The translations under genes were made by a program, and so were the position numbers. The notes below the pieces were generated by a model. The model ran no database searches and was not told where the DNA came from. It was given only the letters and a program-made list of their open reading frames with translations. From contig JBODTK010000143.1 of assembly GCA_050613775.1 (NCBI GenBank), positions 62,001-126,000 of the forward strand: a DNA stretch of 64,000 nt, in the 5' to 3' direction. Positions within the stretch are counted from its first letter, which is position 1. Every line of letters begins with the position of its first letter. Source of the stretch: Neocallimastix sp. 'constans'. Its lineage: Eukaryota. Of the stretch, positions 1-64,000 are shown piece after piece.

Positions 1-1620
1 AGGACTACGACACCGAAACATCAACTATTCTTACGATATCAGAGGTCCATCTCAGTTATAATACTGCCCTCACTCTCACGAATTTCAACGACTCCGTTTT
101 TAAGCTTGGATGATTGATTCCGGAGCATCAATGAATATTATTAATTCAGCTTCGGTCCTTCTGAAATATACCAAGAAGTAAAAATGAACCTATCTCTACA
201 GCTAATGGAGAATTAATGGACAGCAGTCGTTTCAGGAACAATTTATTTATTGGATATATTGGCAAAAAAAAAAAAAAAAAAAGAAATTCATACTGAACGA
301 TGTATATTATATATTCCAAGGAGTTAATAAGAATATCATGTCCGTGAGTAGGCTTTTTTACAATACAAAAGTTCAAAATCGTCTTTCATAATATTCAAAA
401 TAAATCAGCAGTCTCTATAGATATGACATAATAAGCTAACAATCAACAAGACCATCTCTTGCATTCAAACAGACAATGGTACAGAATTCAGTAATATCAA
501 ATTCCAATCTTTTTTTGTCGAGATAATGGTTATTATTCATAGGTTCTCCGTCCCTTACAACCCCCAGCAGAATAGAAGAATAGAGAGGGGATTCAATGGA
601 ACTCCTCATCTCATCTCATCTCAGCTTGCAAAAAAAAGTCTTCTCCGTCGGTGACTGACTCACAACAATTAAGTCACCAATTTTTGGGAATAGGCTTGTA
701 GATACAGCAAATTATATTCATAATGGTATATCCCATCAGGGCATTAATAATAAATTTCCTTTCGAAATCATCACAAATTCCAAAGTAGACTATTCCTATT
801 CTCGCTTTAAAGTTTTTTTTTTTTTTTGGTTGTATAGTTTTCTTCTACATTCCTAAGACTCCTTTATTTTAGGAGCAAGTTTGATAACAATGCTTCACCT
901 TGGAAAATTTTTCTTGGTTATAGTGAAATTCCTAAAGCCTTTAAAATTTTGGATATTTAATAACCATAAAATTATTCTTTCGAGAACAGTTGAATTTTTT
1001 TTGAGGACACGCCCTGAAAATTCGCTGATTATATTTTTCCTACCCAATATTCAATCAAAAATTTTCTTCCTCCTTCCGAACTCAGGGAGAAAAGTCCCAT
1101 CCTACAACACCACAACCACTCTATTTATTAATCCTACAGACAGACAGGGAAATCAATCAATAAAATATTAACAAATAAAGAAAAGAATAGAAAAAACGGA
1201 AACCACTGACCCTAGTATCAGGAAACAAAAAATATGGAATTGACTATGAAGCAACATTTTCTCCAACATTAAAACAAGACAACTATCTCTTCGATTAATA
1301 GGGAATTCCTAGCATATGGGTTCATATGCACGTAGCTAAACTACGAATAATCAATTTGCTAACAAAAATACTACTACCAAAGTGGGATAGCACGTGACTC
1401 ATTGGGCTAGCTTACTCTAGCCTCGCTTCTCGGGAGTTAGGCACCGAAAAAGCATTCCGAGAAAAATTGTGCTATAAAATCTAAGCAATAATAATGTATG
1501 GTTAGAGTGCCAATGCTGAATAAACAGTAAGACTATCCAGTAGGGACTATATATACACAAATGCCGTGACTACCTTAATATTCCCATGTCTTGAGGGGGG
1601 CATAGGACGGTACACACCGG
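1..1620 (+). mobile_element. Degenerate Ty1/copia LTR retrotransposon remnant (integrase core), frameshifted
   Basis: Broken translations give TDNGTEFSN (~471-495), FSVPYNPQQN (~544-573), FWE..VDTANYIHN (~682-725), FGC.VFFYIPK and KFDN, the usual order in copia integrase. A purine tract TTGAGGGGGG lies at 1591-1600. Confidence 0.8.
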
Positions 1621-1793
1621 AAATAAAAAAAAAAAAAAAAAAAATCTTAATTTAAAAAAGGTTAGAAAAATTTTAATTTATAAAAAATTAGTATTTTTTT
1701 TTTTTTTTATTTAAACTAATTAAACAATTATATCATAATTCAACTCTATGGTACCTAAATACAACCATATTTACTTTTGAATTTTTATTAATA

Positions 1794-1824
<31 letters not shown>

Positions 1825-2939
1825 TATTATTATTATTATTATTATTTTTAGAAGAAAAATTATATTTATGTTTTTTTTTTTGTTAATGATAATTTGAATT
1901 TTTTTTCTTAATTATTTTCACTAATTTCTATTTTTATGTTTACTTTTTCATTTTTAATTTCTATTTTTATGTTTTTACTTTTCATTTTTTAAAATTAAAT
2001 ATTTCTTCCATTTTTTAAAGCCATGTTGGTGGTTCGTTCCTGTTCAGATGCTTGCCAGTCAACGAAAATTATATAGGTTAGAGATGTAGAGGGGAATTCA
2101 GTTCCGGGCAGACGTGTAATGACGTTGTTGTGAGTGGCGACGCTCTACTGGTATGTCAATATATCATCACACCTACAATAATCACTGATGGGACACTAAT
2201 GGGAGATGGGTACTCATTATGTGTGTGTTTACGTATTTCTTTTTCTTTTTTTTTTTTTTTTTCTTTTTTTCTTTTTTCTTTTTTTTTTCGATATTTAATT
2301 AAAGTTTTTAATTTAAATTTTCAAATTAATATATTTCACTTATATATATATATTTAATTTATTTGTTAATTAATATTAAATTATTTATTATCCATTATCC
2401 ATTTTATTCTTCTATAAATTAAATATTAATATTAATTATTTTAAATTTTTTATTTTTTTATTTAATTATAAAAAATTTTTATTTAAAAAAAAAAAAAAGG
2501 TTTATGAAAATTATTTTTTTTTATTTATTATATTAATTAATTAATTATTTATTTATAATATATTATTTATTTATTTTAAATATATAAAAAATATAATAAA
2601 AATGATATAAAGTTAAATTAACATTTTCCGAAATTTACTTTTCCGAGTTTTTTTTTTTTTTTTTTTTAAATATTTTCATCCCTAAGACATACCGTACAGA
2701 AATTAAAAATAAATTAAAAATTTTTTATTTTAATATAGAAACACGAGAATTTAATTTATTTTAATAAAAAAAAATTAATTTATTTTTAATAAATAAAGTA
2801 AAAAAATGTCTAAAAAAAAAAATTTTTTTCTTTTTTATTTTTTTTAATTTTTATTTAATTTTTTTTTATAGACTTTTGTAACTTTTATTTAATTAATGAT
2901 TTCAAAACAAAAAAAAATTTTATTTACTTATTTAATTAT

Positions 2940-3790
2940 TCAATTATTTATTTATTAATTATTATTTATTATTTATTAATAAATACTCTTTTTTATTATT
3001 TATTATTTATTAATAAATACTCTTTTTATTATTTATTATTTATTATTTATTATTTATTATTTATTAATAAATACTCTTTATTATTTATTATTTATTATTA
3101 TTTATTAATAAATACTCTTTTTATTATTTATTATTTATTATTTATTATTTATTATTCAATTATTTAATTATTATTTATGTATATATTTACTTAATAGTTA
3201 ATTGAATATAAAAAAAGAAAGATAAAGGTTACACTAAAATAAATATATCATTTAAAATGTTTTAATTTTTTATTTTTTTATTATTTTAAACAATAGATAT
3301 AATATTTATTTTATTTTATTTTATTTTATTTCATTTCATTTCATTCTTTTTTATTATTTATTTAAATAGAACAATAATTAAAAAAAATAAGACTTTTCTT
3401 TTTTTTCAATTTATTTCATTAATTTCATTGTGGTTTATTATTATTATAATGATGTAGTACTATTTATTATTATTTATTATTATTCCATTATTTATTAATA
3501 AATACTCTTTTTATTATTCCATTATTTATTAATAAATACTCTTTTTATTATTCCATTATTCCATTATTTATTAATAAATACTCTTTTTATTATTCCATTA
3601 TTTATTAATAAATACTCTTTTTATTATTCCATTATTCCATTATTTATTAATAAATACTCTTTTTATTATTCCATTATTTATTAATAAATACTCTTTTTAT
3701 TATTCCATTATTTATTAATAAATACTCTTTTTATTATTCCATTATTTATTATTCAATTATTCAATTATTTATGATTGATTATTCCATTTA
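2940..3790 (+). repeat. AT-rich modular satellite: (TTATTTA)n plus ~34-42 bp units TTATTATTCCATTATTTATTAATAAATACTCTTTT
   Basis: Tandem units are directly visible at 3480-3760. Each contains the 16-bp palindrome TATTTATTAATAAATA. Confidence 0.85.
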
Positions 3791-3979
3791 TTTCATTATT
3801 TATTTGGTGTCACCATCCTCAAATTTATTATTGTTTTAGATTAGGATTATGATTATTCTTAATTATTGTTATCATTCATAAATCAATTCTAATTACTGAT
3901 ATTATAAATCTTAATTATTATATAAATCTTAATTATTATAAAATTCTAATTATTATATAAATTTTAATTTAGCCCAAAA

Positions 3980-4035
<56 letters not shown>

Positions 4036-4454
4036 TTTTTGTTTCATGTCAATTGATGCATTTTTTTTTAATTTATTTATATAAAATAAATAAAAGTATA
4101 AACATTATATATATATATTTTGTTTTCTTTTGTTTTATTTTGTTTTATTTTATTTTATTTTATTTTTTTTTTATTTTATAATAATTTACCAATAAACCAT
4201 AAATAATAGAATATTTATGATACATAATATGAAATCCAATGTTGATGATGATATATTTTATTATAATCAACTAAAACTAATATAAATATAAATATTTTTT
4301 TTATTTATTTAAGTATAAATAAATATAAAACTGTTAAACACGTTTTAAATAGCTATAATTCTATAAAATTCAATTTTTTTTTTTTTTTGTAAATATGTAA
4401 TATATAATTTATAATATTTATAATTAATATATAGAGAATCAAATCATTCTATTT

Positions 4455-4891
4455 AAATAAATAATAAATAATTGAATAATTGAATAATTGAATAATTGAA
4501 TAATAAATAATAAATAATTAAATAATAAATAAATAAATAAATAATAAATAATAATGAGTAATAAATACATAATTTTTTATTCTTTTTCTTTTTTCTTTTT
4601 TTTTTTTTGTGATTGATTTTAAAAAATTATTATTTATTAAAGTTTAATATTTCATATAATATAATATAATTAATATAATTAAAATAAAATAAACAAATAT
4701 GAGTAAAAATGGAAAAAAGATATAAAGATAAATGAAAAGATAAAACACAGAAAATATTAATATATGATAATCATATATTAATAAATAACAAATAAATAAA
4801 TAGTAAATAATAAATAATAATGGAATAATAAATAAATAAATAATAAATAATAAATAATAGAATAATAAATAATAACAAGAGTATTTAATAA

Positions 4892-4940
<49 letters not shown>

Positions 4941-5155
4941 GAATAATAAATAATTGAATAATAAATAATAAATAATAAATAATTGAATAATAAATAATAA
5001 ATAATATATAATAAATAATAAATAATAAATAATATATATATAATAAATAATAATTAATAATTAAATAATTAAATAATAAATAATAAATAATAAATAATAA
5101 ATAATAAAAAAGTATTTATTAATAAATAAATAAATAAATAAATAATTGAATAATA
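4455..5155 (-). repeat. Same satellite family in inverted orientation (AATAAAT, AATTGAAT, AATGGAAT, GAGTATTTA words)
   Basis: Reverse complements of the words found at 2940-3790, interrupted by unrelated AT-rich sequence. Confidence 0.7.
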
Positions 5156-5231
5156 TTTTTTTTATTGTTAATAATAAAATTCTTTTAATAGAATAGATTT
5201 TAAATTAAAAATTTTTTTTTAATTAAAATGT

Positions 5232-5264
<33 letters not shown>

Positions 5265-5514
5265 CCTGATATAAATAAATAAAAAAATTTCTATATTTTA
5301 TTTTTTTTTAATATTTTTTTTTTTTATTTTTCTTTTTTCATTTGCTTTAAAAATTTTTAATTGTTGAACAAATTTATTAATGAAAATAAAGAAAGCAATA
5401 TAAAAAAAATTATATATAAATTATTTTTAACTTTTTTTTTATTTTTTTATAATAAAAAAAAAAAATAAAATAAAATATATAAAAAATTATTTATCTATAT
5501 ATATAATATAAAAA

Positions 5515-5544
<30 letters not shown>

Positions 5545-5545
<1 letters not shown>

Positions 5546-6729
5546 TGCAAGTAATATTGAATAGAGGTGAAAATTTTACGATACCATTAACTGTAGATAT
5601 CTATCAAACTATTTATTGTAATTCTTTTTTTACTAATCAATATTTTGTTTGGGTATGTTTACTCCTTTTAGTAAATAAAGGAAATTGGAAAAGACCAGTA
5701 ATTATTGTTTTAATTTTACATTGGTTATTTAGAAGTATGGGGGATTTCATAACTAATCATAGAGATTTACTTCCAAGAAAGTTTAATCAATGGCCTTACA
5801 GTAATGAAGGATGGACAATTCCCTTTGGTGTGGCTGGTATCTTTTGGTATTTAAGTGAAATTATTGGAGACTGGTATCCCCTACTGAGAACGAAGGCCAT
5901 CGTTTCTAATTCTAAAAAAATTGTAATGATCTATGTCATCTGTATTTTTTATAATTTAGTTAAAGTGGCTCAATTTTTCAATAATATTACATTTATTCCA
6001 TTTAAGGAGGTGAATGGCGAACCATCGGATATTTCCTATTTTCAAGATTTTGGAACCCATGCCATAAGACAGTGGGGTATTGTTATCCTACAGTTGATCG
6101 TAAGTTTTATCTATGATTTGGCCGTCATTAGGACGTTTAAAACTCAAATCTTCAATAAAATAAAGAATGATATGTTGAAGAAAAATACATTCATCACTAA
6201 TTTTAAATTTATATCGGAATATCGTATAAAATTTTCTATGATGGCTACCATCGTATCCTTCCCATTTATATTTGGTTTTTCGTTTCTGTGTGTTTCTCAA
6301 ATGATTAATAGAAGAAAAGGTGAAATTCCCATGGAGTCTGCTGAGATCATACGACAATGTGTTCTCAATATAAATTATACCTTAATGTATATAGATCAGA
6401 TCTTACTTCGTTTCTTCGTAGATCGTAACAATAGAAGTAAATATCAATACATCAATCCTTCTCCTCTTTCTGCCGGTCATTATCGTTTAAAATTCAATCC
6501 TAGCTCCAATACTTCTTCTCAGTATGAAACCGCATCCAATGCCACTAAACATCATAAATATTTTGAATTAGAAAAAATTATTAGTAATAGTAATAGCACC
6601 AGTTACAGTAAATCAACATTATTCAATGATAGTTATTCCAATACTTATTCCAATAATTACTCTAATAGTCGTTATTCTGAAAAAACACCAATGACTAAAA
6701 ATAACAACTATTACTATTTAAATTCTTAA
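5545..6729 (+). CDS. Intronless seven-transmembrane (GPCR-like) membrane protein, 394 aa
   Basis: About seven hydrophobic segments (YFVWVCLLLLV; PVIIVLILHWLF; FGVAGIFWYLSEIIGDWYPLL; IVMIYVICIFYNLV; WGIVILQLIVSFIYDLAVI; FSMMATIVSFPFIFGFSFLCV; CVLNINYTLMYIDQILL), followed by a polar Ser/Thr/Tyr/Asn-rich tail. The ORF is solid; the GPCR call is inference. Confidence 0.75.
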
Positions 6730-7554
6730 CATATACTAAATAATGTAAAACATCAACATAGTTCAAATTTACTATATTAATTAATTAATTAATTAATTTT
6801 TTTTTCAACTATTAATCTCATTATCAAATTACTATCCAACACAAAGAATGAAATATATATATATTTTAAATTAGATTGAAATATTAATAACAAAAAAAAA
6901 AATAATAAAGTATCTTTTTTTTTTTATTTTTTTATTTTTTAGATAATACTAATTTTATTAGTAATTAAAATATTTATAGTTAACAGTTTGAACAATAATA
7001 ATACCAATAATAAAAAAAATTTTTTTTTTCTTTTTTAAAAATGTATTATAAATATAAATTATAGATTTGTTTAATTTATTATAGAATTAATAGAACATAT
7101 TTATACAAAATAGACTAATAAAAAAAAAATAAATATTGTAGAATTAATAAAACATATACATACAAAATAGACTAATAAAAAAAAATAAATAATATTATAA
7201 TAAAATAAAAAAAAAAAATAATATTCTGTTTTAATTAGAATTAACATATATATAAATGAAAAAGAAGTATATAAATTATAAAGATAAATTTTATAAAATT
7301 TATCGGAATAAAATAGAATAAACAAAAAAAAAAAAAAATAGAAATTATAAAATAGATATTTACTAATAAAAAAAACTTTCAGTTAAACAAAATAATTCAA
7401 TAAATTAAATAGAAATAATATTAAGTTAAAAATATGTATAAAATATATTTAATATATTTAATATCTTTAATAAAATAAAAACTTGTTTAATAATCTATAA
7501 TAATAGTAAAAATATATATATATTTACTTCTTAATTTTATTATGTATTAATTAT

Positions 7555-7820
7555 TATTAATTATTAATTATTATTTATTATTTATTATTTAATTATTTAT
7601 TATTTATTATTTATTATTCAATTATTTATTATTTATTATTCAATTATTTATTATTTATTATTCAATTATTTATTATTTATTATTATTATTTATTATTTAT
7701 TATTTATTATTTATTATTTATTATTTATTATTTATTATTTATTATTTATTATTTATTATTTATTATTTATTATTTATTATTTATTATTTATTATTATTAT
7801 TTATTATTTATTATTTAATT
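7555..7820 (+). repeat. (TTATTTA)n heptamer array with TTATTCAA variants
   Basis: Directly visible tandem array. Confidence 0.85.
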
Positions 7821-8833
7821 TTTTAACATTTTTCAAATCTAACAAAAAGTTTTAATAAAAAAAAAAAAAAAAAAAGGGCAATAAAATGAAATGTAATAAA
7901 AAACAAAAAAAATTTTTTTTATAAAGTTATACATTTTCCTTTTTGTTAATCTTTTCTTCTTTCTTTCTTTTATTTATTCATTTTTATATTTACTTATTTA
8001 TTTTTATATTTACTTACTTACTTATTTATTTACTTACTTATTTATTAATTTACTTATTTATTAATTTACTTATTTATTTTTATATTTACTTATTTATTTT
8101 TATATTTACTTATTTATTTATTTACTTATTTTTTTTTTACCCAATAATAATAATAATTAAAAAATTTTTTATATTTATTAATTTTTTTTTTTTTCACTTT
8201 TTAATTTACATAATCAATTTTACCCAATAATTTTATAAATGATTTTATCTTAATTTTAATTTATCTTATTATTATTTAATATTGATTTGAAACAATCGAC
8301 TTTTCAAAAAAAAAATATAAATATATATATATATATTTATTATTAATATTTAATATATTATTAAATAATTATATAATATCATAAAAAAAAATAATAATAT
8401 AATATGAAATAATTATATATCATATAAAAAAAATTTTTTTATATTATGAAATATTTTAAAATTTAATTATTTTATTATATTTATCCATTATATTATTATA
8501 ATTCTAAATATTATTTTTTATTTTCAAGATCAAAATGATCAAAATTAAATTCCATATACATACAAAAAATTTAAAGTAATAAAATTAATTATAACCAATG
8601 AGTAAAAATTAATAAAGAACTGAGATTGAAATAAAATATATAATATATATATATAATTTATTAAAAACTAGCTCAATCAGATATATATTTTATCTATTTT
8701 AAATATTATTTTTTTTTATATATTTAAGAAAGAATCCATTATTCAAATATTTATTATTACATGTAATTTATATCAATAAAAATTTTATATAAAGCCTAAT
8801 GTCAATATAATCTTAATAATTATATAATTTAAC

Positions 8834-10090
8834 ATTCCCCCCCTACATTATAACTTTATTTTTAAATGTTTTATTTTATTAAAGCTTAATAAAATTAAAC
8901 AAATATTTTAAAAATTTTTTTTATTTATTTTTTTTATTTGATTATATTTACATATATTATTTAATTTAATGGCTAAATATATTGAATTATTAAATCTTTC
9001 CATATTTATACCATCAATTAGTTTGGTTAAAAGGATCAGCTTAACCTATTTTCAGTTCTGACATATTGTAACTTAACATCGATATATGCTTACATCTACC
9101 TTTTGTATTTTCTTCATTAACGATTGATAAAACAAGCTTTATTATCAACATTAATTTTAATTTTAATTTTAATTTTTTTTTTTTTAATTTATGTTTAGTA
9201 ATTTTCTTTCGAATAAGATTCTTTAACCATATTCCTATTGTATAAAGCATACTGTTAAACTAACAAATTCAGAGTTCAGCTGTAGAAAGAGTAACAATTC
9301 TTTTGAATTTAGGATTTCCAAATTATTGGACTTTTTTTCCTAATAAAAATAGGTATCCATTTGTTAGATCTTCTTGTATCTTCAATCTTTCGCATAATCT
9401 ATATTTGAATAACCTATTAATTTTTATTTTTTTCTATTTTTTTTTATTTTTTTTTTTTTTATAATGAATTGATTTATGTTTTTTTAGATTTTAAATATTG
9501 TACTATCATTAATAAAGTATTATAATCTATCAATGTTGGATTTTCATTGTGGTTTTGACACTTAATTAACAGTATAGGCAATGTCTGGTCCAAATATTAT
9601 TGATTATTTTATTTTTTTTTTAAAAAAAAAGATAAATCTAACACTTTCTGGAAAAAAAAGAAATCATCAAAAGAAAAATAAGGAAATAATTATATCCTTA
9701 TGTAGACGGTAGATAGATCATGGACCAACGACATCCGTAGGGATGAACTGAAAAAAAAAGTTCAGTAGTAACAGTACCATTTTTCTAAAGGCATAAAATG
9801 TATTATAGTAGATTTCCAATAGAAGCATTCTTTTTTTTTTTTTAATTATCTCGTTCATTACTACTTGACAAACTATTTGATGATAAAAAAAAAAAAAAAG
9901 GTTGTTTTGCCAATCAAAAGTTAATCTTCTTCATAAAAATTCCTTTCGTGAACTAGGGGTCAGTAGTGACTGAATACGGTAATCTAAATGATCTAAATTC
10001 TACCATCATTTTTTTTTTTTTAAAAAATTTTTACCGTCTTTCTATAAACAAACTTATTTAAACATCATTCTTGCAAATGAAACTCCATGT
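8834..10090 (-). mobile_element. Degenerate, internally deleted Ty1/copia retrotransposon (integrase start, RT end, RNase H, PPT)
   Basis: Minus-strand fragments in copia order: TDVVGP (~9722-9745), PDIAYTVN (~9565-9590), NGYLFLLGKKSPIIWKS and IVTLSTAESEF (~9265-9365), KGRCKHI, ADPFTKL (~9020-9040). These are followed by a polypurine tract GGGGGGGAA and TGTTAAA (LTR start) at 8834. Confidence 0.8.
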
Positions 10091-11030
10091 TTTTTTTTTT
10101 TTTTTTTTTATAATATTTATTAATTTATTTTAATTTAAATTTACTTCTTCCAAAATATCTACTAAAAATCTCTACTATTTCTTCTAAAAATTATTATTAT
10201 TATTATTATTTGATTTTGTTTTAATCCTTGATATATATTTACAATTAAATAAAAAATAATTGAAAAAGTAATTATAATATCCAATTTAGTCTAACTTTTA
10301 TTATGTATTTAATCTATAATCTATATATTATATTAATAAATACAAAAAAAGAAATTAATACCATATATATATTTATTTGTAAATTATGTCTTTTACATAT
10401 ATATATGTCTATTTATAATTATTAAAGTTTAATTGATTGATTTTTTTTTAAAAAAAAAAAATAAAAATAAAAATAAAGTTTATTATAATTGGATTAAATA
10501 TTTTCAATATTTTTTTTTTTTTTTTTTTAAAAAAAAAAAGGATATTTTATGTATATATATTATTTACCTTTAAATCATTAAATTTTATGATTTTATGATA
10601 TATATTTTATTTTATTTTATTTTATTTTATTTTTTTACAAATATTTATATGTATAATCAAAAAAATAAAATATTTCTAGGAAATAATCTATAAAAAAAAA
10701 TTATTAATAATATATATACTAATTATATACTAATCTGTTTTTGTTTTTTTTATTAAAAAAAAAAAGTACTCATTTAACTAATAATAACAGAAATTTAATT
10801 TTTATCAATTATAAAAAAATAAAAAAAAAAATATTAAAAAGTATATATATATCTTCTTTTTATTTTCATATTAATATATATATATAAAACAAAAATAGTT
10901 TTATATAAATATATAACCATATATTGAATTTTATTAGAATTCATGGTATTAAATTATAAAAAAAAAAAAAAAAATAGAATTAAAAGCGTTATTTGAATTT
11001 ATTTATTTATTTTAATTTAATAATGTAAAA

Positions 11031-11069
<39 letters not shown>

Positions 11070-11646
11070 AAATAAAATAAAAATAAAAATAAAAAATAAA
11101 AAATAAAAGAAGATATATATATATAAAGATTAAAAATAATTTTTTATTAGTGACTTTCCAAGGTTCTCAATTAATACTGAAATAAGAAATATTAAGATAA
11201 CAAGATATTAAAAAATACAAAAAAAAATTTTAAATGTATATTATATATGTATATTACAGTATAATATTTATGGTATGTAGTTAATAATAATATATGTTTT
11301 ATTAGTTACATAGGCATAAATATTCATCATAAAATAAATGGATAAAGTATTGATAGCTGCTAACATAAACTTAAAATCAAGTTAACCTAATTCCTATCTA
11401 AATATTGATTTTTTTAACAAATGATTATAATATTACAACTTTATTTTATTTTATTATTTATTTTTTTTTTTCTTATAATATATATATCTACATTGTTAAA
11501 AAAAATAAAAAATAAAAAAAGTCATAATATTTAACAATAAAAAAAGGATAATAAATTAAATTAAATTAAATTAAATTAGATTAAATTTTTATTAATAGTA
11601 TTTTTAAAAAAATTTTTTTTTTTTTTTTTTTTATTATATTTTAATA

Positions 11647-12097
11647 TTACTTTAAAAAATTATAAATTGAAGTTATGACCATATCTAATCTTTCCAAAGG
11701 AACATAGTGTTCACAATTATCGGCAATTCGTAATTCGCAGTTCTCCCAATCACAAAAACTTTCTATTAATTGTTTATAATTTGAATTGCATTTTGATTTT
11801 ATATCACAGGTATCATAGAACATTTTATTACATTCATTAGCAGCTAAAACTCGATCACCTACAATCACTCTTACGGGTATATCTTTAATATTTTCTTTTA
11901 AATTTTCTATGGATGACGACTGGTTTAGATTTAAAATATTATTTTTATAGGAGGTTAATTCACTATATACAGTCTACAATATATATATAAATTATAATAA
12001 TATATTTATATTAATATATGGTGTATAAAATTATATTTTATATATATTATATATGTAATTATTAAAAATTTTATTTATTAATATTAAATACTATATA

Positions 12098-12138
<41 letters not shown>

Positions 12139-13150
12139 ATTTATTTTAAATAATACGGATTAAAATTATTTAAAAAAAATAATAATTTCCTTTTTATTTT
12201 CTTTTATCATATTTTCTTATTATATATATATATATATATATATTTTATATTTTATTTTTCCTTTTTATAATTTTAATTTCTTTTCTTTTTATTTATTTAC
12301 CTTATATAAATTAATATTTCTTAATAATACTTTTTCTTTTGGATTAGAAAGTAAGATATCCATAGGTAAACCTATTCCTTCCTCCATACTGCTAATGGAA
12401 AGAATATCAAAGTTAATAGCTGAACTAAATCCACTCCAATAAATATCAGAATTTATTCTTACAAAATTATTTAATAAAAAATTACTATCAATAAAATCGG
12501 GAGTAGCAAAGAATGGCTCGATTAAAATCATACCTAAAATTTTATCTTTATTATGTATAGCAAATGATGTTGAAATTAAACTTTTATTGTATTTTATAAA
12601 AATGAGGAAAAAAAAAATACATTTATATATATATATATATATTTAATAAATTTTAATTCATATATATATATTTAATTTTATAATTTTATTTTTATTTTTA
12701 TTTTTATTTTTTTTTTTTTTTTTTATTTTCTTTTTTAATTATAATTATGCTTTCTAATTATCGCTATTAATACTAATAATTTACCTTCCATAGGAATGGC
12801 TTACAAGTATAAATGGTCCATCTAAGTTAGACTGCTTTAATAATTCTGTCAATTCTTTTTCTTCTTGATCTTGAGTTCTTGGAAATGAACCTGGATCAGA
12901 CCATCCATAGCTAATAAATATTATATATAAAAATAATGGATATATATATATATATTATTTTTTTTATTATTATAAAAAATTATATTTCATTAATATCAAA
13001 TTGAAAAATTTTTTATTTGTTTATCTATTTATTTTTATAATTTCTATTTATTAATATTAAAAAAAAAATTGAATTCTTTTATTATTATTATTATTATTAT
13101 TGTGGTTAATATTATAATTATTATTGATATTACTATTATTATTATTATAG

Positions 13151-13191
<41 letters not shown>

Positions 13192-13211
13192 TTTATAATT
13201 ATTATTATTGC

Positions 13212-13242
<31 letters not shown>

Positions 13243-15409
13243 AATATTTTTTTTTTTTTTACCCTGCTCTGTCATAAATACATGATTTTGTTATATTTGA
13301 TGATCTATTAAATGTTTCACTCCATAATAATGAAGAAGATATAAACAACCCTGATTCAAATAATACCTTTTTTTTTTTTTGTTATCATAAATATATATAA
13401 TAAAAATAAAAAATAATATATATATATATAAATGTCCATTTATTATTCATTTTTATTTTCAATTTTTTTTTTTTTTATTTTCAAAAATTTTTTTTTTTTG
13501 TTTTTTTACTTACGGTTACTGGTCCCTGACCAGAGCATTGAATATGTAAAGAAAATGCTTTCTTACCACCACCACCATCACGATGACTATTATTATTGAT
13601 ATTCGTCATTTGACCTGGAAATACCGTAAGGTAGCGATGTCTATCATAATAGTAAAGAGAAGTTCTACAGAAGAGCATGACCAATATGATGATATAAAAA
13701 AATTGAATGAGGAAGAGGAAAAGTTTATAAAAATGATTCACTCGTTTTATTCTTTTATAGGGGGTTTGTTGACGGCAAAAGCTTGGTTGAAGATTAAGGG
13801 CCAATTTTTTTTTCGGTTCATTTGTATTCGCATTAACGATGACAGGCTGATTTAAATTATTTGGTGTTGGTGAAATTGATGATGGGCGTACGAAGGGTTC
13901 GGTAGAAGAAGAAGAAGAAGAAGAAGCTAAAGGTAATAAATGTTTCATTTGAGAGGAAGGAGGCATAGTAGTAGGATTTGAGGAGGAAAAGGGTTGAGAG
14001 TGAGGAGGAGGAGGATTCGAGGATCTGATAACGGAATAAGGTTGTGAAGTCAAATTAGTTATTTGAGTGGATGGGATAGAGGAAGTCATATAAGAAGTCG
14101 ATTGAGAAAGATGAATTGATGGAGTAATTAAAGAGGATGCATGAGAAGGTTGCGTTGTCTGTGTAATCGGGGATAATAAGTGATTTGACGGAGTGAGTGA
14201 AGAAGCAATAGAAGATGAATGATTAGAAGAAGTTATATCTTTTGTATATTCTGAATCTTCTGAAGGTATTACTGAAATTAGTTCTATTTCATTATTTTTA
14301 TCTATAGATGATAAAGTAATGGCGATATCCGTTGTCGTCGTGAGAGGTAAAATATTATTGCTGATAGAATCATTTATGGATTCTTTATTTCCAGAATAAG
14401 AAATATGATATTCAGGATGAGTCATCGTTTGACTATGACAAGTCATTAAATTTTTAGGAATATCATCAGAGACTGCAGATTGATTAGGATTAATTGAACT
14501 CAAATCATTTTTAAATGTAGGATTAATCTTTGTCGTGGACATACTGGAATAATCGGCTTCATAGCTCTCTTCCGAATTTAAATAGGTTTTCATTTTCACT
14601 TCATCCTCCTTCTTTTCATTTTCCTTCATTTTTTCAATATTACTTATAATGTAGCTATTTCGTTCTTGACTGTAATCATAACTTTTAACAGTTATTCTAG
14701 AGGGAATACTCTGCAGTTGTTGTTGTTGTGGATCATCAGTAATTTCTTGAACTTGAATATTTAAAGGATTAAAGGTACTTTGAGTTATGGTAAGATGGAA
14801 TTTATTTCCATTTCCATTTCCATTATCATTAAGATTTTCCAACTTATTATGATTATTATTGTTGTTATTATTGCTATTCATATTCTCATCTTTATTACCA
14901 TGGTCATAACCCAATCCCTTAAAAATTTTTATTTCTTTTCCTAAAGTAAATAAAATTTTTTTTGCTAAATGTTCGTTGAAGTAATATACTCTTTCGAAAA
15001 AATCATTTCTAGAATTTTTTGACAGTAATAAAAACATAGCGATACTTTGTATCATTCCAATGATTAAATAGAGAAATCGTATGAAAGAGAAAAAAATTGG
15101 TAAAAAAATAAGCATGATGAAGAGTAGGATTAATTCGATGGCATGAATTCCAATTAATACCTTATAAAAGAAAACATTATATGATTTTACATTTATATTT
15201 CGATGAAGCGTCAGAGTAATACCTTGCCACAGAATTACAAGTGAATAGAAAACATCAAAGGAATGAAAAGGTTCACTTTCAAGTAAGGATAGAACAGTAT
15301 GAGAACAAAAAAGAATAAAATAAAATACGGTTAACAATAATAAGAAAAGAGTTTTTTTTTTGATATATATTCTTTTTTTATGATCTGGAGTTGTATCTTC
15401 TATATCCAT
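11647..15409 (-). CDS. Membrane-anchored alpha/beta-fold hydrolase, 5 exons, ~910 aa
   Basis: Exons 15409-13514, 13366-13263, 12910-12785, 12580-12301 and 11973-11647 have GT-AG boundaries and total 2733 nt in frame. Joined motifs: LHIQCSGQGPVT|VLFESG, CIYDRAG|YGWSD, GPFILVSHSYG|S (nucleophile elbow), GMILIEP, C-terminal CEHYVP (catalytic His). N-terminal hydrophobic helices and a long Ser/Pro/Thr-rich linker precede the domain. Confidence 0.88.
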
Positions 15410-16054
15410 TTTTCTTTTTTTTTTCTTTTTTTTTTTTTTTTTTTTTAAAAAAATTTGATGTTATTGTTTTTTTTTTTTTTTTTTTTTAAATTTGATGCTT
15501 TTTTTTTTTTTTTTTTTTTTTAAATTTGATGTTATTGTTTTTTTTTTTTTTTTTGCTATTAGTATTTTAAATTAATTATTATATAAATCTTATTATTCTG
15601 AAATAATTAAAGTAGTGTTCTTTAAAAATATTTAATTATTTTCTTATTAAATAAATAAAAAAATAAAAAAAAAAAAATTAAAATGTTAACTTTTAAAAAA
15701 AAGGTTATTTTAAATTTATTATATTTAATTAAATAAAAATAATTAATATATTATTTATTATCACATCATTGGTTTAAAATGCTTTTATACCATAATTAAT
15801 TTTATTAAAAGATGGTATATACATATTATTTTTTAATAAATTATATCACATAAATAAGTTTTACTTATTAATTAAAAAGAAGAAAAGAAAAGAAAAAATA
15901 ATTTTAAATTTTAAATTATAAAATTAATCCTGTTACATAGTAAAAATTAAACAAAGAAAAATACTAAATATAAAATTTATTATTATTATTATTATATATA
16001 AAAATTTTAATAATTTAAATTTTTATTTATATATAAAAATAAAAATATGAATTA

Positions 16055-16085
<31 letters not shown>

Positions 16086-16662
16086 TTTTTGAATAAAAAA
16101 GAAAAAATCAAAGTTTTTAATTAAAAGAGAAATTAATTATCAAAACTTTAATTTTTTTTTTTTTAAAAAACTTTAATTATTAAAAAAAATAATAGATAAA
16201 AAAAAAAATTAAAATTTTTGGATATTTGGATAAAAATTTAAGAAAAAGTATTGAATGTATTGAATAAAAAAAAAAAAAAAAAAAATTAAACAAAGAAAAG
16301 TAACTAAAAATAGAATATTTATTATTTATTTGTTTAATTAATATATAATATCATATTATCATATTAATCTTTTAATTATTTCATTTTTATTATTATTATT
16401 TTTTTTTATTTTATTATATCTACATCTCCATATATCTATAAATATATATTATCAATTTTAATGATTCATTAAAATAATAATTAAATAATAATAATAATAA
16501 TAATAATATAATAATAATAAAAAAAATTATCAATATAAATAAAAGTATATTATCTTTTATTTATATTTTTTCCCTTTATAATCATTATAGATATTTTTAT
16601 AATAGATATTTTTATATTTATAAAAAATAAATTTTTAGAATTATCATTTAAACATATTAATA

Positions 16663-16717
<55 letters not shown>

Positions 16718-16828
16718 TTATATTTTATATTTTATATTTTATATTCTTATTATTATTGAATAAATGTATCATTTCATTAACTTTTTTCAATTCGTTTCAA
16801 AAAAAAAAAAAAAAAAAAAAAAGTATCT

Positions 16829-16867
<39 letters not shown>

Positions 16868-17105
16868 TTTTTTTTACTTTAATAGAATAAAGTTTTTATC
16901 GGATTGGAATGGCATTTTTAAAAAGAATTTCTTGAAACAGTGGAAATAAAAAAAAAAAAAAAAAAAAAAAAACTCCCATCTTTTGTTTTTACTTTTCTAT
17001 AGATAAATAATTAAATGTATGGATCATCCAACAAGTTGATTATAGTAATTTTCCTTTATAATTTTTATTATTTTATGGAATAATAAAAATTTTTTTTTTA
17101 ATTTT

Positions 17106-17145
<40 letters not shown>

Positions 17146-18784
17146 CAAATGTTCAAATATTCAAATGTTCAAATGTTACTAATAAATAATTAGTTATAAA
17201 ATATAACTATATAAAATTATATATATATCATATTCATTGATTACTATATCTATTAAATCTTTTTTTTTTTTTTTTGGTATTATTTTATAAAATCTTTTTT
17301 TTTAAAAAATATGAAAATGATCTTTATCATCTTCATTATTTTTGTGATTAAACTATTTAATTTAAGAATAAATATATATATTTTTTTTATTAACACTGGA
17401 GTCTTAGAGACTCTTAATTTGTTAAAATTCTGTCGCCTAAGTTCCTACAATTATGTCAGTTTTATTCATATACTTTAATTATGTCAATTTTTATTAAGAT
17501 ATTTTTATGATAAAAACTTTGTTAGTATCTATTTTTAGTACAAAATACAAGTATTTATATCTTATTTGTATCTTTAAAATGTGGTTAACACATTAATTTA
17601 CATATATTATATTTCAATATATTTGATGTTAAACTTCCTATGTATTTCACATATTCTAACAATATTTTTGAGTAATTTAAAATATTTCTAAAATATAATA
17701 GTTTTATTCTATTCTATTCTATTCTATTCTATTCTATTCTATTCTATTCTATTTTATTTTATTTAGTAAGAATATCTCACATTATAATTTATTATATTAT
17801 AAAAATAAATATATATATATATATATTTATTTTCATTAATGACATATCATCAGTATTTTTCATTATAATTGACTTTTTTATAATTATCTTATCTTCTTTA
17901 GTATTTGTTTTTACCTTTAAATATATTATATTAAAAACATAAATCTATAAAATATACCATAATTATATGGTCAAACTAAAAATATATGAAATATATGCAT
18001 TATATCATATGATATATTCTGTGATATACGGGACTTTTATGTGCACTGGCTGTTTTTATTAATAAAGCTATTTATTTAATAATCTTTATTAATAATTATT
18101 ATTTTTTTTTGCTAATTCTTTAGTATAATAACAATCCAGTTATTGAATTAGAAGTAATATTTTTTTGAACATCATTAAAATAAATTTATAATATAGTAAC
18201 TATTAATTTTATTATATTTTAACTATATAAATAAATTTAATATGCAAAATAAAAATAAATATTATGATATACAAAAAAAGTATTATTATATTTAAAGATA
18301 TAGATACTATTTATTATTTATATTTATAATAATTATAATATATAATATATAATGTAATGTATACTAACTATGAATTATAATAAAATTATTAAATATAGAA
18401 AATTATTATTATAACATATGTAAGATGAAATAATTGAAATAATATAGAATATATATTAATATATAATTCAAATAAGAAATTATTTTTAAGAATTATAATT
18501 AAGAAAAGCTCTAAATTGAATGCAATATTAAATATAATATTAATTAATTGAATATAAATTGAATTAAATTGAATGTAATATTAAATTGAATATATTATTA
18601 ATTAAATAGAATAGAATATAAATTGAATAGATTATATTATTTAATTTGTTGCTGTACCTCTTCTGTATTTATTATATCAATTTGAAATAAATGAAAATTT
18701 ATAAAAATTTAAGGGATTAATCACAAAAAAAAAAAATTATAATTAATAGAATGGTTCAGTTATAAAAAATATTTTTATTTTATT

Positions 18785-20100
18785 AATTATAAATAATGGA
18801 ATAATAAATAATAAATAATAAATAATAAATAATAAATAATAAATAATAAATAATAAATAATAAATAATTGAATAATAAATAAATAATAATAAATAATTGA
18901 ATAATAAATAATAAATAATAAATAATTGAATAATAAATAAATAATAATAAATAATTGAATAATAAATAATAAATAATAAATAATTGAATAATAAATAAAT
19001 AATAATAAATAATTGAATAATAAATAATAAATAATAATAAGAGTATTTATTAATAAATAATAAATAATAAATAATAAAAAGAGTATTTATTAATAATAAA
19101 TAATAAATAATAAATAATAAAGAGTATTTATTAATAAATAATAAATAATAAATAATAAATAATAAAAAGAATATTTATTAATAAATAATAATAAAAAGAG
19201 TATTTATTAATAAATAATAAATAATAAATAATAAATAATAAAAAGAATATTTATTAATAAATAATAATAAAAAGAGTATTTATTAATAATAAATAATAAA
19301 TAATAAATAATAAATAATAATAAATAATAAATAATAAATAATTAATAATAAATAAAAATAATAAATAAATAAATAAATAAATAATAAATAATAAATAATA
19401 AATAATAAATAATAAATAATAAATAATAAATAATAAATAATAAATAATAAATAATAATAAAAAGAGTATTTATTAATAATAAATAATAAATAATAAATAA
19501 TAAATAATAAAGAGTATTTATTAATAAATAATAAATAATAAATAATAAAAAGAATATTTATTAATAAATAATAATAAAAAGAGTATTTATTAATAATAAA
19601 TAATTGAATAATAAATAATAAATAATAAATAAATAAATATTATGTATACCCCTTATTTATTATTTAATTATTAATTATTTATTATTTAATTATTAATTAT
19701 TTATTATTTATTATTTATTATTTATTATTTATTATTTATTATTTATTATTTATTATTTATTATTTATTATTTATTATTATTTATTATTTATTATTAATAA
19801 ATACTCTTTTTATTATTATTTATTAATAAATATTCTTTTTATTATTTATTATTTATTTATTATTTATTATTTATTATTTATTATTCAATTATTTATTATT
19901 AATAAATACTCTTTTTATTATTATTTATTAATAAATATTCTTTTTATTATTTATTATTTATTTATTATTTATTATTTATTATTCAATTATTTATTTATTT
20001 ATTTATTATTTATTATTTAATTATTATTTATTATTTATTTATTATTTATTATTTATTATTTATTTATTATTTATTATTTATTATTTATTTATTATTTAGT
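18785..20100. repeat. Large inverted (foldback) arrangement of the AT-rich modular satellite, centre ~19645
   Basis: 18785-19640 consists of AATAAAT/AATTGAAT/AAAAAGAGTATTTATT units. 19653-20100 consists of their reverse complements. The short spacer is TATGTATACCCC. Confidence 0.8.
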
Positions 20101-20558
20101 AAGAATTAATAAATAATATTTTTATAATTTTTAAAGTTATTAATAAAGATTTATATTTATATTTAATTAATAAAAAAAAAATTAATACTTGAGTAGTACA
20201 AAAAAAATTTTTTGTTTTTCTTATTTCAATTTTCATACATTTATTTATTTATTATTTATTTATTTTATTATTAATTTATTTATTTATTTATTTTATTATT
20301 AATTTATTTATTTATTTACATTTTGGATATTTTTTTTTTTTTGATTTTGACAAATGAATAAATTAAAATGCAAAAAAAAAAATTATTTTTTTGATCTATT
20401 CTATTAATTTTTTATATTACAATAATATATTACAATAATATATTACAATAATACTTGTAATTACAATGAATGAATTAAAAAATTAAAATGAAAATTTTTG
20501 GATAATTAAAAAAATGAAAAAATTAGAAATAAAAAAAAATGAAAAAAAAAAAACATTC

Positions 20559-20593
<35 letters not shown>

Positions 20594-20876
20594 TTTTACT
20601 TTTTTATTTCTAATTTTTTTTTTTTTTACTATAAAATAATATATTATTATTATTATTATTATTAAAAAAAATATTTTAATATTAATAATAATAATATATA
20701 ATTCATAACTTCATAATAAAAATATTAATAATTTATAGTCATATAAATTCAATTAAATATTAAATATTGATTTTTATTTTATTTTATTTTATTTATTTTT
20801 TTTTTTTTTTAAAAAAAAAAAAAACTATTGAAATAAAAGTTTTTATTGAAATTTCAATATTTAAAATATTTTTATT

Positions 20877-22070
20877 ATGTCTTTATTTTTTCAGAAACAA
20901 ACAAATTATATCTATTTTATAATACTTTTATATGGATTGATTATTCCATATAGTATTGCTTCAGATTGTGATGTTTTTGCCAATGTTATTAATTTATTGG
21001 GTGGTAGTTTAAAAAATAATCTTTCAAGAGTCAATAATTGTTGTGATTTTAGTGGAATTACTTGTGATACTGATAATAGAATTACCGAAATGTAATTAAT
21101 GTTTTTTTTTTTTTTTTTTTTTTTTTTTATGATTATTATTATTTTTATCATTAATACAAATTTTAAAAATTATAATTCCAAATATTTAAAAATTAATGTA
21201 ATAATGTAAATAACTAATTTTGCTTATCTATTAGAAAAATTACCAAATTAGATAGCCATGAAGAAGATAAATTTGAAAAAGTGATTGATGAATTTAGTAA
21301 ATTAAAAAGTTTAACTTCATTGTAAATATATTAATTTCAGAAATAATTTCATAATACATATTCATAACAAGAAATATATTTATTATTAATTTATTATTAT
21401 AAATATTTTTATTTTAAAATATTAGACAACTATCTGAATTTAATACTTTAAGTCGAACAGGAATCCCTAGTAATATTGGAAAATTAACAAATTTAAAAAA
21501 ATTGTAAACTATTAATAAAAAATTATAGAATTAAATGTTTAATATATTTTATATTTAATAAAAATATTTAATTTAATAATTGTTATTTTTTTTTTTTTTT
21601 TTTTATTTTTTATTTTTTTTTTTATTTTTTTTTTATTTTTTTATTTTTTTTATATTATATTATTGTTTAATAAAAAGAATAATCAGTAATTCTAGTGGCG
21701 AGTGTGAGAAAACTACTATTCCACAAGAAATTGGTGACTTGGTTAATTTGGAAGTTTTGTAAGTTTGATAGTAAAATAACAAGATAAATTTTATTTTTTT
21801 TTTCCATTATAAAATATATATGCATTATATCAATATTTTAAAATAAAAGACGATTACTTTTAATTACTAAAAATTCAATTATTTATTTTTATATTAAAAT
21901 TATCATTATTATTATTATTAAATTTTATTTAGAGATTTATCTAATAATAAACATGAAGGAAAAATTCCAAAAACTTTTGAAAAACTAGTAAATTTAAATA
22001 CATTGTATGCATTAAATTTTTAAAATTTTAAATTAAACTATATATTATATATTGATTGGTATTTGAATAT

Positions 22071-22113
<43 letters not shown>

Positions 22114-22605
22114 CATTATAAAGTATATTCAATATATCAATTTATTAATAAAAAAATAATAATAATAATTAATTTTCATTTACAATAAATTTTATTATTA
22201 TTTATTTTTATACTAATATTATCATTATTATTATTTGTCAAAATTTATGTAGAGATTTATCTAAAAATAATCTTGAAGGAAAATTTCCTGATTCTTTAGA
22301 AAAGCTTGTGAATTTAAAAACATTGTATGTATTAATATTTTTTAAAATTTAAAATAAAAATATTTACGATTTACGATTTATACAAAACTATATTGATATA
22401 TATTTGAATATTAAATAGAGATTAAAAAAAAAAAAAAAAATGTTAGTATTAATGAGTTTTATATCTTTAATTTATTATTTTTATGTATTAGAAATTTGGG
22501 TGGTAATAAATTCGAAGGTACTATACCTCTTACTCTAGAAAAATTAAAGAATCTTACTAAATTGTAAGTTTTATTCCTATCATTAAATTTATATATATAA
22601 ATATT

Positions 22606-22636
<31 letters not shown>

Positions 22637-22682
22637 ATATAAATTTTTATTATTTAATTATTTGTTTGTTTAATAATTTATC

Positions 22683-22726
<44 letters not shown>

Positions 22727-23305
22727 TTAAGTGAAAATTCAGGATTAAAAGGTTATGTTCCTTTAATACCAAATGTAGATGAATGTGACTATAGTGGTAC
22801 AGATTTATGTTATTTAAAGACATCATGTTCTTCAGGATTTCTTTGTAGTAAAAAAACAATTCTAGAAACTAATAAAGAAAATGGTAGTACTGATCCAAAC
22901 AAATATGAAGATAAAAGTGAATCAAAATTTGATGTATTTATAAGAACTCTATTTTTTATTTGTATAATAGTTTGTATTTCCTTATATTGTTGTCGTCGTT
23001 GTTGTAATTTCTGTGATTGTGATTGCTGTTACGTATGTAATTGCTGTTACGTGTGTAATTGCTGTAACACGTGTAATTGCTGTTCCAACAATTCTCATAC
23101 CTTTGTTCAAGTTGAAAATGGTAATGCTGGTAATAATGTACAAAATCAAGCCTATCCATCCTACGTTGCACAACCCATGCCAACGATTCCAACCGCTGCA
23201 TATAATCCTCAAGCTGTTCCTTCCTATCCTCCTTATCAAACCTCAGTTCCACCTGAAAAACCTGGTGAACTTCCACCCTATACTCCAACCGCTCCTGAAA
23301 TTTAA
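20877..23305 (+). CDS. LRR receptor-like single-pass membrane protein A, 8 exons, ~419 aa
   Basis: Exons 20877-21091, 21235-21321, 21426-21503, 21678-21758, 21933-22004, 22253-22324, 22492-22563 and 22723-23305 are GT-AG, all phase 2, and total 1260 nt in frame. Encodes a signal peptide, Cys cap (SDC..NCCDFSGITCD), 24-aa LRRs (LDLSNNKHEGKIPKTFEKLVNLNT), Cys C-cap, TM (VFIRTLFFICIIVCISLY), Cys-rich segment and Pro-rich tail. Confidence 0.9.
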
Positions 23306-24129
23306 ATATATCAAAATAAAATTATCATAATTAAAAGTTTAAATAATTAAGTTAAAAAAAAAAAAAAAAAAAAAAAATTAAGTAAATAAATATAAAATAA
23401 ATAAAAAGTAAAAATAGATTTTAGAATAAAAAAAAAAAAAAAAAAAAAATAGAAATCAATATTAATATTAATAATATTTAATTAAAAATTATTATTATTA
23501 ATTCAATGTAATAAAATAAAATAAAAACATTCATATTTTAGTATTTTAATATTTTAATAATATTGTAAAAATAAAATATTATAAAAAAAATATAGAAAAA
23601 AAAAATATAGAAAAAAATAATAATAATAAATAAAAATTAAAGATTATTATTTATAAATAAATAAAAATATATATATATAATAGAACTATATCATAATAAT
23701 AATAAGAAAAAAAAAATTTTACAATTTGTTATTGAAATGGAGATATTTCATTTTTCATTTTCATTTTTCATTTTTCATTCTTTTTTTTTTAACATTAAAA
23801 AAAAAAAAAAAAAAAGAATTAATTTATTTTTTAATTTATTTTTAATTTATTATAAATTTATTTATTTATTTATTTATTTACTTATTTATTTATTAGAAAA
23901 AAAAATTTTTTTTAAATTATTTTTAACTTTATATAAAAAAAAATATTATTATAGAGATATTTATAGACTAAAGAAATAATATTTTTAATATTTATTTATT
24001 ATTTATATATATATATAATAAATTATAATTAATTATTTTAAAAAAAAAAATAATTAAAGAATAAAATATATATTAATATATTAATAATAAATATTTTTAT
24101 AATAATAATAATAATAATAATATAATAAA

Positions 24130-24611
24130 TATTGTTACCTTTGCAAAAACGTTTTGGACCGAGGAATGCAAAAAATTTAATCTTATTTTACAAAAAAAAA
24201 AAAAAAAAAAAAAAAAAACAGAAACAAAATAACTCAAAATAGAAAGAAAACGTCAAACAAAAAGAAATCTAAAAAAAAAAAAAAGTAAATATATCCAAAC
24301 AAAAAAATCTATTGCAACCATCGAGTTTAAAAAAGAAAACGTTTTCTGATGAAGAACTTTATTTAGAAGAGCTTGAAAATATGTATGACAAAAAACTTTA
24401 AATAGTTTTGAACCATGAAAAGAAAAGAAAAAGAGAACACTTAAAAAAATTATTAAAAATAAACTCATCAAAGGCAAAGCATCCATTAGATGTAATTCCA
24501 TTCTGATGTTATTGGTCCTTTCTCAAAAAATCATATCACAAACAGAGAAAAGGAACCTTCTTAATTTTTATTGACGAAATTTACCAAGAAAAAGTTGGAT
24601 TCTTCCTTTTG

Positions 24612-24672
<61 letters not shown>

Positions 24673-24882
24673 ATGGAAATGAGAATACCTATGATGATTC
24701 CCGAAAAACCTATATATACAATGTGAAGAAGAAGAATAAACATAGGGAAGATAATACAGAATCCAAGGAAAATAATTCGTCTATTTCAGGAAAAGGTTAA
24801 GGAACCTGAATCTGAATGATCCGATTCATCTACCGAAGATTAAGAAAACTAATGTTAACTGAAAATATTCCAATTAGTAACA

Positions 24883-24915
<33 letters not shown>

Positions 24916-25200
24916 TGTAGATATTAAACTACTTATTCAATTAAAAAGATATAAAGAACATTGAAGAAGTCGATAAGTGTTTCAAATGATAATGACATCA
25001 AATTCCTCTAGGATTATACTTCTTTAGAAGAAGATGAAAATAAAATTTAATCTATCTACAAAAAAAAAAAAAAAAGAAAATCAACTATCTATTATTATTA
25101 ATCAACAAATGCAAAGAAGAAGATTAATTCAAACCATAATACAATATAAATAACTGTTCCTTTTAAAACGTAAGCTGATTCATCCTAAACTTATCAGATA
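24130..25200 (+). mobile_element. Highly degenerate Ty1/copia remnant between the LRR genes
   Basis: HSDVIGP at ~24499-24520 and LIFIDEFT..SW at ~24561-24600 match the start of the copia integrase core. No intact ORF; boundaries approximate. Confidence 0.6.
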
Positions 25201-25262
25201 GTAAGAAATTAAATTAATAATAAAATATTTTTTATAAAAACCTATTTATAGATAAGAAATTA

Positions 25263-25308
<46 letters not shown>

Positions 25309-25924
25309 AATCTTTGAAAAATAATAAATATTCAGTATTAAATAATTTTAATATAAAAAAAAAATAAAATAAAAATAGAAAAGTATTCTCTATGATTTAT
25401 CTCTATTTTTATTTTAATTTGAATAGTTTTTTAAAAAGAATTTTTTTTTTTTTTAAATTTTTTTTATATTTTTATTCTTTATTTAATTTTTATATTTTAA
25501 TTTTTATATTTTTTTTTTTTTTTTTATTTTATTTTATTTATTATTTTAATTTATTTCTATTCTTATCTTGTTTTATTTTATTTTATTTTATTTTATTTTT
25601 ATTTTTTTTTTATTTTTTTCATTAATTATTTCTTTCTTTTTTTTTTTTATTTTTTAAACTAAATAATCATTTATATATTTTTATAATAGTAATAATACTA
25701 GTAATAAAAAAAAGTTTTATTTAAAAAAAAAAAAAATTAATAAATATATATATATATAATTATATATATTATTAATGTTTTTTTTTATTATTGTTCTATA
25801 TATTTATTTTAAATATTATTAATATTATTACTATTGTCATCATTATTATCTTTTCTATTATTATTATTATTATTATTTTAATATTACTGTTTCTTTTACT
25901 ATGTATTTATTTGATTTATTTTTG

Positions 25925-25961
<37 letters not shown>

Positions 25962-26108
25962 TATACTTCTTTAAATTGTTTTAGATGTTTTATTTCGTTT
26001 TTTTTTCTAATAATTTGAATTTTGCTTTTTTTTTTTTTTTATTAATCTATGAATTAATATATAAATATATATATTAAAAATAGTTATTGTATTATTAAAA
26101 ATGATTAT

Positions 26109-26146
<38 letters not shown>

Positions 26147-26398
26147 AGAATTTCGTTTTCTTTGTATTACTGTCAACATAATAATTATTTTTTTTTTATT
26201 TCATTTTGTAAAATTTTGTATTATTTTTTTTTTTTTTTTTTTAATTTCATTTTGATTTTATTACTAATTATTATTAAATTTTATTTTCTTAAGTTAAAAA
26301 AAATTTTTTTTTTTTTAATTTTTTAATTAATTATTTATTTACTTATTATTACGAGAGTGTAACGTGAAATTTCTATATTTTATTATTATAAGAAAATG

Positions 26399-26435
<37 letters not shown>

Positions 26436-26472
26436 AAAGATTAATGTAAAATATATATTATATATATATAAT

Positions 26473-26509
<37 letters not shown>

Positions 26510-26663
26510 ATTTCTTTTTATATATATATATATTAAATGATGTTATATATTAAATAATTTGTTGTCTTCATTTTAATATATTTAAAATGTTTTCATTCTA
26601 TTTCTTTTATATATATATATATAAGTATTATTTTGATTAATCATTCAAACATAAAAAAAAGGT

Positions 26664-28639
26664 CTATTTATTTGTATAATTAGAGGGTGGAGGATAAGCA
26701 ATAACTGGTTGTGGTACAAAACCAACAGGTGGAACAAGATTTGGATTATAATTATTATTTTGAGTTTGAGGTGATGGACCATAATAATTATTATTTAATG
26801 GTGGACTATTTGGAGTTGGGTAATAATTATTATTATTATTATTATTATTTAATGATGGACTATTTGGAGCTGGATAATAATAATTATTATTATTATTATT
26901 AATATTAAGATTATTATTATTATTATTTAATGATGGACTATTTGAAGTTGGATAATAATTATTATTTGGTGATATGGGTGAAGGTGAAGGTGAATTAGAA
27001 GTACTTGATTCATATGGTGTTAAAACACTATCATATGGTGTAGTAATATCAACAAAACCATTTGCTGGACCAGCAAACATTGAATTATTTTTATAGGTGG
27101 ATGGATTTGGTGGTGGAATATAGTTTTGTTTATTGTTTTCTTGCTGTGATGGATTATTGGATGATTTGTAATCATTTGGTGGTGGTGATACTGGCGTTGG
27201 TGAAGCCGGAGTTGGTGAAGCGGCACTAGAATTGTATGGCGTTAAAGCATTATCATACGGAGTAGTAATATCAACAAATCCATTAGCTGGACCATTGATC
27301 ATAGAAGTATCAGTAATATCAACTGTTTGTACTGTACCAAGATTGGCATTGATATTAACGTTGATATTGGTAGTTTGAACTGTGCCTTCACCACCATTTC
27401 CATTATTATTTTTATTTTTATTTCCATTTTCATCATCATCATCCTCCTCTTCGTCAACAGAATATTCACTACTCTTTCTACAACATTTACAGCATTTACT
27501 TATGATAATACACATAATAATGGCCAAGACTATTGCAGCAACTATAATACCTATAGTTTTGTATTTATTGTTGGAATCAATTAAACGTTTTGGTTCATAT
27601 TGACTTTCATCTGAAGGATTTGGATTACCATTTACTTTATTTGTTTTTTGAACCTCTTCCTTTGTACAGTCACTGAGGGACGACTTACATTTAGAACTTT
27701 TTAAACTACATAAATCAGTAATTCCATAATCACAAGTAGCCACTTTTGGTAATAAAGGAACATAACCATTTAATTTTGTATTTCCGTTAACATTACTTTA
27801 TATATTAATGTTTATAATATTTTGATAAATTGTTTAAATTTTTTTTTTTTAAAAAAAAAAAATTAAATTATATTAATATTTATAAATTTTAGGTATAAAG
27901 TTTATATATAAATATATATATATATATTTTTTTTTTGAATAAATAATATTAATATTTATAATGTTCAAGTATACAATTTAAAATTTTTTTTGAAGATAAT
28001 ATTATAATAATAATAATAATTACGTTATATATATATATATTGATTATAATTATATATTAATAACAATTAAAAGATTAAAACCATATTTAAAATCAATCAT
28101 TATTTATATTTTTATTGAACAAATAACTTACAATTCCTCAAGATTTTTTAAATTTTTAAATTCATAAGGAATAGTACCTTCGAAAGTATTTTCTTGTAAA
28201 TTTCTAATTAAAAAAAAAAATTTTTTTGATAGAACAAAAGATATATATATTATAAAACTTTAATAATAAAATTTCATTATTTAAAAGTATATATATATAT
28301 GTATAATATAAATAATTATACATACAAAACTTTTAAGTTTTCTAAATTGCCAATGGATTTTGGAATTTTACCATTAAAACTATTATTACTCAATTCTCTT
28401 TATAAATTAAAATATTATTATAATAAAATTTATTGATATTGTTAAAATTATAAAATTAATATAAAAAAAATAATAGTTACATTTATTTTGATAACTTACA
28501 ATCTTTCTAAATTTTTTAAATTTCCAATTTCTTCAGGTAATGGAGTTCCTAAAAAATCAATATAATTGTCTTTAATAATTCTACACATATATGAAACAAT
28601 ATAAGAATATATATATATATTTATAATATTTATTATTAA

Positions 28640-28675
<36 letters not shown>

Positions 28676-29418
28676 AATAATATATATTATAAAATTAGTA
28701 AATAAGATAATTTAAAAATTATTTATTTGTATAAACTTACAAAGTTTTTAAATTTTTTATATTTCCAATTTTACTTGTAAGGGAATCATCAGTAGCTGTA
28801 ATTACATTTGTTAATTCTCTATTGTTAATATTTGTATAAAAATTAAATCAATTATTGATTATTAAATTGATTGAGTATTTATTAATCATATAAGAAATAT
28901 ATATATGTTATATTTACAATGAAGTCAAAAATGGTAAATTTCCTAATTCCCCTATTACACTATTAATATCAGCTGAATAATCTTTATAATTTTTAAATTG
29001 ACTATTAGTAGTTGGGAGGGGAAAAAAAATAAAATAAAGATGAAAATGAGTAATATAGAAATTCATTAATTGAATATATAATAAAAAAAAAAAAATAATA
29101 ATAATAATAAAGAAAAATAATTATCAGTTTCAACTATTTCTATTTTAAACTATATATACATATAAACATATTATTGTATATAAATATATTTATTTATTTA
29201 AAATTTTACATTTCGGTTATATGTTGTTGATTATCACAAATAACTCCTTTAAATTGACAACAATTAACATAATTGCTATATTCTTGTTTCATATTATTAC
29301 CCATATATTGCATTACATTGTTAAAAATTGGACAATCATTTGCTATCACATTAGGAATATTTATTCCTAAAAATAAAAAAGATGTCAGAGTTAATTGCAG
29401 ACAATGTTTTAAAGTCAT
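26664..29418 (-). CDS. LRR receptor-like single-pass membrane protein B (paralogue of A), 7 exons, ~575 aa
   Basis: Exons 29418-29210, 29001-28918, 28818-28741, 28580-28500, 28397-28326, 28203-28132 and 27795-26664 are GT-AG, all phase 2, and total 1728 nt in frame. Encodes a signal peptide, NDC..NCCQFKGVICD cap, LRRs (LELSNNSFNGKIPKSIGNLENLKV), GYVPLLPKVATCDYGITDLC cap, TM (IGIIVAAIVLAIIMCIII), KCCKCCRK, an acidic patch and a Pro/Asn/Tyr-rich tail. Confidence 0.9.
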
Positions 29419-29714
29419 TTTGGATTATTAATTTAACTTAGTCTTTATTATATTTTATTTTATTTTATTTTATTTTATTCTTTTTTTTTTTTCTTTTTTT
29501 TTCTTTTTTTTTTTTAAAAAAAAAAAAAGAAAATAACTTAAATATTTATTACTATTAAAAAAATAATAATCCTTATATTTTAATATGTTGATTTATAATA
29601 ATATGTTTTTTTCATGAAAAGATAAGAAATTTATTATTATTAATTATTATTAATTTTTTTTTTTTTTTCTTTATCTTTTTATTATTATATTTTTATTTAT
29701 TTGATTAAAAATTT

Positions 29715-29763
<49 letters not shown>

Positions 29764-31653
29764 AAAATTATTTTTTGGAAAAAAAAAAAAAAAATTTTTT
29801 TTTTTATTAATATAAAAAATTAAAAATAATATTAATAATAAAGCTTAATAATTATTAAATTTTTCAATTCTTCAATTTATTCATTTATCAATATTTAACA
29901 TAAATTAATTTTTTTTTTTTTTTAAAAAATTTTATTATTAATTAATCCTATAAAAGAAATTATTTATTTATTTATTTATTTATTAATTTATTAATTTTTT
30001 TATTTATTTAGTCAATTATTATCTATTAATTTATTTATTAATTTATTTATATATTTATTAATATATTTATTAATTTATTTATTATCTATTTATTTATTTA
30101 TTTATTAATTTATATATTTATTAATATATTAATTATCTATTTATTTATCTATTTATTTATTACTTATTTATTTATTTTATTGTTAATTAATAATGATATT
30201 ATATTCTCCATATATTATATAATATATTGCAATATAATTCAAATTAATATATATTAATTAATAATACTATAAAAATAATTGCACCATTTTTTTTTCCTTA
30301 TGAAAAGTTATATTATAATTATTATTCATCGATCATTTAAAAATAATATATAGTTAATATATAATATAATAGTAATGATTAATATATTATTTTATATTGT
30401 ATTAATTACCAACAATGACTCTATTTAATTTCTGTGTAACAATAATGCTATAAAAGTTTTTATTTAATTAAATTTAGGTTTGCACGGGTTAAATGAAAAT
30501 TTAATAAAATAAAAAAAAGAAAAAAGGAAAAAAAAAGGAAAAAGAAAATAAAAATAAAAAAAATAAAAAAAGTGTTACAGTAAACGAAATTTGTTTTCTT
30601 TCTCTTTTTTTTTTTTTTTTAATTATTGGGTTGAAGTATCAACGATAGAAATAATAAAAAAAAATATTATTTTAATTGTTAAATATTTTTTTTCTTAATT
30701 TACTGAACTATGTAATTATTTTCCTTAAATAAATTTATTATTATATGAAACAATAAAAGAAAAAAAAAAAGTTTTTTTAAACTGTTCATACATATATTTT
30801 TTTATCTTTACAACTTATATAAATATATATATATTTATTTATGTTTTTTTTTAACTGTTATATTTTTTTTCCTTATTTCTTAATAGATAATAAAACTAAT
30901 AATTAATTTACTATATAATAAATATTGATTAAACTTAAAATATTGATTTTAAAATTCATTTAGAATAGCCTAATATACACTAATTTATTTATTCTTTACT
31001 TTTAAAAAATAATTGTATAACTATCTTTGTATACTACATTCCAGCATAAAAAATTTTATTGTTAGCTCATTCATTAATTATAAATTAACATTTTGTTTTT
31101 ATATCACTGAAGATATGTACATATTATATTGATAATAAATAATTATTTTTTCCTTTACAGTAGTAAATATACTTGTAATTCTTATTACCTATATTTATAT
31201 ATATAATTTTTTTTAAATAAGAATCTATACTTATTATAATAAAAAAAATTCATTTATATTTAGTTTTATAGGAATAATATTGAAGCATTTATACTATATC
31301 CTATATTTATTATTAATAGTTAGGTTTTATATACTTTTTTTTTTTACCAGTTTATTATATTATCGTAAATATTTACAATTTTTTTTTTTTAATCAATATA
31401 TAATAAATAATAATTATTTATAATTATAATAATAATATAATAATAATAAAACATAACAGTTTTTCATAAAATAAAGTAATTTTTGTTATATTTATAAATT
31501 TCTCAAAGAATTAAAATATTAAATCAATCGAACGAATTATAAATAACAATATAATAATTTAAGAATTAACTTAAATTAATAAAATCAATATTCATAATTC
31601 TAATAATAGTAAATTATTAATATTATTATTAATATTGATGTTATTAATTTATG

Positions 31654-31686
<33 letters not shown>

Positions 31687-32508
31687 ATACATTCTTCATT
31701 AAATACATTTGAAACAATTGGAAAAATATACAAATAAAAATTTTTATAATGTTTGAATTAAATTATAATATATATCGAAGAAAATATTCCAAGCTTATAA
31801 GAATATTATTTACATATAGTGTAATCCATGATAATAAAATTAGTTATTAAATATTATTATAGATATCTTAATGAATTTCAACTTATTTTATATTTTGTTA
31901 AGTATCGATTATATTATATTTGAAGGTTACATTTAAAAAATTTTTTTTCTTCATTCTTTATAAGGAAAAATAAAAAAAAGTCAAAAAGTTGATTGCTTGT
32001 GGCAAATCTTTTCCAAAAAAAAAAAAAAAAAAATAAAAAATAAAATAAAAAAAAAATAATTATTATTTAGATAGTATAAATATATTAGAAACCTTGTTTA
32101 AGTATATAATTAAATATATGCAAATTAAAAAAAAAAAAAAAAAAAGATATATATATCAAAGAAAATGATTATGGTTAAATATAGTATATATGGAATATTA
32201 TTGAATAATACTATATGAAATAGTATTTTTATTATATAATATTATTTTAAATTTTATTAAATATAATTAAATTTTATTAATTTAAAAAATTTTTTTTAAT
32301 TTTTATTGTAGTGTTAAAAACTGGAATAAAAGAAATAAAAATTATTCTATAAACTTTATATAGAGTTGAGGTGTATTTTAAAATTTGAAAAACAATATAA
32401 TTAAATTAATATAAATATAAAATTTGTTATAATAGAGTTTACATTTTTTTATTTTTAATTTTTTTTTACCATTCTAAAAAGTAAATTTAGTAGTAGTAAA
32501 AAAAAAAA

Positions 32509-32539
<31 letters not shown>

Positions 32540-32697
32540 AAAATAAAAACTTGAATAAGAATAAATAATAAATAAATAAACTTAAAAAATTGATATAATA
32601 AATAAGAATTAAAATAATTCAATCTACTATTATATATATAATATATAATATTTTTATGTTTTAATTATTACAAAGAAATATTATTTTAAAGTAAATA

Positions 32698-35600
32698 ATG
32701 AATAAAAGAACATTAAACGAAATAAGAAAAGATTTAAGAAATGCAATAAAAACTAGCAATATATTCGAATTTAAACGCTTACTTCAAGAATTTAAAAATT
32801 CAGTAAGCGATTTTAAACAGTTGAAGATGGATTTATTAAAATTATCTCTAATATATAATTCCTCCATTGAAATGATAGAAACTGTTCTAATCAATGATAG
32901 GTATGAAACGCTGAATTATATATTTGAAATTAATGATAAAAAAAAATTACCACTTTCATATTCCCTCGAAAATAATAATTTAAAAGTTTCAGATCTTTTA
33001 ATAAGATATGGTGCTGATATTAATAGTATACCTTATTCAACTTTAGTTTCTATACTTTCTTCGAAAAATTTGAAATATATCATAAATAAAGGTTTAATTA
33101 TATCACCTCTTTTTTTACGTCAATTAATAAAGAAAAAATTTAATTTCTTTTTAAGGAATATTTTTAAATATAGTATTTTCAATAATACTTTTATCTTAAA
33201 ATTGCTTTTATTTTATAAAGAAGGAAAATCTTTATCAAATGATGAATTAAAAAGTATAATAAATAAAGAGAAAGGTAAAATAATTTTTGATAAATCTTTA
33301 TATGATGTAGCATTTAACATTAATAATTATGAATCATTAGATATTCTCTATGAAAATGACTATAATGAAAAGTCAGTAGTTTTAAATAATATATTTAATA
33401 CTCTTGATTCATTTGACGAGAAAGAATCAATTAAAATTTTAAATAAAATTCATAATGATGAATTAAAATTTAAGTTAAATGAATTGTTAGTAAATAAACA
33501 AAAAATATATAAATTAATTGAACAAGGAAAAATTGTTGAACTCAAAGAATTTATAATAGAAAGAAAAATATATCTATATGATTTCAACAATAAATTTGAT
33601 GAAAATAAAGATATATTAAAAATTACACTCTCAAGTGAGAATGCAACAGTTGAAATGACAGATTTCATAATAGACCAATGCTTTTACTATGATTTAAATT
33701 ATATTGTATCTGTCAACAATAATTCAATACCAATATTATTTATTCCAATTTTTAATAATCGTTTAGATTTATTTGATTTTTTAATAAAAAATGGTGCTGA
33801 TATTAATTTTGAAAATTTTTTAATTAATATATTTCATCGTTATTCCGATAATCCAAAGTATATAAAACATATTTTAAGTAGTGATATCGTAATTAACAAA
33901 GAAACAATTATTGCCCTTTTTTCAACGAAAGAAATAAAATTTTTAAAATTATTTCTAAAGTATTACGTATTTAATAACTCCGTTATTTTAAAATTTCTTT
34001 GTATTTATAGGAACAAAACATCATTATCTTATTCTAATTTAAAAAATATGATTACTGTTGAAAACAATAAAATAGGTTCAATAATAAGTTCTTTATATAA
34101 AATATTATTAGAAAATCATAATTATGAGGCAATAAACATCCTATGTGATTACGATTTTAGAGATAAAAATATTATTAATTGCGATTTCTACCAATTATTA
34201 AATAGTAATGAAAATAAATATAGTTGTATAGATGAAATTCAAAATGGATATTTGAGAATACCTGTTGATGAATATTTTTTAAATAATTTAAAGTATGATA
34301 CAGAAAGAAAAAATGAAATAAAAAAATTAATAAAAGATAATGATTTTAATGGTTTAAAAATTTTTTCTACAATGAATAATTTTTTATTACCATATTATAG
34401 TAATAGAACTTTTGATCCATTAGTTTATGCCGTAGAAAATAATGCGTCATATGAAATGATAAAGTTTATCATTCATCAGTATCCATCTTTAAACTATATT
34501 GTTAAAGATCATGCAATTAATGAAAATAACTCAATTAATAGTAATGGTAGTAATAATGATAATGGTAATAACGGTAATGAAGATGTAAATATTACTGAAG
34601 CAAATGGAAACCATAATGGACGACAATATAGTTTTATTTCTCCATTATTTATAGCGATCGCTAATATGAAATTTGATATTGCCAAATTATTCTTAGAATA
34701 TGGTGCGAATATAAATTATAGTATTAATTCTATTGATATTGCTCATTTATTATCATTAAAAAATCGTATAAGTCATAGAAATTTAAACTTTTTATTAGAA
34801 AATAATTATAGAATTTCTTATAAATTTTTAGCTACATTAATAGAAAATAAAAGGAATAATTTATTAAGAATAATTTTCAAGTATTTTATTTTTAATAACG
34901 AATTCATTTTAAAATTATTAACATTATCAAAGAATAAAATTTCGGTATCACAGCAACAATTAATTGATTTAATTAACGAAGAAATTCATCAAATTGGAAT
35001 TGGATTTTTTTGGTTTAAGGAAGCTATTATATATAATAATGATGAAGCAATAAAAATGTTTATAAATCAGTGTAAGAATGCAAGACGAGAATTTATGCCT
35101 TTTGAAGCAAATGAATTACTATTAAATAGTATGCTATTTGAAAATTATTGCTTCATCGACAATTTTTTTAAAACAAATCTTTTTGATTTAAAGAAAATTG
35201 ATTTAAAATATATGATAGATGCAATAGATGGTCATTTTAATGGTATGAATGATGATGATGATGATGATGATAATGATGATGATGATATTGATGATGATGA
35301 TGATGATAATGATGATGATTATATTGATGATGATGATGATGATAATGATGATATTGATGATGATGATGATATTGATGATAATGATGATATTGATGATGAT
35401 GATGATATTGATGATGATGATGATATTGATGATGATGATGATATTAATGATGATGATGATATTGATGATAATGATGATGATGATGATGATGATGACGATG
35501 ATGATGATGATGACGATGATGATGATGATAATGACGATGATAATGATGACGATGATGATGATGACGATGATAATGATGACGATGATGATGATGACGATGA

Positions 35601-36621
35601 TAATGATGACGATGATGATGATGATGACGATGATGATGATGATGATGATGATGAGGAATTTATTATTAATAAATTCAAACCTGATATGTTAAAATTTTTT
35701 ATTGAAAAATATACCAATTATAAATTATTTAGTTTTAACCAATATAATTTTGAAGATATTTTAAATTTCATATTTAAAATTGATGATATTTCAATTGTTA
35801 AAGATTTAATTAGACAATGTTTGAAACATCCAACATTTAGTTTTGAATATATAAAATTTGAAAAAGTATTAAATATATTAGTAAATAAAGTGGCTGATAT
35901 ATCTACATTAAAATGGATAATTGATGAATTATTTAAACATCCAACTTTTGATTTTAAAAGATTTAATTACGAAGATTCATTAATTATTATTAATTATCTT
36001 CGTGATTCAGAATTATTAAAATATTACGTAGACAAATCTTTAAGCCATGAAAATTTTGATTTTGAAAATATTAGGATGGAAAAAATTTTATTTTTTAATG
36101 TTGTTGTAAACAATGATGAATCATTTTTAGAATATTATGTTACGAAATTAATTAATAGTCCAAGATTTAATATGAAATATGTCAATCTGGATGAAATTAT
36201 AAACACAATTTGTACTTCATCAGATCATAAAATTGACCTTTTAAATTTCATCAATGAATATTTCATTAGTCATTCTACTTTTGATTTTAATAAAGGGGTT
36301 AGTATTGAACCTCTATTAATATCTCTAAGTAGAATTGAAAATGAAAATGATGTTCAATATTTCACAGATAAAATAATCAATCATCCGACATTAGATATTA
36401 ACAATCCAAGCATCTTAGAAAAAATATTAATCATTTTATGTAAAATTAATAATAAATCCTTTTCTGAATTTATAATAAATAAAATTATTAATTCTGATAA
36501 ATTCAATCCTGAACAGCTTAAATGTAAAACCATTAATTATGATCGAATAATGTATTTTACAAAACTTCATAATAACACTCATATCCTAACCTTAATAAAT
36601 CAAATATTTAAAGAATTTTAA
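32698..36621 (+). CDS. Intronless ankyrin-repeat protein with Asp-rich tract and C-terminal ~38-aa repeats, 1307 aa
   Basis: Three modules each carry an ankyrin motif (LPLSYSLENNNLKVSDLLIRYGADIN; LFDFLIKNGADIN; SPLFIAIANMKFDIAKLFLEYGANIN) followed by KY.IFNN.FILKLL. C-terminal repeats are of the HPTFDF type. Confidence 0.88.
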   Translation: MNKRTLNEIRKDLRNAIKTSNIFEFKRLLQEFKNSVSDFKQLKMDLLKLSLIYNSSIEMIETVLINDRYETLNYIFEINDKKKLPLSYSLENNNLKVSDLLIRYGADINSIPYSTLVSILSSKNLKYIINKGLIISPLFLRQLIKKKFNFFLRNIFKYSIFNNTFILKLLLFYKEGKSLSNDELKSIINKEKGKIIFDKSLYDVAFNINNYESLDILYENDYNEKSVVLNNIFNTLDSFDEKESIKILNKIHNDELKFKLNELLVNKQKIYKLIEQGKIVELKEFIIERKIYLYDFNNKFDENKDILKITLSSENATVEMTDFIIDQCFYYDLNYIVSVNNNSIPILFIPIFNNRLDLFDFLIKNGADINFENFLINIFHRYSDNPKYIKHILSSDIVINKETIIALFSTKEIKFLKLFLKYYVFNNSVILKFLCIYRNKTSLSYSNLKNMITVENNKIGSIISSLYKILLENHNYEAINILCDYDFRDKNIINCDFYQLLNSNENKYSCIDEIQNGYLRIPVDEYFLNNLKYDTERKNEIKKLIKDNDFNGLKIFSTMNNFLLPYYSNRTFDPLVYAVENNASYEMIKFIIHQYPSLNYIVKDHAINENNSINSNGSNNDNGNNGNEDVNITEANGNHNGRQYSFISPLFIAIANMKFDIAKLFLEYGANINYSINSIDIAHLLSLKNRISHRNLNFLLENNYRISYKFLATLIENKRNNLLRIIFKYFIFNNEFILKLLTLSKNKISVSQQQLIDLINEEIHQIGIGFFWFKEAIIYNNDEAIKMFINQCKNARREFMPFEANELLLNSMLFENYCFIDNFFKTNLFDLKKIDLKYMIDAIDGHFNGMNDDDDDDDNDDDDIDDDDDDNDDDYIDDDDDDNDDIDDDDDIDDNDDIDDDDDIDDDDDIDDDDDINDDDDIDDNDDDDDDDDDDDDDDDDDDDNDDDNDDDDDDDDDNDDDDDDDDDNDDDDDDDDDDDDDDDDEEFIINKFKPDMLKFFIEKYTNYKLFSFNQYNFEDILNFIFKIDDISIVKDLIRQCLKHPTFSFEYIKFEKVLNILVNKVADISTLKWIIDELFKHPTFDFKRFNYEDSLIIINYLRDSELLKYYVDKSLSHENFDFENIRMEKILFFNVVVNNDESFLEYYVTKLINSPRFNMKYVNLDEIINTICTSSDHKIDLLNFINEYFISHSTFDFNKGVSIEPLLISLSRIENENDVQYFTDKIINHPTLDINNPSILEKILIILCKINNKSFSEFIINKIINSDKFNPEQLKCKTINYDRIMYFTKLHNNTHILTLINQIFKEF
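35251..35652 (+). repeat. Imperfect (GAT)n coding microsatellite, 134 codons mostly Asp
   Basis: Directly visible. Interrupted by AAT, ATT, GAC and TAT triplets; frame preserved. Confidence 0.95.
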
Positions 36622-36653
36622 AGAAAAATTAATAATAATAAATAATAAATAAA

Positions 36654-36698
<45 letters not shown>

Positions 36699-37834
36699 CA
36701 TATGTATTTATCAATATATATTTGAATAGAAAGTATTTAAATTTTCTAATAAATGTTATAATATATATATATATATAATTTTTTTTTTCACAAAAATATA
36801 TACTTTATCATATAATTATATATATATATATTATAAAAATGAAAATTAGTTATTTATTTTTATTTAATTTATTACATAAATATATATATATATATATAAA
36901 ATAATAAGAATAATTAAAAAAAAAAAAATAAAAATAAAATTAAAATTAAAAATTATTATATAAAAATATAATGTTTATATTAACAATAAAAACACTATTT
37001 GTTTAATTAATTAATACTATGTCCAGATTTTAAAATAAACGATAAAACAGCTATGATTTATATATAAATGATAGGGTTTTTTTAGCATATTACAAACCTA
37101 GCTAGTTGAATACATATTTAGCATATATTTAGCATATTTAATGTTGTAAGATGTTGTTGTTCAAACTAGCTAGGTTTTGCATAACTAACATATAATCATA
37201 TACATATATATAAATATATGCCTCATAAGCATATATCAACATATGCATGATCGTTCATATAGATATTAACATATGCATAATATGCAATATGCGATAAACC
37301 GAGTATATTGATATGTGTGCGATTTGGGCTGATTATATATACAAATGGATATAGTTGCATAGTTTGATGCATATGTTGATATTTTACGATTATTGTCGTT
37401 CATATATATATAAACGATTGTTGCTTTTCATATATGTATAAATGATGATTGTTAATATGCTGATTTTGAATGACTTTGATTCTAAAACTAGCTCAAATGT
37501 TCATCAACAAACAATGCTAATATTTTTAAAAAGTATTTGTATTTTATTTATATTAAGTATTACTAATAATAAAATATTAATACTTTTATGAAGAATTAAT
37601 TTTAATTTATTTATTTATTATTATTTTTTTTTATTAACAATTATAATAAATTAATTAATTATTATTTATTATTAATTAATAATTTTATTTATAAAATTAA
37701 AAGTTAAAATATTGTTATAAATATATATATATAAATTATAATTAATCTTAATAAGACATATTTCTTTGTTTATATTTATTATAAAAATTTTTTTTAGATT
37801 TAACAGTTAATAATTGAATTGTGTAATTTTATTT

Positions 37835-37876
<42 letters not shown>

Positions 37877-38325
37877 TTCCATTTTATATAAATACTTTAA
37901 ATATGCAATATATAATTGTATATAATAATTATATATTTATTTTAATTTCTTTCAGTTTATATTAAATATTATTTGTTAATAATTGTTAAATCCATAAATA
38001 ATTGTAGTCATTATTAAATTTTTATTTTTACTATTATTATATTAATTATGAAAAGGATGCTTTTTTTTTTTTTAAGGGATAATTTAGAGTATTGCGAGTA
38101 TTACTAAACTCATAACAAAACGTGGTTGGGATTTATTCCTTTATAGTTTTTCCCTTACATTAAATATTCTAGGCTTAATTGGAAATGGGCATACAGTGAT
38201 GTCAAGTCTAACTAACCGTTGGTTCTCACGTTGATCTTTTGGAGGATATTGTGTCGTTACCTCATCTCCGAGATGATTCAAAGATTTCATTGAGAAAGGA
38301 TGCTCAGCCTTAATTATTCCATTAA

Positions 38326-38379
<54 letters not shown>

Positions 38380-39419
38380 AAAAAAAATAAAAAATAAAAA
38401 ATAAAACCTCTCAAAATTAACCTTTTCCAAGGGATTTAGAACGAGTCAACGCTTAGATTGTAAGGCAATTAGAGTAAAAATAATATCTACTTCCGCACAT
38501 AAATAGGAAAAGTTTTTTTTTTTTTAGAGGTCTTATTGCCCTCTTTCTTTTTATTATTTCTTTGTTTTAGTAAAAAAATAAAAAATAAAAGATAAAAATT
38601 TATTTATTTATTTTTTATTTTTTATTTTTTTTTTTTTTTTAAATTCATTTTTATTTAATCTTAATATAATAATAAATATAGTGAAATAATGAACAAGAAA
38701 AGATTTTTTTTTTATATATATATCAATAATATGTCAATAAAAAATTAATATATCAAATCATATATATTGTATTAATTTTTATTAATATGAAATATAGAAA
38801 AAACTTAAAAAGTTAAACAAACAAAACAGACAAACAAACAAACAAACAAAAAAAAAAAAAAAATAAAAATATAAAAAGACAAATATTTTTAAAATATATT
38901 TTTTTTCAAATAATAATATCAATTCTTATATTTATTTATGAATAAAATTTAAATATTATTATGATTTTATGATTATTAAATTATCAATTAACTATTATAT
39001 TATTATTATTATTAATGAAAAAAAAATGAAATAATCTTTTAAAAAAGAGATAATAACTATTCTTTGTTCTTGTTAATATAGTAATTATTATATCATTTTA
39101 AGTAATAAAAGTTCTTTTATTATAAAAATTAAAGTTTAAGATTTATTTTATATTATTTATTTATTTATTTTATTTTATTTTATTTTTTTATTTATTTTAA
39201 TTTTTTATATTATTAATATTTATAATACAAAAAAGAAAAAAAAATTATTTTTTTATAAGAAAAAAGTTATTAAATATAAATAATACTTATTAAAAAGATT
39301 AATAAAAATTATTATCATTTTTTAATATGTAATGATATAAAAAAAAAAAAAAAAAATTTTTATTTTTCTTTTTATCATTCAAACTATTAGTACTCTATAT
39401 ATTTATTTTTTATATTAAT

Positions 39420-41723
39420 TTAATGATTACATCTGCCAAATTCGGATTGACAACCAGTACCACAGAAGGCATCGCTACTACCACAATAGCCAAATTTGCT
39501 GCAGCAGTTGTCATTTGGACATACTTTGTAGTAATTATTGAATTTTCCGCATGAACCATCATTACTAATGATAATGGAAGCTGAATTCTTCTTTGTTGTT
39601 GTTGTTGTTTTCGTCTTAGTCTTTTTGGTTTTAGTAGTTGTCATCTTTGTTGTTTTAGTCTTTGTGGTTGTCTTTGTTGTTGTTTTCTTTGTTGTTTTAG
39701 TCTTCGTAGTTTTTGTCTTTGTTGTTTTAGTCTTCGTAGTTGTTGTCTTTGTTGTCTTTGTTGTTTTAGTTTTTGTAGTTTTTGTCTTTGTTGTTTTCTT
39801 TGTTGTGGTTTTCTTTGTTGTTGTTTTAGCGTGTTTTTCAGTGGTAGTTGTTGATTCCGATGTTTCTTTTGTTTCTGTTGTTTCGTTATTAGTAGTAGTT
39901 GTTGAAATACTTGGATGAGAAGTAGTTTTTTCACCATCTATTGGAATATTAATGGTGCTCTCTGTTCTTAAGGTATCAGTTGCTTTTGGATGGCTAGTGA
40001 CATCTGTGGATGTTGGTACCTCTATTGGAATATAATCATAATTATTAACACAATTAGAAGGAGGATTTGTATCACCCAGCCAAGTAATACAAAATTCATT
40101 TTTAATTGATTCAGCACGAAGTTTAACCCATTCATAAATACCCCAATTAAGACCGGGTAACTCTTGTTCAAAGTTTTTCAAAAAATCTTTATATCCAAAA
40201 TCTGGATTTTGATTTTTAATGTATGGACGAGTAAATGAAAAATCCCATTTAACTTCTGGTTCATAACGTTCATAATAGGAGTTAACGACCTCTTGAAATG
40301 CCACGGGATTAAATATATGAATAACGATAGAAATTAAGGTTTCTTCAAATCGTTTCTGAAGTTTTGGAGTAGATCCAATAAATTTATCAACTAATGTACG
40401 ATATTCAGCATCATCGTCAACAATATGCCATTTACGGTTAATCATGGTAGTGTAGGATAATTCTGGGAATTTTTTACCAACTTCATTAAAATCTTCAGTT
40501 AAACCAACGCCAAATGTTTCATCATGATCTTGCGTAATAAAGTAAAATTTGTAGGAATCAGAGGTTGATTGAGTGGGGTCATCATAAATAGCAAAATTGC
40601 TCGTAGTATACCAGTAACCATCCCAATCCCCTGTTAAATACTCCATAGCCATTGCTTTATGGAAGGTATCGATATCGAACCATTTTTTATCAAATTCTGC
40701 TAATTCTTGGTCATTGGCAGTATTGAGTTCACTGAGCGCCTTACAGAATTCAATTAGTTGATCAACAGCTTCATCTGATTTTGTATCAAAAACTCCATAA
40801 TAATTATAATCATCAGGTTTATATTCAAAATCAGCACCGGTAGTTCCATCTAAAACATAGCCAAGAGTTTTTGGGGGACGTATGGTTTCAGTTAATGGAT
40901 TACCATAGAATTCAGCTTTAATGAAAGAATAGGTAATAACGGATTCTTGTAAAGTGTAAAATCCAACCGGTTTTTTATTATAGTAAACACGTACCATAAC
41001 AGAATGTAAACTTGGCATTCCAATGGCTTGAATAATATTTCCATAAATAAATTGACGAAGATTAAGAGGATCTTCACTACCATTACGTAATTTTAAAATA
41101 TATCTACCTTTAATTCCATTAGTACTGGATGAAGAGTCATCCTCATCATCTAACCATAATTGGAACTGAAATTTGGAAAAACTTCTATTTTTCGAGGAGG
41201 TTTTAACGTTTTTGAAGGTTTCTACGGAATCCTTTAAATAAAATTTAACATTTTCTAACTTTTTACTTTCATATTTTTTTGGATCATGGAAGAAATTTTC
41301 AGCATTAGATCCAGTAATATGAAGTGTTGGAATGTAGGAATCATCAAAAAGAGTAGTTTTACCTATACTTCTATTCCAATGACTTAAATTTGGTGGATGA
41401 TTAAATGTTTTAAGTGGCTTTATAGTATCCTTTCTTCCATAAAATTCATTATAGGTAACATTTATATTGGAATCAAAAGTACGAACAAAATTTTCTTCTT
41501 CATCATCAACAATATAGAAATATTGAAAGGATTCATTTGGAGCGTTTGATACACTGCCTCTATATAAAATATCATCACTAGCAATTGGAGATAATTTATA
41601 TTTGTCACCATCTACAATTTTAACATAAGTTTTTTGACCAAAAGAAATAACATTAAATTCCACCTTTCTACAAAATATATTATATATATTTAATGAAAAA
41701 AATAATAAAAATTTTAAAGACAT
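39420..41723 (-). CDS. cotH: Secreted CotH-family kinase with Thr/Lys-rich linker and C-terminal CBM18 (hevein-like chitin-binding) domain, 767 aa
   Basis: Signal peptide; CotH motifs LKLR, DPLNLRQ, GFYTLQE, MAMEYLTGDWDGY, SNFAIY, QDHDETFG; (KTT)n linker; CGK...CPNDNCCSKFGYCGSSDAFCGTGCQSEFGRC matches the hevein consensus. Confidence 0.9.
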   Translation of the reverse strand: MSLKFLLFFSLNIYNIFCRKVEFNVISFGQKTYVKIVDGDKYKLSPIASDDILYRGSVSNAPNESFQYFYIVDDEEENFVRTFDSNINVTYNEFYGRKDTIKPLKTFNHPPNLSHWNRSIGKTTLFDDSYIPTLHITGSNAENFFHDPKKYESKKLENVKFYLKDSVETFKNVKTSSKNRSFSKFQFQLWLDDEDDSSSSTNGIKGRYILKLRNGSEDPLNLRQFIYGNIIQAIGMPSLHSVMVRVYYNKKPVGFYTLQESVITYSFIKAEFYGNPLTETIRPPKTLGYVLDGTTGADFEYKPDDYNYYGVFDTKSDEAVDQLIEFCKALSELNTANDQELAEFDKKWFDIDTFHKAMAMEYLTGDWDGYWYTTSNFAIYDDPTQSTSDSYKFYFITQDHDETFGVGLTEDFNEVGKKFPELSYTTMINRKWHIVDDDAEYRTLVDKFIGSTPKLQKRFEETLISIVIHIFNPVAFQEVVNSYYERYEPEVKWDFSFTRPYIKNQNPDFGYKDFLKNFEQELPGLNWGIYEWVKLRAESIKNEFCITWLGDTNPPSNCVNNYDYIPIEVPTSTDVTSHPKATDTLRTESTINIPIDGEKTTSHPSISTTTTNNETTETKETSESTTTTEKHAKTTTKKTTTKKTTKTKTTKTKTTKTTKTTTTKTKTTKTKTTKTKTTKKTTTKTTTKTKTTKMTTTKTKKTKTKTTTTTKKNSASIIISNDGSCGKFNNYYKVCPNDNCCSKFGYCGSSDAFCGTGCQSEFGRCNH

Positions 41724-43425
41724 TTTGGATGACTTTAAATATTATTAAAGAAATTAATTTTAAAGTTTTATTTTTTATAAAATTTGTTAAAAAAAAAAAA
41801 GAAAAACAAAATATTAATAGTTTTAATTTATATTACAAAATAATGAATTATATTGATATGAAAAAAAAAAAAAAAAGTACGACTAAATTGATTTATATAT
41901 AATTTTTTTTATTATGTATTTATATAATTATATTTTTATATTAATAAAATATAAATTATTTAAAAAAAATAAAATTTTATAAAGTCTAATTGTTTTGTAT
42001 CATTAACATATTTATTACTATAATTATGTTTATTATTATATCTTTTCTTTCTTTCTTTTTTATGTATTGAATATAATATTTAAATAAAGAAATAAAGAAA
42101 TATTGCTTTTTTTTTTTTTTTTTTTTTGGTACATAATTAAAAATTTAGATTAAATTATTGGTCATTCAAGGAAAAAAAAATAAAAAGATTCTATTAAAAT
42201 ATCATTTTCTTTGTTTTTTTTTAAACAACAAATAATATTTCATTCTTAATTTTTAATTATCAATAAAATTTAAATTATCTAATAATTTATTATTTTATTT
42301 CATATTATTTAATAATATGAAATAAAATTCTTTATTTAATTTTTTTTATATATATAAAATAATGAATGTTAAATAATTAAATTTTCCTTATATTATTAAT
42401 ATTTATTTTTTTCTCTTTCTTTTTAATTAAACAAAGAATATATTTTTATAAGTTCAATTAATTTATTCGTATTTAATGGATATATAAACTTTAATTAATA
42501 TTAAAAATTATAATAAATACAAACATAAAAATTATTACTACTACTACTACTACTAATAATAATAATAATAATAATAATTAAATATTAGAATATCATTGTG
42601 GTACATAATTATTTACCAAAATCATAATATATTTTTATATATACATAAAATTATGTAAATTGATTTATTTCTATAATCTTATTTCATTAATTTAATTATT
42701 ATATTAAATTACTTTTATTTATTTTATACTATTTTAACTTTTTATTATTTTTATTTAGTCTTTAAAAATTAAAAATAAAATTTAAAATTATATATTTTTA
42801 CCCTTTATTATTCTAATAATTATTTATTATTATATTATTATATTGATATTATTTTAATTATGAGTATAGTCAATAATAAAAAAAAACTTTATATTTAAAA
42901 TTATAAAATATTTTATATAAGTTTAAATTTTTTTTTTTTTTTTTTACAATAAAAGGTTATGTTTTATATTTTAAAATAATTTGATTAATCATTAATATGC
43001 TTATTTTTAAAAAAATTATTTACACATATTTATTTATATATTTCTCATTTCTTTTATTAATATGAATAGCCATAATAATTAATTTAACAAACATTATAAA
43101 TATATTTTTATATCATTGTATATATATATATATGCTATTTTGATTTAAAAGAATTGATTTATTTTTCTTCTTAATTTCTTATTATAAAATATATATATAG
43201 ATATTTTATTTAAAGACGTAAGTTTTTTTTTTTTTTTTTTGATAATAAGAAAAAAAAAATAAAACTTTATAGTTAAATTATATATATTAAATTTTTTATC
43301 ATCAAAAAAAAAAAACTTATTTTATTTAATTCTTTTTTAATGCCTTAAAAAAAAATAAATTTTACAAAAACTTTTCTTAAAAATATTAAATTATATAAAA
43401 GTTCGCAATTTAAAACTTGGTAATG

Positions 43426-43472
<47 letters not shown>

Positions 43473-43662
43473 TTCTTATAAAGTTTCACATATTACAATA
43501 AATTTTATTACAAAATAAAAAAAAAAAAAAAGAACATTTTAAATAAAAAAAAAAAAAAATTTTTTTTTTATTTGATTCAATGGGTAAGGGTTAAAAATCA
43601 AATAAATATTTATTAAGAGTTTGCTATAAAATGATAAAGGATTAATAAATTTAATGATAATA

Positions 43663-43695
<33 letters not shown>

Positions 43696-43709
43696 AAAAA
43701 AAAAAAAGA

Positions 43710-43782
43710 ACAAGAGTTGCATTTCGGAATATGGTTTATAAATAAAAATTTGGGTCATAATTTAAAGTCCCATATTTTTTCT

Positions 43783-43831
<49 letters not shown>

Positions 43832-44241
43832 AATTGTAAATAAATAAAATAAAAATAAAAATAAATATAAATGGATTAATTTTTTTTTTCTCATAAGCAC
43901 ATTATTTATAAACATTATTAAATATCTTATTATTATTTTAACAAAAGTATTAAAATATTTTTTTTTAAAATGAATATTATTAAATATTATTTTAACTAAA
44001 AGTATCTAAATATTTTTTTAAAATGAAATAATATTATATTTTATTATTATTTTAACAATTATATTAAAATATGTCTTTAAAATTTATTATTATTAAATAT
44101 TTTTTCATTATTTTATTATTTATTAAAAATTTAAATATTATTATTTATTTATCAAAAATAATTTAAGCCACTCCAACATCAACAGTTTTTTAAAGTACAC
44201 CGCATTTAATACAGGGCCACGTTCCGAAATGCACTATATCC
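43710..44241. mobile_element. ~530 bp non-autonomous TIR element (MITE-like)
   Basis: Left TGCATTTCGGAATATGG (~43718) and right CCACGTTCCGAAATGCACTATATCC (ending 44241) are imperfect inverted repeats. The element is absent from the duplicate segment at ~45870. Confidence 0.7.
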
Positions 44242-44352
44242 AAAAAAAAAAATTGATAATTCTTAATGAATATTTATATGATAAATAGTAAAAATTATTG
44301 AAATACTCCTGTAGAAACACTTAAACAAACCTATAATAGCATTCATTTTAAT

Positions 44353-45380
44353 GAATGTAGTGCATTTCGCAATCGTGCATTTCGCATTGTGGCTTATACA
44401 TATTTTAAAATAAAGCCATACATTTTTAAGATATTCTCAGCAATCAAAAATAAATATGTAAATAATTAAATAATTAAATATCTAATTAAATAAATAAAAA
44501 AAAAATGTAATAAACAATTAAATATATACCAAAAAAAATTAAGATGAACTGATGAAATAAATTCCTCAATTAAATATTACAAAAATATGGATATTCCAGT
44601 AAAAAAAAGAAAAAAGAAAAAGAAATGAATTCGTTGAATTATGGTTAAAGTGTTTAAGAGATGTAAATATTATATGCATTCAATATATTAAAAAATTAAA
44701 CTTAATGATAGGGAACAAAGACAATTAGTTGACAATATATTTAAACAAAGTTCAACTTCGTCGACTGTTCCATATTTTGTGGGATTGCGGAGTTTCTAAC
44801 AAACATAATACCATTAATTTGTTGATCTTTTTTAGATTGATGATGAAATGATATTCTGTTGAATCTATTGAATCTACTGTTGCTAAGAGCGTCGATGTCG
44901 AAATGATAAGGCATGGATTTTCACCTCGCGGTGAAAGATTGGATATAAATTCGATTGATAATACTAATACTGAAATTATTACTCTCAATAATAGACGTGG
45001 TGTTATCATCGATGAATGGGAAAAGTTAGAAACTATTGCTTCTAACGCACTTTTATTTCATTTCACGTATTTTATTTTTTATTTTTCATTTAAATCATGT
45101 AATTTTATTATTATTATAAATTGAATAAAGTTTTCTCTCAGCCTAAAGAAAAAAAAAACAATTAAATATTATTAAATAACTATTTCAAAAGAAATAATAA
45201 TATGTTCTAATAAAAAAAGAATTATAAAACTTTATTTTTACAATTGAATATTCATAAATTATATATAAAAAAGAATACCTATTATTTATTTAATTATTAT
45301 TTATTTAATTATCATTTATTTAATTTATAAAAAACAAGCCACATATGAAAATACGCCATATTACGAAATGTACTATCCCC
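44353..45380. mobile_element. ~1.03 kb non-autonomous DNA transposon with ~43-bp TIRs and 8-9 bp TSD (Mutator- or hAT-like)
   Basis: Left TIR GAATGTAGTGCATTTCGCAATCGTGCATTTCGCATTGTGGCTT; right TIR AAGCCACATATGAAAATACGCCATATTACGAAATGTACTATCCCC. Flanks are ATTTTAAT (44345-44352) and GTTTAAAT (45381-45388). The empty site GTTTTAAT is at 45957-45964. Confidence 0.75.
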
Positions 45381-45689
45381 GTTTAAATATATATAATGAT
45401 CTGTGAAAATACTGCCTATATACTATTAATCCTAAAACAATTAAGAAGGATAATTAAAAAAAAAAAAAAACTGATAAAAACCGATAGGATTCTTTATAAA
45501 GGCTGAACAATTACGGAAGTATCCATGTGGTAAAGTTATGCAAACAATAAATACCATTTAGAACAATATTTATATTACGAATGAGAAACGTGTTAAATAC
45601 GAAGTAAAAAAAAAATATGAATAGTAAAACTTTTCTTCAAAATATTAAATTATATAAATGATCGTAAATGAAAAATTGTTAATTTTTTT

Positions 45690-46200
45690 TCTTGTAATTT
45701 TTCTTAAAATGTTTTACATATTACAATAAATTTTATTACAAAAAAAAAAAAAAAAAAAAAAAAGAATATTTTAAATAAAAAAAAAAATTTTTTTCTTTTG
45801 GCATATTAATTGTTTCAATTGATAAGGGTTAAAAATCAAATAAATAATAAGAGTTTACTATTAAATGATAAAAAAAAAACTAATAATTTTCAAAAAGTAT
45901 TTATATAATAAATAATAAAAATTATTGAAATGCTCCTATAGAAACACTTAATATTCGTTTTAATATATATAATGATCTATGAAAATACTGCCTATATACT
46001 ACTAACCCTAAAACAATTAAGAAGGATAATTGAAAAAAAAAAACTGATAAAAACCTATAGGATTCTTTATGAAGGCTGAACCATTACGAAAGTATCCATG
46101 TTATAAAGTTATGCAACCTCTAAATACCACTTATAACAATATTTATATTATGAATGTAAAACATGTTAAATATAAAGTAAATTGCATATGAATAGTGAAG
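45690..46200 (+). repeat. Diverged tandem duplicate of 43470-45625 lacking both TIR insertions
   Basis: Colinear matches: 43470-43640 with 45690-45870; 44285-44352 with 45915-45964; 45385-45625 with 45962-46197. Confidence 0.85.
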
Positions 46201-46772
46201 AAATTGATATTATGACTATTACATTATTACTTCTAATGTGTATGAAGATTATATATTAATAGATTACATAAAAATTTATTATTAATATATACAAAACTAA
46301 ATAAAATATTTTTTGTTATTTGCTTGAATTGTATATTATGAATGACTAAAATTCACTTTTTCTTTTTAAGGGTCGTTTTAAAATAATAATAGTTCTAAGA
46401 TAATAATAAAAAAAAATGAAATTTCTATTAATATTTTAGGAAACTTATTAAAATCGATCATTTAATTATTTAATATATTGTAACAATTTTTAATAATAGA
46501 AAAAAATTTAAAAAATTAAAAAGAATAAGAGTAAAAAGAAGAATAAGAATTAAAAGAAAAATAAAAATTAGAATAAAAATTATTAGAGTAAATAAATTTG
46601 AAAATATTCTTGATAAAAAAAAAAGTAATATCGAATATACTGCTTTATTAAATAATATAATCTCTTATTAATTTATATCTTATTAAAAGAAAAATATTTT
46701 GAAAATAATTATAAAAATTAATGATTTAATTTTTATAAAAAAAAAGCTTAATTATTCACTTAATATTTGATA

Positions 46773-46804
<32 letters not shown>

Positions 46805-47083
46805 TTTGCAATTATTGCAAACTTAAACTTTATTTATTTATTCATTTATTTTAAATGAATTTTTTTTTTTAAAAAAAAAATCACATTTAATAAAAAATTA
46901 AATATTATTTGTCTAATTAAAACATAATAATATTTTAAAAAATAATATGAAATAAAAAGTAATATTCAAATTGTAAAGTGTATAAATAAATTTAGAAAAA
47001 GGTTCATATCCAACGAACCTCACCTTCATATTATAAGATTTCTGTTTAAAGGGAATCCTTATTCTGAATTAAGGTTTGAATTG

Positions 47084-47277
47084 ACTATCTGAAAGAAGAT
47101 ATAGTTCTATTCTTCAGAGGCATTGGCCCCTGCAAGCTTGTCTTACTGCATTTTCAGCTTTGACACTCTATTTGATACAAACTATCTGAAAGAAGATATA
47201 GTTCTATTTTTCAGAGGCATTGGCCCCTGAAAGCCTGTCTTACTGCATTTTCAGCTTTGACACTCTATTTGATACAA
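47084..47277 (+). repeat. Two-copy 97-bp direct tandem repeat, relatively GC-rich
   Basis: ACTATCTGAAAGAAGATATAG...GATACAA starts at 47084 and at 47181, with about 3 mismatches. Confidence 0.9.
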
Positions 47278-48824
47278 AAAATACTTTAAAAATGGATGAG
47301 TTAAAAAATTTTACAAATAAATATATATGTATATTTATATAAAGAAACTAACGAATTTATGAGTTTCTAATTTCTTTATAAGATTTATTAAAATTTTTAC
47401 GTTTCTATTGAATTGAAGAAATTAGTAAACTATTAAAAGAATTTTTTTTATTTACATGATATGTTAAAAATATTATGGATAATGTATCTTTAGAAATTAT
47501 AGAATTTTTTTTTCTATTAAAAGGACTATATAAAGATGATTATAAAAATAGTGAGTATTTTTAAACAGAAAATATAGAATCAATTTTGAATAGCTATGTA
47601 TAATGATGATTTTAGATAGTCAACCATTTGCTATTAGTAAATACAGATTTAAACAATAAATATTATAAATCTAATATGATTATCTCATTAAAGATATTAA
47701 AATTAATAATTATTACTATTATTATTGCTATTTGAAAAATATTACATATTCAGATAAAAAAAAAAAGAAACAAAAATGATTGAAAAAAATAATAATTTAT
47801 TAATTTAAGAAAGTAAATACTTTTAGTAAATTAAACAATTAAATAAATAATAAAAAAAGGATTCAAAAAATCGTTTTTTAAAACTTATTGAAATATTCAT
47901 AATTTTTATTATTTTAAAATATAGATTTATATTACAACAAAAATGTATATATTTAGTAATATTTAATATAAAATATTAATTAGAGAACAATAAAAAAGAT
48001 AAAGAATTATACTTAATTAATATCTAGAAAAGATTTAATTTGTATTAAGAAATAAATAATATTATATATCAATGAATATATAATAAATATATATCTTTTG
48101 TATTTTACTTGTACATTATATATAATGATTATATATGTATATATACATTTATTTCTTATATGTTAAATTATAAAATTTTAAAATGGGGTTTTTTAAAATA
48201 AAATTTTTATAATAATAATTGTAATAATAATAAATTTTTTATTATAATAATTGTAATAATAACAAATAAAATTATTTTATATATATATATATATTTTTTT
48301 TTATAAAAAATTAAAAATACCTTTATAATTGTTAATTAAAATTAATATAAAATATAATTACAATAAATATCAAATATAATAATTATAGAAGAAGAATTAT
48401 TAAATAATATATGTTTTTTAATTATTTATATAAATATTAATAATATTAATATATATTATAAATTTAAATTAATAATAATATATAATATAATTTCTTAAAA
48501 AGAGTAAAACTTAAAAAAACGAGGTAAAAAAAATTATTATTAAATTAAAAAGATAAAATTTAATTTATTTTTTTAATATAAATAAAGTTTTGATTTTTTC
48601 AATATAAAAACATTATTTTATTTACTAAAAATTAATTTAAATCTCTTCAATAAAACTTGATAAATATTGGTACATAATTTTGTTTTTATTTGTTTTTTAT
48701 TATTTTTAGGGGAAACAATAATAAATGAAAAAAAAATTAAACTTTATATACAACCTATAGCAACCATATAATATTAATTCATTATTATTAAAATCAAAAT
48801 TAAAAAAATAAATAAATAAATACA

Positions 48825-48863
<39 letters not shown>

Positions 48864-49831
48864 ACGTATAAAATTTTTAATTTATAATGATATATTAAAT
48901 TATAAAACAAATAGAAAATTAAAAAATATTGTATATAATGGAATATTGTAACAACACAAAAATTGGAAAATTTTTGTTTTTTGTAATATACTTATTCTTT
49001 CTTGAATTAACATAATGTGATTGATACTTTTCATAAAAAATGTGAATATAATTATTATAATAAATATTAACTGATTAATTTTTGGTTTTGAAATTATTAT
49101 TAAGATTATATAATTAATAATTTTATAAATCACTAAATTATTAATTATTAATTTGCTTTTTTTTTTATAGCAATGTATATATTTTTTATAATTATTCAAT
49201 AAATCAATAATAGATGAATATATGCGTCTATTTTTTTAATAAATAATTAAAATAATGAATTATAATATTTAACATTAAATAAAGTGTTATTTTATATCTT
49301 TTAATATCTTTTTTCAATTGTTTAAATAACAAATAATACTAATATTTTTCCTATAAAAAATATACCAATTAAATGGAAGTTATATTTTAATATTTAAATT
49401 AAAAAGATTTTTAAATTCATAATTAATTAATATTAATTTATATAATTTATATTTTATTTTATTTTATTTTTTTTTTATTTTTTATTTATAAATATTAAAT
49501 ATTAATTAATTTTATATTTTTCTTTTTGATTTGTAATAATATCTTAATAAAATTTGGTTAATTTTTTTTTTATTTTTTATTTTTCATTTTTTATTTTATT
49601 TTATCTTTTTTTTTTTTTCCATTGTTTTTTCCAAATTTTTGTAATTTTCTATTTAACTATATATAGGAATGCATCCTATTATTTTTTTTATACAATCCTT
49701 TTATATGCATTTATATACATCAATATATTTATTGTATAAAGTATGAACTATAATGATAAAATTTAATATATTTTTAATATACAATATACACTATAATTTA
49801 TTTGCATTGGTGCATATTGAATTTTTTTAGA

Positions 49832-49869
<38 letters not shown>

Positions 49870-51885
49870 TTTATCATGAAATACATAATTTAAATGTATC
49901 AAAAATTATTAATATATACACATATTGTATTGATTTTTTTTATTTATTATAACTTTTAAGTAACTATTAATATTAAGATATTAAAAAAAAAAAAAGAAAA
50001 AAAGCTTGAATTAAAACCTCCTTAAATAAAACAATATTAGGGAGACTTATAATTATTTAATATTTTCATTAGTTTTAAATATTCATGTTATATGATAAAA
50101 AAAAAAAAAGATATTTTAAATTTTTTTAATAATAAAATATATTTATGTATTTTTATATAGAAAAACATTATTTATCAAATATAGAAATATTAACTAATTA
50201 ATGTTCAATTGTAAATAATAAATTATTATATGTATTTAAAAAAGTTAATTAATGAAATATATATTTTAGAAATAAAAAAAAATATATTATTATAAAATAA
50301 TAATTTACTTAAATATAATATTATATAGGAAAAAGAGCTAATTATATGAAATAATATAATGTGATATTAAATATTGAACTGATTAAAACTTAAAATAAAA
50401 TAATTTAATAATATTGATATTTTTAATGTTTTTAAGTATTATGTATATATATATACATTGTAGAGAAAGCCAATTAATTGTTATTATTATCTCTTATGTA
50501 TGTGTAAAGAAAAAAAGAAAAGTTTCTTTATTATAAATACAAACTTTAATTCTAAAAAAAAAAAAAGCCCTCTTTATTTAAAGAATAATTTTATCATTAT
50601 AATTAAAATATTAATATATATAAATATATTATCATATATATTATTTTATTATATATATAAACTCCAGATTCTTTTTTAATATGATGATAAAATAATTGTA
50701 ATTACATATATAAATTTATTAATTCCAAAAAACAATAAATAATAAGAAAGGAAATTTGTCATTATATTTTTAATGAAAATCATATATGTATATCAAATTC
50801 TAACTGTTTAATATTTACTTAACGTTAATTGAAAAAAAAAAATTTTAAACACAATATTTAATAGAAAATATTTTAATAAATATTAATTGAAATTTATATT
50901 GGAATAAATTTATGTATTATTTTAATTATTAATTAATCAAGAAAGATATATATAATTTTAATTTTATTTAACTTTATATTAATAAAATTCTAATAAATTC
51001 ATTAGAAATAATTATAATTACAACAAAAAATTATAAATATATAGAATTAAATATTATATTATATTAAGTGAGTTTAACTATATTATTTAATAGAATATAT
51101 AATTAATATTTTTATACTTAAAACATTAATTTTTCGATAACTTTTATTATTTATTATACTTTCTGAAGTAAAAAAATTTAATTATATATTTTAATTACTT
51201 ATTGAATATTTAATATACCATTTTTTGGTAATTTGTAAAGCAAAGGATAATGTATATATAAATATATATATATATATAATATAAAATATAAATTATATTT
51301 ATTAAAAAAATAGCATTACCAAATATTATTTATTCATTGTTTAATATCAAAATAAATAAAAATAAAGTTGATTCATTTTTATTATTAAATATGATTAAAT
51401 ATTAATTATATAAGTTTAATTATTAAATTATAATTTATAATTATAATAATATTAACATTTTTCTAATTTTACAATAAAAAATTTTTGATATTAATATTAG
51501 TAATTTATACAATATAATTTCAAAAAATTATAATATATAATTTCTAAATATACATTAATATATAATTATTTATCAAAAAATTAATAATAAAAATAAATTT
51601 ATAAAATAAATGTTTTATTTTATTATATTTATTATTTTTTAAATAAATATATTTGTAATATATTATATTATATTAAATAAAATTATGAAATAAATTATAC
51701 TTTTTTGATTTTCAATTTAATGATGTATTTAAATAGATTTGTAAATTAAAAGATATATATATTTTTTTTAATTTTATTATTTTTTATTAAAAAAAAAAGT
51801 ATAAAAAGAGTACATTTTCTCATCAAATTTATATTTTCAAAATTAAATATTTTTTAATTTTATTTATATAATTAAAAAATTATAA

Positions 51886-51906
51886 TTGTTCGCCGGAACG
51901 AACTTT
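51886..51906 (+). promoter_or_regulatory. Conserved 21-nt dyad motif upstream of GH48 copy 1 (TTGTTCGCCGGAACGAACTTT)
   Basis: 20/21 identical to 58981-59001. Lies between a TATA-like GTATAAAAA (~51799) and the ATG. Confidence 0.65.
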
Positions 51907-52002
51907 TATTTAAAAGAGAAAAAAAAAAATAATTTAATTATTATAGAATAATAATATTAATTATCTTTTAATAAAAGGAAAAATTTATTTAATTAAAAAA
52001 AG

Positions 52003-54279
52003 ATGCCTTCCATTAGATCTGCTCTTGCTGCTCTTGGTATTTCTGCCGTTATGGCTGCTCCAATGACTAAGCGTGCTTCCGATGAATACGGTAATCGTGT
52101 TACTGAACTTTACAACAAAGTAACTGGTAATGGTTCTTACAGTTCTGAATATTTCTCAGCTGAAAAGGTTCCATATCACTCCGTTGAAACTCTTATGGTT
52201 GAAGCTCCAGATCATGGTCATGAATCTGTATCTGAAACTTTCTCTTTCTGGATTTGGTTAGAAGCCGTTAATGGTAAGATTACCGGTAACTACGATGGTG
52301 TTGAAGAAGCTTGGAGTTACTTAGAAAAGCACATTATTCCAGATAGCAAGAACCAACCAGGTAACAGTAGATACAATCCATCTTCTCCAGCTACTTATGC
52401 TGCTGAACATGATGATATTGATGGTTATCCATCACAACTTGTCTTCCAAGATGGTATTGTTGGAGAAGATCCAATTGCTAAGGAACTTCAACAAGCCTAT
52501 GGTAATTGGGATATTTACATTATGCACTGGATCATTGATGGTGATAACTGGTATGGATATGGTCAACAAGGAGATGGTAAGACTAAGCCATCTTTCATTA
52601 ACACCTTCCAACGTGGTCCTTCCGAATCTACTTGGAAGACTGTTCCACATCCATGTTGGGAATCCATGAAGTGGGGTGGTTCTAACGGTTTCTTAGATCT
52701 TTTCACCATTGATAATTCCTACGCCAAACAATGGAGATACACTGCAGCTCCAGATGCTGATGCTCGTGCCATTCAAGCTGCTTACTTCGCTTACATTTGG
52801 GCTGAAGAAGATGGAGTTAATCTTTCATCTGTTGCTTCTAAAGCTGCTAAGCTTGGTGATTACTTACGTTATGCTCAATACGATAAGTACTTCAAGAAGG
52901 TAGGTAACTGTGTTGGTTATCAACAATGTCAAGCTGGTCGTGGTAAGAATTCAGCTCACTATCTTATTTCATGGTACTTCGCTTGGGGTGGAGGTTTACA
53001 AGGAGATTGGGCTTGGAGAATTGGTTCATCTCACACTCACACTGGTTACCAAAATCCATTAGCCGCTTGGGTTCTTTCTACTCAATCTGCTTTCAAGCCA
53101 AAGTCTTCTACTGGTGCTAAGGATTGGGCTACTTCTCTTGACCGTCAATTAGAATTATTCAGATGGTTACAATCAGCTGAAGGTTGTATTGCTGGTGGAG
53201 CCACTAACTCATGGCAAGGTTCTTATGCTCAACCATCCAGTGATATCACATCCTTCTATGGTATGTGGTATGATTGGCAACCAGTTTACCACGATCCACC
53301 ATCCAACAACTGGACTGGTATGCAAGGTTGGGGTATGGAACGTGTTTGTTCTCTCTACTACCTTTCTGGTAATGAAAAGGCTGGAAAGATTTGTCAAGAA
53401 TGGGCCAAATGGGTTAAGAACACTACTCGTGTCAGTGGTGGTGAAGTTGTCCATGCTACTAACTTAGAATGGTCAGGTAATCCAGATGAATGGAATTCTT
53501 CCAACTTCAACAAATCTAACCTTAACCGTTCCCTACACGGTACTGTTTCTTCTGATGGTATTGATATTGGTACCATTGCTTCTATTATCAAGGGATTAAT
53601 GTGGGTTTCTATGAAGGATGGAGATCAAGAAGGTATTAATCTTTCTATTGATGTTATGGATGCTATTGAAAATTACAAGGATGATCTTGGTTATGGTACT
53701 ACCGAAGCTCGTGGTGATTACGATAAATTCGGAGGAGAAGTTTACATTCCAAGAGGATGGAGTGGTAAGAATGCTCAAGGTGCTAACATTAGAAATGGAG
53801 TTACTTTCATTGATATTCGTCCAAAATATAAGCAAGATCCAGATTGGGAACAAGTTGAAGCTTACCTTAATGGAGGAGAACCACCAGTATTCACTTATCA
53901 CAGATTCTGGGCTCAAACTGAAATTGCTGTTGCTAATGGTCTTATTTCTATTTATGATTTAAAGAAAGATGGTCCATCTCCAATTCCAATTGATGGTGAA
54001 CTTACTGAATGTCCAGCTTCAATTACCAACCAAGGATATGCTTGCTGTGCTGTTGGTTGTGAAGTTGTTTACACTGATAATGATGGTGAATGGGGAGTTG
54101 AAAACAATGAATGGTGTGGATGTGGTAAAGCACCAGCTCCAAAGCCAAAATGTTCTAGTGCTATTCTTGCTCAAGGATATTCATGCTGTTCTTCATGTGG
54201 TACCGTTTACTACACCGATGCTGATGGTGACTGGGGTGTTGAAAACAATGACTGGTGTGGTATGCCAACCAAATGTTAA
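52003..54279 (+). CDS. cel48A: Cellulosomal GH48 cellobiohydrolase with two C-terminal fungal dockerins (CBM10-like), 758 aa, copy 1
   Basis: Signal/propeptide ending in KR; GH48 motifs VPYHSVETLMVEAPDHGHES, INTFQRGPSESTW, APDADARA, YHRFWAQ; two dockerins (GY.CC..C.V.YTD.DG.WGVENN.WCG). Intronless with strong codon bias. Confidence 0.97.
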   Translation: MPSIRSALAALGISAVMAAPMTKRASDEYGNRVTELYNKVTGNGSYSSEYFSAEKVPYHSVETLMVEAPDHGHESVSETFSFWIWLEAVNGKITGNYDGVEEAWSYLEKHIIPDSKNQPGNSRYNPSSPATYAAEHDDIDGYPSQLVFQDGIVGEDPIAKELQQAYGNWDIYIMHWIIDGDNWYGYGQQGDGKTKPSFINTFQRGPSESTWKTVPHPCWESMKWGGSNGFLDLFTIDNSYAKQWRYTAAPDADARAIQAAYFAYIWAEEDGVNLSSVASKAAKLGDYLRYAQYDKYFKKVGNCVGYQQCQAGRGKNSAHYLISWYFAWGGGLQGDWAWRIGSSHTHTGYQNPLAAWVLSTQSAFKPKSSTGAKDWATSLDRQLELFRWLQSAEGCIAGGATNSWQGSYAQPSSDITSFYGMWYDWQPVYHDPPSNNWTGMQGWGMERVCSLYYLSGNEKAGKICQEWAKWVKNTTRVSGGEVVHATNLEWSGNPDEWNSSNFNKSNLNRSLHGTVSSDGIDIGTIASIIKGLMWVSMKDGDQEGINLSIDVMDAIENYKDDLGYGTTEARGDYDKFGGEVYIPRGWSGKNAQGANIRNGVTFIDIRPKYKQDPDWEQVEAYLNGGEPPVFTYHRFWAQTEIAVANGLISIYDLKKDGPSPIPIDGELTECPASITNQGYACCAVGCEVVYTDNDGEWGVENNEWCGCGKAPAPKPKCSSAILAQGYSCCSSCGTVYYTDADGDWGVENNDWCGMPTKC

Positions 54280-56036
54280 GATAATAAGTTTTTAAAGTTA
54301 TTCTTGAAATATAAATAAAATTATAAAATTACAAATTATTTTAAAAATGTAAAAAAAATTAAAAATATTAAAAATGAAAAAAATAATTTTAATATCAAAA
54401 ATTTATATTAAAATTATATATTGATTAATATATATCTATTTTTTTTATAAAAGAATTTAGATAAATAGTATCAATAAAATAAATACTAGTAAAAAAAATT
54501 AATGAAAATTAAATAAAAGTAAATTACAAAAAATATATAATAAATTAAAGATAATAACAAAAAAAGAATTAGTTCAATATTAAATTAAAATGTAGTTTAA
54601 TAATGAATAAATAAAAAAAAAGAATTAATAAAAATAAATATAAATTTGTTTTATTTTTTATATGTAATTGTGTTTATATTTAAAAGTGATTTTAAGAATT
54701 AATCGTGTTAATAATAAGGTAATAAAATATAGTAATATTTTATAAAAATATGTTTTTAATTTTGAGATGAAGTAATATATAAAAATATATTATTGTTATT
54801 AGTAAATAAATGAAATAATTTTAAAACTGATTATTCTTAAAAATTATAATCCAAATTTACAATAGAAAACATGTATTTATATTAAATAAATTAAAAAATA
54901 AATATAGTTTAAGTTGTTGTAACATTAATAATAATTATGGTAATTAAAGTAAAAAAAATATTGAAATAAATTAAAAAAAAAAAAAAGTGTAAAGCCTATA
55001 TCTTATATAATTTGTATATTAACTTGATTATTATATATTCTAAAAATACATGGTATATCTTTACCATTAAATTAGTATTAAAATTTTATCTTTAATGAAT
55101 TAAATAATTATGAGTAATAGAGTATTTATATATTTTATAATACAAAATTTACAATATATTTTTATTATATCATATTAGTCTATTTATATATAAAAATATA
55201 TTTTTTTTAATAATTATTAATTTTTAATGATGAAATTTAATTTAATTTATATTCTCTTTTTGTGTATGTAATATTTTTTCTGTTATAGTTTTAATGTAAT
55301 TTCGTCTATTAGTATAGCTTAATATAATGAATATGATAAAAAAAAAATTAGAAAATAAAAATATTATTAAATTTTTTTATCTTAAAAAAAAAATTAGAAA
55401 ATAAAAATATTATTAAATTTTTTTATCTTTAAAAAAAAAATTAATTATTTGAAATAAAAATTTAAAAAATATATATATATTTTTTTTTATAAAAAAACCT
55501 TTTACAAAATAATAATAATAATAATAATAAAATAATTAACTTTAATTACTTTTATAAAGTATTAATTTCTCAAGTATCAATAAAAAATAATATACATATA
55601 TATATATATATTTTTTTTTTTAAATTTTATAATCCTATATATAAGATATAATATATAATATATTATTATAATTTACTTATCATTTTTTTTAACATATAAA
55701 AAGGGAAATATTTTTTATATAAAAAAATAATTATTTAAATTATATTAATTTTAAATTTTTTTTTTTTTTAATCGTAATCCATTTATAATTAATAAAATAC
55801 AAAATAAGCAATTATTAATAGTTGTCTTTTTTTTTTTTTTTATGTTGTGGGTTTGCTTCATTTTTTTTTTATTTCATTAAATTTATTTTAAATAATATAT
55901 ATATATATTATTATAAAATAGAAAAAACTAAAAAATTTTATCAATAAAGTTCATTTAATATATTCATAATACTATAATGTTACAGTTTAAATATTTTAAA
56001 TATTTCTTTTTTTTATTTTATTTAATTTATTTCCTT

Positions 56037-56091
<55 letters not shown>

Positions 56092-56922
56092 TTTTAAATG
56101 AAAAAAAAAAAATTTGATATTTTTCTCAATTATTGGGAGAAATTTACATTAAAAATTATATATTATATAAATTATTATAATATTAATCATTTAGCATTAC
56201 TAATAACAATATTATTATAAATTTTAATTTAAATTTCCGCAATATTCAACACTATCAATACTAATTTAAATACCCGCATTTTTATTATCAATATAAATTC
56301 AAATTTCCGCAATACATCAACTGTGATTATTAATAATTTATGACATTAGGATTAACAATATTACTGATTATCTATCTTAAATGGCTCATACAATTATTAA
56401 TTTTTTTTTAATGATAAATTAATTTCTATTTGTTTAATGTATAAAAATGATACAATATTGTTAATATTCCAAAATTATGTATAAAAATTTAAAATAATAA
56501 AAAATAATTAAAATAACAATAACAATAATATAACTGGGTAATTTTATATTAAATATATATATTGTATGTATATTGTATATATATATATATTGATATATTT
56601 TTTTTGTATATAAAAATATTTCATATAAACATTCCTTTTACCTGATTTTACTTTTTGTTCTATATTATCTAATGAATAAACTTTAAAAATAAACATTTTT
56701 TTTAAATATAAAAACAATATATATTAACTAGAATTTTTTTTGAGAATATAATTAATTTTCTTTTTTTTTCTTTTCTTTATTCAATCTTCTAATTTCCATT
56801 TTTCTAAATGAAGTAATGTGCCCATTTTTTTTTTTAATATAACATAAATTAAATATTAATTTATTAATTATAGGGTTCTTAAATAATAATAATAAAAAAA
56901 AAAAAAAAAAAAAAAAAAGAAC

Positions 56923-56956
<34 letters not shown>

Positions 56957-58980
56957 TTGGGATATTATAGTAAATATAGTTATGTTTTTGTTATACTATT
57001 TATTTTAAATAAATGTATTTAAATATGAAATTATTTAAATATATAGTTTATTTTAGATATAAAAAATTTTATTACATCATTAGATACATTTAAAACAATA
57101 TTTATTATTATTAAAATTAAAAATATTAAAGAATTTAAAAAAACTTTTTAATTTTAAATATGGGATACTGAAAATTTAAAAATTTTTTAATTAAACTTTT
57201 ACTGTAATGCCTTATTTTTCATTTTCAAAAGATAAATTTATGTTTTTAATAATATTATGTTAATGACATCATCTTTTATACCATTTTTTGTTTTATTATT
57301 ATTAATATTATTATTAGACTATGCATATAACTTTATATCGTTGGAATAATGGAATAATATTATAAATATTTTTTAAAAATAAAAAATATAAAAATTAAGA
57401 TTACAATTATGTAATATTTTAATTAATATTCTTTAATAATTTTAATCCAAATAAAATTTTTTATTAATAAAGAAAAAATATTATATATATATGGTATATT
57501 TGTCTAATTTCTAATTTCTTTACAGAATTAAAATTTAATTAATTTACTTTTATAAATTTTTAGTATTTAAGGTAACAAGTAAAATATATATATATATATA
57601 TTAAAAAAAGTGAAATAAAGAATTTTTTTAATTTTTTTTTTTTTTTGAGAAATTTTTTGGTTATAATTAATAAGGATTAATATAACCAAATTATTAATAT
57701 TATACAATTTTTTTGGAATATTTGTATATACTTTATACTTTTAATATTATGTATATCCAAAAAAAAGGAACCAAAAAAGGATATTAATTTAATATTATTA
57801 TTAGAATTATGATAATTAAATAATATTCTTATAATAATCTTAATTATATAAAACTTCTTAATTATTTTAAATAAAATTATTTTTTATTTGTGAAATAATA
57901 TTAATTACTATAATTATTATTTTACTATTTATTATTTTAATTATTTAAAATTATTATATGATTAAATGATTATTATTTATCTTATTAATTGATATGTCTA
58001 GTATTTCATTGGAAAGATTTTAATTATGACTATTTTAACTAATATACATAAATTCATCATATATGTTGAAAAATACAAAAAAAAAAGTTTATTTATATAT
58101 ATTTATTTTTTAATATATTTTTTAATTAATAAAGTTATATTTTAATTCTATATGTATATTAAATACATATATATTTTAATTACTTTTTCTTTTTATATAC
58201 ATAATAATATATATATTAATTATATTTTTTTCTTTTTATATACAAAATACCAAATATTATTGATATTTTTCAATTGTATATATTGTAATATATTCAAATA
58301 TAAATAAAAGTTTACTATTATATTAAGAACAAGTTAATATATTTATATTAAATTCTATTTACTAAATATTAAATAATAATTAATAAAATTTTAATTAACA
58401 TTAATTAATTGAAAAATTGTTTACTTAATTAAACAAATATTTTAATAATGGAACATTTTTCATTAAATTGAGAAAAATATAAATTATAATAAATATATTA
58501 TATAATTTTAATATATAATATATTAAAAATAAAAAATAAAAATAAAAATTAAAAAAATTCTATATTTATTTATTAATAAAGATAATATATAATAATAAAT
58601 ATTATTATTATATTAAATTATTTATTAATAATAGAAGAAGTAAATTGATTAAATCAAAACATGTAATATTCATATTAATATTTAATAATTATTTAAATAT
58701 ATTTTTAGTTTTTTATTAAAAAATGTTAACAAAAATAAAATAATTATTTCATTTATTCAAATAAAAAAATTTTACATGTATTTGCTTTTTGGTTATTCTA
58801 ATTGTATATAGTTTATTTATAAATTACAAATTATTGTAATAATTTATTTATATATTTATTCAAAAAAAAAAAAAAAAGTATATAAACTTTTATATTTTCT
58901 TGAAATTTTTTATTTCATAATTTATCAATTAAAAAAATAAATATTTTTTAAATATTATTTTTATTTTTGAGAAATATATT

Positions 58981-59001
58981 TTGTTCGCAGGAACGAACTT
59001 T
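58981..59001 (+). promoter_or_regulatory. Conserved 21-nt dyad motif upstream of GH48 copy 2 (TTGTTCGCAGGAACGAACTTT)
   Basis: 20/21 identical to 51886-51906. Lies downstream of a TATA-like GTATATAAA (~58878). Confidence 0.65.
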
Positions 59002-59128
59002 TGAAAACTATTTTTTGAATTAAAAATCAGTTTTTTTTTTCTATTATAAATAATTTATAACTTTTTTTTTTTTTTTTTTTTTGGAAATTATTTATTACAA
59101 TTTTTGATTGTTAAATTAAAAAAAAAGG

Positions 59129-61405
59129 ATGCCTTCCATTAGATCTGCTCTTGCTGCTCTTGGTATTTCTGCCGTTATGGCTGCTCCAATGACTAAGCGT
59201 GCTTCCGATGAATACGGTAATCGTGTTACTGAACTTTACAACAAAGTAACTGGTAATGGTTCTTACAGTTCTGAATATTTCTCAGCTGAAAAGGTTCCAT
59301 ATCACTCCGTTGAAACTCTTATGGTTGAAGCTCCAGATCATGGTCATGAATCTGTATCTGAAACTTTCTCTTTCTGGATTTGGTTAGAAGCCGTTAATGG
59401 TAAGATTACTGGTAACTACGATGGTGTTGAAGAAGCTTGGAGTTACTTAGAAAAGCACATCATTCCAGATAGCAAGAACCAACCAGGTAACAGTAGATAC
59501 AATCCATCTTCTCCAGCTACTTATGCTGCTGAACATGATGATATTGATGGTTATCCATCACAACTTGTCTTCCAAGATGGTATTGTTGGAGAAGATCCAA
59601 TTGCTAAGGAACTTCAACAAGCCTATGGTAATTGGGATATTTACATTATGCACTGGATCATTGATGGTGATAACTGGTATGGATATGGTCAACAAGGAGA
59701 TGGTAAGACTAAGCCATCTTTCATTAACACCTTCCAACGTGGTCCTTCCGAATCTACTTGGAAGACTGTTCCACATCCATGTTGGGAATCCATGAAGTGG
59801 GGTGGTTCTAACGGTTTCTTAGATCTTTTCACCATTGATAATTCCTACGCCAAACAATGGAGATACACTGCAGCTCCAGATGCTGATGCTCGTGCCATTC
59901 AAGCTGCTTACTTCGCTTACATTTGGGCTGAAGAAGATGGAGTTAATCTTTCATCTGTTGCTTCTAAAGCTGCTAAGCTTGGTGATTACTTACGTTATGC
60001 TCAATACGATAAGTACTTCAAGAAGGTAGGTAACTGTGTTGGTTATCAACAATGTCAAGCTGGTCGTGGTAAGAATTCAGCTCACTATCTTATTTCATGG
60101 TACTTCGCTTGGGGTGGAGGTTTACAAGGAGATTGGGCTTGGAGAATTGGTTCATCTCACACTCACACTGGTTACCAAAATCCATTAGCCGCTTGGGTTC
60201 TTTCTACTCAATCTGCTTTCAAGCCAAAGTCTTCTACTGGTGCTAAGGATTGGGCTACTTCTCTTGACCGTCAATTAGAATTATTCAGATGGTTACAATC
60301 AGCTGAAGGTTGTATTGCTGGTGGAGCCACTAACTCATGGCAAGGTTCTTATGCTCAACCATCCAGTGATATCACATCCTTCTATGGTATGTGGTATGAT
60401 TGGCAACCAGTTTACCACGATCCACCATCCAACAACTGGACTGGTATGCAAGGTTGGGGTATGGAACGTGTTTGTTCTCTCTACTACCTTTCTGGTAATG
60501 AAAAGGCTGGAAAGATTTGTCAAGAATGGGCCAAATGGGTTAAGAACACTACTCGTGTCAGTGGTGGTGAAGTTGTCCATGCTACTAACTTAGAATGGTC
60601 AGGTAATCCAGATGAATGGAATTCTTCCAACTTCAACAAGTCTAACCTTAACCGTTCCCTTCATGGTACTGTCTCTTCTGATGGTATTGATATTGGTACC
60701 ATTGCTTCTATTATTAAGGGATTAATGTGGGTTTCTATGAAGGATGGAGATCAAGAAGGTATTAATCTTTCTATTGATGTTATGGATGCTATTGAAAATT
60801 ACAAGGATGATCTTGGTTATGGTACTACCGAAGCTCGTGGTGATTACGATAAATTCGGAGGAGAAGTTTACATTCCAAGAGGATGGAGTGGTAAGAATGC
60901 TCAAGGTGCTAACATTAGAAATGGAGTTACTTTCATTGATATTCGTCCAAAATATAAGCAAGATCCAGATTGGGAACAAGTTGAAGCTTACCTTAATGGA
61001 GGAGAACCACCAGTTTTCACTTATCACAGATTCTGGGCTCAAACTGAAATTGCTGTTGCTAATGGTCTTATTTCTATTTATGATTTAAAGAAAGATGGTC
61101 CATCTCCAATTCCAATTGATGGTGAACTTACTGAATGTCCAGCTTCAATTACCAACCAAGGATATGCTTGCTGTGCTGTTGGTTGTGAAGTTGTTTACAC
61201 TGATAATGATGGTGAATGGGGAGTTGAAAACAATGAATGGTGTGGATGTGGTAAAGCACCAGCTCCAAAGCCAAAATGTTCTAGTGCTATTCTTGCTCAA
61301 GGATATTCATGCTGTTCTTCATGTGGTACCGTTTACTATACCGATGCTGATGGTGACTGGGGTGTTGAAAACAATGACTGGTGTGGTATGCCAACTAAAT
61401 GCTAA
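59129..61405 (+). CDS. cel48A: Cellulosomal GH48 cellobiohydrolase with two dockerins, 758 aa, copy 2
   Basis: Protein reads identical to copy 1; only synonymous differences seen. Confidence 0.97.
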   Translation: MPSIRSALAALGISAVMAAPMTKRASDEYGNRVTELYNKVTGNGSYSSEYFSAEKVPYHSVETLMVEAPDHGHESVSETFSFWIWLEAVNGKITGNYDGVEEAWSYLEKHIIPDSKNQPGNSRYNPSSPATYAAEHDDIDGYPSQLVFQDGIVGEDPIAKELQQAYGNWDIYIMHWIIDGDNWYGYGQQGDGKTKPSFINTFQRGPSESTWKTVPHPCWESMKWGGSNGFLDLFTIDNSYAKQWRYTAAPDADARAIQAAYFAYIWAEEDGVNLSSVASKAAKLGDYLRYAQYDKYFKKVGNCVGYQQCQAGRGKNSAHYLISWYFAWGGGLQGDWAWRIGSSHTHTGYQNPLAAWVLSTQSAFKPKSSTGAKDWATSLDRQLELFRWLQSAEGCIAGGATNSWQGSYAQPSSDITSFYGMWYDWQPVYHDPPSNNWTGMQGWGMERVCSLYYLSGNEKAGKICQEWAKWVKNTTRVSGGEVVHATNLEWSGNPDEWNSSNFNKSNLNRSLHGTVSSDGIDIGTIASIIKGLMWVSMKDGDQEGINLSIDVMDAIENYKDDLGYGTTEARGDYDKFGGEVYIPRGWSGKNAQGANIRNGVTFIDIRPKYKQDPDWEQVEAYLNGGEPPVFTYHRFWAQTEIAVANGLISIYDLKKDGPSPIPIDGELTECPASITNQGYACCAVGCEVVYTDNDGEWGVENNEWCGCGKAPAPKPKCSSAILAQGYSCCSSCGTVYYTDADGDWGVENNDWCGMPTKC

Positions 61406-62449
61406 ACTTTACAATTTATCTTAATTTAAGAAATTGAAAATATAAAAATTTTCAAAAAAAAAGTTCAAAAAAAAAAAAAATAAATACAATAAGAATAAAA
61501 ATAAAATAATATTTTTTTATGCTTTCAAAAATATTATTTATAAAATATTTTTAGGACATGAAAATTTATTTAATAAAATTGATGATTATTTTTATTTTGT
61601 AATCATTAATATGAAAAAAATTAAGAAAATAAAATAATTAATAATAAGAACATTAATCTTTTTTTTTATTTTTTTTTAAAAAAAATAATAATAATACAAA
61701 CATCAATCTTTTTTTTTAAAGAAATTGAAATAATTAATAAAAATATCAATCTTTTTTTAAATAAAAAAAAATTAAATCAATTAATTAAAAACATTAATCA
61801 AAAAAGAATCACTAATTATAAAATAATATCAAAAAAAAATTTTTTTTTTATCTTTTTGTCTTTGTTTGATACAAAGAAAAAGAAATAAAAAATTTTATAT
61901 TTTAAATATTTAATAAGAAATATTTAATTATATAATATAAAAAATTTAATAGTCGATCTATAAAAAATAGATGGCATTTTAAAATTAAAATTAAAATTTA
62001 AGATTAAATCAATTGAAATAATAAAGAATATGTAATAAATCAAACTATAAAATAAAATTAAAAATAAAATAAAATTTTATTTAAAAAAAAAAAATGAAAT
62101 TTAATTAATAAATAATATGTTTATTATATTTTTTGAATTGAAATATTTAAAATTAATCTTTTTATTATTTATTTTCTAATATTCATATATATAATATATA
62201 TATAATATGCATAGTATAAAAAACTAGAAAATTTTAATATATAAAATAAATTGATATTAGTTATATTATTAATGAATATGTCGGATTTAATTAATATTTT
62301 TTAAAAAAGAAGAATCTTTGCTTTAAAAATAATTATTATAATTATAAATAATATTCAAACGTAAGAATTATTTTGACATTAGAGTATATGATGAATTATA
62401 AAAAGTGAAGTAAAAAAAAAATACTTAATTAGTAAATAAATAAATAAAT

Positions 62450-63903
62450 AATACCCTATACAATATTAATAGAAATATTGAATGTGTTATATGGAATGGT
62501 GATTTTCAAAAATCATGGAATAATGCATCAATAGTTTCTATTTATAAAAAAGGGAATCCAGCAGATATCAATAATGGATTAAAATTTGTTGCAAAAAATC
62601 ATTACTAATAGAATCCCTAACTATGGAATTAATAAAGGATTTATTAGACCAGAATAATTTAGTTTTCGTAACCGAGAAGAATGCATTAAGTCTTTACACT
62701 TCATTAATAATTATATATCAGAAACAAAAAATTTGAAACTAAAGATACTTATATTGTTTTTTCTTTAACCTTAGAAAGTTGTATGATTCTGTTCCTATAT
62801 AATGTATTAATGAAGATTCATCCCTTAGGCATCAAAGGTGTAAATGCTATAATTTTATTGAAAAAGTATATTTATCTTCCAAGTCTTGTTTAAGGTCAGA
62901 TGTACAATTATAGGAATCATTTAATATTAAGAAAGGTGTTCATTAAGGTTATTCCCTCTCACTAATTTTTATTTAACTTCTTCATTAATGACATTTTTAA
63001 TAAATGTAATAAAATACAGAATCTTTATTGATGATAAACGTTGTTGTGGAGGTCTTTTTGCAAGATGACATTTGTGTAATACAACTCGAAAAAAGATCTC
63101 AACTTAAGAAACTATTAAAATTAGCCATTTAATTGGCTAGAAATAATGAAATGCATTTTAGTATCAATTAATGTGCAAAATTAATCGTATGAGTGGAAGT
63201 TTCCAAGTTTATTAATATATAAAAGATCCTCCTTTTTTATCTTTCAAGAGAAGAGTTACTGAAAACCGAATTGCTATACCTAACTCGGTGTATCGTTTTA
63301 AAATGATTTAGAACTGAAGCCTATCATATGGAGAATGAATAATAAAGTTAGAAAAGCACTTTTTTTATTTAAAAGGATTTATTATGAATCCTCATATTCC
63401 TTTTCTTTATACATGAATGTTATTTTTATGCTATATTATTTGGTCAAGTTTCGTATTATGCACCTCTCTACTTGGATCAAACAAAGAAAGAACGAGAAGT
63501 ATACAGACCCAAGTTAATACAGGAATTATAATGGATTGAAGGACTTTCTAATGAGAATAATTTTACATCCATTTATTGTATTTCTAAAAAACTTAACACT
63601 CCTCCTCTTTTGGCGAAATGTACGATTATTCAGGTAAGGTGTTATTAAAAAATAGAAAAACTTGAATTGTATTATCTCTGCTTTACTTAAAGATTTATCA
63701 TGTTATAGACGTTATGCATGGGATAAAGAAAAGAAAAGTAAAAATTTTAGCAGATAAATTAGATAAATTTTCATCAAAAAAAAAAAAAAAAAAAAAAAAC
63801 AATTGTAAACTTTTACTAGGAAAGAGATATGGCAGGAAAATCGATAAAGGTTATGGCTTTTAAAAAAAAATGAATTTGAGAAAACTAAAGAATATTTAAA
63901 GCT
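62450..63903 (+). mobile_element. Degenerate non-LTR (LINE) retrotransposon reverse-transcriptase fragment
   Basis: Broken translation gives WNNASIVSIYKKGNPADINN, GLKFVAK, ITNRI, GFIRPE..FRNREECI, LRKLYDSVP, KKGV..GYSLSLI, LFNFFINDIF and a disrupted F(A)DDI at ~63055-63072. Many stops and frameshifts. Confidence 0.85.
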
Positions 63904-63904
63904 C

Positions 63905-64000
63905 TTTGGCTTTGGAGCTGGTGCTTTACCACATCCACACCATTCATTGTTTTCAACTCCCCATTCACCATCACCATCAGTGTAAACAACTTCACAACCA
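63905..64000 (-). pseudogene. 3' part of a probable third, inverted GH48-dockerin gene, truncated after dockerin 1 (continues beyond the window)
   Basis: Reverse complement reads [32 protein letters not shown], near-identical to 54054-54149 except Asn->Gly. Homology then stops and runs into the LINE remnant. Confidence 0.8.

What the first reader, a model, noticed from the sequence alone, without database searches (positions are those of the whole stretch)
20877..29418. Convergent pair of plant-type LRR surface receptors built one repeat per symmetrical exon: candidate fungal pattern-recognition system
Seen: two tail-to-tail paralogues with signal peptide, Cys N-cap, 24-aa LRRs, Cys C-cap, single TM and kinase-less tail. 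All 13 introns are phase 2 and split the Leu/Ile codon at the same repeat position. Internal exons are 87/84, 78, 81 and 72 nt, all multiples of 3. Established: the LxxLxLxxNxF/LxGxIP consensus is the plant-type extracellular LRR of RLKs/RLPs; 72-nt exon-per-LRR structure is known from plant SERK/ERECTA-type genes; such surface receptors are generally considered absent from Dikarya. Inference: any LRR exon can be skipped, duplicated or swapped in frame, giving a modular receptor repertoire for sensing gut bacteria, methanogens or plant ligands. Novelty is unverified.
Basis: partly seen in the sequence, partly recalled or inferred. Interest (0 to 1): 0.85.

Follow-up and report, generated by a model that had tools for sequence, protein, structure and literature searches.

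The report
Plant-type surface receptors in gut fungus
Two neighbouring spliced genes of an anaerobic gut fungus encode membrane-anchored leucine-rich-repeat proteins predicted to fold like plant cell-surface receptors, a type rare in fungi; they belong to a gut-fungal family with a nearly fixed repeat number and likely act as receptors for conserved partners rather than as an exon-shuffled immune repertoire.

Summary
The anatomy is real. Gene A (8 exons, 419 aa) and gene B (7 exons, 575 aa) face each other; all 13 introns are phase 2 at the same repeat position (12 split Leu/Ile, one Phe). Contigs of 4 of 4 runs join A's exons 1-7 as modelled; B equals an unannotated Neocallimastix protein. 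The modelled ectodomain matches plant receptor ectodomains (Z 23). About 20 relatives were found; all with an organism name are anaerobic gut fungi. The 'modular repertoire' is weakly supported: 18 of 22 ectodomains have five internal repeats, no skipped-exon joint was seen, and B's predicted binding face is under purifying selection (pN/pS 0.16-0.32). One recent exon-plus-intron duplication (A exons 5/6) shows that repeats can be added over evolutionary time. New here: 14 of 22 tails carry a [LP]PxY motif (5.9 expected), pointing to ubiquitin-ligase recruitment instead of a kinase. Exon-per-LRR genes are known in plants, brown algae and ciliates, and a few LRR-membrane proteins were counted in early-diverging fungi; ten literature searches found no description of this family. 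The scan noted a gut-fungal LRR-membrane cluster before on other DNA (e1-9863156). Ligand unknown.

The parts
20877..23305 (+). Gene A, 8 exons, 419 aa LRR membrane protein with six internal LRR exons
   Evidence: exons 1-7 joined in contigs of 4 of 4 runs
20877..21091 (+). A exon 1: hydrophobic leader (likely signal peptide), N-cap DC...NCC.F.G..CD
   Evidence: weak Pfam LRRNT_2 hit, E 0.029, below cut-off
21235..21321 (+). A exon 2, irregular LRR, 87 nt
21426..21503 (+). A exon 3, LRR, 78 nt
21678..21758 (+). A exon 4, LRR, 81 nt
21853..22004 (+). End of intron 4 plus A exon 5 (72 nt): first copy of a recent intron+exon duplication
   Evidence: exons 5/6 82% identical; upstream flank score 75, 0 of 300 shuffles reach it, best of 55 pairs
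22173..22324 (+). End of intron 5 plus A exon 6 (72 nt): second copy of the duplication
22492..22563 (+). A exon 7, LRR, 72 nt
   Evidence: contigs continue into its first bases
22723..23305 (+). A exon 8: last part-repeat, four-Cys C-cap, stalk, transmembrane segment, tail
22934..22990 (+). A predicted transmembrane segment (aa 297-315)
   Evidence: hydropathy 2.5
22988..23083 (+). A juxtamembrane Cys-rich stretch (aa 315-346), likely palmitoylated (inference)
   Evidence: sequence
23270..23281 (+). A PY motif LPPY, 11 residues from the C-terminus
26664..29418 (-). Gene B, 7 exons, 575 aa LRR membrane protein with five internal LRR exons
   Evidence: (identical to KAL6602199.1)
29210..29418 (-). 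B exon 1: leader and N-cap
28918..29001 (-). B exon 2, irregular LRR, 84 nt
28741..28818 (-). B exon 3, LRR, 78 nt
28500..28580 (-). B exon 4, LRR, 81 nt
28326..28397 (-). B exon 5, LRR, 72 nt
28132..28203 (-). B exon 6, LRR, 72 nt; the intron after it splits a Phe codon
26664..27795 (-). B exon 7: C-cap, stalk, transmembrane segment, acidic patch, Asn/Pro/Tyr-rich tail
27498..27557 (-). B predicted transmembrane segment (aa 279-298)
   Evidence: hydropathy 3.2; helix 275-300 in the model
27234..27281 (-). B tail motif G[FY]VDI[TS]TPYDxxLTPY, copy 1 (aa 371-386)
   Evidence: twice in 4 of 4 B-clade proteins
27012..27059 (-). B tail motif copy 2 (aa 445-460)

Best explanation
A and B are two expressed members of a gut-fungal family of single-pass membrane proteins with a short LRR ectodomain predicted to fold like plant receptor ectodomains, which likely binds a conserved extracellular protein or peptide partner, while the enzyme-free tail likely recruits a Nedd4/Rsp5-type ubiquitin ligase to pull the complex inside the cell. 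Shown: gene structure, splicing of A, family membership, near-constant repeat number, slow evolution of B's exposed strand positions, PY motifs in most tails. Predicted: fold, signal peptide, topology. Inferred: ligand binding on the concave face, palmitoylation of the Cys cluster, ligase recruitment and endocytosis. B and its clade lack a PY motif and would use their twice-repeated Tyr motif or a partner instead. The exon-per-repeat layout is an old LRR gene layout that lets a repeat be duplicated or lost now and then (A exons 5/6); it is not used here as a large combinatorial generator.
For: Fold: top Foldseek hit SERK1 ectodomain E 2.2e-9; best structural alignment Z 23.1, rmsd 3.4, 222 residues to the 363-residue chain of the ERL1-TMM complex (taken to be TMM), followed by MIK2, HSL/HAESA-type, SRF6, PRK6. 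Repeat number five in 18 of 22 ectodomains, six in A alone. pN/pS at 30 exposed codons 0.16, 0.27, 0.32 in three B-clade pairs, like the rest of the LRR (0.21-0.29). [LP]PxY in 14 of 22 tails against 5.9 in shuffles, 0 of 1000 shuffles reach 14, in several separate branches of the tree and often within 25 residues of the C-terminus. PY motifs bind Rsp5/Nedd4 WW domains, and Rcr1/Comm/PRRG4 are type-I membrane adaptors of this kind (PMC7401822, passages). No kinase or other enzyme domain in Pfam scans of 7 full-length members.
Against: No ligand or partner was identified. B, P0002, P0003, P0004, P0086, P0087, P0163 and P0144 have no PY motif; the tails are Pro/Tyr-rich and the 22 rows are related, so the shuffle test overstates certainty. 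The selection test has three sequences and 30 codons and covers only the B clade; no close relative of A was found. Two B-clade relatives lack a hydrophobic leader, one with an in-frame stop just upstream, which questions type-I topology for them. Paralogues differ widely in repeats 1-3, which could still reflect many ligands.
Confidence: 0.45

Rival explanations
1. Pattern-recognition receptors of the plant RLP kind: each paralogue recognises a conserved microbial or plant molecule and signals through a separate membrane kinase; the PY tail only controls receptor turnover.
For: Closest folds are plant immune and peptide receptors. Purifying selection fits a conserved pattern. A gene annotated 'LRR receptor-like serine' is among the ten most down-regulated in a Pecoramyces-methanogen co-culture (PMC6414434, Table 3 passage; not checked to be of this family). 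Expanded LRR-RLK-like groups in chytrids were proposed for sensing or immunity (PMC13618815, passages). A transcript with a similar N-cap fuses LRRs to eight chitin-binding repeats (L065).
Against: No partner kinase was looked for or found. The ectodomain is about six repeats, the size of co-receptors such as SERK rather than of ligand-binding RLPs (recalled: about 20-30 repeats).
Confidence: 0.27
2. A diversifying receptor repertoire made by skipping, duplicating or swapping LRR exons, as in brown-algal ROCO genes.
For: All internal exons are symmetrical. A exons 5/6 are a recent intron+exon duplication. P0083 lacks exactly one 24-aa unit against the otherwise identical P0170. P0001 joins the first 153 residues of P0002 to B from residue 142 on, across the exon 4/5 border.
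Against: Repeat number 4-6, five in 18 of 22; no spare LRR exon in introns or on the other strand in the window; no skipping joint in 4 runs; purifying selection. P0083 is a single gene-model record and may be a prediction slip; the P0001 switch lies in the longest identical run (40 nt) between the two genes, where assemblers make chimeras. In Ectocarpus the exons of this same register (type II) show no shuffling (PMC3341825, passages).
Confidence: 0.1
3. Not signalling receptors but adhesion or sorting proteins: the LRR domain holds a secreted or wall protein (or cargo in the secretory pathway) and the tail motifs are only trafficking signals.
For: Tails are low-complexity and poorly conserved between paralogues; Tyr-based and PY motifs are sorting signals; some members have tails under 50 residues (P0087, P0144); signal-less relatives exist.
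Against: The capped ectodomain superimposes on receptor ectodomains including the caps; no GPI-like or wall-binding module in A or B.
Confidence: 0.18

Closest known systems
Plant LRR receptor-like proteins and short-ectodomain RLKs (TMM, SERK1/BAK1, SRF6, PRK6, SOBIR1)
   Same: Plant-type 24-aa LRR, Cys N-cap, single transmembrane segment, superimposable ectodomain; introns split the first Leu of xxLxLxx in phase 2 with 72/78/81-nt exons, as in ERECTA, SERK, SYMRK and rice LRR kinases (PMC3050792, passages).
   Different: Fungal host; a four-Cys C-cap whose profile found no named plant protein among 18 hits; long Pro/Tyr/Asn-rich tails with PY motifs or Cys clusters, where plant RLP tails are short (recalled); no kinase.
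LRR-transmembrane proteins counted in early-diverging fungi; chytrid LRR-RLK orthogroups
   Same: LRR plus one transmembrane helix with no other domain: five examples in four species (PMC2939053, passages); high-copy LRR-RLK-like groups in chytrids (PMC13618815).
   Different: The passages read describe neither this family, its caps, its exon structure nor its tail; anaerobic gut fungi are not named in the 2010 passages; relationship to the chytrid proteins was not tested.
[quoted passage not shown]
   Same: One repeat per symmetrical exon; 72-nt exons; type II register equals the one here; phase-2 bias (PMC6564038).
   Different: ROCO and Tetrahymena genes show massive shuffling, spare exons and alternative splicing; here the number is nearly fixed and only one duplication is seen.
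Type-I membrane PY-motif adaptors of Rsp5/Nedd4 (yeast Rcr1/Rcr2, fly Commissureless, human PRRG4)
   Same: Single-pass protein with PY motifs in a cytosolic tail (PMC7401822).
   Different: Those are small proteins; these carry a folded LRR ectodomain. No sequence homology was tested or found (no such Pfam hit).

Membership tests
LRR receptor-like protein (structural definition) | Plant-type extracellular LRRs with capped solenoid | tested here: met
   Pfam LRR_1/LRR_8/LRR_14; model pLDDT 70-97 over residues 31-260; Z 23 to plant ectodomains
LRR receptor-like protein (structural definition) | N-terminal signal peptide | tested here: inconclusive
   Hydrophobic leader in A, B and 16 of 20 scored members by hydropathy only; absent in P0003, P0004, P0022
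LRR receptor-like protein (structural definition) | One transmembrane segment, no kinase | tested here: met
   One peak after the C-cap in 22 of 24 rows; no kinase Pfam hit
LRR receptor-like protein (structural definition) | Plasma-membrane location and signalling through a partner kinase | not testable with these tools
   Needs localisation and interaction data
LRR receptor-like kinase | Cytosolic kinase domain | tested here: not met
   Tails are low-complexity, pLDDT under 50, no Pfam domain
Exon-shuffling LRR repertoire (Ectocarpus ROCO type) | One repeat per symmetrical exon | tested here: met
Exon-shuffling LRR repertoire (Ectocarpus ROCO type) | Highly variable repeat number and spare or inverted exons | tested here: not met
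   Five repeats in 18 of 22, range 4-6; no extra exon in the window
Exon-shuffling LRR repertoire (Ectocarpus ROCO type) | Diversifying selection at exposed positions | tested here: not met
   pN/pS 0.16-0.32 in the B clade, three sequences; A untested
Exon-shuffling LRR repertoire (Ectocarpus ROCO type) | Alternative splicing of repeat exons | tested here: inconclusive
   No skip joint in contigs of 4 runs over A exons 1-6; contigs drop rare forms
Type-I membrane PY-motif Rsp5/Nedd4 adaptors | [LP]PxY motif in the cytosolic tail | tested here: met
   A: LPPY; 14 of 22 members; not met for B
Type-I membrane PY-motif Rsp5/Nedd4 adaptors | Binding to WW domains and ubiquitination of a partner | not testable with these tools
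   Needs pull-down and mutant

The most novel reading that the evidence does not exclude
Anaerobic gut fungi have their own family of plant-type cell-surface LRR receptors that sense microbes or plant material in the gut and, lacking a kinase, act by recruiting a ubiquitin ligase through PY tails: a receptor-plus-ligase-adaptor design not described in fungi, occasionally retuned by whole-exon duplication.
Probability: 0.25. Interest if true: 0.8.

Novelty: new variant of a known kind. Interest (0 to 1): 0.5.

Why it matters
Fungi are held to be almost without LRR surface receptors, and how gut fungi sense bacteria, methanogens and plant fibre is open. A defined, expressed, multi-member family with a diagnostic cap and a testable tail motif gives concrete candidates for ligand screens and co-culture expression work. 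The shared intron position with plant receptor genes also bears on whether this receptor design is ancient or was acquired. The more exciting idea of an exon-shuffled repertoire is not borne out for these two genes.

Tried and rejected
No whole genome was held, so family size per genome is a lower bound: four members tied to the named species of P0005 (A, B, P0002, P0158), probably six with P0163 and P0170. The deep profile search of protein representatives never ran, so the range outside gut fungi, above all in chytrids, is untested; one search scored only 7986 candidates. C-cap alignments were too variable for a DNA pattern scan; the full-length alignment worked but returned only spliced transcripts of the family (9 of 80 loci), so the exon structure of other paralogues was not seen; most other loci were unrelated LRR proteins, many from marine metagenomes, showing that this LRR type is not confined to plants. 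The C-cap folded alone gave pLDDT 53 and was not searched; Atlas look-ups gave generic plant LRR clusters (0.83-0.91) and add little. A first repeat count by regular expression was unreliable and was replaced by the alignment. Rows left out of the 22-row alignment: P0001 (possible chimera), P0083, P0143, P0138, P0145 (short or doubtful models), near-duplicates (L001, L002, L006, L008, P0102, P0142 and other cluster members), L009 (no C-cap). P0001 and P0083 were considered as evidence of swapping or skipping and set aside as probable assembly or annotation artefacts. No complex prediction was sent: no specific binding is claimed. Literature: searches found no description of the family; PMC5168858 and PMC6712302 contain no 'LRR' in their main text; subscription papers and all supplements (for example Tables S3/S4 of PMC2939053 and the tables of PMC5168858) were not seen and may list members.
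Full report
Setting. The window is 7-40% GC by 2-kb block, mostly 10-20%, and carries GH48 cellulases with CBM_10 dockerins and a CotH gene with a chitin-binding module, typical of anaerobic gut fungi (recalled). No genome was held. Gene B's protein is identical to KAL6602199.1, a 'hypothetical protein' of Neocallimastix sp. 'constans'.

Observation. Building the genes from splice sites gave A (+, 20877-23305, 8 exons, 419 aa) and B (-, 29418-26664, 7 exons, 575 aa), 3358 nt apart, tail to tail. All 13 introns are GT-AG, phase 2, at the first Leu position of xxLxLxx; 12 split Leu or Ile, the last of B splits Phe. Internal exons are 87, 78, 81, 72, 72, 72 and 84, 78, 81, 72, 72 nt. A window-wide scan for such exons found them only in these genes. 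A and B align at 39% over 315 aa with one 24-aa gap.

Expression. 22 public runs from 17 studies hold 41-43% of the sampled words of A's genomic span, as expected of a spliced transcript. In 4 of 4 runs laid, one contig runs through exons 1-6 without a differing letter and continues into exon 7; no joint skips an exon. One run is on record as RNA, two are guessed RNA, one is unknown; all are contigs, which cannot exclude rare isoforms. The last junction of A was not seen directly; lengths fit it. For B, P0006 equals residues 36-575 and sits on a 1751-nt contig, so it must be spliced as modelled.

Fold. AlphaFold on an 11-sequence alignment gave a confident solenoid from about residue 30 to 260, a helix at 275-300 and a disordered tail. 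Foldseek ranks the SERK1 ectodomain first (E 2.2e-9). Structural re-alignment ranks the 363-residue chain of the ERL1-TMM complex first (Z 23.1, rmsd 3.4, 222 aligned), then MIK2, HAESA-type, PXY, SRF6 and PRK6. Pfam finds only LRR families. The C-cap alone did not fold confidently.

Family. The ectodomain search gave 240 hits; among the 120 listed, 11 are family members and most others plant RLKs/RLPs. A profile of the four-Cys C-cap gave 18 hits among 7986 scored candidates; the five with an organism name are Neocallimastix, Piromyces and Anaeromyces, and a cluster mate is from Pecoramyces. A metagenome scan added 9 of 80 loci with the cap, all spliced transcripts. Where named at all, members are 'hypothetical', 'L domain-like' or 'RNI-like' proteins. 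Range outside gut fungi is untested.

Test of the repertoire idea. In an alignment of 22 ectodomains (rows dropped are listed under Tried and rejected) 18 have five internal repeats, two have four, one is irregular, and A alone has six. A's extra repeat is a recent duplication: exons 5 and 6 are 82% identical and their upstream intron flanks align with a score no shuffle reached, the best of 55 pairs. So whole-exon gain happens, but rarely. In the B clade, pN/pS at 30 exposed strand codons is 0.16, 0.27 and 0.32, no higher than in the rest of the LRR; the N-cap is the most variable part (0.41-1.50 on 41 codons, noisy). Two records look like exon events: P0083 lacks one exact 24-aa unit against P0170 and P0001 switches from P0002 to B across the exon 4/5 border. 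The first is a lone gene model; the second switches inside the longest identical run, 40 nt. Both are more simply artefacts, though real skipping or conversion is not excluded.

The tail. 14 of 22 tails carry [LP]PxY against 5.9 expected from shuffles; 0 of 1000 shuffles reach 14. The motif is usually preceded by acidic residues and lies near the C-terminus, and it occurs on several separate branches. A has LPPY and a 32-residue Cys-rich stretch after the membrane. The B clade has no PY motif but repeats G[FY]VDI[TS]TPYDxxLTPY twice in 4 of 4 proteins. PY motifs bind Rsp5/Nedd4 WW domains, and Rcr1/Comm/PRRG4 are type-I membrane adaptors built on them (PMC7401822, passages). Against a uniform picture: two B-clade relatives have no hydrophobic leader, one with an in-frame stop eight codons upstream.

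Mechanism. Most likely (0.45): a short LRR ectodomain binds a conserved protein or peptide partner, perhaps as a co-receptor of SERK/TMM size, and the tail couples it to ubiquitination and uptake. Rivals: RLP-type pattern receptor with a separate kinase (0.27), adhesion or sorting protein (0.18), exon-shuffled repertoire (0.10). The first two overlap in what the ectodomain does; ligand identity separates them.

What is known. [quoted passage not shown] High-copy LRR-RLK-like groups are reported in chytrids (PMC13618815, passages), and plant-like secreted LRRs across fungi (bioRxiv 10.1101/2025.08.22.671746, passages). The intron position and exon sizes are those of plant LRR kinases (PMC3050792, passages); one-repeat exons with shuffling are known from brown algae (PMC3341825, passages; PMC11378527, abstract) and Tetrahymena (PMC6564038, passages). 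A review of fungal immunity mentions LRRs only for NLRs (PMC10197012, passages). Ten searches found no account of this family; supplements and subscription papers were not seen. An earlier scan note, e1-9863156, reports a gut-fungal cluster of membrane LRR proteins with a fast-changing face on another genome; I could not see its sequence, a sequence look-up with B found nothing, and B's clade behaves the opposite way.

Verdict. Real, expressed, apparently undescribed family; a new variant of a known kind (RLP-like ectodomain with PY-type tail in an early-diverging fungus). The modular-repertoire reading is not supported for these genes. Interest 0.5.

Noticed in passing
L065:65-2368 (+): AT-rich transcript for a 768-aa protein with a hydrophobic leader, a Cys N-cap like this family's, plant-type LRRs and eight chitin-binding (Chitin_bind_1) stretches, no transmembrane segment seen: a candidate secreted LRR-chitin-binding fusion.
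   Followed up: partly
L009:46-1647 (+): AT-rich transcript for an LRR membrane protein with the N-cap and a C-terminal PPSY motif but without the four-Cys C-cap; near-identical tandem repeats suggest a second, more repetitive subfamily.
   Followed up: partly
L054 (3188 nt): AT-rich transcript for an approximately 890-aa protein with a leader and a long LRR array ending in a C-cap-like Cys stretch; open at the 3' end.
   Followed up: no
L002:1-60; proteins P0003, P0016, P0018, P0004: Closest relatives of gene B in two other lineages begin 7-9 residues before the N-cap Cys with no signal-like leader; L002 has an in-frame stop upstream.
   Followed up: partly
protein P0001: Mosaic of P0002 (to residue 153) and gene B (from 142); probably an assembly chimera at a 40-nt identical run, possibly gene conversion.
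   Followed up: yes
window 51995-54279 and 59120-61405 (+): Two intronless GH48 cellulase genes with CBM_10 dockerins, 99.5% identical over 2286 nt with no long flanking similarity reported: recent duplication or gene conversion.
   Followed up: partly
window 32695-36621 (+): 1308-aa intronless ORF with ankyrin repeats and a very long Asp-rich tract.
   Followed up: no
window 39420-41741 (-): CotH kinase-family protein with a Thr/Lys-rich linker and a chitin-binding module.
   Followed up: no
window 5518-6729 (+) and 13481-15460 (-): Two ORFs (about 394 and 643 aa) with several hydrophobic segments and no Pfam hit; the first looks like a multi-pass receptor-type membrane protein.
   Followed up: no
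window 24130-25200: Between the two genes, a stretch of less extreme composition broken by long poly-A runs and stops in all frames; possibly a decayed mobile element.
   Followed up: partly
PMC6414434 Table 3: Pecoramyces gene A03640, annotated as LRR receptor-like, is among the ten most down-regulated genes in co-culture with a methanogen; membership of this family not checked.
   Followed up: no
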